Below are positions 1 through 64,000 of a stretch of 64,000 nucleotides of DNA, one piece after another. Made by a program: the position numbers and the translations under genes. The notes beneath the pieces were generated by a model. The model was not told the origin of the DNA and ran no database searches. It saw only the letters and a program-made list of their open reading frames with translations. This DNA comes from Candidatus Iainarchaeum sp. (GTDB lineage Archaea > Iainarchaeota > Iainarchaeia > Iainarchaeales > UBA10219), in contig JAGVWE010000006.1 in assembly GCA_018304425.1 (NCBI GenBank), forward strand, positions 67,175-131,174, in the 5' to 3' direction. How positions within the stretch are numbered: the first letter of the stretch is position 1; every line of letters begins with the position of its first letter.

Positions 1-529
1 AATCAGGGAATCCAAGGCCGCCATTGAACGGCGGCTGGGAAAGAAGTGTGGGGTGCTGGCCTATCCCTTTGGCTGGGAGCGTTCTTGGAGCCCGGCCATT
101 GTTGGAATGCTGGGGGACGCGGGCTTCCAGGCGGCTTTCCTGGCGGTTGACGGTCTGAACGACGAAAACTCGGGCCGGTTCACGCTCAAGCGATGCAATG
201 CCGTGCCCAACAGCCTGCCGGAGTTCGCCTGCGAGGTCGAGGGCCTGCGCGCGGAAATGAATAAAATCGTGAAGGCCCTGTTATTCTTCAGGGTAACCCT
301 GTACAACCGAAAAGAAGCCGAAACCCGGGACCTGAATGAACGGCAAAAAAGAGCGCTGGCCTACCTCGAAAAGAACCCCGCCATAACCTCCAAAAAATAC
401 GCCAAAATAGCCAATATTCCTTCGCCTCCCGTGGCCATAGCCGACTTAAACAAGCTCGTACACCTGGGTGTAATCAAGAGAATAGGAAAAACCAGGGGCG
501 CTTACTACATCCTCAACCAACAACCTTAA
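1..529 (+). CDS. 5'-truncated ORF: polysaccharide-deacetylase-like C-terminal region continuous with a C-terminal winged-helix DNA-binding module (may be two genes if an internal start is used)
   Basis: Frame open to window edge; C-terminal LNERQKRALAYLEKNPAITSKKYAKIANIPSPPVAIADLNKLVHLGVIKRIGKTRGAYYIL resembles the widespread C-terminal wHTH module; stop at 527-529. Confidence 0.4.
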   Translation, partial: IRESKAAIERRLGKKCGVLAYPFGWERSWSPAIVGMLGDAGFQAAFLAVDGLNDENSGRFTLKRCNAVPNSLPEFACEVEGLRAEMNKIVKALLFFRVTLYNRKEAETRDLNERQKRALAYLEKNPAITSKKYAKIANIPSPPVAIADLNKLVHLGVIKRIGKTRGAYYILNQQP

Positions 530-676
530 AGATACTTAAAAATAGTTAATGATTAGCTTAATAATTGAAAATAAATCACGCGGCAGGAACCCACTCAAAG
601 ACTAACCAAAAAGCTATTTGGAGGACCGGACTTGACTCATGCAAGACCATTAAATCTGGTGGAAGGTGAAGCGCTG

Positions 677-705
677 ATGAGGCTGGTGGCAGTCATTCCC
701 GCGCA
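677..705. repeat. 29-bp direct repeat (copy 1) duplicating the 5' end of the GT2 gene at 2822; left boundary of the AbiE cassette
   Basis: atgaggctggtggcagtcattcccgcgca at 677-705 matches atgaagctggtggcagtcattcccgcgca at 2822-2850 (28/29 identical). Confidence 0.7.
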
Positions 706-781
706 AGGGCCCTCCAGGCAGTATGCCGTGCCCATATACTTAAATACCTTTTGTGTAACGATAGTAATCTGTTGAATTACC

Positions 782-1597
782 ATGTGTGCACAGAAGATAT
801 TTTTTGGTCCTTTGGAGTCGAGGCTCTTGTTTGCCCTAGAAGAACAGGGCCTAAGTGTATTCTCCTTCCGAGATGCCATGCGGCTACTGCGGGCATCCAA
901 CGATGCCACCAAAAACGTGCTGTACCGGCTCAAAAGAAAGAAACGAATCCAGGAAATACTCAAAGGAAAATACTTGTTCGTCCCCGCACGAGCCGGAATC
1001 GAAGGCCAATGGACTGAAGACGTTTACCTCGTGCTCTCAAAAATAATGAAACCTGACTACTATGTTGGCTTTTGGACGGCCTTAAACTATTGGGGCATGA
1101 CCGAACAAATCCCCAATACCGTTTTCGTGGCCATCACTTCGAGGGCGAGAGACTTTGAATTTGGCAGCCAAAAAATAAAGTTCATTACGCTGGCAAAAAA
1201 CAGGTTCACTGGTCTTATTTCACAGCAAACAAAGTGGGGCGAGTTCAACATTTCAAGCAAAGAGAAAACCATCATCGACTGCCTCCTGTTCCCCCAATAC
1301 TGCGGCGGCCTAACGGAAGCAGCTAAAGCCCTGTGGAACGCAAGAAAAGAATTAAACTGGAATCTCCTGCTAGGCCTCATTGAAAAAATAGGCGTTGGCA
1401 CACCCAGGCGAAGGCTGGGCTTCCTACTAGAACAACTAAACCTGCAGGAAGACGTCCAACGGCGCCTGCAGGAACCCCTCAAGGGTTTCGCGTGGGCCGA
1501 CCCCTCCAGGCAAAAAAAGGTTTTAGCCTATGACAAGAAATGGGGCCTAAAAGTAAACGTCGACAAACAAGCATTAACCCACTGGATGGAAACCTGA
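782..1597 (+). CDS. AbiEi-like antitoxin / transcriptional regulator (type IV TA, abortive-infection AbiE family)
   Basis: 271-aa protein immediately upstream of and abutting an AbiEii-family nucleotidyltransferase; N-terminal HTH-like region; low-GC segment. Confidence 0.55.
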   Translation: MCAQKIFFGPLESRLLFALEEQGLSVFSFRDAMRLLRASNDATKNVLYRLKRKKRIQEILKGKYLFVPARAGIEGQWTEDVYLVLSKIMKPDYYVGFWTALNYWGMTEQIPNTVFVAITSRARDFEFGSQKIKFITLAKNRFTGLISQQTKWGEFNISSKEKTIIDCLLFPQYCGGLTEAAKALWNARKELNWNLLLGLIEKIGVGTPRRRLGFLLEQLNLQEDVQRRLQEPLKGFAWADPSRQKKVLAYDKKWGLKVNVDKQALTHWMET

Positions 1598-2779
1598 ATG
1601 AACGCAGACCAATTAAAACGCCTCGCCGGAAAAGAGGGCATTCCGTTTGGAACAATCGAAAAAGACTATGCACTGACCATAATCCTCTCTCGGCTCGGCC
1701 AACAAGGCTTTGCAAGGGACCTCTTCTTCAAGGGAGGCACGGCAATCAAGAAAATCTACTTCCACGACACAAGGTTCTCGGAAGACCTTGACTTTACCTG
1801 CCAGTCCACGGAGGCACCCAAAAAACTCCTCCAATGGCTGGAAAAAGAAATAACAGGCAAACAAATCGAATGCATCAAATTCGGCGAAATAAAAGAAAAC
1901 GAGGAAACCACGAAAAGCGCGAAAATACGGTTGGCCTACTCGGAAACCTCGGGCCACCAGACCAGCATTAAATTCGACTTAAGCCTCAGAGAACAAGTTC
2001 TTTTACCCTCTCAGACGACCGAGTTACTCGAAGAATACGACCAACCCGCCTCAAAAATTCTGCCAATGGATTTAACTGAAATCATGGCCGAAAAAATACG
2101 TGCCCTCCTCACCCGAAAGCTGCCAAGAGACTTATACGACGTCTGGTTCCTCGCAAAAAGGCACGTCTCCATCGATGCAACGATAGTAGAACAAAAGCTA
2201 TCGTATTATGGGCGAAAACTCGACGCCCAACAAATAAACCAGGTAATCCAGGAAACCCGCGCAAACTGGAAAACCGACCTTGAACGGCTTCTCCCGAAAA
2301 CACCGGAATACTCGGAGGTGGTGCGTGAAACAATCCAGGTATTCACTAAAAACAGGTGGTTTGACATGATAGCCCCAATCGAAATAAAGGAAATCGACGC
2401 AGGGCACGTTGAGAAAGTCAACGACTTTGCCTCCGCGCAAGCGTTCTACGTGACGCTCACGGGCGAACCACACCCGGAGTGGACAGCAATACTTAAGAAC
2501 TTACACGACAACTGGATTTATTTGTTGAGGCGCCGAATCGCCGTCCAGGGCAACAAAATAATGATGGTGTTCGGAGATGAAAACGAAATAGCGCCCCACA
2601 TCGATCACCTCAAAAAACTCATTAAAGAAACCAATGACCGGGCAAGCAGGGTGAATCAAACCAGGGTTGAACAACAAAAGCGCACCCAAAAAATCGAACT
2701 CGACCGGCTCCTCGAAGCCGAAAAAGCAAAGAAAAAACTGAGAAAAATCAATGCAGGCCTACAAACGGGTACGCCATAA
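1598..2779 (+). CDS. AbiEii/AbiGii-family nucleotidyltransferase toxin with ~130-aa C-terminal extension
   Basis: FFKGGTAIKKIYFHDTRFSEDLDF nucleotidyltransferase motif typical of AbiEii (DUF1814); start codon abuts stop of upstream gene; C-terminal coiled-coil/basic tail not typical of the family. Confidence 0.75.
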   Translation: MNADQLKRLAGKEGIPFGTIEKDYALTIILSRLGQQGFARDLFFKGGTAIKKIYFHDTRFSEDLDFTCQSTEAPKKLLQWLEKEITGKQIECIKFGEIKENEETTKSAKIRLAYSETSGHQTSIKFDLSLREQVLLPSQTTELLEEYDQPASKILPMDLTEIMAEKIRALLTRKLPRDLYDVWFLAKRHVSIDATIVEQKLSYYGRKLDAQQINQVIQETRANWKTDLERLLPKTPEYSEVVRETIQVFTKNRWFDMIAPIEIKEIDAGHVEKVNDFASAQAFYVTLTGEPHPEWTAILKNLHDNWIYLLRRRIAVQGNKIMMVFGDENEIAPHIDHLKKLIKETNDRASRVNQTRVEQQKRTQKIELDRLLEAEKAKKKLRKINAGLQTGTP

Positions 2780-2821
2780 GGGTGATGACTTGACTAGCGC
2801 AACGGCACAGGGTTGGAAGAA

Positions 2822-2850
2822 ATGAAGCTGGTGGCAGTCATTCCCGCGCA
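2822..2850. repeat. 29-bp direct repeat (copy 2), the genuine GT2 gene start
   Basis: see repeat at 677-705. Confidence 0.7.
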
Positions 2851-3481
2851 CAACGAGGCGCAAACCATTGCCGGGGTGGTGAAAGCGGCCCAGAAGTTCG
2901 TGGACCTGGTCCTGGTGGTGGACGATGGCTCCACGGACGCGACGAAGGCCGAAGCCGAGCGGGCCGGGGCGCGCGTCTACCGGAGCCTGGTGAACATGGG
3001 AAAGGGGTTTGCCTTGCGGTTGGGCGTGGAACAAGCCGTGCAAGCCGGCGCGGAAATCGTGGCCTGCCTGGACGCCGACGGCCAGCACAACCCGGTGGAC
3101 ATCCCGGGCATGGTGAAGATGCTGGAAAACGAAAAGCTGGACCTGGTGGTGGGAAGCCGGCCCTTGGACGAGGCCATGCCTCCCATCATGCGGCTGGGCA
3201 ACCTCGGCATCTACTGGCTGACCCTGGCCTTGTACGGCATCAGGGTGAGGGACACCCAGTCCGGGTTCCGGGTGTTCAAGGCCAGCCGTTTTCCTTCCCT
3301 CAAATGGGAGGCCAACGGCTACGAGGTCGAGTCCGAGATGCTTTGCCGGATGGCCCGGAATGGCTTAAAGTGCAAAGAATATCCTATTAAAACCCTTTAC
3401 AGGGACAAGTACAAGGGAACGAACGTAGCCGATGGCTTGCGGATTGGCTTGAATTTGGTGTGGTGGAAGCTGTTCGGATGA
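2822..3481 (+). CDS. family 2 glycosyltransferase (polyprenol-phosphate hexosyltransferase-like, DPM1-like)
   Basis: MKLVAVIPAHNEAQTI...VVDDGSTDAT...LDADGQH motifs (DxD, GT-A fold); likely ATG at 2822 (ORF opens at TTG 2813). Confidence 0.8.
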   Translation: MKLVAVIPAHNEAQTIAGVVKAAQKFVDLVLVVDDGSTDATKAEAERAGARVYRSLVNMGKGFALRLGVEQAVQAGAEIVACLDADGQHNPVDIPGMVKMLENEKLDLVVGSRPLDEAMPPIMRLGNLGIYWLTLALYGIRVRDTQSGFRVFKASRFPSLKWEANGYEVESEMLCRMARNGLKCKEYPIKTLYRDKYKGTNVADGLRIGLNLVWWKLFG

Positions 3482-3491
3482 GGGTTAAAGG

Positions 3492-3842
3492 GTGAAGGGA
3501 AAGCGGGAGAGACCTATGAGTATCATCCTGGTGGGCCTGGTTTTTTCGGCGGTCATGCTGTACTTCACGCACTTGTATTACCGCCGGGGCCAGTTCAGCC
3601 GCAGGGATTTCGCTTTTTGGGCGCTTATCTGGGTGGGCTTCGGCGTGCTGCTCCTGACCTATCAGGGCATCCAGCAGCTGAGCCACCTGTTTGGCGTCAT
3701 CCGGTTCCTGGACTTCGTGACCATCCTGGCCGTCATGGCCTTGTTCGCCTTGATGTTCTACGTCTTTGAACGCATGCGGTTGCTGCAGAAAAAAATCGAG
3801 AAAATCGTCGAAGCGGTAGCGTTGAGGGAGGCGAAGAAGTGA
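3492..3842 (+). CDS. small 3-TM membrane protein, DUF2304-like partner of GT2
   Basis: 116 aa, hydrophobic helices, directly follows GT2; the arrangement GT2+DUF2304 is common. Confidence 0.45.
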   Translation: MKGKRERPMSIILVGLVFSAVMLYFTHLYYRRGQFSRRDFAFWALIWVGFGVLLLTYQGIQQLSHLFGVIRFLDFVTILAVMALFALMFYVFERMRLLQKKIEKIVEAVALREAKK

Positions 3843-4861
3843 AAGCGGTCGTGGTGGGGGGCGCGGGATTCATCGGCTGCAACCTGGCGGACTCCCTGAT
3901 GGGAGAAGGCAACCAGGTAACGGTGTTCGACAACCTCTCGCGACGGGGCAGCGCCGAGAACCTGGCGTGGCTCCGGTCCAGGCACAAAGGCCTCGAATTC
4001 GTGAAAGGAGACATCCGCCTGGACCACGCGAAAATGGAGCAAGCATTCTCCGACGCCGATACGGTTTACCATCTCGCCGCGCAGGTGGCGGTAACCACTT
4101 CCGTGGCCAAGCCCCGCGAGGACTTCGAAATCAACGCGCTCGGCACCTTCAACGTGCTCGAGGCCGCGCGGAACTGCGGCGGAAACCCCTCCCTGATTTA
4201 TGCCTCGACCAACAAGGTCTACGGCGGCATGGAGGACGTGAAGATAGTGAAGAAGGGCCGCAAGTACGCGTACAAGGACTTCCCCCAGGGCATCCCCGAA
4301 AACCGGTTGCTGGACTTCCACAGCCCCTACGGCTGCTCCAAGGGCTGCGGCGACCAGTACGTCCGCGACTACGCACGCATTTACGGGATGAAGAACGTGG
4401 TGTTCAGGCAAAGTTGTCAGTACGGCCCCCGCCAGTTCGGCGTCGAGGACCAGGGGTGGGTGGCGTGGTTCGCGATTGCCGCGGTGCTCGGCAAGAAGAT
4501 AACCATTTACGGGGATGGCATGCAGGTGCGGGACGTGCTCTACATCGATGACCTGGTGCGCGCCTTCAGGGTTGCGACACAGAAAATCAACGCGGCCAAG
4601 GGCAAAATCTACAACATCGGCGGCGGCCCCGAGAACACGATGTCCCTGCTGGAACTCATTGACTTCCTGGAAAAGCACCTGGACCGGAGAATCAATTACG
4701 CGCACAGCGACTGGAGGCCGGGCGACCAGCCGGTGTACGTTTCCGACATCCGCAAGGCCGGAAAGGAACTCGGCTGGGAGCCGAGGATTTCCGTGGAAAA
4801 CGGGGTCGCGCGCCTCATCGAGTGGGTGAAGGAAAACAGGCACTTGTTCAAGGGGTTTTAA
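3839..4861 (+). CDS. NAD-dependent epimerase/dehydratase (extended SDR; CDP/UDP-sugar epimerase-like)
   Basis: VVGGAGFIGCNL Rossmann motif, YxxxK catalytic region (SPYGCSKGCGDQY). Confidence 0.8.
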   Translation: MKAVVVGGAGFIGCNLADSLMGEGNQVTVFDNLSRRGSAENLAWLRSRHKGLEFVKGDIRLDHAKMEQAFSDADTVYHLAAQVAVTTSVAKPREDFEINALGTFNVLEAARNCGGNPSLIYASTNKVYGGMEDVKIVKKGRKYAYKDFPQGIPENRLLDFHSPYGCSKGCGDQYVRDYARIYGMKNVVFRQSCQYGPRQFGVEDQGWVAWFAIAAVLGKKITIYGDGMQVRDVLYIDDLVRAFRVATQKINAAKGKIYNIGGGPENTMSLLELIDFLEKHLDRRINYAHSDWRPGDQPVYVSDIRKAGKELGWEPRISVENGVARLIEWVKENRHLFKGF

Positions 4862-4889
4862 GGCAAAACAACCAAAAAGTATTTTAATA

Positions 4890-5117
4890 GTGAAACACTA
4901 TGATTATGTGGTGATGCATTTGTCTGCCATAACCATCCAATTCAAGGGCGCGCCCGATGAAGTGCTTAAAGCCCTGGTCAAAAAGGGTTTCGCAAAAACA
5001 AAGGCCGAAGCGGTACGATTCGCATTACTCCACTTGGGCGAGGAATACGGACTCATTACGCGGCGGCTGCATGCTAAAGCGGAAGCCTATGCCTATGCTG
5101 AAATAAAGGGAACATGA
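4890..5117 (+). CDS. putative VapB-like antitoxin
   Basis: 75-aa ORF whose stop overlaps (ATGA) the start of a PIN-domain gene. Confidence 0.4.
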   Translation: MKHYDYVVMHLSAITIQFKGAPDEVLKALVKKGFAKTKAEAVRFALLHLGEEYGLITRRLHAKAEAYAYAEIKGT

Positions 5118-5497
5118 TGTACGTCGACGCAGACCTATTTTATGCACTATTAAGGGCCGGTGACCGGCACGCTGAACTTGCACAGACTGTGTTGGCCAGC
5201 AAGGAACAGCAGTACACTTCGGTCATTTGCCTTCTGGAACTGGAAATCGTGGTAAAACGTGAGTTGAGTGATGAAATGAGTAAGACCTTGCTAAGCGCTT
5301 TCAAAGCCCGCTTCCCAAAAGTGAAGATAAAACCGCTCGATGAACGGGCATTTAGGAAAAGCCTTGAGCTAAGGCAAAAATATGGCCTTGGAATATTTGA
5401 TGCTGTGCACGCCGCGGTGGCACTCCTAAATGACGGGCGGATTGCTTCAACCGACAAAGCATTCGAAAAAATCCCCGGCCTTCAGGTCGTGGTCTGA
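5114..5497 (+). CDS. vapC: PIN-domain ribonuclease toxin (VapC family)
   Basis: MMYVDADLFYALL... N-terminal acidic Asp, ...GIFDAVHAAVALL, ~127 aa typical PIN size. Confidence 0.65.
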   Translation: MMYVDADLFYALLRAGDRHAELAQTVLASKEQQYTSVICLLELEIVVKRELSDEMSKTLLSAFKARFPKVKIKPLDERAFRKSLELRQKYGLGIFDAVHAAVALLNDGRIASTDKAFEKIPGLQVVV

Positions 5498-6622
5498 ATG
5501 GCGACGAAAAAAGTCTTGGTCACGGGGGGAGCCGGCTTCATCGGCTCGCACCTGGTGGACGCGCTGGTGAGGGAGGGGCACGAGGTAACGATTCTGGATT
5601 GCCTGGACCCGCAGGTGCACGAGGGCGGGAAGAAGCCGGCGTACTTGAACAAGCAGGCGGAGTTCGTCAAAGGAGACGTGCGAGAGGAGAAGACGCTGAA
5701 AAAGGTCTTGAGGGACGCGGAAGTCGTGTTCCACGAAGCCGCGGCAGTGGGGGTGGGGCAGTCCATGTACCAAATAAGGCATTACATGGACGTGAACACC
5801 CTGGGCACGGCCAGGCTGCTGGATGGGCTGGTGAACGGCGAACACGACGTGAAGAAGTTGATGGTCGCGGCCTCCATGAGCTCCTATGGCGAGGGCTTGT
5901 ATGAGTGCCCGGGCGGCTGCGGCCTGGTGGAACCCCCGTTAAGGGGCGAGGAACAGCTGAAGAAAGGCGTTTGGGCAGTGCTGTGCCCGGCCTGCGGCAA
6001 AGAGCTTACGCCCTTGCCTACTCCGGAATCCAAGCACCAGGCCTCGAACAGCATTTACGCGTTGTCCAAGGAAGACCAGGAACGCATGGTGCTGATGATT
6101 GGCAAGACGTATGGCTTGAAGTCAGTGGCCCTCCGTTACTTCAACGTGTTCGGGCCCAGGCAATCGCTCTCGAATCCGTACACGGGGGTGGCCGCCATCT
6201 TCATGAGCCGCGTGAAGAACAACCATGCCCCCGTGGTGTACGAGGACGGCCTGCAGACGCGGGACTTCGTTTCCGTGCACGACATCGTGTCCGCGAACCT
6301 CGCGGCCATGAAGTCCGGCAACGCGGACTACGAAGCGTTCAACGTGGGGGGAAACAACCCCTTGACGATCCTGCAGGTCGCGGAAAAAATCATCGACTTG
6401 CAGGGCGCCAGGCTCAAGCCGGAAGTGACCCGCAGGTTCCGCAAGGGAGACGTACGGCATTGCTTTGCCGACATCTCGAAAATCCAGGACAAGCTGGACT
6501 GGCGGCCGAGAGTGAACTTCGAGGAAGGCATGTGGGAAATCATGGAATGGAGCCAAGGCGTCAAGGCAGTGGACCGCTTCGAGAAGGCCGCCAAGGAATT
6601 GAAGGAAAAAGGGCTGGTGTAA
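5498..6622 (+). CDS. NAD-dependent nucleotide-sugar epimerase/dehydratase with an inserted Cys4 zinc-ribbon
   Basis: VLVTGGAGFIGSHLV, YALSKEDQER (YxxxK); insert ECPGGCG...LCPACGKEL between core segments. Confidence 0.8.
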   Translation: MATKKVLVTGGAGFIGSHLVDALVREGHEVTILDCLDPQVHEGGKKPAYLNKQAEFVKGDVREEKTLKKVLRDAEVVFHEAAAVGVGQSMYQIRHYMDVNTLGTARLLDGLVNGEHDVKKLMVAASMSSYGEGLYECPGGCGLVEPPLRGEEQLKKGVWAVLCPACGKELTPLPTPESKHQASNSIYALSKEDQERMVLMIGKTYGLKSVALRYFNVFGPRQSLSNPYTGVAAIFMSRVKNNHAPVVYEDGLQTRDFVSVHDIVSANLAAMKSGNADYEAFNVGGNNPLTILQVAEKIIDLQGARLKPEVTRRFRKGDVRHCFADISKIQDKLDWRPRVNFEEGMWEIMEWSQGVKAVDRFEKAAKELKEKGLV

Positions 6623-6674
6623 GGGCCCAACAGCGCAAGCTTATTAATATGGTTTGCTATAGTGTTCTATAGTT

Positions 6675-6908
6675 ATGACTTCCATTACCACCATCCAATT
6701 AGAGCAGGCCACCAAGAAGAAATTGGAGCGCTTTAAGGCCTCCAAGCGCGAGACTTTCGACGAGGTGGTCAACCGGCTCATCCGCGTGGTGTCCAAGACA
6801 GAAAAAGAACTGCTGGCAGACAAGATGAGTTCCTACTTGTTGAGCGAGAAATCCCTTGCCAAGGATTGGCTGTCTAAAGAGGAAGACGACGCATGGAAGG
6901 ACTTGTAA
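6675..6908 (+). CDS. putative antitoxin of a MazEF/PemIK-like pair
   Basis: 77-aa ORF overlapping the start of a PemK/MazF-family gene. Confidence 0.4.
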   Translation: MTSITTIQLEQATKKKLERFKASKRETFDEVVNRLIRVVSKTEKELLADKMSSYLLSEKSLAKDWLSKEEDDAWKDL

Positions 6909-7231
6909 AAGGCGACGTGGCCGTCGTACCGTTTCCTTTCTCCAACCTCGCCCAGGCCAAGCGGCGCCCAGCCCTGGTATTGGCCGTACTGAGTGGCGAC
7001 GACCTCATCCTCTGCCAAATCACAAGCAACGCCAAATACGACCAGTACGCGGTTCCGCTGCTTGCCAGCGATTTCCAACGCGGGGGGCTCGCGACCGCCA
7101 GTTTTATTCGGCCAAACAAACTGTTCACGGCTGACAAGGCATTAATCGTCTACAAGGTTGGCACGGCATCCAAGAAGAAACTGCAGGAAGCGGTTGACCA
7201 GGCCGTCAAGACCCTTAAAGGCGAGACCTAA
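6893..7231 (+). CDS. PemK/MazF-family endoribonuclease toxin
   Basis: GDVAVVPFPFSNLAQAKRRPALVL... SH3-like barrel motif typical of MazF/PemK; 112 aa. Confidence 0.7.
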   Translation: MEGLVKGDVAVVPFPFSNLAQAKRRPALVLAVLSGDDLILCQITSNAKYDQYAVPLLASDFQRGGLATASFIRPNKLFTADKALIVYKVGTASKKKLQEAVDQAVKTLKGET

Positions 7232-7246
7232 CCAGGGGAAAAACCA

Positions 7247-9097
7247 ATGAACACCCTCGCCAGTGCCAGTCCACCCCGCTTAAGTGGAGAGTCGCTTGCC
7301 TTTGTCGGGCTTGCGGTTTACGCGCTCCAGTCTTTTCTTGGCAACGCGGAGTTGCTGGAGGGCGCGCAGGCCCTGCTATTCTCCGTTGCCGCGGTAGGCG
7401 GGCTTTGGCTGGCTTATTCCTGGCATTTAAGGGCCTGCTTTGGCTTGAGTTGGGGAAAGGCCTTGGCCTTGGATGCGCGGTCTTTCGCGCCCCTGCTAGT
7501 GCTGGGGTTGTCGCATTTCATGGACGCGTTCAAGGACGTGCAGGCCATCAATGGGGTGGATGCAGCCGGCATGGCTTCCAAACTCTTCCTCAAACTCCTA
7601 CTGGCGTTCGCGCTTTCAGCCATGGCCGTTGTCAAGGTGCACGACTTCCCGGGAAAGGTGGGGCTGAGGTTCAACCCCCGGAAACTCGTGGTGGGCGGGG
7701 CACTCGCTTATTTCCTGGTCTTCTTCGGGTTGTCCGTGCTGGAATACTATTCGTTCCGCATCCCCTACCCTGACCTTACTTACTACGAGCAAAGCCTTTG
7801 GACCACGCTGCACGGGAGGTTCTTGGAGAGCAGCCCGAGCGCCTTCAACTTCCTGGGCAACCACACCTCCTTCAACCTCTTGTTGTTGCTGCCGTTTTAC
7901 GCGGTCTACCGAAACTCGTTGACGCTGCTCGCCTTCCAAAACCTTTTCCTGGCCTCGGGTGCCCTCGCCGTTTACCTCTTGGCGAAAAAAATCGTTGGCA
8001 ACCGGAAAACCGCGGCCCTGCTGGGCCTCGCCTACTTGTTGTACCCGGCTACCCAGTTCTTTTCCACCCACGAATTCCACCCCGTGGCCCTGGCGGTTCC
8101 GGCCTCGCTGTTCGCCTTCTATTACCTGGTCAGCCGGCGCATGAAGCGGTTCTGGCTGTTTTTCCTGCTGGGCTTGATTTCCAAGGAAACCGTGGCCCTT
8201 ACCTATGGCTTCCTGGGGCTCTATGCCATGATTATATTGAGGCGGCCGAGGCTGGGGGCGCTGGTTGCGGGGATTTCCGCGGCCTGGTTCGTGCTGGCCA
8301 TCCTGGTCATCATCCCCTACTTCCGGGGCACGCCCTACGCCTACCTGGGGGGCCCGGAAAACTTTTACCCGGACTTCGGGGGCACGCCCTCCGAAATCGT
8401 GGTCAAGATAATTTCCGACCCGCTGCACACGGTTTCCTACATGGTGAACGCGAAGAACCTGGGCTGGCTGGCCCTGCTCTTGTTGCCCCTGGCCTTCCTT
8501 CCCCTGGCCGGCATCGAAGCCCTCCTGATTGCGTCGCCCGCGTTTTTGCAGAACCTGCTGGCCAGGTATTATGCGACGAGCACGATTTACTTCCAGTACA
8601 ATGACCTGGTCATTCCCTTCGCGTTCGTGGCCGCGGTGTACGGGTTCAAGCGGGTCTCGGCTTGGCTGGGTGACCCGAGAAAAGTGCAGGCCCTCACCGC
8701 GTTCCTGGTAAGCGCGGCCGTGCTGTCCAACGTGTTCTTCTCGCCTTCGCCGCTCACCCTGCTGGACCCCCTGCCCACCCAAGGAGGCTTTAGCTTCGAG
8801 CGTTACACGCCAACGGAAACCGATTGGGAGCTGCATCGCGTGATTGAAACCATGATTCCGGAAGGAGCCGCCGTGACCGTGAACTCGCCGCAACTCATCG
8901 CGCCCCTCAACGACCGGTTCTACGTCAAGCCCTTCCTGCAGGTGGAGGGTGCGGAGTACGTGCTGGTGGACTTGGGACGAATGGGCGTGGGCGCAAGCCT
9001 TGAAGAACAGGAAACCCTAGTCAAGGAATTGGCCGAGAAAGAGGGTTTGGAGACGGTTTACGCGAACGGCCGGGTTCTGTTGATGAAACGGCCCTAA
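7247..9097 (+). CDS. large polytopic membrane protein (DUF2079-like; candidate GT-C type glycosyltransferase/polymerase)
   Basis: 616 aa, >10 predicted TM helices, soluble C-terminal ~150 aa; sits among glycan genes. Confidence 0.55.
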   Translation: MNTLASASPPRLSGESLAFVGLAVYALQSFLGNAELLEGAQALLFSVAAVGGLWLAYSWHLRACFGLSWGKALALDARSFAPLLVLGLSHFMDAFKDVQAINGVDAAGMASKLFLKLLLAFALSAMAVVKVHDFPGKVGLRFNPRKLVVGGALAYFLVFFGLSVLEYYSFRIPYPDLTYYEQSLWTTLHGRFLESSPSAFNFLGNHTSFNLLLLLPFYAVYRNSLTLLAFQNLFLASGALAVYLLAKKIVGNRKTAALLGLAYLLYPATQFFSTHEFHPVALAVPASLFAFYYLVSRRMKRFWLFFLLGLISKETVALTYGFLGLYAMIILRRPRLGALVAGISAAWFVLAILVIIPYFRGTPYAYLGGPENFYPDFGGTPSEIVVKIISDPLHTVSYMVNAKNLGWLALLLLPLAFLPLAGIEALLIASPAFLQNLLARYYATSTIYFQYNDLVIPFAFVAAVYGFKRVSAWLGDPRKVQALTAFLVSAAVLSNVFFSPSPLTLLDPLPTQGGFSFERYTPTETDWELHRVIETMIPEGAAVTVNSPQLIAPLNDRFYVKPFLQVEGAEYVLVDLGRMGVGASLEEQETLVKELAEKEGLETVYANGRVLLMKRP

Positions 9098-9840
9098 TGG
9101 TAGAGCCCGCGCAGGTCGTTGAGTTTTATCCGAAGCAGGTCCACGAGCATCTGGGGCGGCACCCGCCAGAGGTTGACCTTGCTATCGCCGACGTTGCTCC
9201 ACTGCACGGGGAGCTCGCGGGTTTTCAGGCCGAGCCGCTTGGCGATGAAAACGATTTCGGCGTCAAAGCAGAAGCCATGCACGGTCTGCCTTGAAAATAT
9301 TTTTTTGGCGGCCGAAGCCGTGAACAACTTGAAGCCGCACTGCGTGTCCTGGACCTGGACGTCGTTGAACAACAGGAGGCCGCAGAGGAAGCGGAAGAGT
9401 TGACGGAGCACGCGGCGCAGGAACGGCTGCCGGGCGAGAATCCGCGCGCCCCCGATGTCCCGGGAGCCGATGAGGACGTCGAAGTCCTTGGCGAGCGGCA
9501 GGAACTCGTCCAGGCCCTCGATGGGCGCGGACAAGTCAACGTCCGAGAACAAGACCAGGCTTCCCCTCGCTTCGCGCATGCCGTGCCGCACCGAATAGCC
9601 CTTGCCCTGGTTGGAGCCGTTGGAGAGCAGCCGGGTGCCTGGATGCCGCCGCGCGAATTCGTTGACCCGGCGCGGGCTGTCATCCGTGGAACCATCGTCC
9701 ACGAGGAGGAGCTCGTAGTCGAAGCCCTTCCGGCCACAGTAAGCGGTGATTTTTTCAAGGCAGGCCTGGATGCGGCTGGCCTCGTTGTACATGGGCACGA
9801 CGATGGAGAGGAAGGGTTGGGCACCGGCTTTGGAGGCCAT
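9094..9840 (-). CDS. family 2 glycosyltransferase (DPM/DPG synthase-like)
   Basis: LSIVVPMYNEASRI...LLVDDGSTDDS...DVDLSAPI. Confidence 0.8.
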   Translation of the reverse strand: MASKAGAQPFLSIVVPMYNEASRIQACLEKITAYCGRKGFDYELLLVDDGSTDDSPRRVNEFARRHPGTRLLSNGSNQGKGYSVRHGMREARGSLVLFSDVDLSAPIEGLDEFLPLAKDFDVLIGSRDIGGARILARQPFLRRVLRQLFRFLCGLLLFNDVQVQDTQCGFKLFTASAAKKIFSRQTVHGFCFDAEIVFIAKRLGLKTRELPVQWSNVGDSKVNLWRVPPQMLVDLLRIKLNDLRGLYH

Positions 9841-9927
9841 AAGGGTTAAAAGGCCTCAAACATTTAAAAAACAAGGCAGGGCCCTGTTTTAGTAAAAGCC
9901 GGAGTAGAAGCCGGCAAGCGGGCGTTT

Positions 9928-10881
9928 ATGGCGGAAAAAATCGGGACCAGCATCCTCATCCCCTTCCAGGAAATGAATGACCTGGTTCAGGAGTCCGTGG
10001 AAGGATGCAAGGCGTTGCCTGGCAGGGGCCATGAAATCATTTTGTTGCCGGACGCGGAAATCGCGTTCGTGGCCGGCGTGAAGACGATGGTCACGGGCAG
10101 GGTCCGGCCCTCGGCGAAAAGAAACCAGGGGTTCAAGGCCGCGAAGGGAAAGTTCATTGCCTTGATTGACTCGGACGCCTTTCCCAGGAAGGACTGGCTC
10201 GCGAACGCGTTGAAATACTTTGATGACCCGAGAGTGGGCGCGGTCGGCGGCCCCAACCTGACCCCTCCAGGCGATTCGTTCGAGCAGAAAATGGGCGGCC
10301 TGCTCCTGGCTTCACCGCTCGTCGCCGGACCGCATGCGGTCAAGTACCGGGTGGAAAAAATGCATGAATGCGTGGACATGCCGTCCTGCAACCTGGTCCT
10401 GCGAAGGGAGTTGCTGGAAAAAATCGGGGGGTTTGACGAAACCATGCTGACCGGTGAGGACGCGAAGGCCTGTCACCTCATCCGCGGCCTTGGAAGGAAA
10501 GTGCTGTACGCCCCGGACGTCATCGTGTTCCACCACCGGCGCAAACTCTTCGCGCCCCACCTGAAGCAGATGATGAATTATGGCCGGGATAGGGGCATAC
10601 TCATCCGCACCGGCAACTCGGGCGGCTATTCCCTGGTCAGTTTCGCGCCCGCAGCCCTGGTGGTTTTCTCGCTGGCCAGCGTGCCCGCGGCGTTCTTTTG
10701 GGGGCCGCACCCGGTCCTTTGGCCGCTCGGCCTCTACCTGGCGGCCCTCGCGGCCTGGGCCCTGGCCAAGAGCCCCGTAAACTCGGCGCATCTGTTCCTG
10801 GGCGGGGTTTTGACGCATTACGCGTTCGGCATAGGCTTTATTAAAGGGTTTTTGCATCCAACCCATAAGGGGAGCTTCTGA
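9928..10881 (+). CDS. family 2 glycosyltransferase with C-terminal TM helices
   Basis: GT-A core (IALIDSDAFP...) plus hydrophobic C-terminus. Confidence 0.7.
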   Translation: MAEKIGTSILIPFQEMNDLVQESVEGCKALPGRGHEIILLPDAEIAFVAGVKTMVTGRVRPSAKRNQGFKAAKGKFIALIDSDAFPRKDWLANALKYFDDPRVGAVGGPNLTPPGDSFEQKMGGLLLASPLVAGPHAVKYRVEKMHECVDMPSCNLVLRRELLEKIGGFDETMLTGEDAKACHLIRGLGRKVLYAPDVIVFHHRRKLFAPHLKQMMNYGRDRGILIRTGNSGGYSLVSFAPAALVVFSLASVPAAFFWGPHPVLWPLGLYLAALAAWALAKSPVNSAHLFLGGVLTHYAFGIGFIKGFLHPTHKGSF

Positions 10882-12011
10882 TGGCTGCGAGCGTGCTGGA
10901 CTACGCCAGCGACGTGAAAAAGATTTTCTTCAACAAAGGCGCGCTGCCCACCCAGCTCATTTACTACGTCACCAACCGCTGCAACGCGAAGTGCCACCAC
11001 TGCTTTTTCTGGGACGAGCTGAACGTGCCGATGAACGAGCTCACGCTCGATGAAATCCGGCAAATCACGAAGACCCTGGACTCCCTGTCCTTCCTCATCA
11101 TGACGGGAGGAGAACCCTTCATGCGCAAGGACATCGCCGAACTCGCGAAGGCCTTTTACGACAACTGCGGGGTCCGGAACATCGTCATCCCCAGCAATGG
11201 CATCCTCAAAAACCAGACCCTGGAAGCAGTAAAGAAAATGTCCGGGTATTGCCCGAACGCGCACCTCGTGGTCAACATCTCCTTCGACGGACTGCGCGAG
11301 CAGCACGACTACAACCGGGGCGTGCCCTGCTTCGACAAGGCCTGGGACACCCTCAAGGCATTGAAAGAACTCAAGAAAACGCACCCCAACCTGAATGTGG
11401 GCACCATCATCACGTACACGGCCTTCAACCAGCACAACATCAAGGAAGTCTACGAGTTCATCCGCGATAACATGCAGCCGGACTCCATAACCATGAACTT
11501 CGTGCGCGGCAAGCCGAAGAACCCGGACACCAAGAACGTGAACGTCGAAAACTTCGAGGGCGTCAGCCGGGAAATCGAGGAGGATTTGCTCACCGGCAAG
11601 CTGGAGGGCTTCAACAACTTCCCGTTGGCGGACGTGAGCCGCGTGACCAACATCCTCATCCGCGAGCATGTGGCGCGCACCGTGCGGGAAAACCGGGAAC
11701 TGATGCCCTGCCTGGCCGGCACCCTCAGCGGCGTGCTTTACTCAAATGGAGATGTTTTCCCCTGCGAGCTCCTGGACCGGAAAATCGGCAACATACGGGA
11801 TTTTGGCTTCGACTTCCGGAAGCTATGGGAAACCGAGCGCGCGCGGAAGACCCGGGACTTCATCAAGGACACGAAGTGCTTCTGCACCCACGAGTGCTTC
11901 TATTACACGAACATGCTCATGAACCCCTTGAACCTGCCCAAGGTCGCGGCCAAGATAGCGAAACTCAAGGTCAACCGCGCGCTCCACAAACTCAAACAGG
12001 GGGCACAGTAA
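10881..12011 (+). CDS. radical SAM protein with C-terminal SPASM/twitch-like Cys cluster
   Basis: CNAKCHHC (CxxxCxxC) near N-terminus; C-terminal CLAGT...C...CFCTHEC cysteine motifs. Confidence 0.8.
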   Translation: MAASVLDYASDVKKIFFNKGALPTQLIYYVTNRCNAKCHHCFFWDELNVPMNELTLDEIRQITKTLDSLSFLIMTGGEPFMRKDIAELAKAFYDNCGVRNIVIPSNGILKNQTLEAVKKMSGYCPNAHLVVNISFDGLREQHDYNRGVPCFDKAWDTLKALKELKKTHPNLNVGTIITYTAFNQHNIKEVYEFIRDNMQPDSITMNFVRGKPKNPDTKNVNVENFEGVSREIEEDLLTGKLEGFNNFPLADVSRVTNILIREHVARTVRENRELMPCLAGTLSGVLYSNGDVFPCELLDRKIGNIRDFGFDFRKLWETERARKTRDFIKDTKCFCTHECFYYTNMLMNPLNLPKVAAKIAKLKVNRALHKLKQGAQ

Positions 12012-12024
12012 CCCCGGGGGCGAT

Positions 12025-12684
12025 TCACTGCCTCTTTTTCTGCAGAATATAATAGGTTTCCCGGCCAAACAATATTTTAACAAAATTCGGCAAAAGGGCT
12101 TCCAAGGCCGGAATAACGCACTTTCCCTTGATTGGGATAACCGTGAAAAACACTTCTGCGCCGCTCATCTTCACAACTTTGAAGCGGTTGTCAAACAGCA
12201 TGGCAAAACTCGTGAACGGGTTTGCATAGGTTTTCTGCCTTGGCAAGGGCTCGCCCTTGAAACTGTAATGATTTAACGCAATCAGGATAAACCGGTGGAG
12301 GCTTGCAATCGACAAAAGGTTTGGCAAGGTAAAGCATAGGAAGCCGCCTTTTTTTGTGACGCGAAGTACTTCTCCGAATCCCTTGGGGTAGTTTGCATAT
12401 TCCAGCGCGCCAATTACAAAAACGCTGTCAAAGCTTTCTTCCTTGAGTGGAGTGTCATCTATGGAAGCGCACACAAGGTGCCTGCATGGATTTGCTCTCA
12501 AATAACCAAGGTCGATGTCTAGGCCGAACGAATCAAGCCCCAGCAGCCGCTGGAATATACCGTTGCCGCATCCCAGTTCCAAATTCTTTTTTCCTTTGAA
12601 AGGCAGAAAAAAATCCCTCTCAAATGTTGGCGCCCTCACAAAATACTCTGATTTTTCAACCATGTTGGCATGCCCCGTGTTCAA
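12025..12684 (-). CDS. class I SAM-dependent methyltransferase
   Basis: LELGCGNGIF motif I; markedly lower GC than flanks. Confidence 0.7.
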   Translation of the reverse strand: MNTGHANMVEKSEYFVRAPTFERDFFLPFKGKKNLELGCGNGIFQRLLGLDSFGLDIDLGYLRANPCRHLVCASIDDTPLKEESFDSVFVIGALEYANYPKGFGEVLRVTKKGGFLCFTLPNLLSIASLHRFILIALNHYSFKGEPLPRQKTYANPFTSFAMLFDNRFKVVKMSGAEVFFTVIPIKGKCVIPALEALLPNFVKILFGRETYYILQKKRQ

Positions 12685-12770
12685 AACTTGAAAATATTTC
12701 TTGTTGTGTGTGTGCGAGAAGACCCAGTACTTTAGTGCTGAGGTAAAATTCCAGCCTTAAAGCAAGGGAG

Positions 12771-13022
12771 ATGCCAAAAATCTCTTACCAACAGTTTATA
12801 TTAGTTTTGCATGATATACTTGGCATTGGGAATCCAATGCACTCGAATAATTTGAAAACTTGGGTTGTGCTGCTTTCATTTTCTTTCTTCCTTTTTAACA
12901 ATTTACCCAATGTTGCCGCGGTTTTTTCTCACTATCAAACGATTGACTTGAGTACAACCGCGTTGAGCGGCAATGTTACCACAGACTATGTTGCCACTAT
13001 TCAGATTCCCTCAAGTACTTGA
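12771..13022 (+). CDS. N-terminal signal/TM segment, possibly the frameshifted 5' part of the following Cys-rich protein
   Basis: 83 aa with hydrophobic WVVLLSFSFFLFNNLPNVAAV; ends 4 nt inside the next ORF in another frame. Confidence 0.3.
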   Translation: MPKISYQQFILVLHDILGIGNPMHSNNLKTWVVLLSFSFFLFNNLPNVAAVFSHYQTIDLSTTALSGNVTTDYVATIQIPSST

Positions 13023-13984
13023 GTGTTCCCGCCGAAATTTCCGCTCAACAAGCCTTTGAAGCCGGCGCCACCGAGATCCCAGTCAACCCCAACAAACCCC
13101 AAATACTGTCAGTGGACGCCGGCCTCCAAATAGCATTAACCAGCCAAACGAATACGACTGCCAGGGTCCTCCAAGCAGAAAAACTGAATACAGCCTCCAC
13201 CGGAATGGATGCCGTGCCCCCCGAATTACACTTTTTGACCGGATACGAGATTCAAATCGAGGGAGAAGTACAACCCACTATTACCATCAGTTATGACGAA
13301 GCCCAGGTCAAAGTCAACGAAAAAACTATCAAGCCCTTCAAATTCAAGGACGGTTCCTGGCAGGAGCTACCGGGATTTGTTTTGAACCACATCACGAATT
13401 CAGTGACGTTCACGGTCAACACGGCCGAGACGCCCTATGCTTTGTTGGATGACTCTGGTGCAACGCCTTCCTGTGCAAACATGGCCTGCGACGACGGCAA
13501 CGAGTGCACGGCCGACGGCTGCTTCGAAGGCCAATGCGTGACCGGGCCGCTCCCAAACGGGATTGCCTGCAGCACGGGCATATGCAAGGAAGGTACCTGT
13601 ACGGCCCAACCCCAGCAACCCCCAAAAGAAGAAGCAAAAACCACGACAGAAGAAACTCAGCCAGCCGAACAAGCAATGGAAACCCCTGAACCCACCAAGC
13701 AACTCGAACCCACACAAGAACCCTGCGGCGGCCTCTCCTGCAACGACAACAACCCCTGCACCATCGACTTATGCAAAGACAACGCTTGCGCGTACGCAGC
13801 AGCCATTGACGGAACGACGTGTGCAAACGATGCCAGCTGCCAAGGAGGAATATGCCTCAAAGTGGTTGGCGCCGAGGCCCCCGCTCCGGTCCAGGACCTC
13901 TTTGCGTTGCCCCTGGTCATTGTCCTCGTAATCATCGGGGCCATCATCGTCACCCTGCAAATAGTTTTCCTGCTGAAAAAATAG
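13019..13984 (+). CDS. secreted cysteine-rich repeat protein with C-terminal TM anchor
   Basis: Two CxDxNxCTxDxC-type Cys-rich modules, Pro/Thr/Glu-rich linker, C-terminal LPLVIVLVIIGAIIVTLQIVFLLKK; TTG start, true N-terminus uncertain. Confidence 0.5.
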   Translation: MSVPAEISAQQAFEAGATEIPVNPNKPQILSVDAGLQIALTSQTNTTARVLQAEKLNTASTGMDAVPPELHFLTGYEIQIEGEVQPTITISYDEAQVKVNEKTIKPFKFKDGSWQELPGFVLNHITNSVTFTVNTAETPYALLDDSGATPSCANMACDDGNECTADGCFEGQCVTGPLPNGIACSTGICKEGTCTAQPQQPPKEEAKTTTEETQPAEQAMETPEPTKQLEPTQEPCGGLSCNDNNPCTIDLCKDNACAYAAAIDGTTCANDASCQGGICLKVVGAEAPAPVQDLFALPLVIVLVIIGAIIVTLQIVFLLKK

Positions 13985-14123
13985 TGCGGAGACGGTTGAC
14001 ATTCGTCTCACCCATTAGGGTGGAGATTCCCTGTATGCGGGGAAAACCACGCCGTAGCGCGTGCGCCGATTCTACGCCATGACCCCACAGCATGCTACAA
14101 GGGCTCGTATTGCCAACAAGGAG

Positions 14124-14163
14124 ATAGATTTAAATATATCTATGGACATAGATATATCTATGG
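14124..14163. promoter_or_regulatory. TATA box flanked by inverted repeat plus a 14-bp perfect palindrome; candidate promoter/operator of the 14182 HTH gene
   Basis: atagat-tttaaatat-atctat (14124-14143) and perfect palindrome atagatatatctat (14148-14161); 12-bp direct repeat atatatctatgg at 14134-14145 and 14152-14163. Confidence 0.55.
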
Positions 14164-14181
14164 TTGTAGATAGGTGGTAGC

Positions 14182-14712
14182 ATGGTGAATCTGGCCGCGC
14201 CCAAAACCCTGGAATTCATCGAGTTCATCCTCGAACAGAAGACCTTTACCCAGTACCGGGCCAAGAAGGAGTTGGGGCTGTCCATGGCCTTGGTCAATCA
14301 GGTCACGCGTTACCTGCTTGCCCGGAACCTCATCACCCGGCAAAAAAGCGAGCGCCAATACGCCTTGCGGGACGCCGCCGGCCTCATCACTTCTATCTCG
14401 TTGTTCCGGAACATGCAGGACATTCAACTGCTCGAAGTAGGCGCCTCGCTGGAAAAAGAGGAAGCCATGAAACTGTTTTCGCCTGACACCGTTTTCTGCC
14501 TGGACACGGCGCTAGCCAATTACACGAACTGGTGGCGTTCGAACCGCGTCTGCGCCTACATAGACCCCATCAACTTGGAGGGCCTGCAAATCCGGTTCGC
14601 CTTCAGCCCCGGCGACACCACCCTCGCAGATCAACGCCGCCGAACCCCTGTTCAAAAAACTCTGGGGGCAAGACATTGCCAAACATTGAAGAACTCTACG
14701 CCAAAGAACTGA
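14182..14712 (+). CDS. AbiEi-like wHTH antitoxin/regulator
   Basis: N-terminal HTH-like region; C-terminal LDTALANYT segment; followed by an overlapping nucleotidyltransferase-fold gene. Confidence 0.4.
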   Translation: MVNLAAPKTLEFIEFILEQKTFTQYRAKKELGLSMALVNQVTRYLLARNLITRQKSERQYALRDAAGLITSISLFRNMQDIQLLEVGASLEKEEAMKLFSPDTVFCLDTALANYTNWWRSNRVCAYIDPINLEGLQIRFAFSPGDTTLADQRRRTPVQKTLGARHCQTLKNSTPKN

Positions 14713-15389
14713 CCGACCTGTCGTTGGCTGAGCTCAAGAAGTTCTTGGCCTGGTGCAAGGCCCGGCCCGGCAAACTCATTCCCGTGGTCGGCGGCTGGGC
14801 AGTCTACGCTTACGTCCCCCAAATCGGCTCCATCGACATCGACGTCGTCCTGACAAAGCAGGACGAAGCACCAACAAGGGGCTTCCTGGAAGAAAACGGT
14901 TACAAGCCCAAGGAAGACGAACCAACTGTCTACCTCCAGGAAATCGGCAAAATAACCCTGCGCTTCGACTTGATCCCCTATGACAGCGAATGCCAAGCCC
15001 GCGGCATCCAGATACCCTGGAACCTCCTCGACCAGCACTCGGCCGAAGTCGTCTTCCAAGGCCAAAAAATGCGCGTCCCCACAAAAGAACTCCTCCTCAT
15101 CCAAAAAGTCACCGCCTACCGAAGCCGAGAAGACATGGCCAGGGTAGGCCATATACGGTTCCCCAACGGTGAAAAGAGCTACCTGGAAAACAAGATAGCC
15201 AAAGACAAGAAAGACATCAAAAACCTCATCGACTCCGGGGCAAACTTCGGAAAAACGTACGAAATAGTCGACAAATTGGGCTTCAGAACAGTCTTCGACG
15301 ACGCCCTAAAAGAACTCGGCATCATCCAAACAAGAAGCAAAACCATTGCAATGAACGCCCACATAGTTAAAGAAGAAAAAAAGCCGTAA
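14676..15389 (+). CDS. minimal nucleotidyltransferase-fold protein (possible AbiEii-like/MNT toxin)
   Basis: GGWAVYAY...GSIDIDVV (G-[GS]...D.D NTase motif); probable TTG start at 14676 (ORF opens at 14532 in junk sequence overlapping upstream gene). Confidence 0.45.
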   Translation: MPNIEELYAKELTDLSLAELKKFLAWCKARPGKLIPVVGGWAVYAYVPQIGSIDIDVVLTKQDEAPTRGFLEENGYKPKEDEPTVYLQEIGKITLRFDLIPYDSECQARGIQIPWNLLDQHSAEVVFQGQKMRVPTKELLLIQKVTAYRSREDMARVGHIRFPNGEKSYLENKIAKDKKDIKNLIDSGANFGKTYEIVDKLGFRTVFDDALKELGIIQTRSKTIAMNAHIVKEEKKP

Positions 15390-15415
15390 TGGCTAGCACC
15401 AAACAGGGCAACTAA

Positions 15416-16216
15416 CTAGGGTTTCCTGGCTTCCACGAGGAGGCCCACGCTGGTTTTCGAGTTCCGGAACAGGGCTTCGTCCAAGGCCACGAGCCTGCCG
15501 ACCCACCGCACCAGGAAGTTGTCGGGAATGGCCTTGGGCCGGATGAAAGCCGTTCCTCCCCCTCTTCCCTGGTTGGAGGCATCGGGTTTGACGAGGAACT
15601 GGAAGAGGCTGGAGAGATAGTTCTCGCAGAGCCCGGCCAGGAAACGGGTGAGCCGCTTCCTCTTCTCGACGACGAAGCCGGCCACGGCCAGTTTGTTCCA
15701 CAGCTCTTCCTCCGAGTAGAGGCGCAAGTGGCCGAAGCCCCACATGCCGATGGGGAGATGCAAGCCGAAGACGCCGAGCAAGGCGTTGACGGGGTCATAG
15801 GTGAAGGGAAACCGCTGATGGGGCACTGAAACAATCAACTGGCCGCCCGGGCGAAGCAAGCCATAGATTTCGGCGAGCACGCTTTCGTCGCCGGGAACGT
15901 GTTCTAGGGTCTCCAAGCAGAGGGCCACGTCAAAGGACCGGGGCTGCAAGGGCAGCCGCGTGACGTCCCCCACCAGCAGGCACTGGTTGCCGGCCTTCAG
16001 CCGCTGGCCGCAGGCGATGTCGGGCTTGCACAAGTCAACACCCACCACGGCCTTGAAGCGGGGCGCGAGCAGGCCCCCGATTTCGCCGGCGCTGCAGCCA
16101 ATGTCCGCCAACCGCTCGCCGCCCCGGACAAGGCCCAGAACGGCTTTCACGCGGGCATGATACGTCGGGGCCAGGAATTTCAGGTTCACGTCAGTTCCTC
16201 CTCCTTTCTCCCTCAT
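15416..16216 (-). CDS. class I SAM-dependent methyltransferase
   Basis: LADIGCSAGEIGG motif I, ...LRPGGQLIV motif. Confidence 0.75.
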   Translation of the reverse strand: MREKGGGTDVNLKFLAPTYHARVKAVLGLVRGGERLADIGCSAGEIGGLLAPRFKAVVGVDLCKPDIACGQRLKAGNQCLLVGDVTRLPLQPRSFDVALCLETLEHVPGDESVLAEIYGLLRPGGQLIVSVPHQRFPFTYDPVNALLGVFGLHLPIGMWGFGHLRLYSEEELWNKLAVAGFVVEKRKRLTRFLAGLCENYLSSLFQFLVKPDASNQGRGGGTAFIRPKAIPDNFLVRWVGRLVALDEALFRNSKTSVGLLVEARKP

Positions 16217-17361
16217 TTGAGTTCGGCTTGCTTGAACAACCGGTACACCTTTTCCAGTTGGTTGGCGAGGTCCACCCAGTTCAGGCGGCTCTCAGCGGTG
16301 TCGCGCGCGTGGACGGCAACGACCTGGTTGAAGGCAGGCCTCCGCACGATTTCGTCCAAGACCTGGCCGAATTCCGCGGCGTCATGGACGAGGAAGCCGT
16401 TGCGCCGGTCTTCAAGGAAGTCGTTGACCACTCCCACCGGGTTGGCGATGATGACCTTTCCCGCGGCCAGGTATTCGCCGAGCTTGACGGGAAACCTGGA
16501 CTTGTTGGCGAGGTTGTCCTTCAAGGGCAAGGCGACGGCATCGGCTTCGGCGAGCAGCCCGGGGATTTGCTGGCGGGGCACGAAGCCGAGGAACCGCACT
16601 TTCCCCGTAACCCGCAGTTGCCGGGCGAGTTCCTCGAACTCGGCGCGGCGCGGGCCGTCTCCCACGACGAGGAGTTCGACACCCAAGGCAATGGAGTGCT
16701 TCAAGCCATGCAAGACCAGGTCCAGGTCACAGGACTTGAACAGGTGGCCAAGGAACAACAACTTGAAAGAGGTTCCGGGCAGGTGGGGGCTTGGCTGGAA
16801 GGCCTCGAGGTCGGCGCCGTTGGCGATCAGGAAGACGTGGGGCGAAAACTTTTTGGCCTCTTTTTCGAGGAAAGGGGTTACCGCGACGATGCCATCGCAG
16901 TGGCGGAGCGCGAAGCCCTGGAACCAGTCCAGGAAGCCGCGCAACGGCCAGGGGTCCTGGTCGGCGAAGCCGCCTCGGCCCTCCCAGTCATCCCAATCCA
17001 GTAACAGCCTGGCCCCGAAGAGGCGGGCCAGGAGCCAGGCCGGGATGAACGAGGAAGGCAGGGGCTTGAAGCAGTGCACGAGGTCATACCGGCGGAAGCC
17101 GTAAAGCAGTTTGAGGGGGATGCCGAGGAGGAGCGTGGGGTAGAGGCTGCCCAGCCAGGGCGTGAAGCGGGGGTTCAGCCTCGAGTGCTTGCCGGAAAGG
17201 GGAAGCGCGTTGCCCCCTGTGCGGGGGTTGCCGCCGTCGAAGAGAATAGCCACTTCGTGGCGGCGGGCCAGCTGCGAGGCCAGGCCCAGGAGGCGGGAAG
17301 CGTTGCCGCTCGCGCAGTCGGAGTAGGACACCATCAGGATTTTCATCCGGTCCAGGCTCAT
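16213..17361 (-). CDS. family 4 (GT-B) glycosyltransferase
   Basis: MKILMVSYS..., C-terminal ...GFVP...ADAVALPL..E(X7)E-like GT4 region. Confidence 0.8.
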   Translation of the reverse strand: MSLDRMKILMVSYSDCASGNASRLLGLASQLARRHEVAILFDGGNPRTGGNALPLSGKHSRLNPRFTPWLGSLYPTLLLGIPLKLLYGFRRYDLVHCFKPLPSSFIPAWLLARLFGARLLLDWDDWEGRGGFADQDPWPLRGFLDWFQGFALRHCDGIVAVTPFLEKEAKKFSPHVFLIANGADLEAFQPSPHLPGTSFKLLFLGHLFKSCDLDLVLHGLKHSIALGVELLVVGDGPRRAEFEELARQLRVTGKVRFLGFVPRQQIPGLLAEADAVALPLKDNLANKSRFPVKLGEYLAAGKVIIANPVGVVNDFLEDRRNGFLVHDAAEFGQVLDEIVRRPAFNQVVAVHARDTAESRLNWVDLANQLEKVYRLFKQAELK

Positions 17362-17873
17362 TTGAGGACCTTCAGCGTGGCGCGGATTTGGCCGGGAAAG
17401 GTGAAAAACATTTCAATCAAGTAGGGCTGCCAGGACAGGATGCCGCGGATTATTTTCCCAAGCGGGCCTTGGAGGGTGCCGAGTTCCCACACGAGTTTCA
17501 CCAGCGTGAAATTCTTTTTGCGGCCGCCCCAGTCGCAGCCCGCGTTCAGGAACTCGTCTTGGAACGCGCGGCAGCCGTAGAGGCGGGGGTGTTCGACGAA
17601 GGCGCAGCTGGCGTTGAAGTGGGGCACGATGATTTCAATCAAGGCCCCGGGCCTTGACACGCGCCAGAGTTCGCGGAGGAATTCAATCGGCTGGTCGGTG
17701 TGCTCGAAGACGTGGGAGAGCCGGAGGGCGTCGAAGGAGTTGTTGCGGAAGGGCAGGACCTGGAAGCAGTCCGCTTTCACGTCCGCATCCGCGTAGAGGT
17801 CGAGGTTCACCCAGCCCTCGCGGTAGTCTTTGTAGGAGCCTATGTTGAGTTTCATGGATAGAAACGTTATCAC
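17358..17873 (-). CDS. methyltransferase-type-11-domain protein
   Basis: MKLNIGSY...FDALRLSHVFEHT...; start may be the internal Met (17855). Confidence 0.6.
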   Translation of the reverse strand: MITFLSMKLNIGSYKDYREGWVNLDLYADADVKADCFQVLPFRNNSFDALRLSHVFEHTDQPIEFLRELWRVSRPGALIEIIVPHFNASCAFVEHPRLYGCRAFQDEFLNAGCDWGGRKKNFTLVKLVWELGTLQGPLGKIIRGILSWQPYLIEMFFTFPGQIRATLKVLK

Positions 17874-18004
17874 GGGAAAGCCTTAAAATGGTTGCATGCC
17901 GCAGCATGCCCGCTTTAACCGGGCAGGAACGCGAATCCTGTACCAAATCCATTTTAAAGCCTGCAGGGGAAATAATGTACTGACTGGGCGGGGGATGAGC
18001 CGGC

Positions 18005-18967
18005 ATGACTTCGATTGGGTTGAGTGTCATCAGCTATAACCGGAAGGACGACCTCCGCAAGGCGTTGAAGTCCGTGTTCGCGCAGTCGCGGAAGCCCGAC
18101 GAAGTGCTGGTGGTGGACAATGCTTCGGTCGATGGTGCGCCAGCGATGGTGGAAAAAGAGTTCCCCCAGGCAAGGCTCCTGCGGCTGGAAAAGAACCTGG
18201 GCTTGTGCGGGGGGGCGAACGTGGCCTTCGAGGCCTTGCACACCGACCTCGTGGGCATCGTGGAAAGCGACACGGTTTTGTCGGGGAACTGGGTGGAAGA
18301 AGTCGTGAGAGACTTCGAAGCCAGGGGCCATGAACGCGTGGGCATCGTGTGCCCAAAGTACATTCAGCGGCTGCCATCAGGCTGCGTGGACGTGGAGATT
18401 CCTCCCAAGGAAAACGGCTCGATTTCCCACACGAATGGCATCTTCGCCATCCACAAAAAGGTGTTTGAGGGAAAGAAGGAGAAACTGTACTCGGAGCCGT
18501 ACGAGATGTACGCCCAGGAGTTTGACTTGAGCGCGCGGGTCTTCAACCAGGGTTACTGGATCAAGCGGAACCTGGCTGCGGCAACCTATCACAACGTTCG
18601 AAACGACGCGGCACGCGCACCCAGCGAGTGGGTGTTCAAGAACCAGTTCCGGAACAACCTCTGGAGCCTGTGGCGGTTTTACTCCAAGCGGAACATCCTG
18701 GCGTTCACCCTGCCCTTCTTGGTTTACTTCCTGTTTTACGTGAAAAGCCCCTGGATTTGGCTGTGCGGCCTGGCCGAGGCCTTGGCCGGCCTGCCCTGGT
18801 GCATGGCCACGCGCAAGGTGCCGGCCAGCGGGGAACACGCCTTCTATAGAAGCATTTTAGCCAATTTAAGCCATATCCGGGCCATGCGACACTATGGGTA
18901 TGGCTCCAGGCCCCAGGAAAAATACCATTACCTGGACGAAAAAACGTTGCCGGAGGCCGCTGCATGA
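18005..18967 (+). CDS. family 2 glycosyltransferase
   Basis: GLSVISYNRKDDL...VLVVDNASVDG...LEKNLGLCGGAN. Confidence 0.8.
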   Translation: MTSIGLSVISYNRKDDLRKALKSVFAQSRKPDEVLVVDNASVDGAPAMVEKEFPQARLLRLEKNLGLCGGANVAFEALHTDLVGIVESDTVLSGNWVEEVVRDFEARGHERVGIVCPKYIQRLPSGCVDVEIPPKENGSISHTNGIFAIHKKVFEGKKEKLYSEPYEMYAQEFDLSARVFNQGYWIKRNLAAATYHNVRNDAARAPSEWVFKNQFRNNLWSLWRFYSKRNILAFTLPFLVYFLFYVKSPWIWLCGLAEALAGLPWCMATRKVPASGEHAFYRSILANLSHIRAMRHYGYGSRPQEKYHYLDEKTLPEAAA

Positions 18968-19896
18968 TGGCTACGTGGAGAGCACTGGGTGAAACCCAAA
19001 AAGCATTGGTCTTGGGGGCTATGGTGGTCCTGGTGCGGGCGGCTTACCTTGCCTTGTTCCCGGAGAACGCCTTGACCGACTACCAGTTCCACTTGCAGGT
19101 GGTGCAAGACATCCATGCCGGCGTGAACGTGTACGGCTACATGCCTACTCCGTTGTTCCACGTGCTGGGCGCGCTGGTTTTCTTCGGGCAGGAGCGCTTA
19201 TACCTGCTGCTGATCAACCTGTTCTATGTTTTCGCAGCGTACCGGTTTGCCGGGACGCTGCCCAACCGGTGGCTGGGCTTCTCCTTGATTGCCTTGAACC
19301 CGGTTTCCCTGATTTATGGCGTGAGCTTTTACCCTGATTTGTTGGCTGCCGCCTTCGTGCTGTTGGCCGGTTCTCTCGTCAATGCCGGAAAGCGGTGGGC
19401 GGTGGTGCCGGCGCTGGCCGCGGCCTTCACGAAGGTCAACGCCGCCGCGGCCACTGCGCCGTACCTGCTCTGGTGCGCGGCCCGCTCCGGGTTGCTCGAG
19501 AAAAAAAACCGGCTGGTGCTGGCCGCACTGGGCCTGGCCTTCCTCGGCGGCTTCCTCTACCTTGCCACGCTCGTGACCGGGAACTTGCTCCAGCCCTCGT
19601 GGAGAAACCTCTCCATCACGCTGCCCTTGTCGGCGTACTTCCTGCTGCCTGCCCTGCTGGCGCGGCGCACGCGCACGAACCTGGCTGGCTTCGCCGTCCT
19701 GGCCGGGTTCTCGGCGTACATGTTCGCCTCAAGCCTGGTCATCGAGGCCCGGTATCTCCTGCCCTTCCTGCCCTACGTCTACCCGTTGCCAAGGCTGGAA
19801 GGACGCAAGAAACAAGCCCTGCTGGTGCACGGCCTCCTCGGCTTTTTGGGCGCCCTGCTGTTCCTAGGGCATTTCAGGGCCAAGCTGGGAGCATGA
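18964..19896 (+). CDS. polytopic membrane protein (GT-C/DUF2029-like)
   Basis: 310 aa, ~9 hydrophobic helices; start overlaps preceding GT2 stop. Confidence 0.5.
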   Translation: MMATWRALGETQKALVLGAMVVLVRAAYLALFPENALTDYQFHLQVVQDIHAGVNVYGYMPTPLFHVLGALVFFGQERLYLLLINLFYVFAAYRFAGTLPNRWLGFSLIALNPVSLIYGVSFYPDLLAAAFVLLAGSLVNAGKRWAVVPALAAAFTKVNAAAATAPYLLWCAARSGLLEKKNRLVLAALGLAFLGGFLYLATLVTGNLLQPSWRNLSITLPLSAYFLLPALLARRTRTNLAGFAVLAGFSAYMFASSLVIEARYLLPFLPYVYPLPRLEGRKKQALLVHGLLGFLGALLFLGHFRAKLGA

Positions 19897-19980
19897 AAGG
19901 ACGAGTAGCGACTTGTTTTCGGCGAGCAATCCAAACCAATAAATAGGTGAATTGTATAAGTATATACAAGTGGTGAAGGC

Positions 19981-20247
19981 GTGAACTCCTTGGAAACAAC
20001 CCTGCATTTTCCGCGGTTGGACACCGTGCTCATGGTGGAGCAGGCCATCCAGGACGCGGAAGACTATCCCAGCCGCATGAAGCTGTGGAAGAGCCTTCCC
20101 AAGCAGGTCCAGTACCAGACCTTCAAACTGATCCTGGAATACCTGGAAAAATCCCATAAAATCGTTTTCACCAAAGACAACAAGGTCATGTGGATTGCTA
20201 CGAACCCCACACTCGACGCACTCGTCGACAAGGGGAAGGAATACTGA
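19981..20247 (+). CDS. small protein, putative antitoxin partner
   Basis: 88 aa; stop abuts the start of a RelE/ParE-like ORF; lower GC. Confidence 0.3.
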   Translation: MNSLETTLHFPRLDTVLMVEQAIQDAEDYPSRMKLWKSLPKQVQYQTFKLILEYLEKSHKIVFTKDNKVMWIATNPTLDALVDKGKEY

Positions 20248-20592
20248 TTGTATCGCACCAAGGGCATCCCGGAATTCGACCGTTACTGCGAGGAACTCGA
20301 CAGGCAAGCTATGGACGGGAACGGTGAAGAAAAGTATTTAGTCAAGATAATCGGCAACGGCATCGCGAAACTGAGATTCGACTTCAAGTACGGCGACCAC
20401 ATCCCGCGAAACCGGATTCCACGCGAATACTTCGACAAATACCAGGTCAACAACCTGTGGAAACTCAACCTCGACTCCAACTGGCGGCTGGTTTACACCA
20501 TGCGGGGAACCAAGGAAGACGTGATGTCCCTGTTGATCGAAGTCCTCGACCACAAAGCCCATGACCGGAAATTCGGCTACCATGCCGGTTGA
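20248..20592 (+). CDS. RelE/ParE-superfamily toxin-like protein
   Basis: LWKLNLDSNWRLVYTM resembles the RelE/YoeB C-terminal motif; 114 aa. Confidence 0.4.
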   Translation: MYRTKGIPEFDRYCEELDRQAMDGNGEEKYLVKIIGNGIAKLRFDFKYGDHIPRNRIPREYFDKYQVNNLWKLNLDSNWRLVYTMRGTKEDVMSLLIEVLDHKAHDRKFGYHAG

Positions 20593-20614
20593 AGCCGTTG
20601 ACCTCCTCCCGACC

Positions 20615-21430
20615 CTAATCCCCGCGGTTCGCCCCGAACAGTTCCTCGTACCACGCGAACCAGAAGGCCGTGAAGAGGAACGCGAATTTCTTGAACTGCA
20701 GCCAGGAAAGCGGGTAAAAGATGTTGTAGGCCGCCCTCGCAATCCAGTGCAGGTTATGGTATTTCCGGATGAGCTGCACGTATCCCCGGCTTCCCCGCAG
20801 GCACTGCTTCCAGAGGCTCTGGTTGGCCCCCGACTTTTCCAGGGGACCAAAGTGCCAGACTTTCGCGTCTCTGCAGCCAAAGACCGGGTACTTGCCGCGC
20901 AAGCGGTAGCCCAGCTCGACGTCATCCCAGTAAATGTCTTCCACGAACGGGTTCTTTTCCAGGACCTCACGGTGGAAGGCCGCATTACAACAGTTGATGA
21001 ACTCGCCTCGTTCGGCGAGGCCCGAGGCGAAGATGCCGCGCTCACTGCCGTCCTGGGAGTGAATCAGGACCTGGCCCTGCATGACCTTGGCTTCCGGGTG
21101 CGAGGCAAAAAAGCGGTGGATGGCCTCAATCCAGTCCGGTCTGGGCTCGGCATCGAAGTCCGTGAACGCCACGATTTCCCTGGAACTGTGCTGGACTCCG
21201 ATGTTGCGCTTGAAGCCCGCGTTGTCCCGCCCCGGGGGAGGAAGGGCTTTCACGATTTGGTCGACGAACGGCTCCGCGATTTCCGGCATGCGGTCCGTGA
21301 AGGCGTCCACGAGGATGACTTCCTCGGGTTTACGGGTCTGCCGCTGCAAGGCCTTGAAGAAGGCAGGGGCATGCCGTTCCTCGTTCCGGGAAACCAGTAT
21401 AAGGCTGATGCCGGGTGCATGGACGGGCAT
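20615..21430 (-). CDS. family 2 glycosyltransferase
   Basis: ISLILVSRNEE...VILVDAFTD...AFTDFDAEP. Confidence 0.75.
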   Translation of the reverse strand: MPVHAPGISLILVSRNEERHAPAFFKALQRQTRKPEEVILVDAFTDRMPEIAEPFVDQIVKALPPPGRDNAGFKRNIGVQHSSREIVAFTDFDAEPRPDWIEAIHRFFASHPEAKVMQGQVLIHSQDGSERGIFASGLAERGEFINCCNAAFHREVLEKNPFVEDIYWDDVELGYRLRGKYPVFGCRDAKVWHFGPLEKSGANQSLWKQCLRGSRGYVQLIRKYHNLHWIARAAYNIFYPLSWLQFKKFAFLFTAFWFAWYEELFGANRGD

Positions 21431-21483
21431 TACGCTAATGGGCTTGAAAACCTTTAAAAACAGTAAGAGACAGCCTATTATCC

Positions 21484-22197
21484 ATGGGCCTATCCATGGA
21501 CCTGCAAACCCTGATTCTCTGCGGGGGGAAGGGCACCCGCATGGGCCCCTCGAATGGCTCGCCCAAGCACATGCTGGAAGTCGGCGGCAAGCCCGTGCTC
21601 TGGCACCTCATGAAATCCTATGCCCACCACGGCTTCAAGGACTTCGTGCTCTGCCTGGGGTATAGGGGAGAGGCCATCCGCAGGTATTTCAGGCATGAAC
21701 GGCAGTGGAACATCGAATTCGTGGACACGGGCCTGGAAACGAACACAGGCGGCAGGGTGAAACGGGCCAGGCCCTACATCGAGGGCGAAAATTTTTTCTG
21801 CACGTATGGGGACGGCTTGTCCGACGTGGACCCCGGAAAACTGCTGGCCTTCCACTTGCGGCATGGAAGAACCGCGACCGTGACCGCCGTGCGGCCGGCC
21901 AGCCAGTTCGGCTTGCTGGAAATCAACGGCCGAAACCACGTTACCGAGTTCGTGGAAAAGCCGGTGCTCGACCACTGGATCAACGGCGGCTTCTTCGTCT
22001 TCGGCAAAAAGGTCTTCAAGTACATCCAGGACAACGAGGTGCTGGAGCGGCAGCCCTTTGAGCGGCTGACCCAGAAGAAGGAGATGATGGCGTTCAAGCA
22101 CAAGGGATTCTGGGAGTGCATGGACACCTTCAAGGACTACATGAAGCTGAACAGCTTGTGGGAAACCGGGAAAGCCAAGTGGAAGGTGTGGCCGTAG
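21484..22197 (+). CDS. rfbF: glucose-1-phosphate cytidylyltransferase
   Basis: LILCGGKGTRMGP...KHML, ...TGGRV..., characteristic RfbF/DdhA length and C-terminal motifs (FWECMDTFKD). Confidence 0.85.
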   Translation: MGLSMDLQTLILCGGKGTRMGPSNGSPKHMLEVGGKPVLWHLMKSYAHHGFKDFVLCLGYRGEAIRRYFRHERQWNIEFVDTGLETNTGGRVKRARPYIEGENFFCTYGDGLSDVDPGKLLAFHLRHGRTATVTAVRPASQFGLLEINGRNHVTEFVEKPVLDHWINGGFFVFGKKVFKYIQDNEVLERQPFERLTQKKEMMAFKHKGFWECMDTFKDYMKLNSLWETGKAKWKVWP

Positions 22198-23169
22198 ATG
22201 GCCGGGAAAAACTTCTGGCAAGGACGACAGGTGCTGGTCACGGGAGCGGACGGCTTCATCGGCAGTTGGGTGGCCAAGGGCCTCCTCGAACAAGGCGCCC
22301 AGGTGCGAACCATCGTGCGGCAGCCCGGGCTTGCCTGCTCCATGGATGCCCTGGGCATCCGGGAAAAGCTGGACGTGAAACCCGGCGACATCACCGACTA
22401 CAAGGCCGTGGAAACGGCTTTTAACGGGGTTGACAGCTGTTTTCACCTGGCGGCCCAGGCCTTCGTCGAGCAAGCCAACAGGAACCCCCTGCCGACCTTC
22501 GAGTCCAACATCAAGGGCACGTGGAACATCCTCGAAGCGGCAAGGAAGGGAGCCGGCGTGGAACGGGTCATCGTGGCCTCCTCGGACAAGGCCTATGGCG
22601 TGCAGAAAAAGCTGCCCTACACCGAGGACAGTCCCCTCCTGGGAAGGTTCCCCTATGACGCCTCCAAGGCCTGCGCGGACGTACTCGCGCAAGGCTATGC
22701 CACCAGCTATGGCTTGCCGGTCTCGATCACGCGGAACGCCAACACCTTTGGGGGCGCCGACCTGAACCTGAGCCGCATCGTGCCCGGCGTAATCAAGTGG
22801 GTGCTGCACAACGAGGTTCCAGTCATCCGCAGCGATGGCAAACCAAAGCGCGACTACGTGTACGTCAAGGACATCGCGAACGCGTACCTGCTCCTGGGAG
22901 AAAACCTGCACCGCCGGGAAGTCCGGGGGAACGCTTTCAACTTCGGCTCGGGAAAGCCAGTGAGCGTGCTGGAGTTGTTCACGCGCATCATCCGCTTGTG
23001 CGGCAAGAAAGTCAAACCCCACATCCTCAACGAGGCGAGAAACGAAATCCCCGCGCAGTGGCTCTCCAACCGGAAGGCAAAGAAAGTGCTGGGCTGGAAA
23101 CCCCGTTACTCCCTTGACCAGGGGCTGCGGGAAACCATTGACTGGTACAAGGCCTATTACCGGTTGTGA
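22198..23169 (+). CDS. rfbG: CDP-glucose 4,6-dehydratase
   Basis: FWQGRQVLVTGADGFIGSW N-terminus typical of RfbG/DdhB; YDASKACAD (YxxxK); immediately follows rfbF. Confidence 0.8.
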   Translation: MAGKNFWQGRQVLVTGADGFIGSWVAKGLLEQGAQVRTIVRQPGLACSMDALGIREKLDVKPGDITDYKAVETAFNGVDSCFHLAAQAFVEQANRNPLPTFESNIKGTWNILEAARKGAGVERVIVASSDKAYGVQKKLPYTEDSPLLGRFPYDASKACADVLAQGYATSYGLPVSITRNANTFGGADLNLSRIVPGVIKWVLHNEVPVIRSDGKPKRDYVYVKDIANAYLLLGENLHRREVRGNAFNFGSGKPVSVLELFTRIIRLCGKKVKPHILNEARNEIPAQWLSNRKAKKVLGWKPRYSLDQGLRETIDWYKAYYRL

Positions 23170-23184
23170 AACGCATCCCGCCGG

Positions 23185-24117
23185 CTAGCGGCGGTAGCGC
23201 AGCTTCCATCCTGTCTTGGTGTCGGCCTGGCTGAAGGCCGCGGCCGCCATGGCCAGGCCTGCCAGCACCCACCACCAGAAAAAGCCGAGAATTGCTTTGA
23301 ACCGATGGACGCGGGGCAACTGGCTCAAGCCATACCCGAACAACGGCCCATAGAAACCGGCCAGGCTCGCCTTATACTGGCCGTATAACTGGTTCACTTG
23401 GCGTTTGGCGAGGAAGCCGCGCTTGCGTTGTCGGAAGTAATCCATCCACCCAATGCGTTCCCAGCAGACCTTGAAGTAGGGCCGGCTTTCGGGCTCGAAG
23501 GTGAGGACGTCGAAGCCGTTGGCCTGGAGCTGGTACAAGCGCTCCGCGTCATCGGCCAGGGTTTGCTGCGCGCCGATGGCGCTCTTGCGGAAAAAGTTCA
23601 CGAAGAACGGATAGGCCGGGTTGGGGCTGACCACGTCCTTGCCCGCGCGCTTTTCGACGAAACGCCGGTAGCGGAACTCGGCGAGGAACAGGGTGTTCCA
23701 GGCATCCCCCAAAAAAAGAAGGTCCTTGTTCTCCCGCATGCGTTGCGGGGTGTAGGTCGTGGAATACCAGTCGCCGAGGCCCCCACATTTTGGGTCGGCG
23801 AAAAGCGTTACCAGTTTCCGGAACTCCTCCGCCGAGCAGTCGAACACCCAGTCGGCGTCGTGCACGCAAACGATTTCGTGCCGGGCCAGGGACACCAGTT
23901 TCTCCATGACCTGGTGCTTGCCTTGCCGCTCGCGGAAAACCACCGTGTCAGCGAAGGAAAAGCCGCGCACGATTTCTTCGGTGCCATCCGTGCAGCCGTC
24001 CAGGCCCACCAGGACCTGGAGGGAGGGAACGCTTTCCCGCAGCTGCGCGAGGCGGCGCAGGGCGTGGGCGATTATTTTTTCCTCGTTGTGCGCGGGAATA
24101 AGGAAGCTGACGCTCAT
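23185..24117 (-). CDS. family 2 glycosyltransferase with C-terminal TM region
   Basis: SFLIPAHNEE...LVGLDGCTDGT...VHDADW. Confidence 0.7.
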   Translation of the reverse strand: MSVSFLIPAHNEEKIIAHALRRLAQLRESVPSLQVLVGLDGCTDGTEEIVRGFSFADTVVFRERQGKHQVMEKLVSLARHEIVCVHDADWVFDCSAEEFRKLVTLFADPKCGGLGDWYSTTYTPQRMRENKDLLFLGDAWNTLFLAEFRYRRFVEKRAGKDVVSPNPAYPFFVNFFRKSAIGAQQTLADDAERLYQLQANGFDVLTFEPESRPYFKVCWERIGWMDYFRQRKRGFLAKRQVNQLYGQYKASLAGFYGPLFGYGLSQLPRVHRFKAILGFFWWWVLAGLAMAAAAFSQADTKTGWKLRYRR

Positions 24118-24665
24118 TTTCCTTCACGTCCCACGATCCAGGCAACGGCGGCCGGCAAATCCGCGCACTCGAAGTCGGCCCTGGCTTCGGCCTGACAATC
24201 CAGGCCAGCGTGCCCGGTCGCCTCTTTTCCGGCCAGGATGTCGCGGGCCATGTCCCCCACCAGATAGGAAGCCCGTAAATCGAGGTCATGCGCCTTGGCT
24301 GCCTGTTTTAGCATGCCTGGCTTGGGTTTGCGGCAATCGCAGTCCAACCGGTATGCTTCGACTTCGGCCAGGGTGGAGTGCGGGCAGTAGTAGAAGCCAT
24401 CGATTTTCCCGCCCTCCCCTGCCACCAGCTTCCGGAGGCGGTCGTTGATGGCCCTTACCTCTTTTTCCGTGCACAGGCCGCGCGCCACCACGGGCTGATT
24501 CGAGACGACCAGCACCTTGAAACCGGACTTATTGAGGACGGCAATGGCTTTGCCTGCGCCGGGCAGCAGCCGGAGCGCGGCCGGCTCGTGGAGGAGGTGG
24601 ACTTCCTCGTTGATGGTGCCATCGCGGTCCAGGAAAACAGCGCGATTCAAGACGGCGCGGTTCAT
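24114..24665 (-). CDS. gmhB: D-glycero-D-manno-heptose 1,7-bisphosphate phosphatase (HAD-IIIA)
   Basis: AVFLDRDGTIN motif I, SNQ, CDCRKPKPGML Zn-binding/motif III region. Confidence 0.8.
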   Translation of the reverse strand: MNRAVLNRAVFLDRDGTINEEVHLLHEPAALRLLPGAGKAIAVLNKSGFKVLVVSNQPVVARGLCTEKEVRAINDRLRKLVAGEGGKIDGFYYCPHSTLAEVEAYRLDCDCRKPKPGMLKQAAKAHDLDLRASYLVGDMARDILAGKEATGHAGLDCQAEARADFECADLPAAVAWIVGREGK

Positions 24666-25220
24666 CTACATCAATTCCCTGATGCGTTGCATCATCAGGT
24701 GGTCCAGCACCAGGTGCAGGTCCTCGCAGGGGCCGTACTCGTGGCTGGGCACGACGATGCTCAGGTCGGCCAACGGCTTCAACTTGCCGCCGCCGAAACC
24801 GGTCCAGGCGACGGTCTTCGCGCCCCGTTCCTTGGCGTACTCCACGGCTTTCAAGACGTTGGGGCTGTTGCCGGACGCCGAAATCGCGAGGACCACGTCC
24901 CCTTTTTGCAGGAAATTCTTCAAGGGCTCGACGAAAATGTCTTCATAGCTTGAATCGTTGCCCCACGCGGTCATCAGGGGAACGTTGTCGTTCAGGCAGA
25001 TGGCCTTGAAGCGCGGCTTGCCGGGGAGGAGGCAGCCCTTGTTCAAGTCGTTGGCGACGTGGGAGGCGGTGGCCGCGCTGCCTCCGTTGCCGAAGACGAA
25101 GACCTGGTGGCCTGCCTGGCAGGCCTGCAGCAGGGCCTGGATGCAGGCATCGATGTCCTTGCAGGGCAGGCCGTCGATGACCTTTTTCAGGTTCTCTAAA
25201 TAGGCTTGGGTTGAAACCAT
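24666..25220 (-). CDS. gmhA: phosphoheptose (sedoheptulose-7-phosphate) isomerase, SIS domain
   Basis: VFGNGGSAATASH, ISASGNSPNV SIS motifs. Confidence 0.85.
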   Translation of the reverse strand: MVSTQAYLENLKKVIDGLPCKDIDACIQALLQACQAGHQVFVFGNGGSAATASHVANDLNKGCLLPGKPRFKAICLNDNVPLMTAWGNDSSYEDIFVEPLKNFLQKGDVVLAISASGNSPNVLKAVEYAKERGAKTVAWTGFGGGKLKPLADLSIVVPSHEYGPCEDLHLVLDHLMMQRIRELM

Positions 25221-25222
25221 GT

Positions 25223-26197
25223 TCAGTCCTCCTCGTAGACGATGCGGCTCCCCCCTTCTTCCAGGGAGAACGGCGTTTCCTTCAACGGCCTTAACGCCTG
25301 CCGCAAGGCGTTTTGCCGGCGTTTCTCACAGTAGAAGGCCAGGAAGCCCCCGTTGCCCGAGCCACAGATTTTGCCGCCCACCGCGCCGGCCTTGAGGGCC
25401 CGGGCATAGTATTGGTCAATCAAGGGGTTGGAGACGTTGGCGGCCAGCCGCTTCTTGAGCAGCCAGTTCTTGTGCAAGAGGTTCCCGAACCGCGTGAGGT
25501 CATCGGCGTGCAATGCATCATAGGCGTCGTAGGCCAGCGCCTTCAGGAGGTGCAGGAACACGAGGTTTTTCTTCGTGTTCTTTTTCTGTTTGGCGAGCAC
25601 GCTCTTGGAGTCGCGGGTGAGGCCGGTGAAGAAGAGCAGGAGGTTCGCGTCGAGTTCGCGCAGGGAGTTCTTCGAGCAGCGCACGGGATGCACGGAAACC
25701 GTTTCATCGGGGTTGAATTCGAAGAGGTTGAGGCCGCCGAAGGCCGCGGCGTACTGGTCCTGCTTGCCGATGGGTTCGCGGAGCAGGCCGATTTCGACGT
25801 GGCATGCCTGTTCGGCGAGGGACCGCGCTGGCTTTTTTTTCCCCTGGTAGGCGTGCAGGACGTTGAGGAGGCCCACGGCGAAGGAGCTGCTGCTGCCCAG
25901 GCCCGAGCCCTTGCTGGGGATGTCGGCCAGGGAAAGCAGTTCGATGCCGGAGTCGATGCCCGCGGCCTTCATGCAGGCGTTGAACAACGGGTGCCTGACC
26001 TGCTGGCGCCGGTCGATGATTTCGGTCTGCGAGTACCCGAGGCGGATGCCTTTCTCGAAGCGCTTGTTGGCGATGAGGTAAACGTATTGGTCGATGGCCG
26101 TGCTCAGGACCGCGCCGCCGTGCCTCGCGTAATAGTCTTTGAAGTCGGTGCCGCCACCGCAAAAGCTTATCCTCAAGGGCGTCCTACTGGCGATCAA
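25223..26197 (-). CDS. hddA: D-glycero-alpha-D-manno-heptose 7-phosphate kinase (GHMP kinase)
   Basis: RTPLRISFCGGGTD N-terminus, PSKGSGLGSSSSFAVG GHMP ATP-binding motif. Confidence 0.8.
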   Translation of the reverse strand: MIASRTPLRISFCGGGTDFKDYYARHGGAVLSTAIDQYVYLIANKRFEKGIRLGYSQTEIIDRRQQVRHPLFNACMKAAGIDSGIELLSLADIPSKGSGLGSSSSFAVGLLNVLHAYQGKKKPARSLAEQACHVEIGLLREPIGKQDQYAAAFGGLNLFEFNPDETVSVHPVRCSKNSLRELDANLLLFFTGLTRDSKSVLAKQKKNTKKNLVFLHLLKALAYDAYDALHADDLTRFGNLLHKNWLLKKRLAANVSNPLIDQYYARALKAGAVGGKICGSGNGGFLAFYCEKRRQNALRQALRPLKETPFSLEEGGSRIVYEED

Positions 26198-26903
26198 GGC
26201 CGAATTCCTCCTTTACCTGCTTATACCGTTCGAGGGTGCCGATGTCCCGCATATAGTCTGTTGAAACAAAGCCATATAATGGTTTACTGGCCCCCTTTGC
26301 GGCTGCCTTCACGAGGGCGGGGAAGACGTCGCGGCCGAAGTCCAGGGGAGTGGCATGGGGAATGCCCTTGAAGATGGCGGGTTCCAGGACGTAGCAGCCC
26401 GCATTGGTGAGACCCCCGAGCACGGCAGCTGCCTTGCGGCCGAAGAACGTGATGCGGTTTTGGGAGTCGAGTTCGGCGAGGTCGCTGTCTGCCGGGTGGT
26501 CGGAGGGGTGGAGGACGAGCGAGGCCAGGCCCCCGTGTTCCTGGTGGAAGGCGATGAGCTTGGAGTAATCGAGTCGGCTGGCGACGTCGCCGTAGACGAC
26601 AAGGAAGGTTTCCCCTGGCTGGGATTCGAGTTGCCGGACGCTGCCCGCGGTGCCGAGGAATTCCGGGTCCACCGAGTACGTGATGTGGGCCTTGAACCGT
26701 TCCCCGTAGCCGAAGTAGTCGGAGATTTTTTCGCGCTGGTGGGAAACGCATAAGAGGAGGTCTTGGATGCCGTGCCGGACCAGTCCTTCCACGAGCCACT
26801 CAAGCAGGGGCTTGCCGGCCACGGGCAGCATGACTTTGGGCGTGTCCTGGGTCAGGGGCCTCAACCGTTCCCCCTTTCCTCCCGCGAGGATGACGGCTTT
26901 CAT
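26184..26903 (-). CDS. hddC: D-glycero-alpha-D-manno-heptose 1-phosphate guanylyltransferase
   Basis: MKAVILAGGKGERLRPLT sugar-1-P NTP-transferase motif; overlaps hddA by 14 nt. Confidence 0.75.
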   Translation of the reverse strand: MKAVILAGGKGERLRPLTQDTPKVMLPVAGKPLLEWLVEGLVRHGIQDLLLCVSHQREKISDYFGYGERFKAHITYSVDPEFLGTAGSVRQLESQPGETFLVVYGDVASRLDYSKLIAFHQEHGGLASLVLHPSDHPADSDLAELDSQNRITFFGRKAAAVLGGLTNAGCYVLEPAIFKGIPHATPLDFGRDVFPALVKAAAKGASKPLYGFVSTDYMRDIGTLERYKQVKEEFGLDRQ

Positions 26904-28507
26904 GGCTTTGCCTCCGGCCGGGCGAAGGCCTGCAGGAACCGGCCGACGCGGCCGATGCGGGCGAACAACTGCCCGTCCTGCCGGGGAAAGGGCTTCAGGT
27001 AGAGGGAAACCGCGGCGTAAACGCCGGCAGCCACCAGGACGAGGAACAGGAGGCTGGACAGGGAATGGACCTGGTCCCTGAACAGGTAAACAAACAAGCC
27101 CATGCCCAGGGTGGCCGCGAGGGTCGCACTCAAATCGCGGAAGGGGATGCGGAGCCGGACTTTTCGCCGGGTGAGGAAGAACTCGAGGAGCATCATGACC
27201 AGGAAACCGGCCGCGTTCACCAAGGCAACCGTGAGGATGCCTTGCCCGGACTGGAGGAGGAGGACGTTGGCCGCGGTGGTGACGAGGAAAACCGTTTTCG
27301 CGTAGAGCCCGATTTCCGGGCGTTCAATCGTGTTGTAGATGTTGACGATGGAGTGCCGGAAGGAAAGCAGGCCGTGGGAGACGGCTGCCACGATGAAGAC
27401 GTTGACGGCCACCAGGTATTTGGGGTCGAACACGAATTGAATGGTTTGGGGCGCGAGCAGGACGAGGCCCAGCAGGGTGGGGAAGACGAAGAAGGCCGTG
27501 AACCGCGAATAGGCTTGGAAGAAGTATTCGAGTTCGCCGAGGTTCTTGGACTGGGTGAAGCGTTTGACGACCGAGGGGAACACGACCAGGGCCGAGACCA
27601 CGGCAGGGGAATAGGCCATGAGCACCTGGGGCATTTTCACGCCGAAGGAGTACCAGGCGATGGCGGTTGTGCCGGCGAAGTAGCCGATGAGGAGGTTGTC
27701 GATGGTGAGGTTGGTGACGAGTTCGCCGAGGTAGCTGAGCTGGCTGAAGGCCCCGTACCGTAGCACGCGCTTGAAGTCCGAGAACTTCGCGCCCAGGTCG
27801 GGGAGGTCGAGGAGCGCGGATTTCAGGGAGAGGAAGCCTATCGAGGCCGTCAGGAGGCTGGAGGCGAGGATGACGGCCAGTACGGTGCCCAGGGGCCCAA
27901 CCGGCCCGGTGAGCCCAGTCGACCCCGTCAACCCGGCCAGCCCGGTCACGGAGAGGCCTTGGGAGAGGGCCAGGAACGCGAACACGAGGACGAACCCGGT
28001 GTAAAACACGCGCATGACGGCGCGGGGCTTTTGCCGGAGCAGCGCGTTGAGCGTCCAGTCGAATACCCCGGTGAGGAGTTGGACGAAGTTGATGAAGGCG
28101 AAGAGCCACACGTAGAGGGGGTGGAAGCCCGTGCTCTTGAACACCGCGTTGAAGACGCCTGGGAACAGGCCCAGCAGCACCAGCACCAGCAACCCGTTGG
28201 CAAGGGTGAGCTTGACTGAAAAGCCGAAGAGGTCCTTGGCGGAGCGGTAGTTTTTTTTCGCCATGTAATCCGGGATGAACCGGGCCAGCGCGTAGAGGAC
28301 CGCTCCCGAAACCAGTCCGAGGAAGGTGACCGTGCTGAAGAACAACGAGTAAATCCCGAACTCGTCCACGGGCAGGAACTTGATGAGGACCAGGGTCACG
28401 AGGAACTGCAGGAGGATGCCGGCGTTGGCCGCCACGTAATTGAACAAGGCGCCTTTCGCCGTGCGCTGGTACAAATCGTCGAACTCGCCGTCCATGTCTA
28501 GTCTCAC
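26900..28507 (-). CDS. MOP-superfamily oligosaccharide flippase (Wzx-like)
   Basis: 535 aa, ~14 TM helices, polysaccharide-biosynthesis-protein architecture. Confidence 0.7.
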   Translation of the reverse strand: MRLDMDGEFDDLYQRTAKGALFNYVAANAGILLQFLVTLVLIKFLPVDEFGIYSLFFSTVTFLGLVSGAVLYALARFIPDYMAKKNYRSAKDLFGFSVKLTLANGLLVLVLLGLFPGVFNAVFKSTGFHPLYVWLFAFINFVQLLTGVFDWTLNALLRQKPRAVMRVFYTGFVLVFAFLALSQGLSVTGLAGLTGSTGLTGPVGPLGTVLAVILASSLLTASIGFLSLKSALLDLPDLGAKFSDFKRVLRYGAFSQLSYLGELVTNLTIDNLLIGYFAGTTAIAWYSFGVKMPQVLMAYSPAVVSALVVFPSVVKRFTQSKNLGELEYFFQAYSRFTAFFVFPTLLGLVLLAPQTIQFVFDPKYLVAVNVFIVAAVSHGLLSFRHSIVNIYNTIERPEIGLYAKTVFLVTTAANVLLLQSGQGILTVALVNAAGFLVMMLLEFFLTRRKVRLRIPFRDLSATLAATLGMGLFVYLFRDQVHSLSSLLFLVLVAAGVYAAVSLYLKPFPRQDGQLFARIGRVGRFLQAFARPEAKP

Positions 28508-29787
28508 CTCCCGATGCCCTTGTACCGGATGCCGGCGGCAAGGATGCCTTCCTTGTCCAGGGCATTGCGGGCATCGAAGACCGCTTTCACGTTCCAGGCT
28601 TTCAGTTGCCGGGGGGAAAGGCTTTTGACGAAGGAACGGTGGTTGGTGGCGAGGAGGACGCAGTCGGCTCCCTGCACGGCTTCTTCGAGGGAACGGACAT
28701 TGCTTTTGCCGGGGACGAACGGGTCGAAGGCCTTGAGGGACTTGTTCTTGGCGGACAACAAGCGCAGGATTTCCAGGGCCGGGCTCTCCCGCACGTCATC
28801 CACGTCCGCCTTATAGGAAAGGCCTAAAAGGGCCAGGTGGGCGGTTTCAACGGGTTTGCCGAGGCTGGCCAGCAGTTGCTCGACGAGGGAAACCGCGTAG
28901 ACGGGCATGGCGTTGTTCAGGGAGCGCGCCAGCGAGACAAACCGGTGCTCGAAACCCTTTTCCCGTGCGCGCTCGATGAGGTAATACGGGTCCTTGGGGA
29001 TGCACGTTCCCCCGACTCCCGGCCCGGGATAAAAGGGCATGAAGCCGAATGGTTTCGTGGAACAACCCTTGATGACCTCCAAGACGTCGATGCCGAGCTT
29101 GTCAAAGGACATCGCAATCTCGTTGATGAACGCGATGTTCACGTCCCGAAAGGTGTTCTCCATGATTTTCACGGCTTCCGCGGCCTTGATGGAGTTCAAG
29201 GGGGTTACGCTGGCCGCCAGGATTTTCCGGTAGAATTTCACGGCCTCGGTCGTCGAGTGTTCGTCGACGCCGCCGACGACCCGTGGGATGTTTTCAAGTG
29301 CGAACTCCTGGTTGCCGGGGTCGATGCGTTCCGGGCAGTGCACGAGCCCGAAATCCTTTCCGGCCCTGAGGCCGCTTTGCTCGAGCAGGGGTTTCACGAT
29401 TTCATCCGTGACCCCGGGATACACCGTGGACTCGATGACGACCAGCATGCCTTTCCGGAGATGCCGGGCAAGGGTCCGGCAAGCCGATTCCACGAAGCCC
29501 AGGTCGGGGTGCTTGTCTTGCGTGACGGGGGTTGGGACGCAGACCAGGACGATGTCCGCCCCTGAAAGCGCGAGCCCCGCGTCACCGGTGGCAAGCAGTT
29601 TCCCTTTCACGGCCTTGACTGCCTTGATTAAAGCGGGGTCCCGGATGTGGCTCTTGCCTTGATTGACCTGGTCTACCACCCTGGGATTGAGTTCAAGGCC
29701 ATGGGTTTTGAAGCCCTTTTTGGCTACCAGGCAGGCCACCGGCAGCCCCACATACCCCAGCCCCATGACAGCCACGGTTTTCGGCAT
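28504..29787 (-). CDS. nucleotide-sugar dehydrogenase (UDP-ManNAc/UDP-GlcNAc 6-dehydrogenase-like)
   Basis: VAVMGLGYVGLP, catalytic GGTCIPKDP (Cys) motif. Confidence 0.8.
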   Translation of the reverse strand: MPKTVAVMGLGYVGLPVACLVAKKGFKTHGLELNPRVVDQVNQGKSHIRDPALIKAVKAVKGKLLATGDAGLALSGADIVLVCVPTPVTQDKHPDLGFVESACRTLARHLRKGMLVVIESTVYPGVTDEIVKPLLEQSGLRAGKDFGLVHCPERIDPGNQEFALENIPRVVGGVDEHSTTEAVKFYRKILAASVTPLNSIKAAEAVKIMENTFRDVNIAFINEIAMSFDKLGIDVLEVIKGCSTKPFGFMPFYPGPGVGGTCIPKDPYYLIERAREKGFEHRFVSLARSLNNAMPVYAVSLVEQLLASLGKPVETAHLALLGLSYKADVDDVRESPALEILRLLSAKNKSLKAFDPFVPGKSNVRSLEEAVQGADCVLLATNHRSFVKSLSPRQLKAWNVKAVFDARNALDKEGILAAGIRYKGIGR

Positions 29788-29877
29788 AAAATCCCGTTAA
29801 CCCCCAAATAACAGCAGAATAAGCTAAATAATCATTGCATATATTTTTAAAGGCGTAAACCGGACAATCGTGAAACC

Positions 29878-31380
29878 ATGCCCCTGCCCCGCTTGCACCC
29901 TGGACTCGTTCCCTTGATTGCCGCCGCGGCAACCGTGTTGCTTTCGCTGGGGTTCCTGCAGGCCCGGCCGTTCCCCGACGAAGGCATCTTCGTGACCGGC
30001 GGCTGGCTGGCCAGCCAGGGCCTGCTGCCGTACCGGGACTTCTTCGACATCCACAGCCCCGGCATTTTCTTCGTGCTGGGAAGCTTTTACCGGCTGCTTG
30101 GCTCCGGCCTGGGCCTCGACCTGGCGGGCATGGACTTCCTCTTGGCAGGCCGCTTGCTGGCCGTGCTCGTGAACGCGGCCACCCTCCTAGCCATCTATTT
30201 CCTGGCCCGCAAAATATTCGACGCCTGGACGGGAGCCCTGGCCGTGGTCCTGCACGCGGTCTGGCTGCCGGTCTTCTACGGTTTCTGGGCGGTGATTGAG
30301 CCGTTCACGGCCTTCTTCTCGGCGCTGTCCGTGCTGGCCCTGCACCGGGTGGTGGCCGAAAAACGACGCGAGCCCCTGGACCTGCTCTGGTTGGGCCTCG
30401 CCCTGGGCTTCACCCTGGTGTTCAAGCAGACGCTCCTGGTCTTCGTGGCCGCCATGGTCTTGGTTGCCGCGGCCTACCTCATCGCCTACCGGCAGACCCG
30501 GCACCTGGTTTCCCTCAAGACCCTGGCAGCCGTGGCCGGCTTGGCGACGCCGCTCCTGCTGGTGTTGTTGCCCTATGCCTTGTCCAATGCCTTGCCGGCC
30601 CTCATGCAACAGACCCTTTCCTATGCCGTGGAAAACGCGGGGCTGTTGTCGAACCCAGGCCTCAAAGCCGAGTACCTGGCGGTGCCCCTGCTGTTGTTCT
30701 TTTTCACGCCACTGGGCTTTTACTGGGCGGCAAGGAAGGGCTTGAACCCCTTCGACTCGGCATTCTGGGAACGCGTCATCCTGTTTGCCTGGCTGCTTTC
30801 CACCCTGCCCAACCTCTTTCCGTTCGTGGGCTGCTGCCACCATCTCCTGCCCTTGTCTCCGCCGGCGGCCATCATTTCCGCGGGCGTGGTCATGAAAATC
30901 ATGGGCAACCATTATCCGCGGCTGAAAAAAGTGGCCTTCCTCGCGTTGTTGCTGGTCCTGGCCTTGAACGCCTTCGTCGCCCTCCGCTTGGTGGGCAAGG
31001 ACGAGTTCAAGGGCGTGAAAGAAGTCGCGGCCTTCCTCCAGGCGAATTCCACGCAGCGGGACCGGATTTTCGTGGTGCACGATGACCCCGAAGTCTACTT
31101 CCTCGCCCAACGGCTGCCGGCCACGAAATACATCTACTATCCCTTCCTTTCACCGCAGGGATTCCAGGGGATGCAGGCCGAAATCAAGGCGGACCTCCAG
31201 GCGTTCAAACCCTGGTTTGTGGTGGACTTCTCCGGCACCGGTGAGCCCTTGAACCCCGCGCGGAACGCGGAAGCCGAGCAATGGGTGCTCGACGAGTACG
31301 ATAAAGTCAAGACCTTCGAGTTCGAGTCGCGCTACAACGACTACTACCGGTACGCGTACGTGTACCAACGGAAGGGATAG
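29878..31380 (+). CDS. ArnT/PMT-like (GT-C) polytopic membrane glycosyltransferase
   Basis: N-terminal PDEGIFVTGGW...LPYRDFFD motif region, ~11 TM helices, soluble C-terminal domain. Confidence 0.55.
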   Translation: MPLPRLHPGLVPLIAAAATVLLSLGFLQARPFPDEGIFVTGGWLASQGLLPYRDFFDIHSPGIFFVLGSFYRLLGSGLGLDLAGMDFLLAGRLLAVLVNAATLLAIYFLARKIFDAWTGALAVVLHAVWLPVFYGFWAVIEPFTAFFSALSVLALHRVVAEKRREPLDLLWLGLALGFTLVFKQTLLVFVAAMVLVAAAYLIAYRQTRHLVSLKTLAAVAGLATPLLLVLLPYALSNALPALMQQTLSYAVENAGLLSNPGLKAEYLAVPLLLFFFTPLGFYWAARKGLNPFDSAFWERVILFAWLLSTLPNLFPFVGCCHHLLPLSPPAAIISAGVVMKIMGNHYPRLKKVAFLALLLVLALNAFVALRLVGKDEFKGVKEVAAFLQANSTQRDRIFVVHDDPEVYFLAQRLPATKYIYYPFLSPQGFQGMQAEIKADLQAFKPWFVVDFSGTGEPLNPARNAEAEQWVLDEYDKVKTFEFESRYNDYYRYAYVYQRKG

Positions 31381-31632
31381 CCAAGCGGTTCAAGAAGCGG
31401 ATGCTGCGGTGACTGTAGGCTTTAATGCGACTTCGTGCCTAAAGTAGTTGGTGGTGCAAGTGGTCAAAGCGCGCTCGATAATGGAATTATTTGGGACTAT
31501 AAAAGACCCAAAAATGACTACTCAAGAGTTCAAGGACGAATTGAGGCGGGTTGAAGCCGCCAGCGAACGAAGGCGTTTCGGGTCGCTTCGAAAAAAGAAA
31601 AGTCGGCCACGTAGGTAATGTTTGGTAGACGT

Positions 31633-32322
31633 TCAGATTTTCAACCGCAACTCGACCAGGTCGGAGAGCATGCGGAGGTTGTTGAGGCCGAGCCGCATCT
31701 TAGAGCCCTCAACGTGGCCCCACTCAATGGGAATGGTTTTGAGCTGGTAGCCCTTGCGCTTGAGGCGGTACAGCCATTCGACGTCGAAAATCCAGCCATC
31801 CGAGACCAACTCATTGGCCAGTTCCCGGGCCAGGGGCCTGGAAAGGCCCTTAAACCCGCATAACGCGTCGTAAAAGCCGATGGGAAACAAGAGGTTCACG
31901 AGGAAGTTGAAGGCCTTCCCGAGCAGGATGCGGCGCAGGGGCTGGGAGACCACGATGCGCGTCCCCGGCTCCTTGCGGGAAGCCACGACCACCGGGTTCG
32001 CCTGGAGCGCGGCCTCCATCTTGTCGAGTTCCCTGGCGGGAGTGGAGCCGTCCGCGTCCATGAAGACCACACCCGCGTTTTTGGCGGCCGCGTAGCCCGT
32101 GCGGATGGCCGCGCCCTTGCCCCTGTTTTTTTCGTGGCGCAGCAGCACGACGTCCTTGCCGAGTTTTTTGACGACGTCAACCGTCTTATCCTTGCTGCCG
32201 TCGTCGACGACGATGAGCTCGACGGGGTAGGCCGCGCGCCGCTTGAAGGCCACAAGCTCGGAGAGAAAGGGCTGGATCCGGGTTTCCTCGTTGTAGGCCG
32301 GGATGATGACGGATAGCGCCAT
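31633..32322 (-). CDS. family 2 glycosyltransferase (DPM-synthase-like)
   Basis: LSVIIPAYNEE...LIVVDDGSKDKT...FMDADGST; start taken at internal Met. Confidence 0.8.
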   Translation of the reverse strand: MALSVIIPAYNEETRIQPFLSELVAFKRRAAYPVELIVVDDGSKDKTVDVVKKLGKDVVLLRHEKNRGKGAAIRTGYAAAKNAGVVFMDADGSTPARELDKMEAALQANPVVVASRKEPGTRIVVSQPLRRILLGKAFNFLVNLLFPIGFYDALCGFKGLSRPLARELANELVSDGWIFDVEWLYRLKRKGYQLKTIPIEWGHVEGSKMRLGLNNLRMLSDLVELRLKI

Positions 32323-32339
32323 GGGAATGCCCTCACACC

Positions 32340-33290
32340 TCACACCAGTTGCTGCCGGAAGTAATCAATCGTGAGCCCTAACCCCTCGTCCAGGGAAACC
32401 CTTGGCCTCCACCGGAGTTCGCGCCGGGCCTTGGAGATGTCCGGCTTCCTCCGGGTCGGGTCGTCTTCGGGCAGCGGCTTGAAAACGATTCGGCTCTTCG
32501 AGCCGGATAGTTTCCTTATTTTTTTCGCGAAGGCGAGCACCGTGAACTCGGCGGGGTTGCCGAGGTTGGTGGGCCCGGGAAACCGGGAGTTCATCAAGGA
32601 GTGGAGGCCTTTCACGAGGTCCGAGACAAAGCAGAAGGAGCGGGTCTGGCGGCCATCCCCGTAAACCGTCAGGGGCTGGCCTAAAACGGCTTGCTTGACC
32701 AGGTTCGGCACGACTCTCCCGTCTTTTAGGTCCATGCGCGGCCCATAGGTGTTGAAGATGCGCGCAATCCGGGTCTCCACCTTGAAGCGCCTCCGGTACA
32801 CCATGACCAGGGCTTCCGCGTACCGCTTGCTCTCGTCATAGCAGGAACGCAAGCCGATGGGGTTGACGTTGCCCCAGTAGTCCTCGCGCTGGGGATGCAC
32901 TTTTGGGTCGCCGTAGACTTCCGAAGTCGAAGCCTGCAGGAAGCGCGCACGGTTCCTGAGGGCAAGGTCCAGCATGTTCTTGACGCCGTACGAACCGACC
33001 AGAATGGTTTCCAGGGGCTTCTTGTAATACCCCACCGGCGAAGCCGGCGAGGCCAGGTTGTAGACTTGCCTTAGTTTCACGCCGGGCTTGAAGGGCCGGG
33101 TGATGTCCTGCTTCCTGAACCTGAACCGGGGATGGCCCAGGAGGTGCGCGATGTTCCGCTTGTTGCCGGTAACAGTGTTGTCCACGCATAGCACGCGTTC
33201 GCCTCTCGCAACCAGGTAATCGCATAAGTGGGAGCCGATGAAACCCGCGCCCCCCGAAACCAATATCCACTTCGCCTTGCCAACCGCCAT
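32340..33290 (-). CDS. uxs: UDP-glucuronate decarboxylase (UDP-xylose synthase)
   Basis: ILVSGGAGFIGSHL, ...TSEVYGDP...YDESKRYAE, high similarity pattern to UXS; start at MAVGKAKW. Confidence 0.8.
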   Translation of the reverse strand: MAVGKAKWILVSGGAGFIGSHLCDYLVARGERVLCVDNTVTGNKRNIAHLLGHPRFRFRKQDITRPFKPGVKLRQVYNLASPASPVGYYKKPLETILVGSYGVKNMLDLALRNRARFLQASTSEVYGDPKVHPQREDYWGNVNPIGLRSCYDESKRYAEALVMVYRRRFKVETRIARIFNTYGPRMDLKDGRVVPNLVKQAVLGQPLTVYGDGRQTRSFCFVSDLVKGLHSLMNSRFPGPTNLGNPAEFTVLAFAKKIRKLSGSKSRIVFKPLPEDDPTRRKPDISKARRELRWRPRVSLDEGLGLTIDYFRQQLV

Positions 33291-33291
33291 G

Positions 33292-34248
33292 TCAACGCGC
33301 CCCCCGGTGCGGCTCCCGGGCAAACCATTCCACGGTTTGCTTCAAGCCCACGTCAAAGGAATGCCGGGGCGTGAACCCCAGCAGCCGCTTGGTCTTGGCC
33401 ATGTCGGCCTGGGTGTGCAGCACGTCTCCCGGGCGGAGCGGCTGGTATTCCGGCTTCACCGAACGGCCCAGCAAGGCATTTACTTTGTCCAGTAGTTCGC
33501 GGACCTTGATGGAGTTGCCCTGGCCCACGTTGAAGACCTCGCCACAAGCCCGTTCCCCGGCCCTTAAAGCCGTTAGATTGGCATCCACGACGTTCTTTAC
33601 ATAGGTGAAATCGCGGGACTGCATGCCGTCGCCGTAGATGACGGGCGAGCGGCCTTCGAGCACGGACGAGATGAAGCGCGGGATGACCGAGGAATACTGC
33701 GAGCTGGGGTCCTGGCGTTCGCCGAAGACGTTGAAGTAACGCAGGCACACGGTTTCAAGGCCGAGGCACTCGTAAAACATGCGGCAATAGAGTTCGCCTC
33801 CCAGTTTCGAGACCGCGTAGGGGGAGAGCGGGCCGGGGAGAAGCGATTCGCCCAGCGGCATCTTTTCGGCGTTGCCGTACGCGGAGGAAGAGGCCGCGTA
33901 GACCACGCGCTGGACATTGTTTTCCTTCGCCACTTTCAGCACCGTGTAGGTGCCATCCACGTTGACGCGGTTGTATTCGAGGGGCCGCTTGAAGGACTCA
34001 GGAACCGAGCGCAGCGCGGCTTCGTGGAAGACAAAGGCGCAGCCCTTCATGGCCCGTCCCAGCGTGTCCTCATTGAGGATGTCGCCTGACTGGAAATTGA
34101 TTTGCTTCATCACGGCCGCGAGGTTCTGGCGGCTGCCCGTGGAAAGGTTGTCGAGCACGCGGACTTCAAAGCCCTTTTCGAGCAGGCCCTCCACCAGGTG
34201 CGAGCCGATGAAGCCGGCTCCCCCCGTAACCAGAACCCTTTCAGCCAT
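33292..34248 (-). CDS. NAD-dependent nucleotide-sugar 4-epimerase (WbpP/GalE-like)
   Basis: VLVTGGAGFIGSHL, YAVSKLGGE; start at MAERVLV. Confidence 0.8.
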   Translation of the reverse strand: MAERVLVTGGAGFIGSHLVEGLLEKGFEVRVLDNLSTGSRQNLAAVMKQINFQSGDILNEDTLGRAMKGCAFVFHEAALRSVPESFKRPLEYNRVNVDGTYTVLKVAKENNVQRVVYAASSSAYGNAEKMPLGESLLPGPLSPYAVSKLGGELYCRMFYECLGLETVCLRYFNVFGERQDPSSQYSSVIPRFISSVLEGRSPVIYGDGMQSRDFTYVKNVVDANLTALRAGERACGEVFNVGQGNSIKVRELLDKVNALLGRSVKPEYQPLRPGDVLHTQADMAKTKRLLGFTPRHSFDVGLKQTVEWFAREPHRGAR

Positions 34249-34249
34249 T

Positions 34250-35035
34250 TCATCCCCCGTTGAATTCCTCGCGGGCCTTGCCAAGCTGCTCGAAGGAACC
34301 GATGTCAAACCACTTGTCCTTGAAGACGAAGCCCATGACTTGCTCGCGGGTGTGCAGCCATTCCAGGAAATAGCCGGGCGCGTCCGCCTTCCCGCCTTCC
34401 GCCAGGAACTGGCCTATGAGGCCAATGGCGGCCTTTGGGAAGAAGTAGATGCCGGTGGAAATCAGGTTGGACTTGGGTTCGAGGGGCTTTTCCTCAAACC
34501 CCTTGACGAGGTTGCTGCCGTTGAGTTCCACCACCCCGAACTTGCCGGCCACCTCTGCCTTGGAGAGCCCGCCATACAGGCCCACGAGGGGCTTTCCAGC
34601 GCAGACCTTGCCTTGCGAGGCTTTTCGCTGCGACTCAAACAACTCATAGGGGACGTTCAACGAGAAGTTGAACAGGTTGTCCCCGTTGACGACCATGAAG
34701 TCCTCGTCCAGCTTTTCCTCGTCGAAGACGTACTTGAGGTCTCCCATGGTGCCCAGCCGGTCCTCGTTGGACTGGGTGTGGTCGTTGATTATCTTTATCT
34801 TCACGCCGAAGTCGCGGTGCTTTTCCTGGAACTCTTCCAGCCAGTAGTCGAAGTTCTCGTAGAACCGGGCGTTCGTGACGATGAGGACTTCATCAATGGC
34901 CTTGACTTCCCGTATCTTGGAGAGGATGTGCTCGAGGATGGGCTTGCCCTTGACTTCAAGCAGGGCCTTCGGCGTGTCCCTGGTCAACGGATACAACCTG
35001 GTAGCATAGCCTGCCGCCGGAATGATGGCTTTCAT
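34250..35035 (-). CDS. sugar-1-phosphate nucleotidyltransferase
   Basis: MKAIIPAAGYATRLYPLT motif. Confidence 0.8.
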   Translation of the reverse strand: MKAIIPAAGYATRLYPLTRDTPKALLEVKGKPILEHILSKIREVKAIDEVLIVTNARFYENFDYWLEEFQEKHRDFGVKIKIINDHTQSNEDRLGTMGDLKYVFDEEKLDEDFMVVNGDNLFNFSLNVPYELFESQRKASQGKVCAGKPLVGLYGGLSKAEVAGKFGVVELNGSNLVKGFEEKPLEPKSNLISTGIYFFPKAAIGLIGQFLAEGGKADAPGYFLEWLHTREQVMGFVFKDKWFDIGSFEQLGKAREEFNGG

Positions 35036-35051
35036 TGGAATAACCTGTAAA

Positions 35052-36194
35052 CTACTTGGTCATCAGCTTGCGGACCGCGGCCGCGCTGCCCTGGGAGTTG
35101 AAGGCGGTCATGAAAATCCTGGCCTCGCTGTAGGCAACGGCTTCAATCGTGTCCTTCGTGGACTGCCGCACGCTGTAAATACGCGTAAAGAACTCCTTGA
35201 TGGCGAATTTGCCGTATTTGCCGAAGACCTCGACGTCGGACTTCATGCCCTTCTTCCGGGCTTCCCCGCCATAGGCCTTGAGCGTCCAGTCCCAGATGTC
35301 CTGGTAGAGGCCGGGCTCGCATACCTTGAAGACGTCGTAGACGAGGTTCATCCAGAAGGTGCCCACGTTGGCTTTGCTGATGTATTTCTTGGGGAACTGC
35401 GTCGCAATCAGGTGCCTCGGGGTTCCCGTTACCCCGTGCTGGGCGATGCGCACCTTTTGTCCCAGCCGCTCCAGGGCCTGCGCGATTTCAAGGGTACGCG
35501 GCAAGTCAATCGACAACTGCTCGATGGGCATTCCCCGGTCATCGTAGAGGTTGCCGTGCGTGCTGCCATTGGAAGTGGCCAGCACGTGGGGGAAAACGCC
35601 GTTGGCGTTCAAGGCCTTGACGAAAGTGGTGGCTTCCTCGGGCTTCGTGATGATCATGCCGTGCTGGTCCTTCCAGCCGACTTCGCCGACTTCGACTTCG
35701 AGGCCAAACGGGGTCTTGCCCATGCGCTGCTGCAGCCATTTGACCATGTGGGTCGTGCACTCGATGTTTTTCTTGAGCTGGTCGGCAACGGTTTTCCCCT
35801 GCAAGTCGAACAGGAAGCTGGCGTCAACCGCAAAGCTGGTGTAACCGGCCTTGATTTGCGCGTCAATCAAGGCCTTGAGCTTGTCCATTTCCTCCTGCGA
35901 GCCCTTCTTGACCGGCAGGTGGTCGGCGTGCAGCGCCCATATATCCCAGCCCACTTGCTTGGCGGCCTTCTTGCATTCGGCCGCGAACGTTTCAGGCGTG
36001 AGGCCGGTGTAGCCGCCGTCCAGGTCGCACTCGGACTTGGCCAGCTCCAGGATGACCGCCGAATCCAGGTCCCTGGCCGCCCGGAGGATGCCGGGAATGA
36101 CCAGGGCGATGCGGGCATTGGCCGCCATGACAATGGCTTCAAGGTCTTTCACGGCCTCGAAAAGGTAGTTCCCCGGAATAGGTCTGCCATGCAT
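35052..36194 (-). CDS. fba: class II (metal-dependent) fructose/ketose-bisphosphate aldolase
   Basis: LHADHL (HxDH Zn ligands), SNGSTHGNLY (cf. AIGNxHGxY), IAQHGVTGTP (cf. LVLHGGSG). Confidence 0.75.
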   Translation of the reverse strand: MHGRPIPGNYLFEAVKDLEAIVMAANARIALVIPGILRAARDLDSAVILELAKSECDLDGGYTGLTPETFAAECKKAAKQVGWDIWALHADHLPVKKGSQEEMDKLKALIDAQIKAGYTSFAVDASFLFDLQGKTVADQLKKNIECTTHMVKWLQQRMGKTPFGLEVEVGEVGWKDQHGMIITKPEEATTFVKALNANGVFPHVLATSNGSTHGNLYDDRGMPIEQLSIDLPRTLEIAQALERLGQKVRIAQHGVTGTPRHLIATQFPKKYISKANVGTFWMNLVYDVFKVCEPGLYQDIWDWTLKAYGGEARKKGMKSDVEVFGKYGKFAIKEFFTRIYSVRQSTKDTIEAVAYSEARIFMTAFNSQGSAAAVRKLMTK

Positions 36195-36218
36195 GATGAC
36201 GCTCCATTACTCCCTAAA

Positions 36219-37109
36219 TTACTCTTTAAAGCAGCGCTCAACTAAGGCGATTTCCTTTTTGCCGCCCACGTAGAGCGGCACTCTCTGCGACAATTGGGTG
36301 GGCAAAACCTCTAAAACCTTTTGCATGCCGGTGCTGGCATCCCCGCCAGCGGCCAGGCAAAGGAAGGCGAGGGGCGCGCACTCGAAGAGGAGGCGCAGCT
36401 TGCCCTGCGGGGCCTCCCGGGTGGCAGGATAGGTAAAGAGGCCGCCGTAGTGCAGGATTTGGTTGAAGTCCGCGACAAAGCTGCCCGAAAACCGTATCTT
36501 ATAGCCCTGGGCTTCCAGGCCCTCGATGAACCGCGCATGCGCCGGCAGGTACTCGGATTTCGCCCCCCCCGGCCCGAAAATCTTCTTGGAACCCAGGCGC
36601 AGGTTCTCCTCGCGCAAGCGGAACTTGCCTTTGGGGTCGGCCACGAACTCGTGCACGCCGCCGGCGCCCGCCACGCAGTACACGAAGGTAGTGAGGGGAC
36701 CGTAGAGGATATAGCCCGCGGCGAGCAGGTCTCTTCCGGGCTTCCGAACCGAGTCCTTGTGGACGCCGAAAATGGTGCCCACCGCGAGGTTGGTTTCAAT
36801 GCAGCTGCTGCCGTCCAGGGGGTCCATGCAGACCGCGAACGGCCCTCCCCCGCCTTCCACGACCTCGGCTTGTTCCTCGGAAGCGATTTCCCGGGTCAAC
36901 CGGCTTTCCTTCAGGGCCGCGATGAAGTGGGCATCGGCCCACTTGTCAAGCTCCATTTGCTGCTCACCGTACACGTTGCGGGTGTCGGACAGGCCCTCTA
37001 CCTGGAGGAACGCCTGGCGCACGGCCAGCCCCTCGCGCGCGAACAACTGGATGAGGCGCGCGAGCTTCGCGGGGACGTTCTGCTTCTTCAGGTGCTCGGA
37101 CAACTCCAT
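36219..37109 (-). CDS. fbp: class 1 fructose-1,6-bisphosphatase
   Basis: DPLDGSS metal-binding motif, GKLRLLFECAPLAFL...GG; start placed at MELSEHL (could be further upstream). Confidence 0.75.
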   Translation of the reverse strand: MELSEHLKKQNVPAKLARLIQLFAREGLAVRQAFLQVEGLSDTRNVYGEQQMELDKWADAHFIAALKESRLTREIASEEQAEVVEGGGGPFAVCMDPLDGSSCIETNLAVGTIFGVHKDSVRKPGRDLLAAGYILYGPLTTFVYCVAGAGGVHEFVADPKGKFRLREENLRLGSKKIFGPGGAKSEYLPAHARFIEGLEAQGYKIRFSGSFVADFNQILHYGGLFTYPATREAPQGKLRLLFECAPLAFLCLAAGGDASTGMQKVLEVLPTQLSQRVPLYVGGKKEIALVERCFKE

Positions 37110-37122
37110 TGCTTTCCCGCCT

Positions 37123-38406
37123 TCACTGGCCGACGCCGTAATACTCGAAGCCCGCGGCCTCGACTTGCTTGCGCGAGTAAAGGTTGCGGCCGTCAACGAT
37201 TACCCGGCCATTCATCAGGGCTTTTACCTTCCGAAAATCGATTTCCTTGAACTCGTTCCACTCGGTCAACACCAACAGGGCGTCCGCCCCCTGCGCGCAG
37301 TCGTACACGGACTCGCAGTACGTGATGCCAGTCAACACCTTCTTCGCGGCCTCCTCGGCCACGGGGTCCATGGCCGAAACCAGGGCGCCCTTTGCCTTCA
37401 GGGCCCGGATGACTTCCAAGGAAGGGGCCTCCCGCAGGTCATCGGTGTTGGGCTTGAACGCCAGGCCCAAAACCCCTATCCGCCTCCCTTTAAGGCTTCC
37501 CAGGGCCTTCTCTAGTTTCCGGACGGCCAAGGTTTTCTGCAGGCGGTTGACTTCCTCAACCCCCTTCAAAATCCGGAAGTCATAGCCGGCCTTTTCCGCG
37601 GTCTTGGCCAGGGCCTTCACGTCCTTGGGAAAACAACTGCCCCCATAGCCAACCCCCGCGTTCAAAAAAGCGGGCCCGATTCTCGCGTCCAGGCCCATGC
37701 CTTCCGCGACTTTTTTCACGTCCGCCCCGACCAGGTCACAGACGTTGGCAATCTCGTTGATGAAGGAAATCTTCGTCGCGAGGAAAGCGTTGCTGGCGTA
37801 CTTGATGAGCTCGGCGGACTTGACGTCGGTGAAAATCATTTTTGCGCCGAGGGGCGCGTAGATTTCGCGCATGCGCTTCTCGGCCGCCACTGAACCGTTG
37901 CCGATGACGACCCGGTCCGGCTTCATGAAGTCGTTGATGGCCGAGCCCTCGCGGAGGAACTCCGGGTTGGACACGACGTCGAACTCGCCCGCGTAAAACT
38001 TTGTCACGGTGTCCCTGACGAGGCTGCCGGTTCCAACCGGGACCGTGCTCTTGTTCACGATGACCTTGTAGCCGTTCATGTTTTTCCCGATTTCTTCGGC
38101 GACCTGGATGACGAACCGGAGGTCGGCGTCGCCGTCCACGGACTCCGGCGTTCCAACGGCGATGAAAACGACGTCCGACTTTTCCACGGCCCCTCCGAGG
38201 TCCAAGCTGAAGGAAAGCCTCCCGGCCTTCGCGTTTTTTTCCACCAGTTCCTGGAGGCCGGGCTCGTAGATGGGAATAACTCCCCGGCGAAGGGATTCGA
38301 TTTTTTCCTTGACCGCGTCCACGCAAACGACTTCGTGGCCCAACTCGCTGAGGCACGTGCCCAGGACCAGGCCGACATAGCCGCAACCCATGACCGCAAT
38401 CCGCAT
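37123..38406 (-). CDS. ugd: UDP-glucose 6-dehydrogenase
   Basis: MRIAVMGCGYVGLV N-terminus, GGSCFPKD catalytic Cys motif. Confidence 0.85.
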   Translation of the reverse strand: MRIAVMGCGYVGLVLGTCLSELGHEVVCVDAVKEKIESLRRGVIPIYEPGLQELVEKNAKAGRLSFSLDLGGAVEKSDVVFIAVGTPESVDGDADLRFVIQVAEEIGKNMNGYKVIVNKSTVPVGTGSLVRDTVTKFYAGEFDVVSNPEFLREGSAINDFMKPDRVVIGNGSVAAEKRMREIYAPLGAKMIFTDVKSAELIKYASNAFLATKISFINEIANVCDLVGADVKKVAEGMGLDARIGPAFLNAGVGYGGSCFPKDVKALAKTAEKAGYDFRILKGVEEVNRLQKTLAVRKLEKALGSLKGRRIGVLGLAFKPNTDDLREAPSLEVIRALKAKGALVSAMDPVAEEAAKKVLTGITYCESVYDCAQGADALLVLTEWNEFKEIDFRKVKALMNGRVIVDGRNLYSRKQVEAAGFEYYGVGQ

Positions 38407-38425
38407 GAAATGACACCCAATTAGC

Positions 38426-38463
38426 AAAGGTATAGCCATTTTGAGGCAAAATACCTTTAAATA
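38426..38463. promoter_or_regulatory. 8-bp inverted repeat AAAGGTAT-N17-ATACCTTT overlapping a tttaaata TATA box in the ugd / RHH-NTase divergent promoter
   Basis: 38426-38433 vs 38451-38458; TATA-like 38456-38463. Confidence 0.45.
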
Positions 38464-38494
38464 TGTGATGGATGCATATAGTGTATGAGCTAGT

Positions 38495-39307
38495 ATGAGC
38501 AGGGAACGGGTTACGATTACCATCCGCAAGGACCTCCTGACCCAGGTGGACCGGCTAGTGGATGGGTCGACCATCCGGAGCCGGAGCCAGGCCATCGAGT
38601 CCCTGCTGAGCAAGCTGCTTTCCGAATTCCGGATAGGGCGGGCGCTCATCCTCGCGGGCGGGAAGAGCAAGCACTTCGCACCCGAGGAATCGCGGTTCCT
38701 GATGGAGCTACAGGGCAAGCCCCTCATCGAGCAGGTCATGAACGCCATCAACAGCTTTCACATCAGCAATTTCCTGGTGTATGTCGACGGGTTCAACCGC
38801 AAGGCCATCGACGTGCTGGGCGCGCGCCGGCTGCCCTATCACGTGGACTTCCTGACCGAAGGGGAATCGAAGGGGACCATCGCCCCACTGCTCAAGGCCA
38901 GGCCCCAATTGAAGGAAACCTTCCTGGTGTCCTATGGGGATACCATCTGCTCGCTGAACCTCCACGACATGCTGGCACTCCACAAACAGAACAAGGCGCT
39001 CGCGACCATCGCCCTGACAACCGTGAGCAACCCGAAGGACTATGGGGTCGTGATGCTGCAGGGCGGGAAGGTCAGCGAGTTCATCCAGAAACCGGAACAG
39101 GAAGCCAAGAGCTACCTCATCAACGCCGGCTACTTCCTCTTCGAGCCGCAGATTTTCGACTACCTCACCCCGAAGATGACCAGCCTGGAGAACGAGTTGT
39201 TCCCCTTGCTGGCGCAAAAGGGGCTGTTATACGGGTATCCCTTCCAGGGCAAGTACCTGAACGTGAACACCCCGGCCGAGCTGGAACGGGCGGAAATGCT
39301 GCTGTGA
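38495..39307 (+). CDS. ribbon-helix-helix (CopG/NikR-like) domain fused to a sugar-nucleotidyltransferase-like domain
   Basis: N-terminal ERVTITIRKDLLTQVDRLV...RSRSQAIESLLSKLL RHH pattern; residues ~55-270 NTP-transferase fold with degenerate GGKSK instead of GxGTRL. Confidence 0.55.
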   Translation: MSRERVTITIRKDLLTQVDRLVDGSTIRSRSQAIESLLSKLLSEFRIGRALILAGGKSKHFAPEESRFLMELQGKPLIEQVMNAINSFHISNFLVYVDGFNRKAIDVLGARRLPYHVDFLTEGESKGTIAPLLKARPQLKETFLVSYGDTICSLNLHDMLALHKQNKALATIALTTVSNPKDYGVVMLQGGKVSEFIQKPEQEAKSYLINAGYFLFEPQIFDYLTPKMTSLENELFPLLAQKGLLYGYPFQGKYLNVNTPAELERAEMLL

Positions 39308-39370
39308 AATAGCCAAGCACCAAGGGAGGAAGGAAAGTATTTATAGTTCGTATACACTATAATATATTGT

Positions 39371-39907
39371 ATGACAAATAGGCTGGTGGTATCGGACAGC
39401 AGTTCGCTGATCCTTGCCACGAAGGCCGCGGTCCTGCAAACGCTGTGCATGTGCTTCGCAGTCCAAATCCCTGAAGCCGTATTCGAGGAAACCGTGGAAG
39501 CGGGCAAGCGCGCTGGAAAAGCGGATGCGTTAAGGATCGAAGAAGCCGTCGAAACCGGAAGAATAAAGGTCGCAAAAGTTGCGGCGCTAAAGGACAAAAA
39601 AATCGAAAAATGGCTGAAAGAACTCTGCCTGGGTGAAGGTGAAGAACAGGCCCTCAAGCTCTGCCTGCAAGTGAAAGCCAATCTCTTTCTGGTCGATGAC
39701 CGCCAAGCTATCAACGCGGCGAAACTGCTGGAAATAAATTGGTCGACGTTGCCGGGCTTGATCGTGGGCCTCGCCGAAAAAAACAGGCTGGCGCCAGAGA
39801 AGGCATTGGATGCCCTCCGCGTCCTCCAGGAAGAAGGAAGATATAAGCTGGATTTCATCCTCGACGCATTCAAAAAAATCGAAGCATTGAAGGAGGCGAA
39901 AAAATGA
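39371..39907 (+). CDS. COG2405/DUF3368 PIN-like nucleic-acid-binding protein
   Basis: LVVSDSSSLILATKA N-terminus typical of DUF3368; followed by UPF0175 partner. Confidence 0.5.
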   Translation: MTNRLVVSDSSSLILATKAAVLQTLCMCFAVQIPEAVFEETVEAGKRAGKADALRIEEAVETGRIKVAKVAALKDKKIEKWLKELCLGEGEEQALKLCLQVKANLFLVDDRQAINAAKLLEINWSTLPGLIVGLAEKNRLAPEKALDALRVLQEEGRYKLDFILDAFKKIEALKEAKK

Positions 39908-40218
39908 AGACCCAACTGGTTTCGGTAAGGCTCCCTGAAGAGGACCTCAAGATAATCGAACAAAAGACCAAGGAAGAAAAAATGGCTAAAACCACGGCTT
40001 TGAAGCAGATGCTGGCTCTTGGCATCAAGCAATACCAACTCGCAAGAGCCGTCGAAAGATACGGGCGGGGAAAGACCAGCCTCGGCAAGGCCGCCGAAGA
40101 AGCCGGTCTCACAGTATGGGAAATGATGGACTGCCTCAAGGAAAAAGGCGTGCCCAACCCCCTCACCGCCGAAGACTTTCGACAAAGCCGCAAAAACCTC
40201 GAAAAGGCGTTGCAGTAA
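39904..40218 (+). CDS. UPF0175-family protein (antitoxin-like partner of DUF3368)
   Basis: ...LGKAAEEAGLTVWEMMDCLKEKGVP HTH-like UPF0175 signature. Confidence 0.5.
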   Translation: MKTQLVSVRLPEEDLKIIEQKTKEEKMAKTTALKQMLALGIKQYQLARAVERYGRGKTSLGKAAEEAGLTVWEMMDCLKEKGVPNPLTAEDFRQSRKNLEKALQ

Positions 40219-40410
40219 CCGATTGAATGGAACCCCGCCTACCGCGCAAAATGACTATTCATTTTTATCTGGCTTCCACTAACATTAAAGAAATAGCTAA
40301 TAAACACATTATAAGGCATTAAAATAATTAAACACGCAGCCTAAATCCGTCCAATTGCCTTAAGAGGCAATTTTAATAGGTTACTGGCCATAAACTTCTG
40401 GAGGCGACAG

Positions 40411-40602
40411 ATGATGAAATCCGTGGAGAAATCGTTCCTTGCAGATGCGCTGAAAGCGTACGAAAACGGCCAGCTTACGCTCTGGCGAGCCGCAAAAAAG
40501 GCCGGCCTGTCCTTGTGGGAGATGATGGACGAATGCCAGCGCAAACAGGCTCAGGTGCCTTATTCGGTCAAAGACTTCGCAGAAGACATGGGGAAAGCAT
40601 GA
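40411..40602 (+). CDS. second, short UPF0175-family protein
   Basis: LWRAAKKAGLSLWEMMDECQRK paralogous to 39904 gene. Confidence 0.45.
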   Translation: MMKSVEKSFLADALKAYENGQLTLWRAAKKAGLSLWEMMDECQRKQAQVPYSVKDFAEDMGKA

Positions 40603-41306
40603 TTCACAAGGCATTCATCCTCGCCGGCGGCAAGGGGGAACGGTTGAGGCCCCTGACGGATGAAACGCCCAAGCCCATGCTGGAGGTCTCCGGCAAGCCC
40701 ATCCTCCAGCATGCCATCGACTGGCTGGAATACCATGGCGTGCAGGAAATCGTGTTAGGCGTGGGCTACCAGCACGAAAAAATCATGCACTACTTTGGCA
40801 ACGGCCGGCCGTCGGGCGCGAGGATAACCTACAGCGTGGAAGGAAAACCCCTGGGCACCGGGGGCGCGGTCAAGGCCGCCCAGGAAATGCTGGGCAAAGA
40901 GCCATTCATCATGCTGAACGGCGACAACCTGATGGACGTCGATTACCGGAAAATGGCGGCAGTCCACGAAAAAAACAAGGCGCTGGCCACGATTGCCCTG
41001 GTGGAAGTCAAGGACGTGACCGGTTACGGCGTGGCCCGGCTCCAGGGAGAAAAAATAACAGAGTTCGTGGAAAAACCCGCGCCTGGCCTGGAGCCCAGCA
41101 AGCGCATCAATGCCGGCTGCTATGTCCTGGAACCCAAAGCCCTGGACTTCATCCCCGACGGCTTTTCCCTGATTGAAAAAACCGCTTTTCCCGCGCTCGC
41201 CAAGAAAGGCCGGCTCTACGCGTTTTCCCATGTTGGACAATGGTTTCCCACCGACGACCCCCCGAAATGGGAGGCCGCGAAAAAGGCCTGGAAGCCACCG
41301 GTGTAA
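40599..41306 (+). CDS. sugar-1-phosphate nucleotidyltransferase (mannose/glucose-1-P family)
   Basis: MIHKAFILAGGKGERLRPLT; ORF table opens at 40515 but homology starts at ATG 40599. Confidence 0.75.
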   Translation: MIHKAFILAGGKGERLRPLTDETPKPMLEVSGKPILQHAIDWLEYHGVQEIVLGVGYQHEKIMHYFGNGRPSGARITYSVEGKPLGTGGAVKAAQEMLGKEPFIMLNGDNLMDVDYRKMAAVHEKNKALATIALVEVKDVTGYGVARLQGEKITEFVEKPAPGLEPSKRINAGCYVLEPKALDFIPDGFSLIEKTAFPALAKKGRLYAFSHVGQWFPTDDPPKWEAAKKAWKPPV

Positions 41307-41327
41307 GGAAGAGGCAAAGGTGAAAAC

Positions 41328-42452
41328 GTGGACAAACGCGTGGCAGGCGTCCTAGGCGCTTTCCTGGGCTTGCAGCTCCTGGCCTTGTTCCTGGGCCCGA
41401 CCGGTTACGTGGGCACGGACGGGGACGCGCACCTCCGCTACTACGAGTTCCTCGCCCAGGAAAAGCGGCACCCGGTCACGGCGGACTTCAAGGGCATGGC
41501 GGACCGCGAACTATTCCAGGTGCCCATCCTCTCCTACCTGCTGAACTACCCGGCCTGGGCGCTGGCAGGCTCGACCGGAGTCCGGTTCATGAACCTCGCG
41601 TGGACTGCGCTGGCCCTGCTGGTGTTCTGGCGTTTCGTGCTCAAAAGCCGCTGCAAAAAAAACAAGTGGCTGTGGCTGGCCCTGCCCTTGCTGGCCTTCC
41701 TCCCCCACACGGTTTTCTACGCGCAGGCGGTGGGCCCCGAAGCCGTGCTGCTGCTGGCCTCCGCCCTCTCCACGGCTTTCTTCCTGCGGTTCCTGGACGG
41801 CAAAGGCAACGCGGGACTGAACGGCCTCGCGACCGGCCTGCCCTTGCTCGTGAAATTGAATGGCCTGGCCTTGCCTGCCGCAGCCCTGCTTTATTTGGGC
41901 TGGCGTTACTGGAAAGACAAAAAACTACCTGCCCGAGTCAAGCCCTTCCTTGCCGGCATGCTGGTGGTAATCGCCTGGTTCTTCGCCAACAACCTCTACC
42001 ACTTCGGGAGGCTCATCCCGTTCGCGATGCCCTACACCCTGCGGCCACTGGCGAATTACCCGGCCTGCCTCCGGGAAACTCTGACCTCGTTCTGGGGCGG
42101 GCTGCCGGCCACGGAAACGCATCTCCCCCTACTGGCCGTCAAAGGCCTCCTGCTGCTGGTCCTGGGACTGGCCTTCCTCCGGTTCTTCCTGTCGAAGAAC
42201 CAGCAAAGGGGCTTCCCGGCCTGCGTGGCCCTGACCTCCCTGGGCTTGTACGCCTTCAACGCCTTGTTCGCCTCGGGCAGCGAGTGGTGCACGCACTCCC
42301 GTTACCTCATCCCCCTCTACCCCGTGCTCGCCCTCGTCGTCGTGCAAGGCCTTCGGCAGGACAAGCCCAAGCCCCGGCTGCTGCAGGCCTGGATGGGATT
42401 GCTTTTTATTAGTGCCGTGGTTGAAATTGCCTTGTTTGCCGCGTTCCGGTAA
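41328..42452 (+). CDS. polytopic membrane protein (GT-C-like)
   Basis: 374 aa, ~10 TM helices, in glycan cluster, followed by GT2. Confidence 0.5.
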   Translation: MDKRVAGVLGAFLGLQLLALFLGPTGYVGTDGDAHLRYYEFLAQEKRHPVTADFKGMADRELFQVPILSYLLNYPAWALAGSTGVRFMNLAWTALALLVFWRFVLKSRCKKNKWLWLALPLLAFLPHTVFYAQAVGPEAVLLLASALSTAFFLRFLDGKGNAGLNGLATGLPLLVKLNGLALPAAALLYLGWRYWKDKKLPARVKPFLAGMLVVIAWFFANNLYHFGRLIPFAMPYTLRPLANYPACLRETLTSFWGGLPATETHLPLLAVKGLLLLVLGLAFLRFFLSKNQQRGFPACVALTSLGLYAFNALFASGSEWCTHSRYLIPLYPVLALVVVQGLRQDKPKPRLLQAWMGLLFISAVVEIALFAAFR

Positions 42453-42460
42453 GTGAAACC

Positions 42461-43147
42461 ATGCCACCAGAGAAGGGACTCAGCGTCATCATCCCCTGCT
42501 TCAACGAGGAAGAAAACGTCGCGGAATGCGTGAACCGCGTGCCGGCCATGCCGTGGAAGACCGAGGTCATTGTGGTGGATGACGGCAGCATCGACGACAC
42601 CTCGGAAACCGCGCGCAAACTGAAGAAGCCCGGCCTCAAAGTCATCAGCTACAAGCCCAACAAGGGCAAGGGCTACGCGGTCCGCATGGGCATCGCCAAG
42701 GCAAGTCATGACGTGGTCGTCATCGTGGACGCGGACATGGCCACCATGCCCGAGGAAATCCCGGACGTGGTCAAGCCCATCATGGAAGGCAGGGCCGACT
42801 TCGTGAACGCCTCGCGCCTGGTCTACTCCATGGAAGCGGGGGCCATGAAATGGTTTCACGTGCCCGTGAACCACTTGTTCGCCTTCCTGGTCGGCTTGCT
42901 GGTGGGAGCGCGGCTGACGGACAGCCTGTGCGGGTTCAAGGCCTTCCGGAAAAGCATGCTATTCGAGCACCTGCAGGAAGACGGCTGGCCGGACTTCGAA
43001 ATGCTCATCCAGGCGGGAAGGAACGGCATGCGCGTAGTGGAGGTGCCCACCCATTACATGGCGCGGAGGAAAGGGGCCTCCAAGATGAAGAGCTTCCGCC
43101 ACGGCTTCGCCATGCTCTTGATGCTCTTGAAAGCGGTGTTCGAATGA
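42461..43147 (+). CDS. family 2 glycosyltransferase (DPM-synthase-like)
   Basis: LSVIIPCFNEEENV...VIVVDDGSIDDT...IVDADMAT. Confidence 0.8.
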   Translation: MPPEKGLSVIIPCFNEEENVAECVNRVPAMPWKTEVIVVDDGSIDDTSETARKLKKPGLKVISYKPNKGKGYAVRMGIAKASHDVVVIVDADMATMPEEIPDVVKPIMEGRADFVNASRLVYSMEAGAMKWFHVPVNHLFAFLVGLLVGARLTDSLCGFKAFRKSMLFEHLQEDGWPDFEMLIQAGRNGMRVVEVPTHYMARRKGASKMKSFRHGFAMLLMLLKAVFE

Positions 43148-43821
43148 GTTCGGTCAAGGAAGTGCAGGCGCACTTCGACGGCATCGCGAAAGACTACGAT
43201 TATTACAAGAAAAAGAACTGGTACTATTACCAGAACCTCAAGGAATTCTTTGCCGGGCTCATTCCCCCGGGTTCGAGCGTCCTCGAAATCGGCTGCGGCA
43301 CGGGCGCCCTCCTCCACCACGTCCGGCCGAAGAGGGGATTGGGCATCGATTCCAGCCGGGCCATGCTGGAGATTGCACGGAAACGGTTCCCCGAACTCGA
43401 GTTCCGGCAAATCCCCGCCGAAGAACTGCAGGGAAAAGAGAAATTCGATTACCTGGTGATGGCCGACGTCGTCGAACACCTGTCCAACCTCGAGCAGGCC
43501 CTGGCCAAGACCGCTGGCTGCTGCCGGAAGGGCTCGGTGCTGATCATCACTTCCATCAACCCGGTCTGGGAACCCATCCTGGACCTCGCCGAAAGGCTTG
43601 GCCTGAAAATGCCGGAAGGGCCGCATGACTGGCCGGGCCAGGAAAGGCTGCGGCAATTGCTGGAACGCCAGGGCTTCCAAGCCAGGAGCACGGGCTATCG
43701 GCTGCTCATACCCAAGCACGTGCCCTTCCTCTCGGATTACGCGAACAAGCACTTCGCGCGGGTGCCCTTCCTGCGGGGCCTGGGGGTCATCCAGTTCCTG
43801 GTGGCCGAATTCAAGCCATAG
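43144..43821 (+). CDS. class I SAM-dependent methyltransferase
   Basis: VLEIGCGTGAL motif I. Confidence 0.75.
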   Translation: MSSVKEVQAHFDGIAKDYDYYKKKNWYYYQNLKEFFAGLIPPGSSVLEIGCGTGALLHHVRPKRGLGIDSSRAMLEIARKRFPELEFRQIPAEELQGKEKFDYLVMADVVEHLSNLEQALAKTAGCCRKGSVLIITSINPVWEPILDLAERLGLKMPEGPHDWPGQERLRQLLERQGFQARSTGYRLLIPKHVPFLSDYANKHFARVPFLRGLGVIQFLVAEFKP

Positions 43822-43859
43822 GGTTTTATTCCATTCGCGGCTCAAATCAAGGGATTTCC

Positions 43860-44390
43860 ATGGACTTGAAAGCCTGCATCCGGAAGATCCCGGACTTCCC
43901 CAAGAAAGGCATCCTCTTCTACGACATCACGACCCTGTTAAAGGACCAGGCCGCGTTGAAGCACGTCATCGACCAGGTCTACGAGCACTACATCAAGAAA
44001 GAAGCGGCCCCCGCCAAAATCGTGGCCGTGGAAAGCAGGGGCTTCATTTTCGGCGCGGCCCTCGCCTACAAACTGCACGCCGGCTTCGTCCCCGTGCGGA
44101 AACCCGGCAAGCTGCCGGCCAAAACCCTGTCCACCAGTTACGCCCTCGAATACGGGAAGGACTCGATTTGCATGCACGAAGACGCCATCGTCCAAGGCGA
44201 GCGCGTGCTCATCGTGGACGACCTGCTCGCAACGGGGGGAACGGCCAAGGCCGCCATCGACTTGGTGGAAAAATGCGGCGGCAAAGTCATCGGCCTGGCC
44301 TTCGTCGTCGAACTCGGCTTCCTGCGGGGCCGCGAAAAACTCAAGGGATACGACGTGTTCTCGCTCGTCAACTACGTGAAAGAGGAATGA
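43860..44390 (+). CDS. apt: adenine phosphoribosyltransferase
   Basis: ...VLIVDDLLATGGTAKAA PRPP-binding motif; full-length APRT pattern. Confidence 0.85.
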   Translation: MDLKACIRKIPDFPKKGILFYDITTLLKDQAALKHVIDQVYEHYIKKEAAPAKIVAVESRGFIFGAALAYKLHAGFVPVRKPGKLPAKTLSTSYALEYGKDSICMHEDAIVQGERVLIVDDLLATGGTAKAAIDLVEKCGGKVIGLAFVVELGFLRGREKLKGYDVFSLVNYVKEE

Positions 44391-45172
44391 CCTTGATTGG
44401 CATCATCGGCGGCAGCGGCTTGTACGACCCGGAACTATTGGAAAACAAGAAGACCGTGAACGCGAAAACGCCGTACGGCAAACCCTCGGACAAGATAACT
44501 ACTGGCACCATCCAAGGCGTGAAGGTCGCGTTCCTGCCCCGCCACGGCGCGAAGCACACCCTGAACCCCAGCAACATCCCTTACCGGGCCAACATCTGGG
44601 CCCTGAAGAAACTCGGCTGCCGCCGAATCCTCGCGCCCTGCGCAGTGGGCTCGCTCCAGGAAGACGTGGAACCCGGGACCCTGGTGTTCCCCGACCAGTT
44701 CATTGACCGCACCTACAAGCGCGAAACCACGTTCTACGACAAAAAACGGGTCTGCCACATTTCGGTGGCGGAACCCTTTTGCGGCGAACTCCGCGAGCGC
44801 CTCGTCAAGTCAGCCATCCAACAGGACATCCCCTACCGCCGCGACGGCACGTATGTCTGCATCGAGGGGCCAAGGTTTTCCACCAAAGCCGAGTCAAGGC
44901 TTTACCGGGGCTGGGGCGCCCACCTCATCGGCATGACGCTCTGCCCCGAAGCCGTGCTGGCCCGGGAAGCCGAGCTATGCTATGCCCCCATCGCCATGAT
45001 AACGGATTACGACACCTTCAAGGAACAACCCGTGACCACCGAGGAAATCCTTTCCACGATGAAGGCCAATGTGGAAAAGGTCAAGAAACTCCTGCTCGAC
45101 GCCATCACGAAAATCCCCGCCGAGCGGGAGAAGTGCGGGTGCGGGAACGCGTTGAAGGGCGCACTCATCTAG
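44387..45172 (+). CDS. mtnP: S-methyl-5'-thioadenosine phosphorylase (PNP/MTAP family)
   Basis: IGIIGGSGLYD N-terminus, ...GMT..PEA..ARE... motifs; Cys-rich C-terminal tail (CGCGNAL) as in archaeal MTAPs. Confidence 0.8.
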   Translation: MTLIGIIGGSGLYDPELLENKKTVNAKTPYGKPSDKITTGTIQGVKVAFLPRHGAKHTLNPSNIPYRANIWALKKLGCRRILAPCAVGSLQEDVEPGTLVFPDQFIDRTYKRETTFYDKKRVCHISVAEPFCGELRERLVKSAIQQDIPYRRDGTYVCIEGPRFSTKAESRLYRGWGAHLIGMTLCPEAVLAREAELCYAPIAMITDYDTFKEQPVTTEEILSTMKANVEKVKKLLLDAITKIPAEREKCGCGNALKGALI

Positions 45173-45200
45173 GCCCATGGTCGGCTCCCATAGCCAAAGG

Positions 45201-45236
45201 TTTAAATAAACGTTAATAGTAACTCTAATATTAACG
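45201..45236. promoter_or_regulatory. TATA-like box plus 8-bp inverted repeat CGTTAATA-N10-TATTAACG upstream of RHH gene
   Basis: tttaaata 45201-45208; arms 45211-45218 / 45229-45236. Confidence 0.4.
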
Positions 45237-45255
45237 CCCGCGTGGGTGGAAAACA

Positions 45256-45531
45256 ATGAAGCAGTACGTCACGAATGTGGAGCCAGCCCTCATCAAGGAA
45301 GTCGACAAAATCGTCAAGAAGAAACAGCATTACAGTTCCCGCAACGAGTTCATCCGGGACGCCATCCGAAGCAAGGTGAAAGAACCACGGGCCATGAAAC
45401 TCCGGGAAGCGCTGAGAAAAATCAGAGAAACTGCATTGAAGCGGGGTTGGAATGGAGAGATGCCAACCAAAGCGGAACGCGAAAAAATCCTGCAAGAATT
45501 TCTGAAAGAAAAAGGTCTTTCACTCGATTAA
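45256..45531 (+). CDS. ribbon-helix-helix (CopG-like) DNA-binding protein
   Basis: ...KKKQHYSSRNEFIRDAIRSKV RHH beta-strand/helix pattern. Confidence 0.5.
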   Translation: MKQYVTNVEPALIKEVDKIVKKKQHYSSRNEFIRDAIRSKVKEPRAMKLREALRKIRETALKRGWNGEMPTKAEREKILQEFLKEKGLSLD

Positions 45532-45957
45532 GTCCCTGGGTGCTACGACGCGAATCAAACCCGCAGCAAGCACAAAATCTTTTTTGTTGAAAGTCATCAA
45601 GGCATCGCAATGGGCTTCGATGGCAATCGCTGCATGGAGGGCATCCATGGAAGGAACGCCTTTTCCGCGAAATTCCTCGGCCAAAGAAGTGCACCGCCCA
45701 GTAGACTCGGTAACTTCGACAGATATTTCTCGCTCTCGGAAGAAATCGAGCACTTCTTGTGCGGAGTGGTATGCAATCCGCTTGATTTCCCGAAACACGT
45801 AATCAGACAACACTACGGTAAACCGTTCCGGGCACGCGTCAAAGAAATCCTCGACGTCTTGGTACATCAACTTGAATGGCTTGCCCATGTCGGCCTTAAC
45901 GAAGGCGATGAAAATGTTGGCATCCAGGTAGACACGCTGTTTAGGGGCTGGCGACAT
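45520..45957 (-). CDS. PIN-domain nuclease (VapC-like)
   Basis: VYLDANIFIAF..., ...SMDALHAAIAIEAHCDALMTFNKKDF conserved acidic residues; start at MSPAPKQ. Confidence 0.6.
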   Translation of the reverse strand: MSPAPKQRVYLDANIFIAFVKADMGKPFKLMYQDVEDFFDACPERFTVVLSDYVFREIKRIAYHSAQEVLDFFREREISVEVTESTGRCTSLAEEFRGKGVPSMDALHAAIAIEAHCDALMTFNKKDFVLAAGLIRVVAPRDLIE

Positions 45958-46049
45958 GCACGACCCTCCGAAGGGTTTCGGCAACGGGTGCGGTGCCAGC
46001 CATAATAGCCACACGCCAACCAGTTTTTAGGCTTTTCGACGATTGCCGA

Positions 46050-46652
46050 TTACTTCAGGGCGCGCGCCTTTTCCAGCATCTCGACGGCGCGCTTGCCGCA
46101 TTCATCCAGGGTCTTCCCCAAGCAGTAAAAGCCGTGGCCCTTGACGACCACGAAATGGGTTTGCTTGAGCGCGGACAGGACTTCCTCGACTTCCTTGCGC
46201 GTGCCGTACTCGACCTCGGACTTGGTTTCCGGAACCCCCAACGCCCTTGCATGGGCCAGGATGTCCGGGGAATGACCGTGGAACACCGCGTTCGCGTCCC
46301 GCCTCGACCGGTAAATCGCCATGTGCACCATGGACTCGGAGCTCGGCTCGTACTTGCCGGTGACCGCGACCCGGACATCCACCATGTTCACGTCCTCGAC
46401 GTTGACGAACTCGTCTTCCACGATTTTCCCGAGGTCGGCGCCGGTGCGAGTGATGAGGCAGCCGTTCTTGTAGCGCGCCGACAGGTTGCCGGAGGTGCCG
46501 GCGCCTTCTCCCTGAGGGGGACAAAACCCCTTCGCAGCCAGCTCATGCGCCCACTTGACCAGGTCCTTGGCCTTGTCGACCTTGAAGGAAGCCCGGTTCA
46601 TGAACACGGTCTCGAACTTGGTTCCACGATAGGATTCAGGCATGTCAACCAA
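46050..46652 (-). CDS. class II aldolase/adducin-family protein (methylthioribulose-1-phosphate dehydratase-like)
   Basis: ...MVHMAIY...VFHGHSP... His metal ligands of aldolase-II fold; adjacent to mtnA-like gene. Confidence 0.6.
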   Translation of the reverse strand: MVDMPESYRGTKFETVFMNRASFKVDKAKDLVKWAHELAAKGFCPPQGEGAGTSGNLSARYKNGCLITRTGADLGKIVEDEFVNVEDVNMVDVRVAVTGKYEPSSESMVHMAIYRSRRDANAVFHGHSPDILAHARALGVPETKSEVEYGTRKEVEEVLSALKQTHFVVVKGHGFYCLGKTLDECGKRAVEMLEKARALK

Positions 46653-46653
46653 T

Positions 46654-47688
<1,035 letters not shown>

Positions 47689-47692
47689 GGAA

Positions 47693-48238
47693 TCACATGG
47701 GGTGGCCAACCCGGTACCGGCGCTTGCCGCTTCGCTCTGCTGCGCCGGTGGGGTCGGGTCTGCCCGTTGCCCCAGGCCACCAGCCCTTGGGCTCCAATTG
47801 CTGGACTACCGCATCAATGACGTCTCGGTCCTCGATGCCAAGGACATTCATAAGCCTTGCTTCCACGGCACGTGCGGCGGTGCGAAGGGATTTTTTCATA
47901 GGAATAGGAAGTTCACGAACGTCAAGCCACTGGCCCAATGCATCACGGACGCGCATGAGTTCCACAATCGGTGGCATCGCTTCCTTGAGTTCCGGCAGCT
48001 CGCGTGCAACAAAGCGATAACGCGGCACCCGGTTCAATCGCACGCCAAGCGCGACTTCCATTCTGCGAACCGCTTCCCGGGCCTGTTGCAGGCGCGCAGC
48101 CCGCGCGGCCCGTAACCGGGCAACCGCCACCGGGTTCGATTTCTTTATTTTCTTGGCAAAAATCACATAGTTCTTCGGGGCCTTCACGGGCCTTGGATGA
48201 TAGTCCATGGGGTTCGGCGGTCTGGGCTTTCGCGGCAT
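47693..48238 (-). CDS. hypothetical basic (Arg/Pro-rich) protein
   Basis: 181 aa, no recognisable family; preceded by the shared BRE/TATA module. Confidence 0.35.
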   Translation of the reverse strand: MPRKPRPPNPMDYHPRPVKAPKNYVIFAKKIKKSNPVAVARLRAARAARLQQAREAVRRMEVALGVRLNRVPRYRFVARELPELKEAMPPIVELMRVRDALGQWLDVRELPIPMKKSLRTAARAVEARLMNVLGIEDRDVIDAVVQQLEPKGWWPGATGRPDPTGAAERSGKRRYRVGHPM

Positions 48239-48266
48239 TTAATCCACTATAAGAGAAGCCGTCGAA

Positions 48267-48284
48267 CTATTTAACGGTTTCGGG
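48267..48284 (-). promoter_or_regulatory. BRE/TATA promoter module cccgaaaccgttaaatag (copy on minus strand)
   Basis: identical 17-18-mer to 48812-48829 and 50544-50561; 30-36 nt upstream of start codon 48238. Confidence 0.6.
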
Positions 48285-48361
48285 TTCCGCCTTCCTTGCC
48301 GTTCACTTCCATTCCTTGGCCCCCAACCTGAATTCCAGTCTTTTCCCCGGCATGCAAACCA

Positions 48362-48676
48362 CTAGCCTTGCACGTCCAGTACCCTGTACCAGCGTTCGCC
48401 GAAGGCATCCTCCAACATGGATGCATACCCCTCCCCACAGAGGTTTTTGAGACGACGCTCCACATCCCCGTAGAGGCGCATGGCTGCCTTGGTCAATACC
48501 GTGTCCCTTTCTCCCGTATGCTGGCCAAGCCAGATAACGAGCCGCCTGGCGGCATCGCGGGCGACAAACAATTGGCGAAACGGCTCGGGTTGCGTACTGA
48601 TGATATTCACGCGCTTGCTGCGCGGAAGGCCTTTGTCCCACTTCACGGCTGGCACGGCATCGAGGGAAGACAACAC
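48362..48676 (-). CDS. hypothetical protein
   Basis: 104-aa ORF, no recognisable motifs. Confidence 0.25.
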   Translation of the reverse strand: MLSSLDAVPAVKWDKGLPRSKRVNIISTQPEPFRQLFVARDAARRLVIWLGQHTGERDTVLTKAAMRLYGDVERRLKNLCGEGYASMLEDAFGERWYRVLDVQG

Positions 48677-48811
48677 GACCGTCCCTTGAACAAACCCCGA
48701 TTGTAGCGGTGTTTCCTGGATTGGCCCATGCTGCCTCGGCGCGTCATGGAAACAATTACGCTACAGGGACTTAATTAACGTTTGCAGGCCTAGGCATCAG
48801 GCAGGCAGCGA

Positions 48812-48830
48812 CCCGAAACCGTTAAATAGG
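48812..48830 (+). promoter_or_regulatory. BRE/TATA promoter module cccgaaaccgttaaatagg, TATA 29 nt upstream of ATG 48851 (leaderless)
   Basis: CGAAA (BRE-like) + TTAAATA (TATA-like); identical copy upstream of paralog at 50583 with identical spacing. Confidence 0.65.
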
Positions 48831-48850
48831 CTGGAAGCCTTGACTATTAC

Positions 48851-50539
48851 ATGGCTTTCAGCACGCGGGGCATTCGGATGCGCAATCCGCGGACGCACCG
48901 GATGCACTGGGTCGAGTTTGCTGGCACCGTGCCCATGAAGCAGGCACCGAGGCGCTGGATTCAGGTGCCAGAACCGAGTGCGTGGAAGCAGGAAGGCGGG
49001 AAAGAGAATGCAAGCGCGGCGTTCAAAGCATCCCACAGGGACTTGACAAAATATTATCGGGCAAAGCGGGGCGTGCACGGCCCTGGGGGCATGCCGGCGG
49101 ACACGCACCGACGCGCCACGCAATTGCTACAGTTCCTGAAAAAGTTCCCCCCCCAGCCCAGCGCCGTCGAAGTCATGGCCAACCTGGCCTTCAAGAAGGG
49201 CCTGACCAAGAAAGCCTTGGGCCCTTGGGCCACCATGCTGCGGTGGTTCCATCAAAAAAATCCGGGCGTGGTATCGGGTTACCCGCAGTGGACGGCAGTG
49301 GCCGTGAACACGGGCACCCTGGCTAGAGTCGATGAGCTGCTGGACCGGCGGCCTGAATTGTTCGACTCCGGAAAAATCGCGGACGCCTTGTCAATCAAGC
49401 CAACCAAGACGAACATTCAAATCATCAACACGGCCGTCGCCATCCTGGATGCCATGAAATTCGTGCAACGGTGGCAGGGGGAAAACAAGGGCCGCATGCA
49501 GGTGGTGGCGTCCAGGCACCGCTTCAAGGTGCGGTCCGCCCCCTTTGACCGGTCCGTGTTCAAGGTGCTCGATGCGCTCGTGAAGGGAGCGACGACCACG
49601 GCCGAAATAAAGGCCCAGGGAATCAAATACCCCAAGGGACCCCTCAAGCGGCTGGAAGACCACGGCTTTATCGCGGTCAGGAAAGGGAGGGCCCGGAAGT
49701 TTTCGCTCGAAGTGACAGCAGTCGGCCACGAAGCCCATTTTGGCCAAGTGAACCGAAAAAGCGGGACGATTTCGCCGGCCTTCCGGCGGTTGCTCGAAGA
49801 CAAGCGGAGCCCAGGCATCCACAAACGGGCGCGGGACAAGGAAGCCCTCCGAAAGTGGGTGGAGGTGTGGGCGGCAAGGCTTGGCCCGGAAACCCCGCTT
49901 CCGCGCGTGATTGCACAAACGCTGGGAATATCACAAAAATACGTGAATTTAGTCATTTATGAGAACCGGTTTCCCTTGGTCGGTGCCGACCGCATGCCGC
50001 GCGCCCGCGCGTTTATCGCGGAGTTAAGCCGGGAAGTGCCGGGCATGGCCGAGAAATGCCAGACCATCGAAGGCGTGCTGACGAAAATGGAGGCGTTCGA
50101 CCACGCCCGGCAGGCAGCGAAAGAATTCGGGAACAGGATAGCCAAGCGCTTTGGCCTCGATTTGAAAGCGCGCCCACGCCTCGAGTGGAAGGATATGGCC
50201 GTGGAAGAAATCAGGGCGTCCCGCAAACGCATCGGCGAACTGTGGAACGCGCGGCAGGAACTGGAAGAAGTGGCGAAAAGCGTGCCGAGAAAATCGCCTT
50301 CCGGCAGGCACCTCCGAAGAACGGTGCAGGCCGTGGACGCCGAACTCTGCCGGTTGACTGGTGCGGGCGACCCCAGGAGGCTGGAAAACGTACTGGTCGT
50401 CGTGGCACCGAAGGGAACCGATTGGCACCTGTGGCTCGGCATAACCGGCTTGCCCCAACCAATTAGACGGCCCTTCAACGAGAACGAAGGCAACCGAAGG
50501 GCAGCCGCCGGGAGTAGTCGACCTTCGGCCTGGCAGTGA
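48851..50539 (+). CDS. basic multi-wHTH-like protein, paralog A (unknown function)
   Basis: 562 aa, Arg/Lys-rich; segments align with the downstream 511-aa paralog (e.g. AVEVMANLAFKKGLTKKAL vs ANEVLAGLAFAKGLEKGRL); HTH-like ISQKYVNLVIYENRFP. Confidence 0.6.
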   Translation: MAFSTRGIRMRNPRTHRMHWVEFAGTVPMKQAPRRWIQVPEPSAWKQEGGKENASAAFKASHRDLTKYYRAKRGVHGPGGMPADTHRRATQLLQFLKKFPPQPSAVEVMANLAFKKGLTKKALGPWATMLRWFHQKNPGVVSGYPQWTAVAVNTGTLARVDELLDRRPELFDSGKIADALSIKPTKTNIQIINTAVAILDAMKFVQRWQGENKGRMQVVASRHRFKVRSAPFDRSVFKVLDALVKGATTTAEIKAQGIKYPKGPLKRLEDHGFIAVRKGRARKFSLEVTAVGHEAHFGQVNRKSGTISPAFRRLLEDKRSPGIHKRARDKEALRKWVEVWAARLGPETPLPRVIAQTLGISQKYVNLVIYENRFPLVGADRMPRARAFIAELSREVPGMAEKCQTIEGVLTKMEAFDHARQAAKEFGNRIAKRFGLDLKARPRLEWKDMAVEEIRASRKRIGELWNARQELEEVAKSVPRKSPSGRHLRRTVQAVDAELCRLTGAGDPRRLENVLVVVAPKGTDWHLWLGITGLPQPIRRPFNENEGNRRAAAGSSRPSAWQ

Positions 50540-50543
50540 ATCG

Positions 50544-50561
50544 TCCGAAACCGTTAAATAG
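50544..50561 (+). promoter_or_regulatory. BRE/TATA promoter module (third copy), TATA 29 nt upstream of ATG 50583
   Basis: tccgaaaccgttaaatagg; same spacing and ATGGC start context as 48851. Confidence 0.65.
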
Positions 50562-50582
50562 GCCGAAATGGAAGGATAATAC

Positions 50583-52118
50583 ATGGCTACCTTGCGGAAG
50601 TTCATCGGCAAAGTGCCCCTCGTCAAGCGGGTGACCATCCAGACGCGGGCAGGCCCCAGGGAAATCGTGAAGCCCGCGCTCAGGCCCTGGATGCGACAGG
50701 AAAGCACGGCCTATGCAGGCAAAAAGGAGAATGAACCCGAAGCCAATGCCCAGTATAAGAAAGACGTAGCCGAGCTGGCGCAAGAATACGCCAAGGAAGT
50801 GGACCGTTTTGCGGGACACCCGCGTTCCCGCATTGTGGACAGCGCGCGGCGCATGGCCGAGGTGCTCGAATATTTGGCGGCCTTGCCGGAAAAACCGCAC
50901 GCCAATGAAGTGCTGGCCGGCCTGGCCTTCGCCAAAGGCCTCGAAAAAGGGCGGCTACAAGAATATGCGAATAGCCTGGTGCGACTCCAGCGGTTGCGGA
51001 AAAAACTGTTCTACGGTTCGACCATCAAGATACGGGAACTCGTGAACGCGGACATCCTGCACAAGGTCGACGTCGTGCTGAGGCGCGCCCCCAAAATCAT
51101 GAATCCCGCGGAAATCGCGGAAAAGGCTGGGATTGCATCCACGAAAATCAACCGGGATGCGGTGGCAACGGCGGTGAATGTCCTCTCCACCATGAAACTG
51201 GCACAAAAACAACCCCTGTCAGCGAAAGGGAAATCGTTCCGCGTCGTGAACGCCTGGTATAGGCACCGCGTACGGTCCTCACCCGAGGAAAACACCCAAT
51301 ACCAGCTCATGCAGGCACTGGCCAAGGGACCCCACACGGGGGAACAATTGCAGGAAGCATTGGATTTGCGCAGCAACAGCGGTACCCAGGAGGCTTTGAA
51401 CACGGCCATCTCCAGGGGGCTTGCCACGGCCTCCCGTGGCCGCAGCGGAACGCTCGCGCTGACGATAACCGAGCTTGGCAAGGAGCTCCTCGAAGAACAA
51501 GCGGGCCGGAAGCGCATCGTTCCCCGGTTGCGACGCAAATTGCTGGGGGAAAAAAACCATGGACTGACGCCGACGGAAGAATACTCCTACCAATCGCTGT
51601 TACGGTGGGCACGCGTCCAAGCGTTCAGGGCCGAAAATCCGGGATTGACGGACGCTCAAGTCGCCGAGAGAATGGGTGAAATGAAATGGTACCCGACGTT
51701 CATTAATCGAAAAAACTGGGTGTTGCCCGTGAACGCCCAAAGCCCGGAAGCCCGAATCCGGCGGGCGCAGAAACTCTGGCACGTCATGCGGGAACGCGAT
51801 CCCAAGCTGGCCCCCTTCCTGGCCCGGAAAATCGAGGCGGATGCAGCGGCCCATGGCATCCCGGTGGAAAAGGAGGTGCCGGCCAACGGGCTACAGCAAC
51901 ACGTCCGCAACATGGGGTTCCGGTTGCTCAGGCCAAACGAGGAGGGACTACTACTGACGAGGCCGCAGGAAGATGCCCTAGTAGCCCGTTTTACCATGGC
52001 ACCGGAAATGCAAACGCTTTCCCCGGCGGGTCACGCGGCCATGCTTGAATTCCTGGAACGCGTTACTACGCTTTCCCCGGGTGCCCTGCACAGGCTACGC
52101 CAGGCATGGAGAGTTTGA
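50583..52118 (+). CDS. basic multi-wHTH-like protein, paralog B (unknown function)
   Basis: 511 aa, paralogous to 48851 gene. Confidence 0.6.
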   Translation: MATLRKFIGKVPLVKRVTIQTRAGPREIVKPALRPWMRQESTAYAGKKENEPEANAQYKKDVAELAQEYAKEVDRFAGHPRSRIVDSARRMAEVLEYLAALPEKPHANEVLAGLAFAKGLEKGRLQEYANSLVRLQRLRKKLFYGSTIKIRELVNADILHKVDVVLRRAPKIMNPAEIAEKAGIASTKINRDAVATAVNVLSTMKLAQKQPLSAKGKSFRVVNAWYRHRVRSSPEENTQYQLMQALAKGPHTGEQLQEALDLRSNSGTQEALNTAISRGLATASRGRSGTLALTITELGKELLEEQAGRKRIVPRLRRKLLGEKNHGLTPTEEYSYQSLLRWARVQAFRAENPGLTDAQVAERMGEMKWYPTFINRKNWVLPVNAQSPEARIRRAQKLWHVMRERDPKLAPFLARKIEADAAAHGIPVEKEVPANGLQQHVRNMGFRLLRPNEEGLLLTRPQEDALVARFTMAPEMQTLSPAGHAAMLEFLERVTTLSPGALHRLRQAWRV

Positions 52119-52130
52119 ATTACCCCCCCA

Positions 52131-52634
52131 CTACCCCAACCCGCCTGCGAACAATCCGAGGCTGGCCAGGGTGACGAGGACGCCGGCTAGGAGGACGCCG
52201 AGGGCGCTGGCGAGGGCAAAGCGTTGCCAGCTCAGGTTGACGAGGTAGGCGGCCAGGGCCCCGGTCCAGACTCCGGTGCCGGGAAAGGGCACGGCGATGA
52301 ACAAGGCGAGGCCCAGCCACCCGAATTTTTCGATGAAAGCATGGCTCTTGCGTTCGGCGCGGGCGGCGGCCTCGGCGTAGAGGAAGGCCAGGGGTTTGAA
52401 GCACAGGAAGCGGCCCAGGAAGAGGTGCAGGGCTTCATAGACGAGGATGCCGACCGCGAAATTGGCGGCCACGGCGACCACGAAGACGAGTTGCCAGGGC
52501 AGGCCATAACCTGGCAGGACCCAGCCATAGCCGAGGCCCACGTCCCGGGACATGATGCCCAGGGGAATGGCTGCGCGTAACTCGAACACGGGGAGCATGG
52601 AGATAAAGGCGATTAAGGCGAGTTTAACGAGCAT
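52131..52634 (-). CDS. small multidrug-export-like membrane protein (COG2426 family)
   Basis: 167 aa, 4 TM, N-terminal ...LPVFELRAAIPLG motif typical of the family. Confidence 0.5.
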   Translation of the reverse strand: MLVKLALIAFISMLPVFELRAAIPLGIMSRDVGLGYGWVLPGYGLPWQLVFVVAVAANFAVGILVYEALHLFLGRFLCFKPLAFLYAEAAARAERKSHAFIEKFGWLGLALFIAVPFPGTGVWTGALAAYLVNLSWQRFALASALGVLLAGVLVTLASLGLFAGGLG

Positions 52635-52688
52635 GCAGGAGAGTGAACTGCATTAAGAATAAATAGTTGTAGTAATCAATTATAAGCG

Positions 52689-55600
52689 ATGAAACGGGCT
52701 ACCCGCACTGCGTTGGTCGTTGCCTGGCTGGCCCTGTTGGTGGCCGGGGCCTGGGCCGCGGCGCCCACGATTTCCGGCCTCTCCCCCGATGGAAGCACGA
52801 CCGTCACCAGCAACCAGCCCACCATCCAGTTCGAGGTCAGCGAGAACGGGGCAGGGGTAACGGACTATAACGTGTCCATTGACGGAACCAAGGTGAAGGG
52901 CAAAGGGGATACGGGAATAACCGTGCAGCCGGTGGATACGGACACCAACCGCATTTCGTTCAGCGTTTCAAGCGCCTTGTCCGACGCCACGCACACCCTC
53001 AAAATCGGGGCCACCAGCGCGGATTCACCGGCCCAATACGTTGAGACCGGGACCGTGAACTTCACGGTTTCCGCGACCACGGCTTCCAACGCCCCCACCA
53101 ACCCCCGCATCAGCGTGCCGCCGTTCACGCGGACCGTGAAGCCCAAGCTCCAGTTGAAGGCGGACGGCAGCCCGGCCAAGATGCGGTTCAGCTGCTCGCA
53201 GACTGGTCCATGGGACGCCAACCACTCGTATGCGACGAGCTACAGCGACTTCAACATCTTGGACCAGAACGTGGGTTGCTCGGCCAGTGAGGGCCTGCAT
53301 GCCATCTGGGTGCAGTACGCGTTCGCCGCCAGCAACTGGAGTGACGCCAACACGGCTTCCACTTTCTACGATGTTTCGAAGCCCTCGAAGCCCGGGAACC
53401 TCTCCGTGGCCATCCGCGACACCGATAATGCGGTCAACGTGAAGTGGGACGAGAGTTCGGACAGCTCGGGCAGCAAGCCCCGGTACAACGTGTACCGGTC
53501 CATGGACTTGAACTTCGTGGGCAAGGAACTCGTGTCCACGGGGCTGGCGGCCAACCAGTTCTTTGACAAGAAGGGGTTGAAGGACGGCACCACTTATTAT
53601 TACCGGGCCACGGCCGTGGACAGCGCGGGCAACGAGTCGGAGCCCAGCGACGCCAAGCAAATCGTGGCCAAGGTCATCATCACCGGGGACACGGAGAAGC
53701 CCGGGGACGGCGGCAAAGCCATTTCCGAGGGAGACCTCAAGATTGTCCTGGTGCGGGCCGACGGCAAGGAAACCCTGTCCGTGCGCAAGGAAAAGGTGAC
53801 GCTCAAGGGCTCGTTCGGCAAGAAGCTCATCAACGTGAATTTGCTGTTTAAACTGCCGGGCGGGAAGACCCTGGAATTGATTGACGCCTCCAAGCCCGCG
53901 GAATCCGATAACCTGGACGGGTTTTCAAAGGAAGTGGATGCCTCGGAGGCGAAGAGCGGCAAGGGCCAGATACTATTCAAGGCCAAGGACCCGGATACCG
54001 ACAAGCTGTTGTCCCGGGCCATTGAGTTCGACGTCGACACCGATGAACCGGTGGCGGACTGGATTAACCCGGAAAAGGAGAAGGCCTCGTTTGCCGGCAA
54101 GGTCTTGTTGAAGGTCAAGGCCAACGACAAGGGCTCGGGCCTCGAGAAGGCCGTGTTCTCGTACAAGGAGGCCAGGACGGGAAAGGCAGGGGAGCTGGGA
54201 ACGGTTACCAGGGACGACAACGGGTTTTACTCCCAGGAATGGAAGTTTGACGGCTACTATAACGGGGCCTACTCGGTTTCCGTGACCGTGTACGACAAGG
54301 CCGGCAATTCCGTGACCGAGTCGCTCAAGGAAGTCAACCTTTCGGGGGCCAAGAACCCGGACAAGGAAGTCACGGAAGCCAAGGTTGTCGAGGCCGAGGC
54401 CCGGCAAGCCGACATCGACAAGTTCGCGGACCGGCTCAAGCAGAAGAACGTGGTGTCCTCGAAGCTGACCAATGCCCGGGATTCCTTCACGGCGAAGATT
54501 GCGGAAGCCAAGAGCCTGCAAGCGGCCAAGAACTATGCCGAGGCCCAGAAGCGGGTCGCGGAGGCCCTGGCGATTGTCACGGGATTGCCAAACCTCATTG
54601 AGGTACGGGAGGCCCGGAAAGTCGATTACGTCCTCGACGCGAATGCGTTGGAGAAGGGCGTCAAGGAAGCCGGTTTGGACGAGAAACTGGTGCCCAAGGC
54701 GGTTGACTTAATCAAGAAGTCGAAAGCCCATCGCTCGCTGGAAGTGCTGGAAATCAAGGAGGGAAGCGATTCGACTTTCCAGGTGAACGTCGTCGTGTCG
54801 GTGTCGAACCCGGGCACGGAAGCGGTTTCGCTCAAAGTCATTGAAGTGATTCCCAAGGAGTTCGCGGCCAAGGCCAGTGACTTGCGCAGCCAAGCTGATT
54901 TCAAGGTGTTGAACGCCGACCCGTCCATCGAGTTCAGGGCCGAACTCGGGAAAGGCGCTTCCCAGGAGTTCGTGTACTCGCTGAGCAAGGCGTTGTCCAA
55001 GGAAGAGGCCCGCGTGTTCCTGGACGCGGAGCCCTTGAAGGCGTTCCCCGCGCCGCCCCTGGTCTTGGAGGCTAGCCAGGCAGTCGGCGAAGTCAAGCCC
55101 AAGGCAAGGATTGACTTGACGCCGGTCCTCGCCTTCCTCGCCGTGTTGGTGGTGGCAGGGCTTGCCTTCTTTTCCTGGAAGAAGTTCGGGGGCGAAGGCC
55201 TGGGCGGGGTGGGCGCAATGATGGCCGGCTTGTTGGAACAGGTTCAGGCCGGGTTGAAGGGAGCCATGCCAGGCAAGAAGAAAGCCGAAGGCCTTTCACG
55301 GCCGTCAGGCAAGCGCGTGGACTTCCTCGACGAAGGCGAGGGCGAAGGAGTCATCAGCTTCAAGAAGGCCCGGGAAGCCCGGGGCTTTGGCGGCAAACGC
55401 TATGAGCCCTTGTTCTTGGGCGGTGACGAGGACTCGGCGGCCAAGAAACCGGAGAGAAAACTGCATCCCCTGGAGCGGCTCATCGAAGAGCACCCGCGGC
55501 CGGCTCCCCCCAAGCACGTGTTCAGGGAACCCCTGCCGGTGCGCGAGCGAAGCGAGCGCAGGGAGCGAAGCGAGCCCCCGAAGGACTTCTTCGAGGGATT

Positions 55601-55697
55601 GAAGAAGCGATTCGAGCCCAAGCCCACAGAAGAAGCCGAGGAAAAGCCCGTGCCCCGCAAGAAGGCCGGCAGCAAGTGGGGATACGGCAGCGAGTGA
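52689..55697 (+). CDS. large secreted, C-terminally membrane-anchored surface protein (S-layer/adhesin-like, Ig/FN3-like beta domains) with ~180-aa charged cytoplasmic tail
   Basis: signal peptide MKRATRTALVVAWLALLVAGAWAA; multiple N-x-S/T sequons; TM LTPVLAFLAVLVVAGLAFF near C-terminus; Arg/Glu-rich tail. Confidence 0.6.
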   Translation: MKRATRTALVVAWLALLVAGAWAAAPTISGLSPDGSTTVTSNQPTIQFEVSENGAGVTDYNVSIDGTKVKGKGDTGITVQPVDTDTNRISFSVSSALSDATHTLKIGATSADSPAQYVETGTVNFTVSATTASNAPTNPRISVPPFTRTVKPKLQLKADGSPAKMRFSCSQTGPWDANHSYATSYSDFNILDQNVGCSASEGLHAIWVQYAFAASNWSDANTASTFYDVSKPSKPGNLSVAIRDTDNAVNVKWDESSDSSGSKPRYNVYRSMDLNFVGKELVSTGLAANQFFDKKGLKDGTTYYYRATAVDSAGNESEPSDAKQIVAKVIITGDTEKPGDGGKAISEGDLKIVLVRADGKETLSVRKEKVTLKGSFGKKLINVNLLFKLPGGKTLELIDASKPAESDNLDGFSKEVDASEAKSGKGQILFKAKDPDTDKLLSRAIEFDVDTDEPVADWINPEKEKASFAGKVLLKVKANDKGSGLEKAVFSYKEARTGKAGELGTVTRDDNGFYSQEWKFDGYYNGAYSVSVTVYDKAGNSVTESLKEVNLSGAKNPDKEVTEAKVVEAEARQADIDKFADRLKQKNVVSSKLTNARDSFTAKIAEAKSLQAAKNYAEAQKRVAEALAIVTGLPNLIEVREARKVDYVLDANALEKGVKEAGLDEKLVPKAVDLIKKSKAHRSLEVLEIKEGSDSTFQVNVVVSVSNPGTEAVSLKVIEVIPKEFAAKASDLRSQADFKVLNADPSIEFRAELGKGASQEFVYSLSKALSKEEARVFLDAEPLKAFPAPPLVLEASQAVGEVKPKARIDLTPVLAFLAVLVVAGLAFFSWKKFGGEGLGGVGAMMAGLLEQVQAGLKGAMPGKKKAEGLSRPSGKRVDFLDEGEGEGVISFKKAREARGFGGKRYEPLFLGGDEDSAAKKPERKLHPLERLIEEHPRPAPPKHVFREPLPVRERSERRERSEPPKDFFEGLKKRFEPKPTEEAEEKPVPRKKAGSKWGYGSE

Positions 55698-55740
55698 AAC
55701 CCGGAGAAAGGCTTTTATTCCGGCGAGCGGGTAGGTTAGT

Positions 55741-56160
55741 ATGGGATTGAAAAGCCCCTACTTGAACAGGCTCCACCGCGTGCTGAGTGCAGCCCACGCC
55801 GATTATTTGGTGGCGCCCTGGGACGCGAGCCGGGAACAGCGCCGGAATTTGCGGCGCCGGACGAGAATCGCCGCAAACGTGATGCTGGCCATGGGAGAAC
55901 TGTCGCCCGCCCAGCAACGAGCCGTGAACGCCGCCAGGGAACACTGGACTGCAAGCGGCTTTGACAGGGAACACAGGCTAAGCCTGGCTGACGCGGCGCT
56001 CCTGCGGGACGTGGCCGCACTCCCTTCCGTGACCCTGATCGCGTTGAAAAGGGGCCAGCCCTACGACCAGGTGGAGCGCAGGATTAGGCAGCTGATGGAA
56101 CGATACCAACTCACCTTGCTTTATTTTCATAGGGCGCTTATGGAACAGGGCAAAGGCTAG
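55741..56160 (+). CDS. hypothetical protein
   Basis: 139-aa ORF, no recognised motif. Confidence 0.3.
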   Translation: MGLKSPYLNRLHRVLSAAHADYLVAPWDASREQRRNLRRRTRIAANVMLAMGELSPAQQRAVNAAREHWTASGFDREHRLSLADAALLRDVAALPSVTLIALKRGQPYDQVERRIRQLMERYQLTLLYFHRALMEQGKG

Positions 56161-57023
56161 TAGTTTCCGCCCGTGTAGCTGATGTCGAAGCCCTTGTTGC
56201 CCAACCGATAGGCGACCATGCGTTTTTCGTGGGCGCAGCTCCGGAGTTTGAGGAGTTCCAAGGCGTTTTCGCGGCGCTTGTCGGTCTTCATGTTGTACAA
56301 GACCACGACGCCGTCGGCGAGGAACTCTTCCACGCCCGTGCGGGAATAGAGTTGGGGGTCCTGCTCGGTTTCGCCGATGACGAGGTTCACCGAGTTATTG
56401 TATTCAAGCGTTTCGAAGAGTTCGCGGAGGTACTTCCGGTAGTTTTCCTCGGCCTCGAAGCCGATGGACAAAGCGGAAAGCGAGTCGATGGCGATGCGGT
56501 CGGGCACGAAGGGCAGCTCCATCTTCCGGAACTTGATGCGCAGCGAACCCGTTTTTTCGGCGAGCCTTCCCTCCACGCTGCGCGCAATCTTGGTGGGGTC
56601 GAATTTCACGATGGCCACCATGCCCTGCCGCTCGAGGGCGTCAAAGTCCCAGCCATAGTTCTTGACCATGTGCTTCTTGACTTTGTGGGGCTCTTCCTCA
56701 AAGGAAATGAAAATCCCTTTCTCCCCAGCGAGGGCGCCGTGGTAAATGGATTGCAGGCAAAAAGTGGTCTTTCCCGTGCCGCAGCCGCCCGTAACCAGGG
56801 TCGTGGAACCGCGTTCGAGGCCGCCGTCCTTGATGAGCTTGTCGAAGCTGCTGACGCGGGTGGGCAGGGTTTCAATGGGTGCCCTGCTGACTTCCTTGGG
56901 TTTCAGGCGGAGGATGTCTTCCTCGGCCGCTTCTCCCGGGGCTTCCTCGTCATCCCCGAAGGAAATCACGCGGCTCTTGCGCCACTTGCTGAGCTTTTCC
57001 TCGAGTTTGCTCTCTTCGTCCAT
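56157..57023 (-). CDS. KaiC-like / RecA-superfamily ATPase (single domain)
   Basis: TTLVTGGCGTGKTTFCLQ Walker A, IAIDSLSAL Walker B region; acidic N-terminal extension; own TATA box (plus-strand 57051-57066 tgctatataaataaaa). Confidence 0.75.
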   Translation of the reverse strand: MDEESKLEEKLSKWRKSRVISFGDDEEAPGEAAEEDILRLKPKEVSRAPIETLPTRVSSFDKLIKDGGLERGSTTLVTGGCGTGKTTFCLQSIYHGALAGEKGIFISFEEEPHKVKKHMVKNYGWDFDALERQGMVAIVKFDPTKIARSVEGRLAEKTGSLRIKFRKMELPFVPDRIAIDSLSALSIGFEAEENYRKYLRELFETLEYNNSVNLVIGETEQDPQLYSRTGVEEFLADGVVVLYNMKTDKRRENALELLKLRSCAHEKRMVAYRLGNKGFDISYTGGNY

Positions 57024-57118
57024 TCCAGTGCCTCACCCGTACTCCATTCCCTTGCTATATAAATAAAAGCCTTGCCGTATGGAAAGCCCCTGCCTGGCCC
57101 AAACGGCTTCCAACGGCC

Positions 57119-58351
57119 TTATAGGGCTCCTTCTTCGCCTCCCTGGCTCTTCAAGATCTTGTCGATTTCGATGAGGCGGGCCTCGGCTTCGCCCAAGCGC
57201 TTCTTGAAGGTGTTCTTGTCGATGACCATGCGGTCAAAGTAGTCCGCCTGGATCTTGCGGATGCCTTCCCGCAACCGCCCGCGCTCGGCCAACAAGGACT
57301 TGCGGTCAAGCTGGCCACGCACCTTGGAATAACCCGTGTAAGCCGCGGCCCCCAGGAGGACCAACGCGAAGACGATGATCAAGCCATTGTTTTTGAGGAA
57401 CAAGGCCGTTCGGTCCACGGTAATCACGAGGTCAATCACCTTTTTCCCCTCGTTTCCGGCGGAGTCCGCGACCGTCAAGGCAAAGGACAGGGAACCGATG
57501 TGTTTTTCCTCGGCCTCGAATTTGCCGGCAAAAGTGCTTTCCACGCCGGACACGGGCTGCAACTCCAGCTTGGAGCCATTGAATTCAAGCCACGCCTTCC
57601 CCCCCGTCAAGGGCTTGCCGCTGGGGTACGAGGCCTTCACTTTGAAGGGGATCTCGGTCTCCAAGTCAAAGTTGGAGATGCTGGGCTCCAGGACTTCCAG
57701 CTTGAGGTCGGCACGGTCAATGCCCACCACCAAGGTGTTGGCGCCCCCCAAAGACTTTTCCCCGGTTTTTTCGGCCAGCACGTGCAGGAACCAGTTCCCG
57801 CCCTGGGCATCAAAGGGCACCAGATAGTCAGCGGAATACACGCCCAAACCGGTTTCCTCCAGGGGGCGGGGCTCGCCGGACACGTCGAAGAACACCACGT
57901 TGGCGCCGCTGACGGGTTCCCCTGACTCGGAGAGCTTCACGCTAATCGACAACGACTCGGTCTTATAGTGCTTGACCGGTGCCGGGCTCACGAAGGTAAC
58001 CAGGTAATAATCGCTGTCCGCCGTGGGCTTGACCTCGGTTTCGGCTTCAGCCGAGGCCTGGCCCTCCACGGCCTTCACCGTCCACTGACCGGAGGGCACC
58101 AGGAAAGAAATGCCTTGGAACAAGGAGTACTTGCCTTCCGCGTTGCACGGCACCGCCTGCGCAAACGGCTTGGCCTTGCCCTTTTCCGTCCACGCCGAAA
58201 CTTCAACGGTTTCATTGGCCGTGCACTGGCCGGAAACCGCCATTTCCTGGCCCTTGAAATAGGTCTGCTTGTCCAATTCCACGGTCAACGCCTGGACCCC
58301 CACGAAGGCCAGGCAAAAAACCAGCAAAAACAGGGCCCGCCCGGAATTCAT
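57119..58351 (-). CDS. secreted membrane-anchored beta-rich surface protein with cytoplasmic coiled-coil tail
   Basis: signal peptide, TM LIIVFALVLLGAAAYTGY, tail ...DKNTFKKRLGEAEARLIEIDKILKS. Confidence 0.5.
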   Translation of the reverse strand: MNSGRALFLLVFCLAFVGVQALTVELDKQTYFKGQEMAVSGQCTANETVEVSAWTEKGKAKPFAQAVPCNAEGKYSLFQGISFLVPSGQWTVKAVEGQASAEAETEVKPTADSDYYLVTFVSPAPVKHYKTESLSISVKLSESGEPVSGANVVFFDVSGEPRPLEETGLGVYSADYLVPFDAQGGNWFLHVLAEKTGEKSLGGANTLVVGIDRADLKLEVLEPSISNFDLETEIPFKVKASYPSGKPLTGGKAWLEFNGSKLELQPVSGVESTFAGKFEAEEKHIGSLSFALTVADSAGNEGKKVIDLVITVDRTALFLKNNGLIIVFALVLLGAAAYTGYSKVRGQLDRKSLLAERGRLREGIRKIQADYFDRMVIDKNTFKKRLGEAEARLIEIDKILKSQGGEEGAL

Positions 58352-60090
58352 TTGGCTGCCTCCAGTTGCTGTTCCAGCTTGTCCAATTCCTCGCCATACT
58401 TTTCCGTGAGCCGCGTGAACTCGGACTTGGGCAGCGTGCCCTCGTCATAGTACTTGTTGTTTATCTCCTCGATCATGGCCTTGAGCTGCTGCCTGCGCAT
58501 CCCCATCTTTTCCTTTGACTTCTTGGAAGAAAACTGGAAGAAGCCATAGCCTCCTCCCCCGACCACCAAGACCAACACCACCAACACCATCAACCAGTTC
58601 TTCTGCAAGACGAAGGCAAGCGATTCCCCGGTGACCTCGATGCTTACCTCCTTTTCCACGGCATTGCCATGCTGGTCCCTGACCACGAACTTGACCGGCC
58701 GGTTGCCCTGGTCCTTTTCCTGCAAGTAATACGTGCCGCCAAAAATCCCGGTCTCCAACGCCGTGAGCGGGGCCTCCGCGCCGCTGACCACGAGCTTGAC
58801 CTCGGCTTCCTCGACCTTGGAGCCATCCGGGTAGGTCAACCGGAGCTTGGCCACCAGGGCATCCCCGATGCGGAAATGCACGTTCACGGGTTCCAGGACT
58901 TCCACGACTATCTTACCCGATTCGATGACCACCAGCAACCGGGTCATGCCCTCGGCCGGCAGCCCCTCCAGGGCCCCCGCAGCCGAGAACTCGAGTTGCT
59001 GGCTGCCCGCCGGGAACTCATAACCTATCTCCAGGTCAACCGCGTACACCCCGCTGCCTTGGTCCTCCAAGTCAAGGACCCTTCCGTCGGGCACCTTGAC
59101 CTTGACGCTCGCGCCCGAAACCTTGTTGCCTTCCTCGTCCACCACCGTCACGCTGACCGGCTTCTTTTCCCCGCGCTTGAGCACCGTGTTGTTGGGAATG
59201 GAGGGGGAAAGCTTCAACTCGGTCTTGGTGCGCGGCGCCTCCACGAGCACGTCCTTGGAGTAACTCAGTTCGTTGCCAGCGGAGTCCTTTCCCTGCAACT
59301 GCACCCTCCACTTGCCCACGGGGTCAATGGTGGAAAGATGGTAGGAAGCGCTGAACGCGCCGCTGGAGTCCGCGGAAACGGTTTCACTGTACTTGGTTTC
59401 GCTGCCATAGAAGACCTTGGCCTCGACCTGGATGGGCGCGGGCTCGGACTTCTTCAAGGCCAGGCCACTCAAGTCAATGGTGTCACCCAGCTGGTAACGG
59501 TCCTTGACCTTCACGTCCGCGGAAATCTTGGGCTCGACCACGAACTCGAAGTCCCGGGTTATCTCGAGTTTCCGGAAGCGGGCCACGAACTGGGCCGGGT
59601 ACTTGCCGGGCGGCATGGAGGCCTCGACCGGGAACCGGTTGGCGTACACGTTGTCGAAATTCGAGCCGTCCTCGTGGGCTCCGTCATTGTACAAGTAGAA
59701 CTGCGGCCCCGGCAAGCCGGTAACCTCCAACTCCGCGCCGACCACGGGAAAGCCGCTGGAGCTCACGGTTATCTTCAGCAGCCCCTTTTCCCCCAGGTAA
59801 TAGGTTTCGCCTTCGGCGGGGTTCAAGACCTCGAACTCGAGGGTCGTCGGAGGACAGTCGGCCGGGCAGGTGCCATAGCTCTCCGCATAGCCCTCGCTGA
59901 CCTCGCACAAGTCGTTGCGGCAGCAGTTGGGAACAACGACTTTCTCGCACTTGTTTTCCTTGACCTCGTAGACCATGCAGTACTCGCCGGCCACGGGGCC
60001 CTCGCAAAAGGTTTCCTGGGCGGACGCGAACGCCGCAAACGAGGACAAGGCCAGGACTGCAAGAAAGCCGAAATGGATTGCTTTTTTCAT
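58348..60090 (-). CDS. secreted Cys-rich N-domain, beta-rich surface protein with TM anchor and cytoplasmic coiled-coil tail
   Basis: signal peptide MKKAIHFGFLAVLALSSFAAFASA; TM WLMVLVVLVLVVGGGGYGFF; tail ...KSEFTRLTEKYGEELDKLEQQLEAAK similar to tail of 57119 gene. Confidence 0.5.
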   Translation of the reverse strand: MKKAIHFGFLAVLALSSFAAFASAQETFCEGPVAGEYCMVYEVKENKCEKVVVPNCCRNDLCEVSEGYAESYGTCPADCPPTTLEFEVLNPAEGETYYLGEKGLLKITVSSSGFPVVGAELEVTGLPGPQFYLYNDGAHEDGSNFDNVYANRFPVEASMPPGKYPAQFVARFRKLEITRDFEFVVEPKISADVKVKDRYQLGDTIDLSGLALKKSEPAPIQVEAKVFYGSETKYSETVSADSSGAFSASYHLSTIDPVGKWRVQLQGKDSAGNELSYSKDVLVEAPRTKTELKLSPSIPNNTVLKRGEKKPVSVTVVDEEGNKVSGASVKVKVPDGRVLDLEDQGSGVYAVDLEIGYEFPAGSQQLEFSAAGALEGLPAEGMTRLLVVIESGKIVVEVLEPVNVHFRIGDALVAKLRLTYPDGSKVEEAEVKLVVSGAEAPLTALETGIFGGTYYLQEKDQGNRPVKFVVRDQHGNAVEKEVSIEVTGESLAFVLQKNWLMVLVVLVLVVGGGGYGFFQFSSKKSKEKMGMRRQQLKAMIEEINNKYYDEGTLPKSEFTRLTEKYGEELDKLEQQLEAAK

Positions 60091-60117
60091 GGGGGTTCAA
60101 CTCTCATGGAAACCAAT

Positions 60118-60471
60118 TCACTTCCAGGGAAGCGGGGAAACCGCGTCCCCTGCCTTCACCATGGGAAAAAACCGGTTCAACGCCTTCGGCACGCTTACCT
60201 TTCCAATGCGGACGAGGAAGGTCAGGATGCCCAGCAACACCAGGAACAAGGACAAGCCCAGCACGGTCTCCGCGTTCACGGGCATGCGCAGCAACTGGTT
60301 GCCCAACAGCAACGCCAGGGGCAGGAAGGTAAGGCTGAACACCACCGAGAACACCCACCGCTCGAGCCTCGAAATCTCGCCGCGCCGGGGAAAAAACCCC
60401 AGCACCAGGAAGTACCCCGGAACCACCAACAGGAAGCCAAAAACCAATGCGCCGCCCAACAACTTCAGCAT
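60118..60471 (-). CDS. small 3-4 TM membrane protein
   Basis: 117 aa hydrophobic; 27 nt upstream of 58348 gene in same orientation. Confidence 0.4.
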   Translation of the reverse strand: MLKLLGGALVFGFLLVVPGYFLVLGFFPRRGEISRLERWVFSVVFSLTFLPLALLLGNQLLRMPVNAETVLGLSLFLVLLGILTFLVRIGKVSVPKALNRFFPMVKAGDAVSPLPWK

Positions 60472-60507
60472 GCCAAACCACTAACATATACCTGATTTAT
60501 ATTTAAA

Positions 60508-61683
60508 ATGGTTATGGCTCAATTGGCTTTAATGACCGAGGAATACGCGGCTGCCGTGGTCGGAGCGGGTCCCGTGGGCTTGAATGCCGCCATCCAGGTG
60601 CAGAAGAACGGCTTCGACGTCGTGGTCTTGGAGGACTCCGAGGAAATCGGCCTGCCCTGCCAGTGCTCGGGCCTGATTTCGCGGAGCGGCTACGAGGGCC
60701 TGGGCCTGAAGTACGACAAGACCATCGTCAACCGCGTGCGGGGCGCCAGGATTTTCGCCCCCGACCGCACCGAGTTCAAGGTCGAACGGTTTGACACGGT
60801 TGCCTACGTCATCGACCGGCCGAAGCTCGACAAGGTCTTCGCCCGGGACGCCAAGGAACTGGGGGTCGACATCTGGCTGAACTCCAGCGTCGTGGACGTG
60901 AAGGACGGAACGGTTTTCTACAAGAACAAGGCCGGCAAAGGCGAGATGGTGAAGGCCAAGGCCGTGGTGGGCGCGGACGGAATCGTTTCAACGGTGCGGA
61001 AGTCCATGGGCATCGAAGCCCAAAAGGAGTGGTACGTGCCCGGCTACCAGATTACCGGCCGCGGAAAGTTCGACCCCGACTTCGTGGAAGTGCACTTCGG
61101 GCCCTGGGCCGACAAGTTCTTCGCCTGGGTCATCCCGGAAAGCAAGACCACGGCCCGGATTGGCTTGGGCGTCACCGGGAAGAACGCGCGCACCTGCCTC
61201 GAGCAGTTCATGGACGACCGCGGCATCAAGGCGCAGAAGCTGGACTTCCAGGCCGGTGTCATCCCGGCCGGGCCGCCGGTAACCAATCTGGTGAAGGACA
61301 ACGTCTTGCTGGCCGGGGACGCGGCGTTCCAGGCCAAGGCCACGACGGGCGGGGGAATCATGCTGGGCATCGAGGCCAGCAACCACGCCGCCAAAGCCAT
61401 CGTGGACCACTTCAAGTACAAGACGCCCCTGACCTCCTACCAGAAGCACGTGGAACCCGTGACGCGGGAGCTGGAAATCCATTGGCGCGTGCGCAGGTAC
61501 CTGAACCAGTTGAACGACGAGGACCTGAACAAGCTCTTCCAGCGCATGAAGGCCGCGGGCATGGAAAAGTTTTTGTCGGACAACGCGGACATGGACAAGC
61601 CCAGCAGTTTCTTGAAGAAAGTCGCGGGCAGCCCCAAGATGTGGATGATGCTGCCGGAGATGATTAAGTTCCTCAGAGGATAA
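60508..61683 (+). CDS. geranylgeranyl reductase-family FAD-dependent oxidoreductase (archaeal lipid saturase-like)
   Basis: AAVVGAGPVGLNAA FAD motif, ...VGADGIVSTVRK..., size ~390 aa typical of GGR. Confidence 0.8.
   Translation: MVMAQLALMTEEYAAAVVGAGPVGLNAAIQVQKNGFDVVVLEDSEEIGLPCQCSGLISRSGYEGLGLKYDKTIVNRVRGARIFAPDRTEFKVERFDTVAYVIDRPKLDKVFARDAKELGVDIWLNSSVVDVKDGTVFYKNKAGKGEMVKAKAVVGADGIVSTVRKSMGIEAQKEWYVPGYQITGRGKFDPDFVEVHFGPWADKFFAWVIPESKTTARIGLGVTGKNARTCLEQFMDDRGIKAQKLDFQAGVIPAGPPVTNLVKDNVLLAGDAAFQAKATTGGGIMLGIEASNHAAKAIVDHFKYKTPLTSYQKHVEPVTRELEIHWRVRRYLNQLNDEDLNKLFQRMKAAGMEKFLSDNADMDKPSSFLKKVAGSPKMWMMLPEMIKFLRG
61647..61671. repeat. 25-bp direct repeat copy 1 (3' end of GGR gene)
   Basis: gatgctgccggagatgattaagttc repeated exactly at 61796-61820. 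Confidence 0.7.
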
Positions 61684-61795
61684 TGCATATGCACAACCAA
61701 GGCACATTCGAAGTGGCAGGCCTCGTCCCATTGAGCCTCTTTGGGGCGAAATGGGACCAGTCCACAGATGTCAACTGGCTGGGCAGTTGGTGGGC

Positions 61796-61820
61796 GATGC
61801 TGCCGGAGATGATTAAGTTC
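61796..61820. repeat. 25-bp direct repeat copy 2 (duplicated 3' fragment downstream of GGR stop)
   Basis: exact copy; encodes ...AMLPEMIKFLRG* again. Confidence 0.7.
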
Positions 61821-61828
61821 TTGCGGGG

Positions 61829-62824
61829 TTGAAGGGTGGGATGCAGGTGGACGCGGAACAACGCAAGTGGCTGGAAAAAATCGGGATTCCCCTGGCCATC
61901 GCCCTGGTACTGGTGGCGATAGCCTTTTTTGTCCTCAGTGACCGGCTGGAGGGGCTCCGCCAGGACCTCCGCACGGAGGCCGGGAAAAACGCTGAAGCGC
62001 TGGCCGCGCTCGAGAAAGCCCAGAAAGGCGAGCTGGCCACGCTGCGGCAAGGCGTGGAAGCCAAGGCCGAGGAACTGGAGGCAGCGGACACCGCGTTGGC
62101 CGCCCAACTCGAGTTGACCACGCAGCAGACCAACCAGACCTTTGAATCCGTGGCCAGCACGATGGAGGCATTGGAAGCCAAGCGGAGCAGCGAGTTGACC
62201 GCGCTCAAGGACCAGGTGTCCGGTTTGAGCCTCGAGGCGGGGGACTTTTCGGGCATCGTGGACGAGCTGATTCCGAAGGTCGTGAGCATCAAGAGCCAGG
62301 GCAGCCTGGCCAGCGGCGCGATTTTCCGGCAGGACGGCTTCATCGTCACGAACTACCACGTCATCGAGGGCAAGACCGACATCAGCATAACGCTTTCAAA
62401 CAAGAAACAGTACAAGGCGGAAATCATCGGCTTCAACCAGGACAACGACTTGGCCGTGCTGAAAGTGGAGCGCACGGGCCTGCGGTTCTTCGAGTTCGGG
62501 AACAGCGACAACGTCAAGGTCGGCGAGAAAGTGCTGGCGCTTGGAAACCCCTTGGGCCTGGACTTCACGGTCACGCAGGGCATCGTCTCGGCCAAGAACC
62601 GCAAGATTTCAGGGCTGCCCGGGGAGTTCATCCAAACGGACGTGCCCATCAACCCCGGGAACTCGGGCGGGCCCCTCGTGAACAAGGCAGGGGAGCTCAT
62701 CGGCATCAACACCCTGAAAGTCAAGGACCAGGAGAGCCTGGGCTTCGCCATCCCCAGCAACTTCGCGCGCTCCAACGCCGAGGAAATCATCCGCAAGTGG
62801 GAAGCGAAAGAAGCGCAGGGGTAA
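61829..62824 (+). CDS. membrane-anchored trypsin-like serine protease (HtrA/DegP S1C family, no PDZ)
   Basis: N-terminal TM + coiled coil; catalytic TNYHV (His), DLAVL (Asp), GNSGGPL (Ser). Confidence 0.75.
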   Translation: MKGGMQVDAEQRKWLEKIGIPLAIALVLVAIAFFVLSDRLEGLRQDLRTEAGKNAEALAALEKAQKGELATLRQGVEAKAEELEAADTALAAQLELTTQQTNQTFESVASTMEALEAKRSSELTALKDQVSGLSLEAGDFSGIVDELIPKVVSIKSQGSLASGAIFRQDGFIVTNYHVIEGKTDISITLSNKKQYKAEIIGFNQDNDLAVLKVERTGLRFFEFGNSDNVKVGEKVLALGNPLGLDFTVTQGIVSAKNRKISGLPGEFIQTDVPINPGNSGGPLVNKAGELIGINTLKVKDQESLGFAIPSNFARSNAEEIIRKWEAKEAQG

Positions 62825-63041
62825 CAGCAAGCGGGCTATGCGGTGGGGCCGGGATTCCCTGGCCCGGCCAGGACGGGCGAACCCGGGACGGACGGACTAG
62901 CCCTTAGCTGCCTATCAGGCAGCCGTTCTTTTCCCGCCTCCATCAAGACGGGATTGATTTTAATCCAAAGCCAGCCGATAGACTAACCATTGAAGCGTTT
63001 AAAAACAAAAGGAGACCTGATTTCCGGTGCGGATTGCTGAA

Positions 63042-63680
63042 TCAGGGCTTTTTGTAAGCCGACCAGTTGAAGGGAATGACTGCGCCCTGGGCCACGAGTT
63101 TGGCGTCCGGGAACAACCGCCGCAGGTCTTCGGCCGTCAGCAGGTCGGTGTCGAGGAACACTTCGCTTCGATGCGCGTCCAAGCCAAAGGCTTTCGCGCA
63201 CCAGCGTTGCATGCCCTTGGGGAGGAAGTGAAAGAACGGCAAATGGTAGTGCACGTCCAGGGGAAACCACTTGTTGGGGGTCGACACCCAGTAGCTTTTC
63301 CCGACCCTTCGGACTTCGTCGGCGAAGGCCTGCCAGTTTTCTTTGCCCACGTGTTCCAGCGTGGCATTCGAGTACACGATGTCGAGGGCCTGGTCCTTGA
63401 AGGGCAGCCTGCAACCGTTTCCCACGATGACGTGCGGCACTTCCCTCCCGTTCCAGGTCCTGCGGCCCTGCCACTCCAAGAGGTTCAAGACCAGGAGGCG
63501 GTCCTTGAAGGGAAACCATTCAAAGAAGTCCTGGCCCGCGCCCACGTCCAGCACGCGCTTGCCGGGGGTCGGCTGGAGTTCACGGGAAAACAAGGCAAAC
63601 CGCTCGGTCCGCGCCCGGTCCGAGTAACCGGACTGGATGCCTTTGACGAAGCGGCTGAAGAACGCCAGCATGAAAACCAT
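63042..63680 (-). CDS. methyltransferase-type-11-domain protein
   Basis: VLDVGAGQ motif I, ...LEHV... ; ORF table extends to 63887 over the tRNA, so start trimmed to internal Met. Confidence 0.55.
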   Translation of the reverse strand: MVFMLAFFSRFVKGIQSGYSDRARTERFALFSRELQPTPGKRVLDVGAGQDFFEWFPFKDRLLVLNLLEWQGRRTWNGREVPHVIVGNGCRLPFKDQALDIVYSNATLEHVGKENWQAFADEVRRVGKSYWVSTPNKWFPLDVHYHLPFFHFLPKGMQRWCAKAFGLDAHRSEVFLDTDLLTAEDLRRLFPDAKLVAQGAVIPFNWSAYKKP

Positions 63681-63838
63681 CCGCTGCCCTTGCCGGCACG
63701 CGAACCATTTATGCCCCGTTGAGCCCCCCACAGGGGCGAAACAGGGCACGCCCGCGCGCATCCGGCGCATGTCGTGCCATGCAACGCATGGCACGGTTTT
63801 TCCCCAGGCTTTTTGCCGAAGGCAAAAAGGCTGGCGGA

Positions 63839-63911
63839 TAGCCCCAAGGAGATTCGAACTCCTGTCTGCAGGGTCAGAGCCTGCCATCCTTGGCCACTAG
63901 ACGATGGGGCT
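63839..63911 (-). tRNA. tRNA-Gln (anticodon CUG), no encoded CCA
   Basis: manual fold: acceptor AGCCCCA/TGGGGCT, anticodon stem GCAGG/CCTGC with loop CTCTGAC, T-arm AGGAG-TTCGAAT-CTCCT, discriminator A. Confidence 0.7.
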
Positions 63912-64000
63912 AAATGAAGCGACAAAAAAACGGGTCTGACACCTAGTCTGGCTGGCGAATGCTTTTAAGGCTTATTGGGGGGCAAAGCTCAGCACATTGC

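Follow-up and report, generated by a model that had tools for sequence, protein, structure and literature searches.

Positions 24114-26903 of the window, by which we mean the whole 64,000-nt stretch of DNA analysed, are exactly filled on the minus strand by four complete and translationally coupled open reading frames (Table 1). Pfam domains agree with the four enzyme classes named in an earlier sequence-only reading of this DNA, namely a SIS isomerase, a GHMP kinase, a HAD phosphatase and a nucleotidyltransferase, and the co-directional clustering it described is equally plain. The gene order it gave, gmhA-hddA-gmhB-hddC, was wrong: the genes are transcribed as nucleotidyltransferase, GHMP kinase, SIS isomerase and HAD-IIIA phosphatase (hddC-like, hddA-like, gmhA-like, gmhB-like). 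Together they are predicted to be the sugar-activating core of an operon of seven translationally coupled genes, a minus-strand run (29787..23185) in which adjacent genes overlap or abut. The start of the kinase gene overlaps the preceding nucleotidyltransferase gene by 14 nt, the flippase gene shares 4 nt with its neighbour at each end, and the GT2 gene overlaps gmhB by 4 nt. The cassette has a GC content of 0.62, in line with the surrounding window. The region between the operon and the divergent PMT_2 gene, presumed to act as promoter region for both units, contains TTTTTAAA, which precedes the ATG at 29878 by about 30 nt.

Table 1. Genes and other features of the heptose-type cassette, its neighbourhood and the taxonomic markers, in window coordinates.
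Feature	Position	Strand	Basis
GT2 glycosyltransferase, last gene of the operon, candidate heptosyltransferase	23185..24117	-	Pfam Glycos_transf_2
HAD-IIIA heptose-1,7-bisphosphate phosphatase, GmhB-like (predicted), 183 aa	24114..24665	-	PDB, motifs, NCBIfam
SIS-domain sedoheptulose-7-phosphate isomerase-like protein, GmhA-like variant, 184 aa	24666..25220	-	PDB, NCBIfam
GHMP-family heptose-7-phosphate anomeric kinase, HddA/WcbL-like (predicted), 324 aa, TTG start	25223..26197	-	PDB, residues, NCBIfam
Sugar-1-phosphate nucleotidyltransferase, GMPP-like, putative HddC role, 239 aa	26184..26903	-	Pfam, NCBIfam, PDB matches
MOP/Wzx-type polysaccharide flippase, multi-pass membrane protein, same operon, 535 aa	26900..28507	-	Pfam, NCBIfam
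Nucleotide-sugar dehydrogenase, first gene of the operon, 427 aa	28504..29787	-	TIGR03026
AT-rich divergent intergenic region, 90 bp, presumed promoter region for both transcription units	29788..29877	.	sequence
PMT_2 / GT39-like GT-C glycosyltransferase, divergent from the operon	29878..31380	+	Pfam PMT_2; NCBI name
Geranylgeranyl-reductase-family gene, taxonomic marker	60508..61683	+	TIGR02032
tRNA-Gln(CUG), taxonomic marker	63839..63911	-	Rfam, ARAGORN

The cassette is clustered with surface-glycan genes within this run, which is predicted to be co-transcribed. The neighbouring Wzx-like flippase and nucleotide-sugar dehydrogenase noted earlier are real. The flippase carries the Pfam domains Polysacc_synt_3 and Polysacc_synt as well as many hydrophobic segments, and it matches the MOP flippase and O-glycosylation Wzx families of NCBIfam (E ~1e-10 to 1e-11). 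The dehydrogenase reaches 431 bits on TIGR03026 (cut-off 190), its closest equivalog being the archaeal UDP-ManNAc dehydrogenase (341 bits, below the cut-off of 750). The GT2 that closes the operon has a single C-terminal hydrophobic segment (residues 275-295); a PDB search with it returned weak matches only and no informative structural relatives, and it is not detectably DPMS/GtrB-like. A DPMS-like GT2 is encoded near the operon (31633-32343) in a separate transcription unit. The divergently encoded PMT_2 protein is named glycosyltransferase family 39 by NCBI.

A PDB search with the kinase gives heptose kinases in the first four places (3K85, 4USM, 4USK and 4N3O; E 1e-39 to 2e-42), the fifth being a fucokinase that is weaker by some 20 orders of magnitude (E 6e-19). 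The nearest solved relatives are WcbL, Campylobacter jejuni HddA and a Bacteroides thetaiotaomicron heptokinase; compared with these characterised enzymes the protein is about 35% identical (alignment read by eye) and shorter (324 aa, where their chains have 342-357). The residues R13, D22, S118-120, Q162 and D163, found essential by mutation in WcbL (PMC4691232), correspond to R9, D18, S102-104, Q146 and D147 and are all conserved, which points to a GHMP kinase of the HddA/WcbL type with residues for binding ATP and heptose-7-phosphate. HddA is also its best NCBIfam family (E 1.8e-46), and homologues 50-56% identical to it carry the JGI name hddA.

The phosphatase gives a similar picture. In the PDB it comes closest to E. 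coli GmhB (E 4e-30, against just 5e-11 for HisB-N), to which it is about 40% identical over 141 residues (alignment read by eye), and its best NCBIfam family is GmhB (E 7.9e-44). The GmhB-type HAD-IIIA motif set is complete, with the nucleophile and motifs II, III and IV represented by DRDGT (13-17), VSNQ (54-57), RKPKPGM (112-118) and GDMARD (137-142), and a Cys/His zinc loop by CPH...CDC (94-96, 109-111). PDB ranks and conserved residues thus place the kinase and the phosphatase in the heptose-acting GHMP and HAD subfamilies, as had been proposed, and not in other ones.

The SIS protein matches only GmhA/DiaA-type SIS proteins in NCBIfam and the PDB; its ten best PDB matches are GmhA (E 2.5e-27), as is its best NCBIfam family (E 1.4e-34). 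Its residues were located by reference to catalytic and metal-binding positions of E. coli GmhA (Glu65, a catalytic residue, and His180) and B. pseudomallei GmhA (His64, Glu68, Gln175, His183). Both GmhA histidines are kept, as His54 and His174, Asp57 lies at the position of E. coli Glu65 and Glu166 at that of Gln172. The protein thus has Asp and Glu in place of the canonical Glu/Gln pair that is found in B. pseudomallei GmhA. This Glu-to-Asp and Gln-to-Glu swap is common to 28 of the 31 aligned GmhA-like genes from other loci, and no biochemically characterised protein was identified within this variant clade.

All four cassette proteins fall below the heptose-specific curated cut-offs of NCBIfam, namely 159 bits against 600 for the kinase on HddA (NF049969), 119 against 209 for the SIS protein on gmhA (TIGR00441), 149 against 178 for the phosphatase on GmhB (PRK08942; also 123 against 150 on TIGR00213 and 78 against 250 on NF050049) and 90 against 300 for the nucleotidyltransferase on HddC (NF049965). 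Among the matches reported, cassette homologues from other phyla likewise score well under these cut-offs, which suggests that the models for HddA and HddC are narrow. The cut-offs of TIGR01656 and TIGR01662 are exceeded by the phosphatase.

From these family affinities and the gene context we infer substrate and product, anomer, nucleotide and all steps of glycan assembly, and conclude that the four genes probably convert sedoheptulose-7-phosphate to a nucleotide-activated heptose for a surface glycan in a DPANN archaeon. The GmhA-like isomerase would turn sedoheptulose-7-phosphate into D-glycero-D-manno-heptose-7-phosphate, the HddA/WcbL-like kinase would phosphorylate O1 to give the alpha-1,7-bisphosphate, and the GmhB-like phosphatase would remove the 7-phosphate. 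The activated heptose, with GDP as the most likely nucleotide, would then go into a surface glycan. Candidates for this step are the operon's GT2 and MOP/Wzx flippase together with the divergent PMT_2-type GT-C, and a dolichol-phosphate-linked intermediate may be involved.

The nucleotidyltransferase carries the Pfam domain NTP_transferase (PF00483, 115 bits), and its best NCBIfam family is mannose-1-phosphate guanylyltransferase (151 bits, E 2.8e-44), with HddC in sixth place (E 1.4e-25). In the PDB it is closest to a UGPase (8X7S), GDP-mannose pyrophosphorylases and MurU, whereas solved HddC (5XHW/6JQ8) is matched only at E ~1e-18. The name hddC given in the sequence-only reading was therefore not upheld: by none of the available tests is the protein an HddC orthologue, GDP-mannose and UDP-sugar pyrophosphorylases matching best. 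An enzyme of the NTP_transferase fold does stand where the pathway would call for HddC. In locus L057 and, apparently, in P0155 a related nucleotidyltransferase forms one protein with a GmhB-like HAD domain, which ties the enzyme to the same pathway.

Because the enzyme is nearer to mannose-1-phosphate guanylyltransferases than to HddC, GDP can be proposed only as a reasonable reading of the sequence. Characterised heptose pathways with a GHMP kinase (alpha) are not known to use any nucleotide but GTP; mannose-1-phosphate guanylyltransferases supply several of the PDB matches besides the best NCBIfam family, and many homologues are labelled as such by JGI. It is nevertheless conceivable, though rather unlikely, that the same pathway logic leads to UDP-, CDP-, dTDP- or ADP-alpha-heptose, given that the UDP-glucose pyrophosphorylase 8X7S is the best PDB match (E 9.5e-34), that MurU (UDP-MurNAc) outranks HddC, that JGI names no homologue HddC and that NDP-heptose enzymes of the beta route with relaxed NTP choice are known (PMC11573728).

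A different sugar is less probable still. The cassette could activate another heptose epimer by way of the variant isomerase, or follow a mutase-independent route from fructose-6-phosphate through mannose-6-phosphate and mannose-1,6-bisphosphate to GDP-mannose, and we hold this to be quite unlikely. The logic of isomerase, 1-kinase, distal phosphatase and nucleotidyltransferase is not known from sugars other than heptoses. The GMPP-like nucleotidyltransferase, the sub-threshold heptose scores of all four proteins, the two active-site and metal-binding positions that differ from canonical GmhA across the cassette clade and the mannose bound in the sugar pocket of WcbL crystals (PMC4691232) would fit a different sugar; against it, heptose enzymes are by large margins the best characterised relatives of kinase, isomerase and phosphatase, and the heptose- and phosphate-binding WcbL residues Q162 and D163 are among those conserved.

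The grouping of the genes is seen well beyond this contig. Partners within 6 kb were sought at 48 loci outside this genome, each with a gene for a kinase relative; about 30 of these loci have both a nucleotidyltransferase and a GmhA-like gene in that range, and just over 20 have a GmhB-like gene as well. The association is not due to chance: the kinase recurs with the nucleotidyltransferase and GmhA, and often GmhB, in most of the 48 loci, which are drawn from many phyla. Many bacterial phyla carry the cassette, as do at least four lineages of DPANN archaea, with DPANN loci (L007, L021, L056 and L057) that combine kinase, nucleotidyltransferase and GmhA, often with GmhB; it was seen in Micrarchaeia, Woesearchaeota/Nanoarchaeota and other Diapherotrites MAGs. 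Within the stretch of DNA examined, a locus from Altiarchaeota has kinase and isomerase only. In no case do the archaeal copies group as a single clade. The annotation is sound but fairly ordinary, the cassette being common among bacteria and other DPANN archaea.

The sequence-only reading had taken the genome to be archaeal, and this held. The proteins of the window are identical to NCBI MBS3063634-88 of a Candidatus Diapherotrites archaeon (135-kb contig), the database lineage is Archaea; Iainarchaeota, and a second MAG bears the same label, so that Candidatus Diapherotrites / Iainarchaeum is represented by two MAGs. Two markers on the contig are independent of binning. The tRNA-Gln(CUG) (Rfam, 58.8 bits; ARAGORN agrees) has an A1-U72 pair and A73, and its CCA is not encoded; A1-U72 with A73 is the archaeal pattern for this tRNA, as against U1-A72 with G73 in bacteria. 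The geranylgeranyl-reductase-family gene scores 203 bits on TIGR02032 (cut-off 159), and its named homologues above E 1e-30 are all archaeal (Diapherotrites, Bathyarchaeota, Thorarchaeota, Methanofollis), one weak Planctomycetota match ranking last. Neither rRNA nor ribosomal-protein markers were present in the window or the adjacent flanking DNA examined. That the contig is a mis-binned bacterial one with an ordinary capsule or S-layer glycan locus is very improbable: the cassette is far commoner in bacteria and most flanking genes encode generic glycosyltransferases, methyltransferases and SDRs, but the two MAGs were deposited independently, both markers are archaeal in type and the closest named relatives of the kinase (70% and 56% identical) are from Diapherotrites. 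The contig is archaeal, from a groundwater DPANN archaeon of the Candidatus Iainarchaeota/Diapherotrites.

The cassette is of a known kind, shared by bacteria and other DPANN archaea. Like the bacterial GDP-heptose route (GmhA/HddA/GmhB/HddC), it unites the same four enzyme classes in one cluster among surface-glycan genes; it differs in that the nucleotidyltransferase is no HddC equivalog and the host is an archaeon. The NDP-beta-heptose pathway of the HldE type likewise draws on sedoheptulose-7-phosphate via a GmhA and has a phosphatase of the GmhB type, but employs a PfkB/ribokinase-type kinase and a nucleotidyltransferase of cytidylyltransferase fold and yields the beta anomer, whereas the kinase here is of the GHMP family and the nucleotidyltransferase has the RmlA/GMPP fold (PF00483). 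No PfkB- or HldE-like genes were detected among the scanned ORFs of the window, and the two enzyme types of the cassette are not those of the ADP/NDP-beta-heptose (HldE) pathway.

Heptose is already known from archaea. NDP-beta-heptose biosynthetic enzymes have previously been reported from this domain (2024 work summarised in PMC11573728), and D-glycero-D-galacto-heptose is an established N-glycan component of Thermoplasma acidophilum, whose heptose glycan has been modelled on the pilus of another Thermoplasmatales archaeon (PMC11407970; PMC12448462); the two papers state no biosynthetic route for it. The view that heptose-containing glycans are rare or undescribed in archaea was accordingly half right, "undescribed" being incorrect. 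The Thermoplasmatales N-glycans resemble the glycan proposed here as archaeal surface glycans with heptose, but they contain the galacto epimer, where a manno epimer is predicted here, and belong to another phylum.

In gene content the locus partly resembles polyprenyl-phosphate-sugar three-component glycosylation, in which a DPMS/GtrB/ArnC-type GT2 acts with a flippase and a PMT/ArnT-type GT-C, in that it brings together genes for NDP-sugar supply and for a GT2, a MOP flippase and a PMT_2 GT-C. It differs in that the DPMS-like GT2 lies outside the operon, whose own GT2 is not recognisably of that type, and in a flippase of the Wzx/MOP type instead of the GtrA type. PMT_2 genes adjoin the cassette in L056 and L057 too, the protein of L057 being 31% identical over 146 aa to the PMT_2 protein of the window, and DPMS/GtrB-like GT2s adjoin it in L057 and L021.

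The segment at 24114-26903 on the reverse strand is filled exactly by four complete open reading frames, and Pfam bears out the four domain classes which the sequence-only reading had assigned to it. The gene order given there, with the isomerase first and the nucleotidyltransferase last, has to be corrected, since transcription runs from the nucleotidyltransferase through the kinase and the isomerase to the phosphatase. The cassette constitutes the middle of a seven-gene run in which member genes overlap or abut, and an AT-rich spacer of 90 bp lies between this operon and a divergent PMT_2 gene. The entire 64-kb window represents a glycan-biosynthesis island with many GT2 and GT4 glycosyltransferases, methyltransferases, five SDR epimerase/dehydratases and five sugar-1-P nucleotidyltransferases. 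The observation of the cluster stands, and its interpretation as a complete GDP-heptose pathway is partly supported.

Features of the heptose cassette and of the surrounding glycan island (window coordinates)
Feature	Position	Strand	Remarks
AbiEi/AbiEii toxin-antitoxin pair and PIN-domain gene	782-2779 and 45520-46014		
Radical SAM/SPASM protein	10881-12011	+	amid glycosyltransferases and methyltransferases of the island
Glucose-1-P cytidylyltransferase-like gene and CDP-glucose 4,6-dehydratase-like gene	21484-23169	+	convergent to heptose operon; cytidylyltransferase 257 bits, cut-off 300
GT2 glycosyltransferase	24117..23185	-	downstream of cassette
HAD-IIIA hydrolase	24665..24114	-	183 aa
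SIS-domain protein	25220..24666	-	184 aa
GHMP kinase	26197..25223	-	324 aa; TTG start; 14-nt overlap with preceding gene
NTP-transferase	26903..26184	-	239 aa
MOP/Wzx-type flippase	28507..26900	-	upstream of cassette
Nucleotide-sugar dehydrogenase	29787..28504	-	upstream of cassette
PMT_2/GT39-type GT-C transferase	29878-31380	+	divergent to operon
Co-directional run	31633-37196	-	class I FBPase, class II FBP aldolase, IspD-like nucleotidyltransferase, two SDR epimerase/dehydratases, DPMS/GtrB-like GT2
MTAP	domain from residue 253 of long ORF 43625-45172		methionine-salvage-like group (~44381-47709)
Class II aldolase/MtnB-like gene	46050-46652		same group
IF-2B/MtnA-like gene	46654-47709		same group
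1002-aa protein	52689-55697	+	weak Big, fn3 and DUF7743 domain matches; MXYO-CTERM-family match
Geranylgeranyl-reductase-family gene	60508-61683		
tRNA-Gln	63839-63911		

The kinase belongs to the heptose-acting subfamily of GHMP kinases. Its best four solved relatives in the PDB are all heptose kinases, namely 3K85 of Bacteroides thetaiotaomicron, 4USM and 4USK (WcbL) of Burkholderia pseudomallei and 4N3O of Campylobacter jejuni (E 1e-39 to 2e-42), and the next family, fucokinase, follows at E 6e-19. Assignments as fucokinase, galactokinase or mevalonate kinase were rejected due to their far lower scores. The WcbL residues R13, D22, S118-120, Q162 and D163, each of which is indispensable (PMC4691232), correspond in a HMMER alignment to R9, D18, S102-104, Q146 and D147 of the window kinase and are all conserved. 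As the kinase is of the GHMP family, the beta pathway, which proceeds via HldE, is excluded for this cassette. The phosphatase likewise falls into the heptose-acting HAD subfamily: among solved structures, E. coli GmhB ranks highest (E 4e-30; ~40 % identity as read off the alignment), as opposed to only E 5e-11 for HisB-N, and the protein exhibits the DRDGT nucleophile, motif II VSNQ, the CxH...CxC zinc loop, RKPKPGM and GDxxxD.

A kinase pattern scan of GTDB species genomes identified 48 loci, whose neighboring genes were located by tblastn with the window proteins. The nucleotidyltransferase and a GmhA-like gene lie beside the kinase in ~30 of these, and a GmhB-like gene is present as well in just over 20. 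Phyla carrying the cassette include Ignavibacteriota, Armatimonadota, Nitrospinota, Bacillota and CPR, and DPANN archaea are represented by L007 (Micrarchaeia) and L021 (Woesearchaeota). Three more DPANN loci were retrieved via named kinase homologues: L056 (Nanoarchaeota) encodes phosphatase, nucleotidyltransferase, kinase and isomerase followed by a PMT_2 gene; L057 (Diapherotrites) encodes kinase, isomerase, a GT2 and a 434-aa fusion protein with PMT_2 and GT87 genes alongside; and L058 (Altiarchaeota) encodes kinase and isomerase. This genomic context supports one shared pathway for the cassette genes. An SDR epimerase/dehydratase of ~310 aa directly adjoins the cassette in the DPANN and CPR loci L007, L013, L016, L056, L057 and L058, which hints that the NDP-heptose is modified further there, e.g., to a 6-deoxy or epimerised form; the window operon contains no internal gene of this type.

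Among solved structures, the isomerase matches only GmhA and the GmhA-like DiaA. A role as DiaA-like or RpiR-type regulator was rejected, since the protein comprises 184 aa without an HTH domain and is encoded within an enzyme cassette. It was aligned with 31 GmhA-like proteins from other loci and with E. coli GmhA, in which Glu65 is catalytic. Both GmhA histidines are retained; however, Asp replaces Glu65 and Glu replaces Gln172 in the window protein (D57 and E166) as well as in 28 of the 31 proteins from other loci (L002-L049). The canonical Glu/Gln pair is kept only in the most divergent loci, L044, L045 and L047, and is also carried by B. pseudomallei GmhA. The swap may simply relocate the carboxylate. 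The swapped isomerases constitute a distinct SIS subfamily below the TIGR00441 cut-off, for which no characterised member was found and which would provide a cheap biochemical test case. In L001, an alternative assembly of the window's own population (ENA ANAN16-1 scaffold_5905), gmhA and the neighboring SDR gene (5153-5690 and 7211-8149) are each split by a frameshift. Either pseudogenisation at the strain level or an error of assembly could account for this; an intact GmhA is encoded on 13 contigs.

The nucleotidyltransferase is the weakest assignment among the four proteins. It had been read as the heptose-1-P guanylyltransferase HddC, an identity from which the comparisons lead away: its best PDB matches are the UDP-glucose pyrophosphorylase 8X7S, the GDP-mannose pyrophosphorylases (GMPP) of plants, human and mycobacteria, and MurU, and Yersinia HddC matches at only E ~1e-18. 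Within NCBIfam, mannose-1-P guanylyltransferase is the top family, with HddC in sixth place (90 bits; cut-off, 300). At JGI, homologues of the enzyme go under “mannose-1-phosphate guanylyltransferase” or “NDP-sugar pyrophosphorylase,” never under HddC. The fusion in L057 (5505-6809, reverse strand), from another Diapherotrites MAG, joins a GMPP-like nucleotidyltransferase to a GmhB-like HAD phosphatase. It constitutes Rosetta-stone evidence that the GMPP-like and the GmhB-like enzyme serve one pathway. P0155, a 341-aa partial homologue from Owenweeksia that NCBI annotates as HAD-IIIA hydrolase, probably represents another fusion of this kind.

Profile HMMs matched the expected families for the cassette proteins except for the nucleotidyltransferase, and none of the four proteins reaches the heptose-specific curated cut-offs of NCBIfam (HddA 159/600, GmhB 149/178, GmhA TIGR00441 119/209; bits/cut-off). 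Cassette genes from other phyla likewise score well under these cut-offs, with all kinases at 146–192 bits against the HddA cut-off of 600. The models for HddA and HddC would thus appear to be narrow, so that failing them says little, and equivalog scores were rejected as a means of separating canonical from variant cassettes. Only the GmhA model does so usefully, with 112–128 for variant and 184 for a partial canonical sequence at other loci.

Based on family membership, conserved residues and synteny, we infer a four-step route. The SIS protein would isomerise sedoheptulose-7-P to D-glycero-D-manno-heptose-7-P, the GHMP kinase would add a phosphate at O1, the GmhB-like phosphatase would take off the 7-phosphate, and the nucleotidyltransferase would yield an NDP-alpha-heptose, with GDP as the most likely nucleotide. 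For the downstream steps, the GT2 of the operon, its flippase and the neighboring PMT_2 GT-C transferase suggest two options: the heptosyl residue may be transferred directly onto a lipid-linked glycan, or it may pass through dolichol-phosphate-heptose that is consumed on the outer side of the membrane. In DPANN loci, PMT_2 genes (L056, L057) and DPMS/GtrB-like GT2 genes (L057, L021) recur beside the cassette and favor the dolichol-phosphate option; this is speculative, since the operon GT2 is not recognisably DPMS-like and yielded only weak matches in a PDB sequence search. The broadest reading would place the cassette, with its 324-aa HddA-like kinase, Asp/Glu-swapped GmhA and GMPP-like, sometimes phosphatase-fused nucleotidyltransferase, in a large NDP-heptose clade for which no characterised member was found, common to DPANN, CPR and other bacterial phyla, probably via horizontal transfer, and feeding in DPANN a dolichol-phosphate-heptose and PMT_2 GT-C heptosylation of surface proteins. 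Taken as a whole, we consider this composite rather improbable.

The sequence-only reading had left room for a bacterial contig, which was rejected. The window proteins are identical to NCBI MBS3063634-MBS3063688 of “Candidatus Diapherotrites archaeon” (135,280-bp contig), a second MAG (HIH16037, HIH17173) bears the same label, and UniProt assigns them to Candidatus Iainarchaeum sp. (Archaea; Nanobdellati; Iainarchaeota). Independently of binning, the tRNA-Gln follows the archaeal pattern, in that A1 pairs with U72, A73 is the discriminator base and the gene does not encode the CCA end, and all named relatives of the geranylgeranyl-reductase-family gene above E 1e-30 are archaeal, with one Planctomycetota match in last place. 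Among named relatives of the kinase, the two closest (70 % and 56 %) are from Diapherotrites, and the cassette GC of 0.62 is in line with that of its surroundings. No rRNA or ribosomal-protein gene was found in the window, and neither these nor other core markers are present ~10 kb past its left end or ~3 kb past its right end; these flanks encode additional glycan genes as well as a TnpB-like protein and a prenyltransferase. The case for archaeal provenance is therefore strong, if short of absolute. Assemblies of this population recur in samples from both ENA and JGI; among the records is ANAN16-1_SAMN03202995, presumably, by its name, from the Rifle aquifer data set.

The origin of the cassette itself was addressed by neighbor-joining trees, both for the kinase alone and for the kinase combined with GmhA (500 bootstraps). 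Bacterial phylum clades are recovered (Firmicutes 86 %, Armatimonadota 100 %), while archaeal placement is poorly supported: archaeal monophyly appears in 0 of 500 bootstraps, and the window sequence groups weakly with other DPANN in a clade of four sequences (16 %) and with a CPR sequence (23 %). Therefore, no transfer direction is claimed, and a bacterial origin is not established. The trees fit repeated inter-domain exchange or unresolved deep divergence, and the weakly supported position alongside CPR bacteria would agree with an exchange of genes between groundwater organisms of small cell size.

Since DPANN cells are attached to hosts, their surface glycans are, speculatively, candidates for roles in recognition and attachment. 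Should the operon function as outlined above, heptose from the alpha route, so far characterised only in bacteria, would be displayed on the surface of some DPANN archaea. Such glycans had been called rare or undescribed in archaea; the latter does not hold, as the Thermoplasma acidophilum N-glycan contains D-glycero-D-galacto-heptose, which was also modelled on a Thermoplasmatales pilus (PMC11407970, PMC12448462), and archaeal NDP-beta-heptose biosynthetic enzymes have been reported (PMC11573728). In a 2020 survey that covered 303 genomes of Archaea, most of the pathways to rare monosaccharides were missing, with limits of the method pointed out (PMC7725333). Within the literature searched, the alpha (HddA) route was not explicitly reported for archaea or DPANN. 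Since archaeal glycan heptose and NDP-heptose enzymes were already known and close kinase homologues are already auto-annotated as hddA in databases, no major question is opened or closed; the gain is modest, with three enzymes named with good confidence and the nucleotide flagged as a matter of inference.

Several further features of the island were observed. The co-directional run with FBPase and aldolase genes may constitute a second unusual sugar pathway or supply sugar phosphates to the island, conceivably sedoheptulose-7-P through SBP. The genes convergent to the heptose operon suggest a CDP-6-deoxyhexose branch within the same island, and the 1002-aa protein may be a surface protein, perhaps S-layer-like, and thereby a possible target of glycosylation. 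Besides the toxin-antitoxin and PIN-domain genes on this archaeal contig, PemK and further PIN genes were called in L050, an ENA contig matching the window, and a Cas12f1/TnpB-like gene lies just past the right end of the window (L053).

Follow-up and report, generated by a model that had tools for sequence, protein, structure and literature searches.

A shared BRE/TATA-like promoter block precedes two paralogous winged-helix protein genes and an unrelated basic protein gene in a Candidatus Iainarchaeum genome

The locus lies in a 64-kb stretch of DNA, referred to here as the window, that belongs to a MAG of Candidatus Iainarchaeum/Diapherotrites (DPANN), a tiny groundwater archaeon. Three genes annotated as "hypothetical" make up the trio considered here: two encode large paralogous proteins of 562 and 511 aa (paralogs 1 and 2), and the third, on the opposite strand, encodes a protein of 181 aa. 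All three ORFs are present as described in a preliminary description of this DNA. Each is preceded by one copy of the same 17-mer, and the coordinates are given in Table 1.

Table 1. Features of the locus, in window coordinates.
Feature	Position	Strand	Basis or context
Gene of 181-aa basic Arg/Pro-rich protein, MBS3063681.1, "hypothetical"	47693..48238	-	ORF
Module copy 1, CCGAAACCGTTAAATAG	48267..48283	-	Exact match; 28 nt, then ATGCCG of the 181-aa gene
104-aa ORF between the divergent modules, MBS3063682.1 in the public annotation	48362..48676	-	ORF
Module copy 2	48813..48829	+	Exact match; 21 nt, then ATGGCT of the 562-aa gene
TATTAC directly 5' of ATGGCT, paralog 1	48845..48850	+	Seven-promoter alignment
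Paralog 1, 562 aa, pI 10.9, MBS3063683.1, "hypothetical"	48851..50539	+	ORF
MarR/PadR-like winged helix of paralog 1, residues ~235-300	49553..49750	+	Profile and model, mapped via the family alignment
Module copy 3	50545..50561	+	Exact match; 21 nt, then ATGGCT of the 511-aa gene
TAATAC directly 5' of ATGGCT, paralog 2	50577..50582	+	Sequence context and seven-promoter alignment
Paralog 2, 511 aa, pI 10.3, MBS3063684.1, "hypothetical"	50583..52118	+	ORF

The 17-mer joins a BRE-like CGAAACCG to a TATA-like TTAAATAG, the purine-rich BRE (CGAAA) lying directly 5' of an 8-bp TATA. It occurs exactly three times in the window, for which shuffled sequences predict 0.03 copies (0 of 100 shuffles reached three), and allowing up to two mismatches adds no copy there. 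All three exact matches sit 5' of a start codon, as first reported, at sites that had been rightly located apart from a shift of one base at some ends. The equal spacing of the two plus-strand copies was also borne out: TTAAATA starts 29 nt 5' of the ATG in both, and the start contexts are ctattacATGGCT and ataatacATGGCT; copy 3 begins only 6 nt past the stop codon of paralog 1. The A/T-rich element and start context before ATGGCT are presumably a PPE/Inr, to judge by archaeal promoters in general. The search for the 17-mer that had been proposed to define a regulon was run over ~82 kb of the genome, i.e., the window and ~18 kb of flanks. It gave these three copies and no further one in the ~9 kb beyond each window end (17-mer with up to three mismatches, 13-mer core with up to one); a single near match in the flanks, with two mismatches, is intragenic. 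No other repeated intergenic module was seen in the window or in the extra ~18 kb, and no operator-like palindrome common to the three promoters was found outside the module.

Judged by its letters, the module looks like an archaeal BRE/TATA, at the distance expected for a transcription start at or next to the ATG. Neither the 29-nt TATA-to-ATG spacing nor the leaderless layout marks the trio, because both are the norm in this genome, where at least nine other window genes have a TATA hexamer 27-33 nt 5' of their ATG. These other promoters are TATA-type, with an AAAnCC-like BRE and variable sequences; their consensus, AAAnCC followed by a TTTAAA-like element, is close to the module, and the 13-mer with up to three mismatches finds 22 sites against 7.7 expected. 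To speak of a dedicated promoter, as was initially done, is justified only partly, since the module is near the genome's own consensus; what stands is the exact identity at three sites, with none other in ~82 kb. This resemblance, together with the usual leaderless spacing, favours a reading that we nevertheless consider unlikely, namely that the 17-mer is a generic strong promoter, an optimal BRE/TATA for high constitutive expression without dedicated regulation, and that the proteins are abundant architectural or nucleoid-associated ones (SMC-accessory "kite"-like, chromatin-like). The genome tolerates many TATA/BRE variants, and identity at three sites and over seven copies in all, relatives included, exceeds what TBP/TFB would need. 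The module shares with canonical archaeal BRE/TATA/Inr leaderless promoters the BRE-TATA order, the A/T-rich element, the pyrimidine-purine step and the TATA at 29 nt, but differs from them in that all 17 bp agree between three promoters and a 13-bp core is invariant in three lineages, whereas the other promoters of the same genome have only a loose consensus in common. As far as such comparisons go, the module is not simply common to all promoters, with three occurrences in ~82 kb and a core that does not vary in related lineages.

That core, the 13-mer AAACCGTTAAATA, shows no change in any of seven promoter copies from three diverged lineages, in contrast to its drifted flanks; across the seven aligned promoters, the invariant part consists of C-AAACCGTTAAATA, a few scattered positions and the start codon. 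A relative with 84% aa identity (L002) keeps aatcgtCCGAAACCGTTAAATAG followed by 21 nt and ATGGCT, with a diverged spacer sequence; set against module copy 3, it has conserved the module, a 6-nt upstream extension and the 21-nt spacing. In L031, a syntenic and more distant relative, three module copies occur, with 0, 2 and 3 mismatches at outer positions only; they precede two paralogs (with the 21-nt spacing) and a homolog of the third gene. The A/T-rich proximal element and the pyrimidine-purine context at the start are common to five of five paralog promoters in the three lineages. Because the module is shared by unrelated genes, the paralogs on one side and the 181/338-aa gene on the other, duplication of a gene with its promoter cannot account for all copies.

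The third gene was correctly characterized as coding for an Arg/Pro-rich protein (11% Pro, 21.5% Lys+Arg, pI 11.3), without a family match in Pfam, NCBIfam, PHROG or PADLOC. It is homologous at its N-terminus to a 338-aa protein of L031 (1465-2481; 43% identity over 93 aa, E 1e-16). Some gene callers prefer an alternative start at Met11, which leaves 171 aa from 48208; the first ATG is supported, since the MP(R/K)K N-termini of the two homologs align. The 181-aa gene looks truncated relative to its L031 counterpart. Gene calls on 14 contigs include the 104-aa ORF, which lacks a module and shows a weak collinear match with the C-terminal 80 aa of the same 338-aa protein (E 0.009 by BLASTP, 0.07 by tblastn); family searches with it gave no match.

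The two large proteins are paralogous, as had been proposed (30% identity over 326 aa, E 6e-31), and both are basic. The winged-helix-like segments noted at the outset were recovered by two routes. Positions 229-313 of the family profile match MarR/PadR structures (E 4.7e-6 to 1e-3), and the suggested structure modelling of both paralogs gave confident AlphaFold models in which an array of helix-turn-helix units with beta-hairpin wings, two winged helices and further HTH units, is followed by long C-terminal helices. The predicted winged helices span residues ~156-220 and ~235-300 in paralog 1 (pLDDT 81.2, pTM 0.65) and ~158-223 and ~238-306 in paralog 2 (pLDDT 85.4, pTM 0.76). Within the second of these in paralog 1, the model has three helices and a beta hairpin (H235-244, H250-255, H262-270, E274-278, E284-288). 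Neither window paralog reaches a Pfam gathering score, and paralog 2 gives sub-threshold Pfam wHTH matches; by family profile and predicted structure, both are winged-helix/HTH proteins. Many archaeal regulators of the MarR/PadR type occupy sites that overlap or adjoin the BRE/TATA in the promoter of their own gene. The window proteins resemble them in one family domain, matched by profile and modelled with three helices and a beta-hairpin wing. Those regulators, however, are single-domain, dimer-forming proteins of ~110-190 aa, whereas the window proteins have 511-562 aa, at least four HTH/WH units, the motif M-x-S-x-R-R-F-V-G-K-V-P (carried at the N-terminus of paralog 2 as MATLRKFIGKVPLVKRV) and long C-terminal helices.

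The very high pI of the proteins (10.3-11.3) would also suit architectural proteins under a generic strong promoter, and the top Foldseek matches, all non-significant, include the tandem winged-helix proteins ScpB, MukE/MukF, Nse and ESCRT-II. These kite-like matches are nevertheless limited to single domains (E 0.03-0.4, TM about 0.1-0.3), the locus does not adjoin an SMC or kleisin gene, and 500-560 aa is an atypical size for chromatin proteins. Top-level expression is not suggested either, because the paralog genes have a lower GC3 (0.71-0.74) than most neighbouring genes (0.79-0.88).

Contrary to the lack of detectable homology claimed initially, a profile search brought up ~51 clusters of relatives, 20 of them at E<=1e-10. 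Source names, at hand for a few clusters only, are Candidatus Diapherotrites archaeon, Iainarchaeum sp. or "archaeon", and the paralogs belong, as far as the profile tells, to a small, uncharacterised archaeal family. Pfam matches that reach or exceed the gathering score, to MarR_2, IclR, TrmB, ArsR or HTH_20, occur in several relatives. Five have a C-terminal sigma-70 part, from region 2, region 4 or both: P0005 has both regions above the Pfam gathering scores, P0021 region 2 only, P0023 region 4 with region 2 just under the cut-off, P0029 region 4, region 4_2 and ECF, and P0035 region 2, under the cut-off. The upstream DNA of P0005 and P0021, the two examined, has TATA-type, leaderless-style promoters, and P0021 adjoins a gene that NCBI names as from an "archaeon" MAG. 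Other lineages have a single family gene, which lies among housekeeping genes (purine biosynthesis, tRNA deacylase, TatD), has a different promoter sequence and lacks the partner gene. By this survey of distribution and neighbourhoods, the trio is specific to its lineage rather than a conserved system.

Such fusions have a parallel in the bacterial-type sigma-70 genes of DPANN (fam00359), which the available portion of Castelle et al. 2021 (PMC8204110) presents as known but unexplained, with no anti-sigma factor found; that portion holds no mention of a ~410-aa winged-helix core fused to a sigma domain. The two window paralogs differ in having no sigma domain, and a search of the window for a sigma-like ORF found none. 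One could see in the family a lineage-specific RNA-polymerase-associated initiation factor, general or alternative, that is a clamp binder of the TFIIE/Pol III RPC62 type or a partner of the bacterial-type sigma domains of DPANN, rather than a repressor or activator. This is quite improbable in our view, even if several observations speak for it: the sigma fusions and the unexplained DPANN sigma-70 genes; the reported absence of TFE-beta from DPANN (PMC7289017); and human RPC62, with its four extended winged helices and C-terminal helices, which leads the Foldseek PDB matches of both independently modelled paralogs (E 0.036 and 0.013, with a probability of up to 0.82), further chains of Pol III, TFIIIC and TFIIE being among the matches. 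The likeness to RPC62/C82 (RPC3) and TFIIE-like arrays lies in a linear winged-helix array followed by C-terminal helices. It does not reach significance (E 0.013-0.04, TM 0.10-0.13, rmsd 17-28 A; no structural match at E 1e-3), comes down to a "string of winged helices", and has no counterpart in sequence families, with zero Pfam matches to Rpc82, HTH_9 or TFE families. Two diverged paralogs here, and lone copies in varying surroundings elsewhere, would fit regulators at least equally well. We would thus take RPC62 as a lead, not as a classification.

A defence-related role had also been put forward, and the trio might in principle be carried by an integrated plasmid or virus, or form an anti-virus system, bringing its own promoters. 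The proteins are indeed lineage-restricted and annotated as hypothetical, the GC3 of the trio genes is somewhat below that of flanking genes, and toxin-antitoxin genes (PIN, PemK, AbiEii) are found at other places in the window. PADLOC and PHROG nevertheless gave no significant matches, a viral structure search returned one marginal match without a name, and the region has no integrase, flanking repeat or adjacent tRNA. Moreover, the genes around the locus have housekeeping functions and synteny is conserved, the same IF-2B-family isomerase gene adjoining the locus in the diverged L031, and family members elsewhere are single and among housekeeping genes. The defence claim found no support in these results, and such an origin is very improbable.

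The trio would most likely be a set of co-expressed, possibly autoregulated, lineage-specific DNA-binding proteins related to transcription. Two probably anciently duplicated paralogs would act in transcription as sequence- or structure-specific DNA binders, as we infer from their basic winged-helix/HTH arrays with one MarR/PadR-like domain, and an unrelated small basic protein gene is transcribed divergently. Each gene is preceded by a separate copy of the near-consensus BRE/TATA core, to which the paralog promoters add an A/T-rich TA(T/A)TAC directly 5' of the ATG. Transcription is predicted to start at the ATG for the paralogs, which would make their transcripts leaderless, and ~7-10 nt 5' of the ATG for the third gene. 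Conservation of the module could reflect just selection for a strong TBP/TFB site. We nevertheless read the 13-17 bp block as going beyond such a site, since its copies are identical although the genome's other promoters vary freely at these positions and the coding sequences retain 30% identity. The block would then most likely double as a common control site coupling the expression of the three genes, with the encoded winged-helix proteins as obvious candidate binders (autoregulation); we hold this coupling by DNA-binding, possibly autoregulating paralogs tentatively, at slightly under an even chance. The sigma-70 fusions in five relatives are a link of the family to transcription.

The window contains exactly three copies of the 17-bp block CCGAAACCGTTAAATAG, each ahead of a start codon, against 0.03 occurrences expected from dinucleotide-preserving shuffles; allowing up to two mismatches adds no site in the window, about 9 kb of sequence past either window end holds no further copy, and the window has no other repeated intergenic module. 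Two of the genes so preceded encode proteins of 562 and 511 aa, which are paralogs (30% identity over 326 aa, E 6e-31), and the third encodes a 181-aa Arg/Pro-rich protein; all three are very basic, with pI values of 10.9, 10.3, and 11.3, respectively. The preliminary description was right about the repeat, its placement before start codons, the paralogy, and the basicity, some coordinates being one base off; its overall observation is, thus, confirmed, and its interpretation as a co-regulated trio of chromatin, regulatory, or defence character is supported in part only.

Location of the module copies, the associated genes, and the other features discussed in the text (positions refer to the window unless a retrieved locus, L, is named)
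Feature	Location	Strand	Details
Module copy 1, CCGAAACCGTTAAATAG	48267-48283	minus	28 nt, then ATG of 181-aa ORF
Module copy 2, CCGAAACCGTTAAATAG	48813-48829	plus	21 nt, then ATGGCT of 562-aa ORF
Module copy 3, CCGAAACCGTTAAATAG	50545-50561	plus	21 nt, then ATGGCT of 511-aa ORF
181-aa ORF	47693-48238	minus	MBS3063681.1, "hypothetical protein"
104-aa ORF	48362-48676	minus	MBS3063682.1 (103/104 aa), "hypothetical protein"
562-aa ORF	48851-50539	plus	MBS3063683.1, "hypothetical protein"
511-aa ORF	50583-52118	plus	MBS3063684.1, "hypothetical protein"
Spacer between divergent modules	48284-48812		530 bp
Palindromic TTAATTAA	48773-48780		in the spacer
Module copy, ACGAAACCGTTAAATAC	L031		21 nt, then ATGGCA of 433-aa paralog P0004
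Module copy, CCGAAACCGTTAAATAG	L031		21 nt, then ATGGCATTCAGCACG (MAFST..., same N-terminus as the 562-aa protein)
Module copy, GCAAAACCGTTAAATAC	L031	other strand	20 bp from the first L031 copy; 31 nt, then ATG of 338-aa protein
Example TATA-type genes, by start	9840(-), 21430(-), 21484, 29878, 39371, 52634(-), 52689, 55741, 60471(-)
A/T-rich stretches shared by divergent pairs	9851-9870, 21446-21460, 38451-38468, 52655-52670, 60496-60515
TTTAAATA box and repeats (tatctatggacatagatatatctatggttgtagata)	14129-14181		directly upstream of gene at 14182
17-mer repeat TTTTCCTCGGCCTCGAA	56443-56459, 57504-57520		inside two adjacent minus-strand genes
Sigma fusion P0005	L064 653-2560		region 2 (33.5 bits) above Pfam gathering score; region 4 (26.5 bits) likewise
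Sigma fusion P0021	L065 2854-4731		region 2 (36.8 bits) above Pfam gathering score; region 4 below cut-off
Sigma fusion P0023			region 4 (46.6 bits) above Pfam gathering score; region 2 just below cut-off
Sigma fusion P0029			region 4, region 4_2 (38.1 bits), and ECF model, above Pfam gathering scores
Sigma fusion P0035			region 2 only, below cut-off
Neighbours, one side of the locus			IF-2B-family isomerase, class II aldolase, PNP/UDP phosphorylase, phosphoribosyltransferase, PIN protein
Neighbours, other side			small multidrug-export protein, 1002-aa fibronectin-domain surface protein, KaiC-like ATPase, geranylgeranyl-reductase-like oxidoreductase
Low-GC pair (0.48-0.51)	782-2779		271-aa protein without family match; 393-aa AbiEii-family nucleotidyltransferase toxin
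197-nt inverted repeat, 71% identity	26704-26900, 40608-40804		13.7 kb apart
400-aa ORF, Cas12f1-like_TNB (TnpB-type) domain	L069 13806-15008		same genome, ~3.5 kb past the right end of the window

The archaeal TATA box is an A/T-rich element of 8 bp whose centre lies some 26-27 nt ahead of the transcription start. In the module, TTAAATAG begins 29 nt upstream of each paralog's ATG and 36 nt upstream of that of the 181-aa gene, a position that would fit a transcription start at or near the ATG, and the purine-rich CGAAACCG directly abuts this TATA box, as befits a BRE. The genome uses TATA-type promoters: in a survey of upstream regions, at least nine other genes of the window showed a TATA-like hexamer 27-33 nt ahead of their ATG, AAAnCC-like elements often precede the TATA boxes of other window genes, and the 13-bp core of the module, AAACCGTTAAATA, has 22 sites at up to three mismatches against 7.7 expected, mostly at other promoters. 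Since at least nine other genes share this TATA geometry, the 29-nt spacing and the "leaderless" layout turn out to be the genome norm rather than peculiar to the trio, and the module (CGAAACCG plus TTAAATAG) reads as a near-consensus BRE/TATA element in the organism's standard leaderless geometry. The special feature of the trio is the exact identity of the copies.

Several other promoter regions of the window deserve mention. In divergent gene pairs, one short A/T-rich stretch can be read as a TATA box on either strand, each ATG lying about 27-33 nt off, and we predict these stretches to be compact bidirectional promoters. Elsewhere, a TTTAAATA box stands ahead of overlapping palindromes and direct repeats, an arrangement that looks like an operator between a TATA box and a start codon. 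A second exact 17-mer repeat, TTTTCCTCGGCCTCGAA, lies within two genes, one KaiC-like (288 aa) and the other, of 410 aa, without family match; it could be due to chance or to a short shared coding motif.

Of the 35 stretches that a metagenome collection yielded for the 17-mer, only L031 does not appear to be a chance match, and the scan of a genome collection (source genome not included) gave 20 single matches on bacterial contigs (16 MAGs and 4 isolates), consistent with chance. L031, a syntenic, diverged relative, opens with the IF-2B-family gene that also lies beside our locus, and it carries three module copies. L002, a closer relative (84% protein identity), retains aatcgtCCGAAACCGTTAAATAG, 21 nt, and ATGGCT, the sequence of the 21-nt spacer having diverged. 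When the seven promoters are aligned, the positions without variation are limited to C-AAACCGTTAAATA, the start codon, and a few scattered others; TA(T/A)TAC directly before ATGGC is common to all five paralog promoters. Because the coding sequences of the paralogs have fallen to 30% identity and gene conversion is an unlikely cause for so short a block, this pattern, as far as sequence comparison goes, indicates purifying selection on the block. The module is also common to non-homologous genes, the paralogs on one hand and the 181/338-aa gene on the other; duplication of gene and promoter as one unit, therefore, cannot account for all the copies.

The reading we prefer, tentatively and with slightly less than an even chance of being right, is that the paralogs are lineage-specific, multi-winged-helix DNA-binding transcription proteins with their own near-consensus promoter copies, the block doubling as a shared control site. 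Each paralog and the partner gene would be expressed from its own BRE/TATA copy, and the encoded proteins themselves may bind the block; leaderless starts, co-regulation, and autoregulation of the trio are what we infer on this basis. The role of shared control site is proposed because the block is strictly identical while the other promoters of the genome vary, which also weighs against the main rival, in which the block would be no more than an optimal TBP/TFB site and the proteins would be architectural ones of high abundance; the near-consensus character of the module and the high pI values suit this rival, which we regard as unlikely though worth keeping in view.

The third gene has its own history. 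The 181-aa protein resembles the N-terminal half of the 338-aa protein of L031 (43% identity over 93 aa, E 1e-16), the two aligning from the first Met, and its gene is shorter than this relative, the last 30 residues or so being unrelated. In the window, a spacer with a 104-aa ORF parts the divergent modules, which are only 20 bp apart in L031; this ORF weakly but collinearly resembles the last 80 residues of the 338-aa protein (BLASTP E 0.009, tblastn E 0.07). The partner gene may, judging from these alignments, have been duplicated and split in the window lineage, and its tandem duplication with later reciprocal loss would agree with how the parts are ordered. That the spacer derives from a decayed third paralog (compare P0004 in L031) is unsupported (tblastn E 0.09, family HMM E 0.14). 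A palindromic TTAATTAA also lies in the spacer. In five loci of other lineages, the family gene is single and stands among housekeeping genes, and no 181/338-aa partner was found beside it; the trio is particular to one narrow lineage.

In Pfam, NCBIfam, PHROGs, and PADLOC, neither the three proteins nor the 104-aa ORF had a match that reached or approached the threshold, and word-indexed searches retrieved only near-identical sequences with each paralog and only P0001 and P0002 with the 51-sequence alignment. A full HMMER profile search through 1.84 billion representatives yielded 51 related clusters (E <= 1e-3), among which 20 reach E <= 1e-10, so that the paralogs can no longer be said to have no detectable homology. 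Most of these clusters are 400-640 aa long, and organism names, where given, are "Candidatus Diapherotrites archaeon" or "archaeon". The family core of about 410 aa comprises an N-terminal motif, M-x-S-x-R-R-F-V-G-K-V-P...R-A-L, and several HTH-like blocks.

The winged-helix segments announced in the preliminary description are supported by the family profile and by structure models, not by the window proteins taken singly, whose Pfam matches are all below threshold (HTH_24, HTH_IclR, and wHTH-PRTase_assc, E 0.02-0.3). The 51-sequence profile matched MarR/PadR winged-helix chains of the PDB over one domain (E 4.7e-6 to 1e-3), a profile built from only three sequences matched none, and several of the relatives score at Pfam gathering level for MarR_2, HTH_IclR, TrmB, HTH_5, or HTH_20. 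AlphaFold2 models built with the 51-sequence alignments (pLDDT 81.2 and pTM 0.65 for the 562-aa protein; 85.4 and 0.76 for the 511-aa protein) are confident, and both contain a helical N-terminal part, two clear winged helices, more HTH units, and long C-terminal helices; a three-helix bundle with recognition helix and beta-hairpin wing is predicted at residues ~235-300 and ~238-306, respectively, with a pLDDT of about 80-97 in the block. MarR/PadR regulators are small, single-domain proteins of about 110-190 aa acting as homodimers, whereas the window paralogs have 511-562 aa and several HTH/WH units.

Foldseek searches of the PDB with both models gave no significant match (E 0.013-0.3, TM-scores of about 0.1-0.3). 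For both paralogs, the top entry was human RPC62 of Pol III, followed by other tandem-winged-helix proteins, namely the SelB C-terminus, ScpB, MukE/F, ESCRT-II, TFIIIC, and TFIIE; we read this list of model matches as suggesting "a string of winged helices" and nothing more. Unlike the Kite/ScpB SMC accessory proteins, which have two WH domains in about 170-250 aa and are encoded with kleisin/SMC, the paralogs have 511-562 aa; the Kite/ScpB structural matches were at E 0.05-0.3, and no SMC or kleisin gene is present in the gene table of about 21 kb around the locus. RPC62/C82 (RPC3 of Pol III) has four eWH domains, and the paralogs show no significant sequence or structural similarity to it. 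In a more novel rival, which we hold to be quite improbable, the winged-helix core would serve as an initiation factor associated with RNAP, either TFIIE/RPC62-like or sigma-partnering. A still more novel reading, slightly less probable again, is that the core of about 410 aa is a DPANN-specific initiation factor contacting both the DNA of the BRE/TATA region and RNAP (compare TFIIE/RPC62-type arrays), the sigma fusions described below and AAACCGTTAAATA included.

Five family members of 623-640 aa (P0005, P0021, P0023, P0029, and P0035) do carry a C-terminal extension with sigma-70 domains. The upstream DNA of P0005 and P0021 has TATA-like boxes 23-26 nt before the ATG, like that of the non-fused relatives, and for the cluster of the gene next to P0021, NCBI gives an "archaeon" MAG as source. 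The window proteins have no Pfam sigma match, and an HMM made from the sigma parts of the five relatives found no sigma-like ORF in the window (best E 0.21). The family is still tied to transcription by this fusion, even though the window paralogs have no sigma part. If the initiation-factor reading were true, the region 2/4 fusions would show bacterial sigma domains wired into TBP/TFB-dependent machinery, and the factor would itself recognise the invariant AAACCGTTAAATA, which would mark out a small, dedicated class of promoters. Castelle et al. 2021 (PMC8204110) report sigma-70-class genes in DPANN archaea, mention that anti-sigma factors were looked for without success, and call the control mechanism unclear; the fusions connect our family to these unexplained sigma factors, for which a winged-helix core joined to sigma domains may be relevant.

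Taken by itself, the feature is a winged-helix, transcription-factor-like family of unusual architecture together with canonical archaeal promoters of unusual uniformity. Should the proteins prove to be repressors of the ordinary autoregulated kind, the yield would be modest: some 50 clusters of "hypothetical proteins" would receive a new family name. One has to keep in mind that DPANN archaea have tiny genomes with many unannotated genes and that, to our knowledge, their transcription control is almost unknown; the locus offers a testable handle, a strictly conserved block of 13-17 bp adjoining a previously undescribed multi-winged-helix family that is its candidate binder.

By exact protein look-ups, the window belongs to a groundwater MAG of a DPANN archaeon, named Candidatus Diapherotrites archaeon or Candidatus Iainarchaeum sp. 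The neighbours of the locus are ordinary chromosomal genes, and neither integrase, flanking repeat, nor adjacent tRNA was found in the locus region. The suggested defence-related role found no backing in the PADLOC and PHROGs scans: there was no PADLOC-DB defence-model match, a Cmr6 match at E 0.029 and 12 bits being taken as noise. A mobile-element or defence reading of the trio is essentially without support, and we consider it very improbable. Away from the locus, a low-GC pair is probably an AbiE-type toxin-antitoxin or abortive-infection module, and further toxin-antitoxin genes (PIN, PemK, UPF0175) are dispersed over the window. The inverted repeat of 197 nt probably reflects opposite-strand paralogous sugar-nucleotide/glycosylation genes of a cell-surface glycan region (~2.8-44 kb). 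The TnpB-type ORF in L069 suggests an IS200/IS605-type element nearby. Finally, in L070 and L071, from closely related strains, the assemblies break at or just before the paralog locus, beside the Sm_multidrug_ex gene, and in one of the two the surface protein has 970 aa instead of 1002 aa, which suggests strain-level variation around the paralog region.

Follow-up and report, generated by a model that had tools for sequence, protein, structure and literature searches.

Related systems

Makarova, Galperin and Koonin reportedly proposed, in mBio in 2017, that archaeal KaiC-like ATPases act as signal-transduction hubs. PMC5847659 cites this proposal, and describes KaiC genes accompanied by putative inputs and outputs, among them two-component proteins and inactivated KaiC domains (‘iKaiC’). 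The module described here, a KaiC-like ATPase encoded beside surface proteins with a conserved cytoplasmic tail, resembles that proposal in having a single-domain KaiC-family ATPase in conserved neighbourhoods, where histidine kinase, REC and DUF7504/DUF7090 genes were also seen. It differs in its partner, a distinct family of type I membrane proteins whose C-terminal helix-loop-helix motif has no Pfam model.

Cyanobacterial KaiC, whose CI domain works with KaiB and the SasA/CikA-RpaA output, comes closest in sequence and fold. The likeness extends to a CI-type GVEEF segment and, in several lineages, to an association with both histidine kinases and response regulators. Unlike that protein, the present ATPase has a single domain rather than a CI-CII pair and lacks the CII phosphorylation sites, and its predicted partners are membrane receptors. 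No KaiA or KaiB was found among the neighbours scanned.

The archaellum motor offers a further parallel, as its KaiC-like single-domain protein ArlH binds ArlX, which crosses the membrane once and has a helical cytoplasmic domain, while ArlF/G serve as beta-sandwich envelope anchors in the same machine (PMC8978795). T2SSE and T2SSF genes also adjoin the present module in three loci. However, ArlH does not hydrolyse ATP, whereas our ATPase keeps the catalytic EE and does not match the ArlH model (19 bits against a cut-off of 215). Here a large ectodomain and a cytoplasmic tail share one polypeptide of type I topology. Genes for T2SSE/T2SSF (ArlI/ArlJ-type) were not found among the window ORFs scanned, and type IV pilus genes are missing at most loci.

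As a functional analogy only, chemoreceptors (CheA/CheW) and integrin alpha/beta heterodimers also join exchangeable ectodomains to a conserved membrane-proximal and cytoplasmic module. The analogy takes in paired paralogous type I subunits, beta-sandwich ‘legs’ and short tails engaging a cytoplasmic partner, an engagement that is presumed for our proteins. There is no homology; the tail here is a predicted hairpin of ~60 aa rather than a long four-helix bundle, and the partner is a RecA-fold ATPase. Lastly, the predicted secretion or membrane-remodelling system of arCOG01314/arCOG02884 (Makarova et al. 2015, PMC5898192) likewise combines Ig-like archaeal membrane or surface proteins with an ATPase, and arCOG02884 is the DUF1616 family (pfam07760), which a 117-aa neighbour of our genes matches weakly. 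The MoxR/GvpN AAA+ ATPase, the vWA proteins and DUF4350 on which that system relies are all missing here, and DUF1616 proteins carry two to four N-terminal TM helices in contrast to the C-terminal anchor and tail of the present proteins.

Organisation of the locus

The window, i.e., the whole 64-kb stretch of DNA analysed, comes from a tiny DPANN archaeon. Four minus-strand ORFs were verified at the positions given in Table 1. The 117-aa and 580-aa genes are 27 nt apart, the 580-aa and 410-aa genes overlap by 4 nt (ATGA), and a 95-nt spacer separates the 410-aa gene from the ATPase gene. The first-pass annotation had treated all four as one operon. The tight packing stands, but TATA sites make two transcription units more probable than a single operon. 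Exact TATA matches number five in 64 kb, against 0.5 expected, and the 27-nt gap before the 580-aa gene contains none. The site TTTATATA is probably the ATPase's own promoter, as had been suggested, and TTTAAATA is likely to be that of the 117-580-410 unit. Glycosylation and surface-biogenesis genes are abundant in the region containing the window.

Table 1. Features of the module and its surroundings (positions within the 64-kb window).
Feature	Position	Strand	Details
1002-aa anchored surface protein	52689..55697	+	Big_7, fn3, DUF7743; signal, Ig-like domains, TM, charged tail
Single-domain CI-type KaiC-like ATPase, 288 aa	56157..57023	-	Pfam KaiC PF06745, E 2e-49
ATPase motifs			Walker A GGCGTGKT aa 79-86; FEEE 108-111; Walker B IDSLS 179-183; CI-type GVEEF 230-234
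Clade-specific ATPase segment, aa 142-154	56562..56600	-	DPTKIARSVEGRL; aligns to KaiC-CI B-loop region
TATA consensus TTTATATA	57056..57063	-	~35 nt upstream of ATPase ATG
B-type tail protein, 410 aa	57119..58351	-	Signal peptide, three beta-sandwich domains, TM helix (about aa 316-343), cytoplasmic helix-loop-helix tail (predicted)
Tail of 410-aa protein, aa 344-410	57122..57322	-	Motif core IQADYFDRMVIDKNTF aa 367-382 (nt 57206-57253); tail HMM E 2.7e-20
A-type tail protein, 580 aa	58348..60090	-	Signal peptide, Cys-rich N-terminal domain (aa ~27-85), MG2/Ig-like domains, TM helix (about aa 492-510), cytoplasmic tail
Tail of 580-aa protein, aa 511-580	58351..58560	-	Motif core INNKYYDEGTLPKSEF aa 543-558 (nt 58417-58464), conserved Tyr 547; tail HMM E 1.2e-18
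117-aa multi-TM protein	60118..60471	-	Weak partial DUF1616 match, 29.4 bits vs 31.6 cut-off (Pfam), TM part only
TATA consensus TTTAAATA	60500..60507	-	~30 nt upstream of 117-aa gene

In this genome the 117-aa gene and the 580/410 pair probably share a transcript. Its proposed place in the system did not hold up, as the only homolog among the surveyed loci lies beside a GGR (geranylgeranyl reductase) gene in L008, 3.7 kb from the module. It is a synteny neighbour and not a conserved module component.

The KaiC-like ATPase

The earlier identification of a single-domain KaiC/RecA-like ATPase was borne out by the one KaiC domain present. Its best PDB match is the CI half of KaiC (125 bits, vs 57 for CII), and the best Foldseek matches of its AF2 model (pLDDT 82.7, residues 15-42 below 50) are PH0186 and KaiC-CI. 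Canonical RadA, RadB and ArlH/FlaH, the identities named beforehand as refuting the proposal, do not fit; NCBIfam scores of 19-27 bits compare with cut-offs of 172-278. With Walker A, the catalytic EE and Walker B all kept, the enzyme looks catalytically intact. The enzyme begins with a variable stretch of ~50 aa, predicted to be disordered. This extension had been called acidic; it exists, but with 15 D/E against 10 K/R in the first 52 residues of the protein it is just mildly acidic.

Homologs at 51-72% identity are common in DPANN. Residues P143, A147, R148, V150 and E151 of the segment DPTKIARSVEGRL are invariant among orthologs, and the segment is retained in tail-associated KaiCs, while in other clades it is replaced or shortened. 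It is a candidate docking surface.

Tail proteins and the wider tail family

The products of the 580-aa and 410-aa genes share the layout first described for them: a signal-like N-terminal hydrophobic segment, a beta-rich ectodomain, a single C-terminal TM helix and a charged tail, of 70 or 76 aa by one count and 65-75 aa by another. They are paralogs, with a 361-residue alignment running through the TM helix and tail (E 2e-24), and their ORFs are the only matches to a tail-only HMM over the whole window; the similarity of the tails is one of homology, beyond mere composition. Both tails were modelled as helix-loop-helix hairpins (AF2, pLDDT about 80), and therefore the coiled coil originally attributed to them is not demonstrated. 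Both ectodomains consist of MG/Ig-type beta-sandwiches, as an AF2 model and fold matches show for the 410-aa protein, and the closest folds are the MG arrays of complement and alpha-2-macroglobulin and the repeats of bacterial adhesins; MG2 in the 580-aa protein scores 38.8 bits, over the Pfam cut-off. Identity among A and B homologs is 20-39%. Of 21 A and B gene pairs that adjoin on one strand, 18 overlap, by 4-43 nt, and orthologs of the 410-aa protein adjoin the ATPase gene in other loci.

The same tail design had been thought to recur in the nearby 1002-aa protein. Its overall layout is alike, but its tail is not: this comprises 174 aa, is rich in Pro, Arg and Glu, ends in KWGYG, and gives no match to the tail HMM. 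The protein is a third surface protein, loosely associated and outside the tail family. A homolog occupies the same position in L007, and non-tail surface proteins sharing pieces of ectodomain adjoin the module in L008, L009, L010 and L044.

The tail motif, LQxxY[FY]xKGxI[SD][KR]xx[YF], is matched by no Pfam model and was found at the extreme C-terminus of 146 of 151 family representatives. It is kept in Diapherotrites, Woesearchaeota, Hadarchaeota, Thermoplasmatota and Methanosarcinales MAGs, and Y371 of the 410-aa protein is invariant across the family alignment. The family numbers 1029 clusters at 50% identity (306 with E <= 1e-30); its core is invariably C-terminal, and N-terminal extensions bring total lengths in the cluster survey to 370-2183 aa. 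Outside the DPANN ortholog clade, the TM-plus-tail unit is joined to quite different ectodomains (Hadarchaeota, Thermoplasmatota, Methanosarcinales and one Woesearchaeota MAG), including helical, non-Ig ones in L020. In two proteins, of 3057 aa (L022) and 1296 aa (L020), a single TM helix is followed by two tandem tails. The tail is portable. Receptor families typically combine a variable sensor with a conserved signalling module. No description of the tail family was found in the literature searched, outside which lay the 2017 paper of Makarova, Galperin and Koonin.

Linkage of the tail genes to one KaiC clade

The first-pass annotation had named linkage elsewhere as a check on its proposal. 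Among loci flanked on each side by 2.5 kb or more, tail genes are present at 15/15 orthologous ATPase loci, 5/13 mid-distance KaiC loci (the other eight having none nearby) and 0/23 distant ones (Fisher p = 6.5e-11). All 53 tail ORFs in 1.15 Mb of loci sampled around KaiC genes lie within 4 kb of a KaiC gene, and for 29 the distance is 71 nt or less. In the opposite direction, a single look-up starting from a tail protein (L046) found no KaiC in a 14.6-kb locus, although the tail gene begins just 42 nt from the edge of that locus. An NJ tree built without support values places all tail-linked KaiCs in a single clade, and related tail proteins accompany related KaiCs (32-43% identity) in other phyla.

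The linkage outlasts rearrangement. The tail pair lies upstream of the ATPase gene in L007-L010, downstream in L011 and L044, on the opposite strand in L012 and on either side in L064, and L115 holds two complete module copies, ATPase and tail genes having been duplicated together. Such joint duplication, the persistence of linkage through at least four different arrangements, its recurrence in other phyla with distant KaiCs and unrelated ectodomains, and its absence from all other KaiC clades make it very unlikely that the synteny is simply inherited and that the ATPase has an unrelated housekeeping role. That explanation would nonetheless fit the ATPase's own TATA box and spacer in the window, its far greater conservation than that of A and B, and the origin of many orthologous loci in related DPANN lineages.

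Gene context and function

In 6/6 loci outside the DPANN ortholog clade, the module is surrounded by genes for histidine kinases, REC proteins and degenerate KaiCs; such genes, the small degenerate KaiCs being of the DUF7504/DUF7090 type, lie in or beside it in L015, L020, L022, L026, L027, L045 and L046. Because of this context, signalling is favoured over assembly. The original suggestion had been either outside-in signalling or ATP-driven surface assembly, and we lean towards the former, the function itself being one that we infer. We put at about 0.5 the probability that this is a two-part module for transmembrane signalling from receptor to KaiC. In DPANN no downstream signalling partner is apparent, since 13 of the 17 ortholog loci (at least 9 kb) have no histidine kinase, REC, degenerate-KaiC or T2SSE/T2SSF gene nearby.

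Type IV pilus-like genes flank the module in the DPANN ortholog loci L008 and L009, where T2SSE and two T2SSF genes follow directly downstream, and L115, where they lie between the two module copies, on one strand throughout. By analogy with the archaellum motor, the ATPase might take the ArlH role under the T2SSE ATPase, with the tails as an ArlX-like scaffold and the ectodomains as envelope-anchored stators resembling ArlF/ArlG. KaiC families are reported to be strongly associated with archaeal type IV pilus loci (PMC4858521), two kaiC copies have been noted in DPANN pilus clusters (PMC9563170), and ArlH binds both ArlI and ArlX (PMC8978795). Even so, we regard such an accessory role as improbable: pilus genes flank just 3/17 DPANN ortholog loci and none of the six module loci outside the clade, and the three flanked loci may represent one inherited arrangement because all share a trailing PAC2 gene. 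T2SSE/T2SSF genes usually adjoin other, more distant KaiC clades that have no tail genes (L034, L071, L079, L080, L094), and the mismatch to ArlH and the gene content of the window noted above also count against it.

A less doubtful, though still tentative, alternative is that A and B are structural, forming an S-layer-like coat or cell-attachment adhesins, and that the ATPase acts on their tails from the cytoplasmic side, driving or gating the assembly, clustering or conformation of the two proteins. Such inside-out control would be closer to the activation of integrins by way of their cytoplasmic tails than to sensing. Strings of MG/Ig domains with their nearest folds, and giants of 2183-3057 aa, are commoner among adhesins or surface-layer proteins than among ligand sensors, and the apparently separate ATPase promoter in the window also speaks against signalling. 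Overlapping paired genes suggest a heteromer of fixed proportion; an additional anchored surface protein adjoins 6/11 ortholog loci; the module is near-universal in reduced-genome DPANN relatives, where signalling neighbours are mostly missing; and the glycosylation and surface-biogenesis genes around the window would suit a structural role. However, it is the tail that is conserved, while the ectodomain is swappable and in L020 not Ig-like at all, and outside DPANN the module sits among two-component and degenerate-KaiC genes. Known S-layer families are dissimilar (SlaB model 15.6 bits, against a cut-off of 700), and KaiC-family proteins are established as slow switches or regulators rather than assembly motors (for ArlH, see PMC8978795).

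Proposed mechanism

In the signalling reading that we prefer, the ATPase and the tailed surface proteins would form a single functional unit. The receptor part would consist of type I membrane proteins with fast-evolving, exchangeable ectodomains, sometimes one but usually a paralogous pair, here the 580-aa and 410-aa proteins; their overlapping genes would supply A and B in fixed proportion for pairing in the membrane. The transducer would be the CI-type ATPase, predicted to be catalytically competent and presumably a hexamer like other KaiC-family proteins. The tails may dock on its ring, possibly at the clade-specific segment, which occupies the position of the B-loop through which KaiC-CI binds KaiB/SasA. 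Ectodomain events such as ligand binding, cell-surface contact or clustering would then alter the nucleotide state or assembly of the ATPase. It would relay the change to lineage-specific outputs. Outside DPANN these would be histidine kinases, response regulators and degenerate KaiCs, and within DPANN perhaps a type IV pilus-like machine or other targets. The architectures, the homology of the tails, the linkage confined to one KaiC clade and the signalling gene context are observed, whereas the scheme postulates that tail and ATPase touch, which way signals run and what the output is. If it is correct, the module would be an apparently undescribed route for signals across the archaeal membrane.

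Gene arrangement and promoters

The host of the window is a DPANN archaeon; a protein identical to the 288-aa ATPase is annotated in a Candidatus Diapherotrites MAG, and several metagenome assemblies carry the same 20-kb region. ORF calling, with starts taken as the most upstream possible, returned the four minus-strand genes at exactly the positions of the first-pass annotation, which had described a single operon whose ATPase gene nevertheless carried its own TATA box. The tight packing was borne out for three of the genes, with 27 nt separating those for the 117-aa and 580-aa proteins and a 4-nt overlap (ATGA) between those for the 580-aa and 410-aa proteins. The TATA box was likewise found: the archaeal consensus TTTAWATA occurs five times in 64 kb against 0.5 expected, and the two occurrences on the minus strand lie upstream of the 117-aa and ATPase genes. 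The single operon itself is harder to sustain. Judged from these sites, the likeliest arrangement is two transcription units, one comprising the 117-, 580- and 410-aa genes and the other the ATPase gene by itself, which follows a 95-nt spacer.

Coordinates of features in the window and in related loci
Feature	Source	Position	Strand	Remark
117-aa membrane protein gene	Window	60118-60471	-	
580-aa surface protein gene (A-type)	Window	58348-60090	-	
Cys-rich N-terminal domain of 580-aa protein	Window	59836-60018	-	aa ~25-85
410-aa surface protein gene (B-type)	Window	57119-58351	-	
288-aa ATPase gene	Window	56157-57023	-	
TATA consensus	Window	57056-57063	-	~35 nt upstream of ATPase ATG
TATA consensus	Window	60500-60507	-	~30 nt upstream of 117-aa gene
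139-aa ORF	Window	55741-56160	+	converges on ATPase gene, 4-nt overlap with its 3' end
1002-aa surface protein gene	Window	52689-55697	+	
562-aa ORF	Window	48851-50539	+	
511-aa ORF	Window	50583-52118	+	
tRNA-Gln (CTG)	Window	63836-63912	-	overlaps 5' end of longest methyltransferase ORF
Methyltransferase, longest ORF	Window	63042-63887	-	
Envelope biogenesis genes	Window	~7000-40000		
1246-aa homolog of 1002-aa protein	L007	8877-12617	-	
Non-tail neighbour with Cys-rich domain	L008	3982-6057		
Non-tail neighbour with Cys-rich domain	L009	3148-4650		
Non-tail neighbour with Cys-rich domain	L010	3265-4695		
Non-tail neighbour with Cys-rich domain	L044	14411-15988		
PAC2 gene	L008	13665-14405		
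PAC2 gene	L009	13599-14369		
PAC2 gene	L115	19283-20041		
KaiC with extra domain (P0030)	L115	18007-19194		

Identity of the ATPase

As first proposed, the ATPase is a KaiC-like single-domain protein, matching Pfam PF06745 at 168.3 bits against a gathering cut-off of 26.6 (aa 54-281, E 2e-49). Its Walker A (GGCGTGKT, 79-86), catalytic FEEE (108-111) and Walker B (IDSLS, 179-183) motifs are intact, and 28 homologs show no variation at the Walker A, catalytic Glu-pair and Walker B residues. It aligns to the CI half of KaiC at 125 bits versus 57 for CII, and carries the CI-type GVEEF (230-234) at the place of the CII phosphorylation sites, so that on the evidence of its residues it is CI-like and looks catalytically intact. 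The AlphaFold model (pLDDT 82.7) has a confident core and an N-terminal extension of which residues 15-42 fall below 50; among solved structures, PH0186 and KaiC-CI are closest in fold, and the top 50 include no ArlH structure. The best 120 matches listed share 51-72% identity with it outside its own species group, and the named sources among them are Diapherotrites, Micrarchaeota, Woesearchaeota and an unclassified archaeon.

Better-known identities were rejected in turn. The first-pass annotation had named RadA, RadB and the archaellum ATPase FlaH as identities that would overturn its proposal, and the NCBIfam models for these scored 15-27 bits against cut-offs of 172-361 (ArlH/FlaH: NF052589, 19.3 vs 215, and PRK06067, 26.8 vs 194; RadB: 24.1 vs 278 and 22.4 vs 172; RadA: 20.3 vs 259 and 15.3 vs 361). 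A circadian KaiC (NF006799 and TIGR02655) was discounted on score (139.7 bits vs 408 and 108.9 vs 546) and on its one 288-aa domain in place of a CI-CII pair. In Synechococcus elongatus KaiC, the CII Ser/Thr autophosphorylation sites are S431/T432; the corresponding positions are Glu-Glu in the ATPase, as in CI. No KaiA or KaiB Pfam family was found among the scanned window neighbours or the called genes of related loci. A defence-system identity was also set aside, the only PADLOC match of the ATPase being a P-loop-limited one to mad8 (23 bits, aa 69-129).

Paired surface proteins

The 580-aa and 410-aa proteins are related as paralogs, with 25% identity (E 2e-24) along a 361-residue alignment that takes in the TM helix and the tail as well as the last three modules of the ectodomain. 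In each, a signal-like segment lies at the N-terminus, and a single C-terminal TM helix is followed by a charged tail (70 or 76 residues). Among 21 adjacent same-strand pairs of A-type and B-type genes in the surveyed loci, 18 overlap by 4-43 nt, which argues for coupled expression, and the two proteins probably form a heteromer.

Pfam matches in the 580-aa protein are to MG2, at 38.8 bits against a cut-off of 32.8, and to Invasin_D3/Ig-like domains, assigning it an MG-type beta-sandwich at the level of the domain only. The AlphaFold model of the 410-aa protein, which was built from a shallow input alignment (mean pLDDT 69.7), has three beta-sandwich domains followed by the TM helix and a cytoplasmic part composed of a helix (350-372), a loop and a second helix (379-404) at a pLDDT of about 80. 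Foldseek matched the modelled ectodomain to the MG-domain strings of complement C3/C5, alpha-2-macroglobulins (A2M) and TEP1, and to adhesin repeats, consistent with a generic surface-protein fold. True A2M-family membership was rejected for both proteins, which are of only 410 and 580 aa and have no Pfam match to the thioester, bait-region or CUB domains of that family. PADLOC defence-system models gave no match to the surface proteins. The module might alternatively serve the control from the inside, or the assembly, of an adhesin or surface layer, a reading that we hold possible though doubtful: adhesin repeats are among the structural matches, and identity with the archaeal S-layer protein SlaB was rejected (15.6 bits vs 700, over the N-terminal 70 residues only).

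A shared and portable tail

The conserved core of the tail is a cytoplasmic hairpin of roughly 60 residues. Of 151 representatives taken from an exhaustive HMMER search, 146 carry in it the motif L-Q-x-x-Y-[FY]-x-K-G-x-I-[SD]-[KR]-x-x-[YF]...L...[ILV]...L, which is placed at the very C-terminus, the median number of residues beyond it being four in those 146, and family members from related loci show it to be common to several phyla. In an 18-sequence alignment the first tyrosine of the motif never varies; it is Y371 in the 410-aa protein and Y547 in the 580-aa protein. Pfam models gave no match to the tails. The motif may resemble the SHOCT domain; SHOCT was matched by none of ten tails at E <= 10, in a search whose HMMER filters remove the majority of weak hits when a model is very short.

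The exhaustive search gave a family of 1029 clusters at 50% identity (E <= 1e-3; 306 at E <= 1e-30), and word-indexed searches with the 410-aa protein or the family alignment returned only three proteins. The core is C-terminal in every case, in proteins of about 370 to 2183 aa, most commonly near 400 and 600. Receptor families usually have a variable outside and a conserved inside, and here a portable tail is combined with exchangeable ectodomains: three proteins around two KaiC genes in one locus (L020) join helical, non-Ig ectodomains to the same TM helix and tail, and Hadarchaeum (L027) and Thermoplasmatota (L026) have tail proteins of 435-1136 aa beside KaiCs that share 32-38% identity with the ATPase of the window. 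Two tandem motifs stand behind one TM helix in a 3057-aa protein of a Methanosarcinales MAG (L022) and in a 1296-aa protein of L020, an arrangement that would agree with tails acting in pairs.

Linkage of the tail genes to one KaiC clade

Loci were gathered through look-ups of individual homologs, a scan of species-representative genomes, which yielded at least two close orthologs, and a scan of metagenome contigs with a tighter alignment, which supplied more. All locus ORFs were scored with HMMs for the ATPase, the A/B family and the tail alone; within the window, the tail-only HMM matched the 580-aa and 410-aa proteins only. Linkage was counted only in loci flanked on each side by 2.5 kb or more, which were classed by their bits to the ortholog HMM. 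Tail-motif genes occurred in 15/15 loci with an orthologous KaiC (at least 385 bits), 5/13 with a mid-distance KaiC (200-385 bits) and 0/23 with a distant KaiC (below 200 bits), the orthologous and distant classes differing at p = 6.5e-11 by Fisher's test. The association of ATPase and surface proteins noted in the window thus recurs elsewhere. All 53 tail ORFs in 1.15 Mb lay within 4 kb of a KaiC gene, and 29 within 71 nt; since the loci were mostly anchored on KaiC these distances are biased, which leaves the between-clade contrast unaffected.

Mere synteny would account for the association if the genes had simply stayed side by side. We regard this as very unlikely, since their varied order indicates a linkage that is maintained and not merely inherited. 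In L007-L010 and L042-L045 the A/B pair lies upstream of the ATPase and shares its strand; L011 and L044 have it downstream, L012 has it on the opposite strand, and in L064 it is split, with the ATPase in between. One locus (L115) has the module in two complete copies.

A neighbour-joining tree of the KaiC cores, calculated without support values, placed all tail-linked ATPases in one clade, in which a DPANN subclade, with tail genes in every informative locus, is sister to a mixed group drawn from other phyla. The tail family is therefore genetically tied to one KaiC clade across DPANN, Hadarchaeota, Thermoplasmatota and Methanosarcinales MAGs.

Within the same clade, a subclade from Thermoplasmatales/Thermoplasmatota MAGs (L021, L023, L024, L025 and L028) is without tail genes. 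There, a second and divergent KaiC paralog lies ~400 nt downstream, and a different stretch (…LRMKFGS…) stands in place of the B-loop-equivalent segment; this subclade may have swapped its partner. One KaiC of the tail-linked clade, in L115, bears an extra CTP-dependent riboflavin-kinase-like domain (PF01982). In L009, genes for a stand-alone MarR/RFK-like protein and for two DMRL synthases are found downstream, a few kb from the module.

Other neighbouring genes

The 1002-aa protein shares the overall layout of the A/B proteins and had been credited with the same tail design. This proved wrong: its tail is of 174 aa, Pro/Arg/Glu-rich, ends in KWGYG and is without the motif. The tail ends are KWGYGSE in this protein and KWGYGQ in its 1246-aa homolog, and such an end may be a second, different conserved C-terminal signal. 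An anchored surface protein of this third kind, without the tail motif, adjoins the module in 6 of 11 ortholog loci, including the window, and may be a loosely associated partner. It shares ectodomain pieces with the A-type, among them the Cys-rich domain, which is common to the non-tail neighbours of four loci.

The 117-aa membrane protein, initially counted as a component, was dropped: its only homolog among the surveyed loci, in L008, lies 3.7 kb from the module, divergent from a geranylgeranyl reductase gene as in the window. DUF1616 proteins combine N-terminal TM helices and an Ig-like domain outside the cell. A full DUF1616/arCOG02884 identity was rejected (29.4 bits vs 31.6, profile positions 25-117 of 307), the match covering the TM part only of what would be about 300 aa, and an arCOG02884/arCOG01314 MoxR-type 'secretion system' was rejected as its components differ. 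The 139-aa ORF was also excluded from the module, being confined to one species, in the near-identical contigs L001-L006, and absent from the other surveyed loci; it is called as a gene in its source contigs and has weak matches to an antitoxin N-terminal domain and MIGRI.

Elsewhere in the window, the tandem 562-aa and 511-aa ORFs are paralogous (30% identity, E 6e-31) and belong to no Pfam or NCBIfam family, one having a faint wHTH-like match. The overlap with tRNA-Gln places the true methyltransferase start further downstream, and the called product is of 212-242 aa. A TnpB/Cas12f-like gene lies ~2 kb further on the parent contigs (L001-L003), past two genes and probably beyond the window end. 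The envelope stretch consists largely of surface-glycan/envelope biogenesis genes, including DUF2079, a GT2 glycosyltransferase, radical SAM/SPASM, a polysaccharide synthase/flippase, two UDP-glucose/GDP-mannose dehydrogenases and a PMT-like mannosyltransferase.

Signalling and pilus genes around the module

Clustering of flanking genes and Pfam scans identified three kinds of recurrent neighbour, namely PAS/HAMP/dCache histidine kinases, response-regulator receiver (REC) proteins and small degenerate KaiC-like proteins (DUF7504/DUF7090). Loci with such neighbours are L015, L020, L022, L026, L027 and L045, as well as L012, which has the degenerate-KaiC domain only, and L046, a locus reached from a 2183-aa tail protein and not anchored on KaiC. 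In L012, L015 and L026, some of them stand immediately between KaiC and the tail genes. Makarova and colleagues reportedly described KaiC-like ATPases in 2017 as signal-transduction hubs with variable partners. The conserved linkage to the tail family, and the histidine kinase, REC and degenerate-KaiC neighbours in seven loci, place the ATPase in this loosely defined class. The idea of KaiC hubs with variable partners is published, and what appears new is the specific partner family and its tail motif, neither of which is described in the literature searched, the 2017 hub paper aside, so that a prior mention is possible.

Module loci outside the DPANN ortholog clade had signalling genes in 6/6 cases and pilus genes in 0/6. 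Among DPANN ortholog loci of at least 9 kb, two-component genes were present in 1/17, and T2SSE with two T2SSF genes, then PAC2, in 3/17 (L008, L009 and L115). PAC2, a proteasome assembly chaperone-like gene, closes these pilus-type clusters. Membership of an arl cluster was rejected on this low frequency, and because the scanned window ORFs hold no T2SSE or T2SSF (ArlI/ArlJ-type) gene, archaellins being outside that search. KaiC families have been reported in association with archaeal type IV pilus loci (PMC4858521), and pilus clusters with two kaiC copies in Nanohaloarchaeota (PMC9563170); the passages concerned mention no tailed partners. That the module is an accessory of a type IV pilus-like machine is unlikely, with pilus genes at three DPANN loci and at none of the six outside that clade.

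Proposed function and significance

We favour a receptor-to-KaiC signalling module, with a probability of about one half. The tails would bind the ATPase ring, for which a candidate docking site is a segment specific to the clade, DPTKIARSVEGRL (aa 142-154). This segment lines up with the B-loop region of KaiC-CI, the place where KaiB and SasA dock in cyanobacteria. Tail-associated KaiCs retain it, and the tail-less Thermoplasmatales subclade has another sequence in its place. Events at the ectodomain would then change the state of the ATPase, with output to two-component partners and, in DPANN, perhaps to a pilus machine. The archaellum ArlH-ArlX interaction (PMC8978795), in which a single-pass membrane protein holds a KaiC-like one, is a precedent.

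A bolder reading, which we consider rather improbable, is that A and B are the archaeal counterpart of integrin-type adhesion receptors. They would form a type I heterodimer that has beta-sandwich legs, and its paired helix-loop-helix tails would grip a KaiC-like hexamer. The cell-surface state (e.g., host-cell contact in DPANN symbionts) would thereby be coupled in both directions to an ATP-dependent switch in the cytoplasm that gates a type IV pilus-like machine or two-component pathways. If true, the tail motif would be the first defined receptor docking module of the long-hypothesised archaeal KaiC network.

KaiC-like ATPases are among the most abundant predicted regulatory proteins of archaea, and to our knowledge their inputs are almost entirely unknown. 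The receptor-to-KaiC module supplies a candidate input, in the form of a membrane-receptor family of ~1000 clusters at 50% identity without a Pfam model, and the hub hypothesis can now be reduced to a direct question of binding and mutagenesis involving a tail peptide and the ATPase. The module was found in every well-flanked locus surveyed of this DPANN KaiC clade. As DPANN archaea are attached to other cells and make do with minimal genomes, it may be part of the core surface-sensing or attachment apparatus of these organisms.
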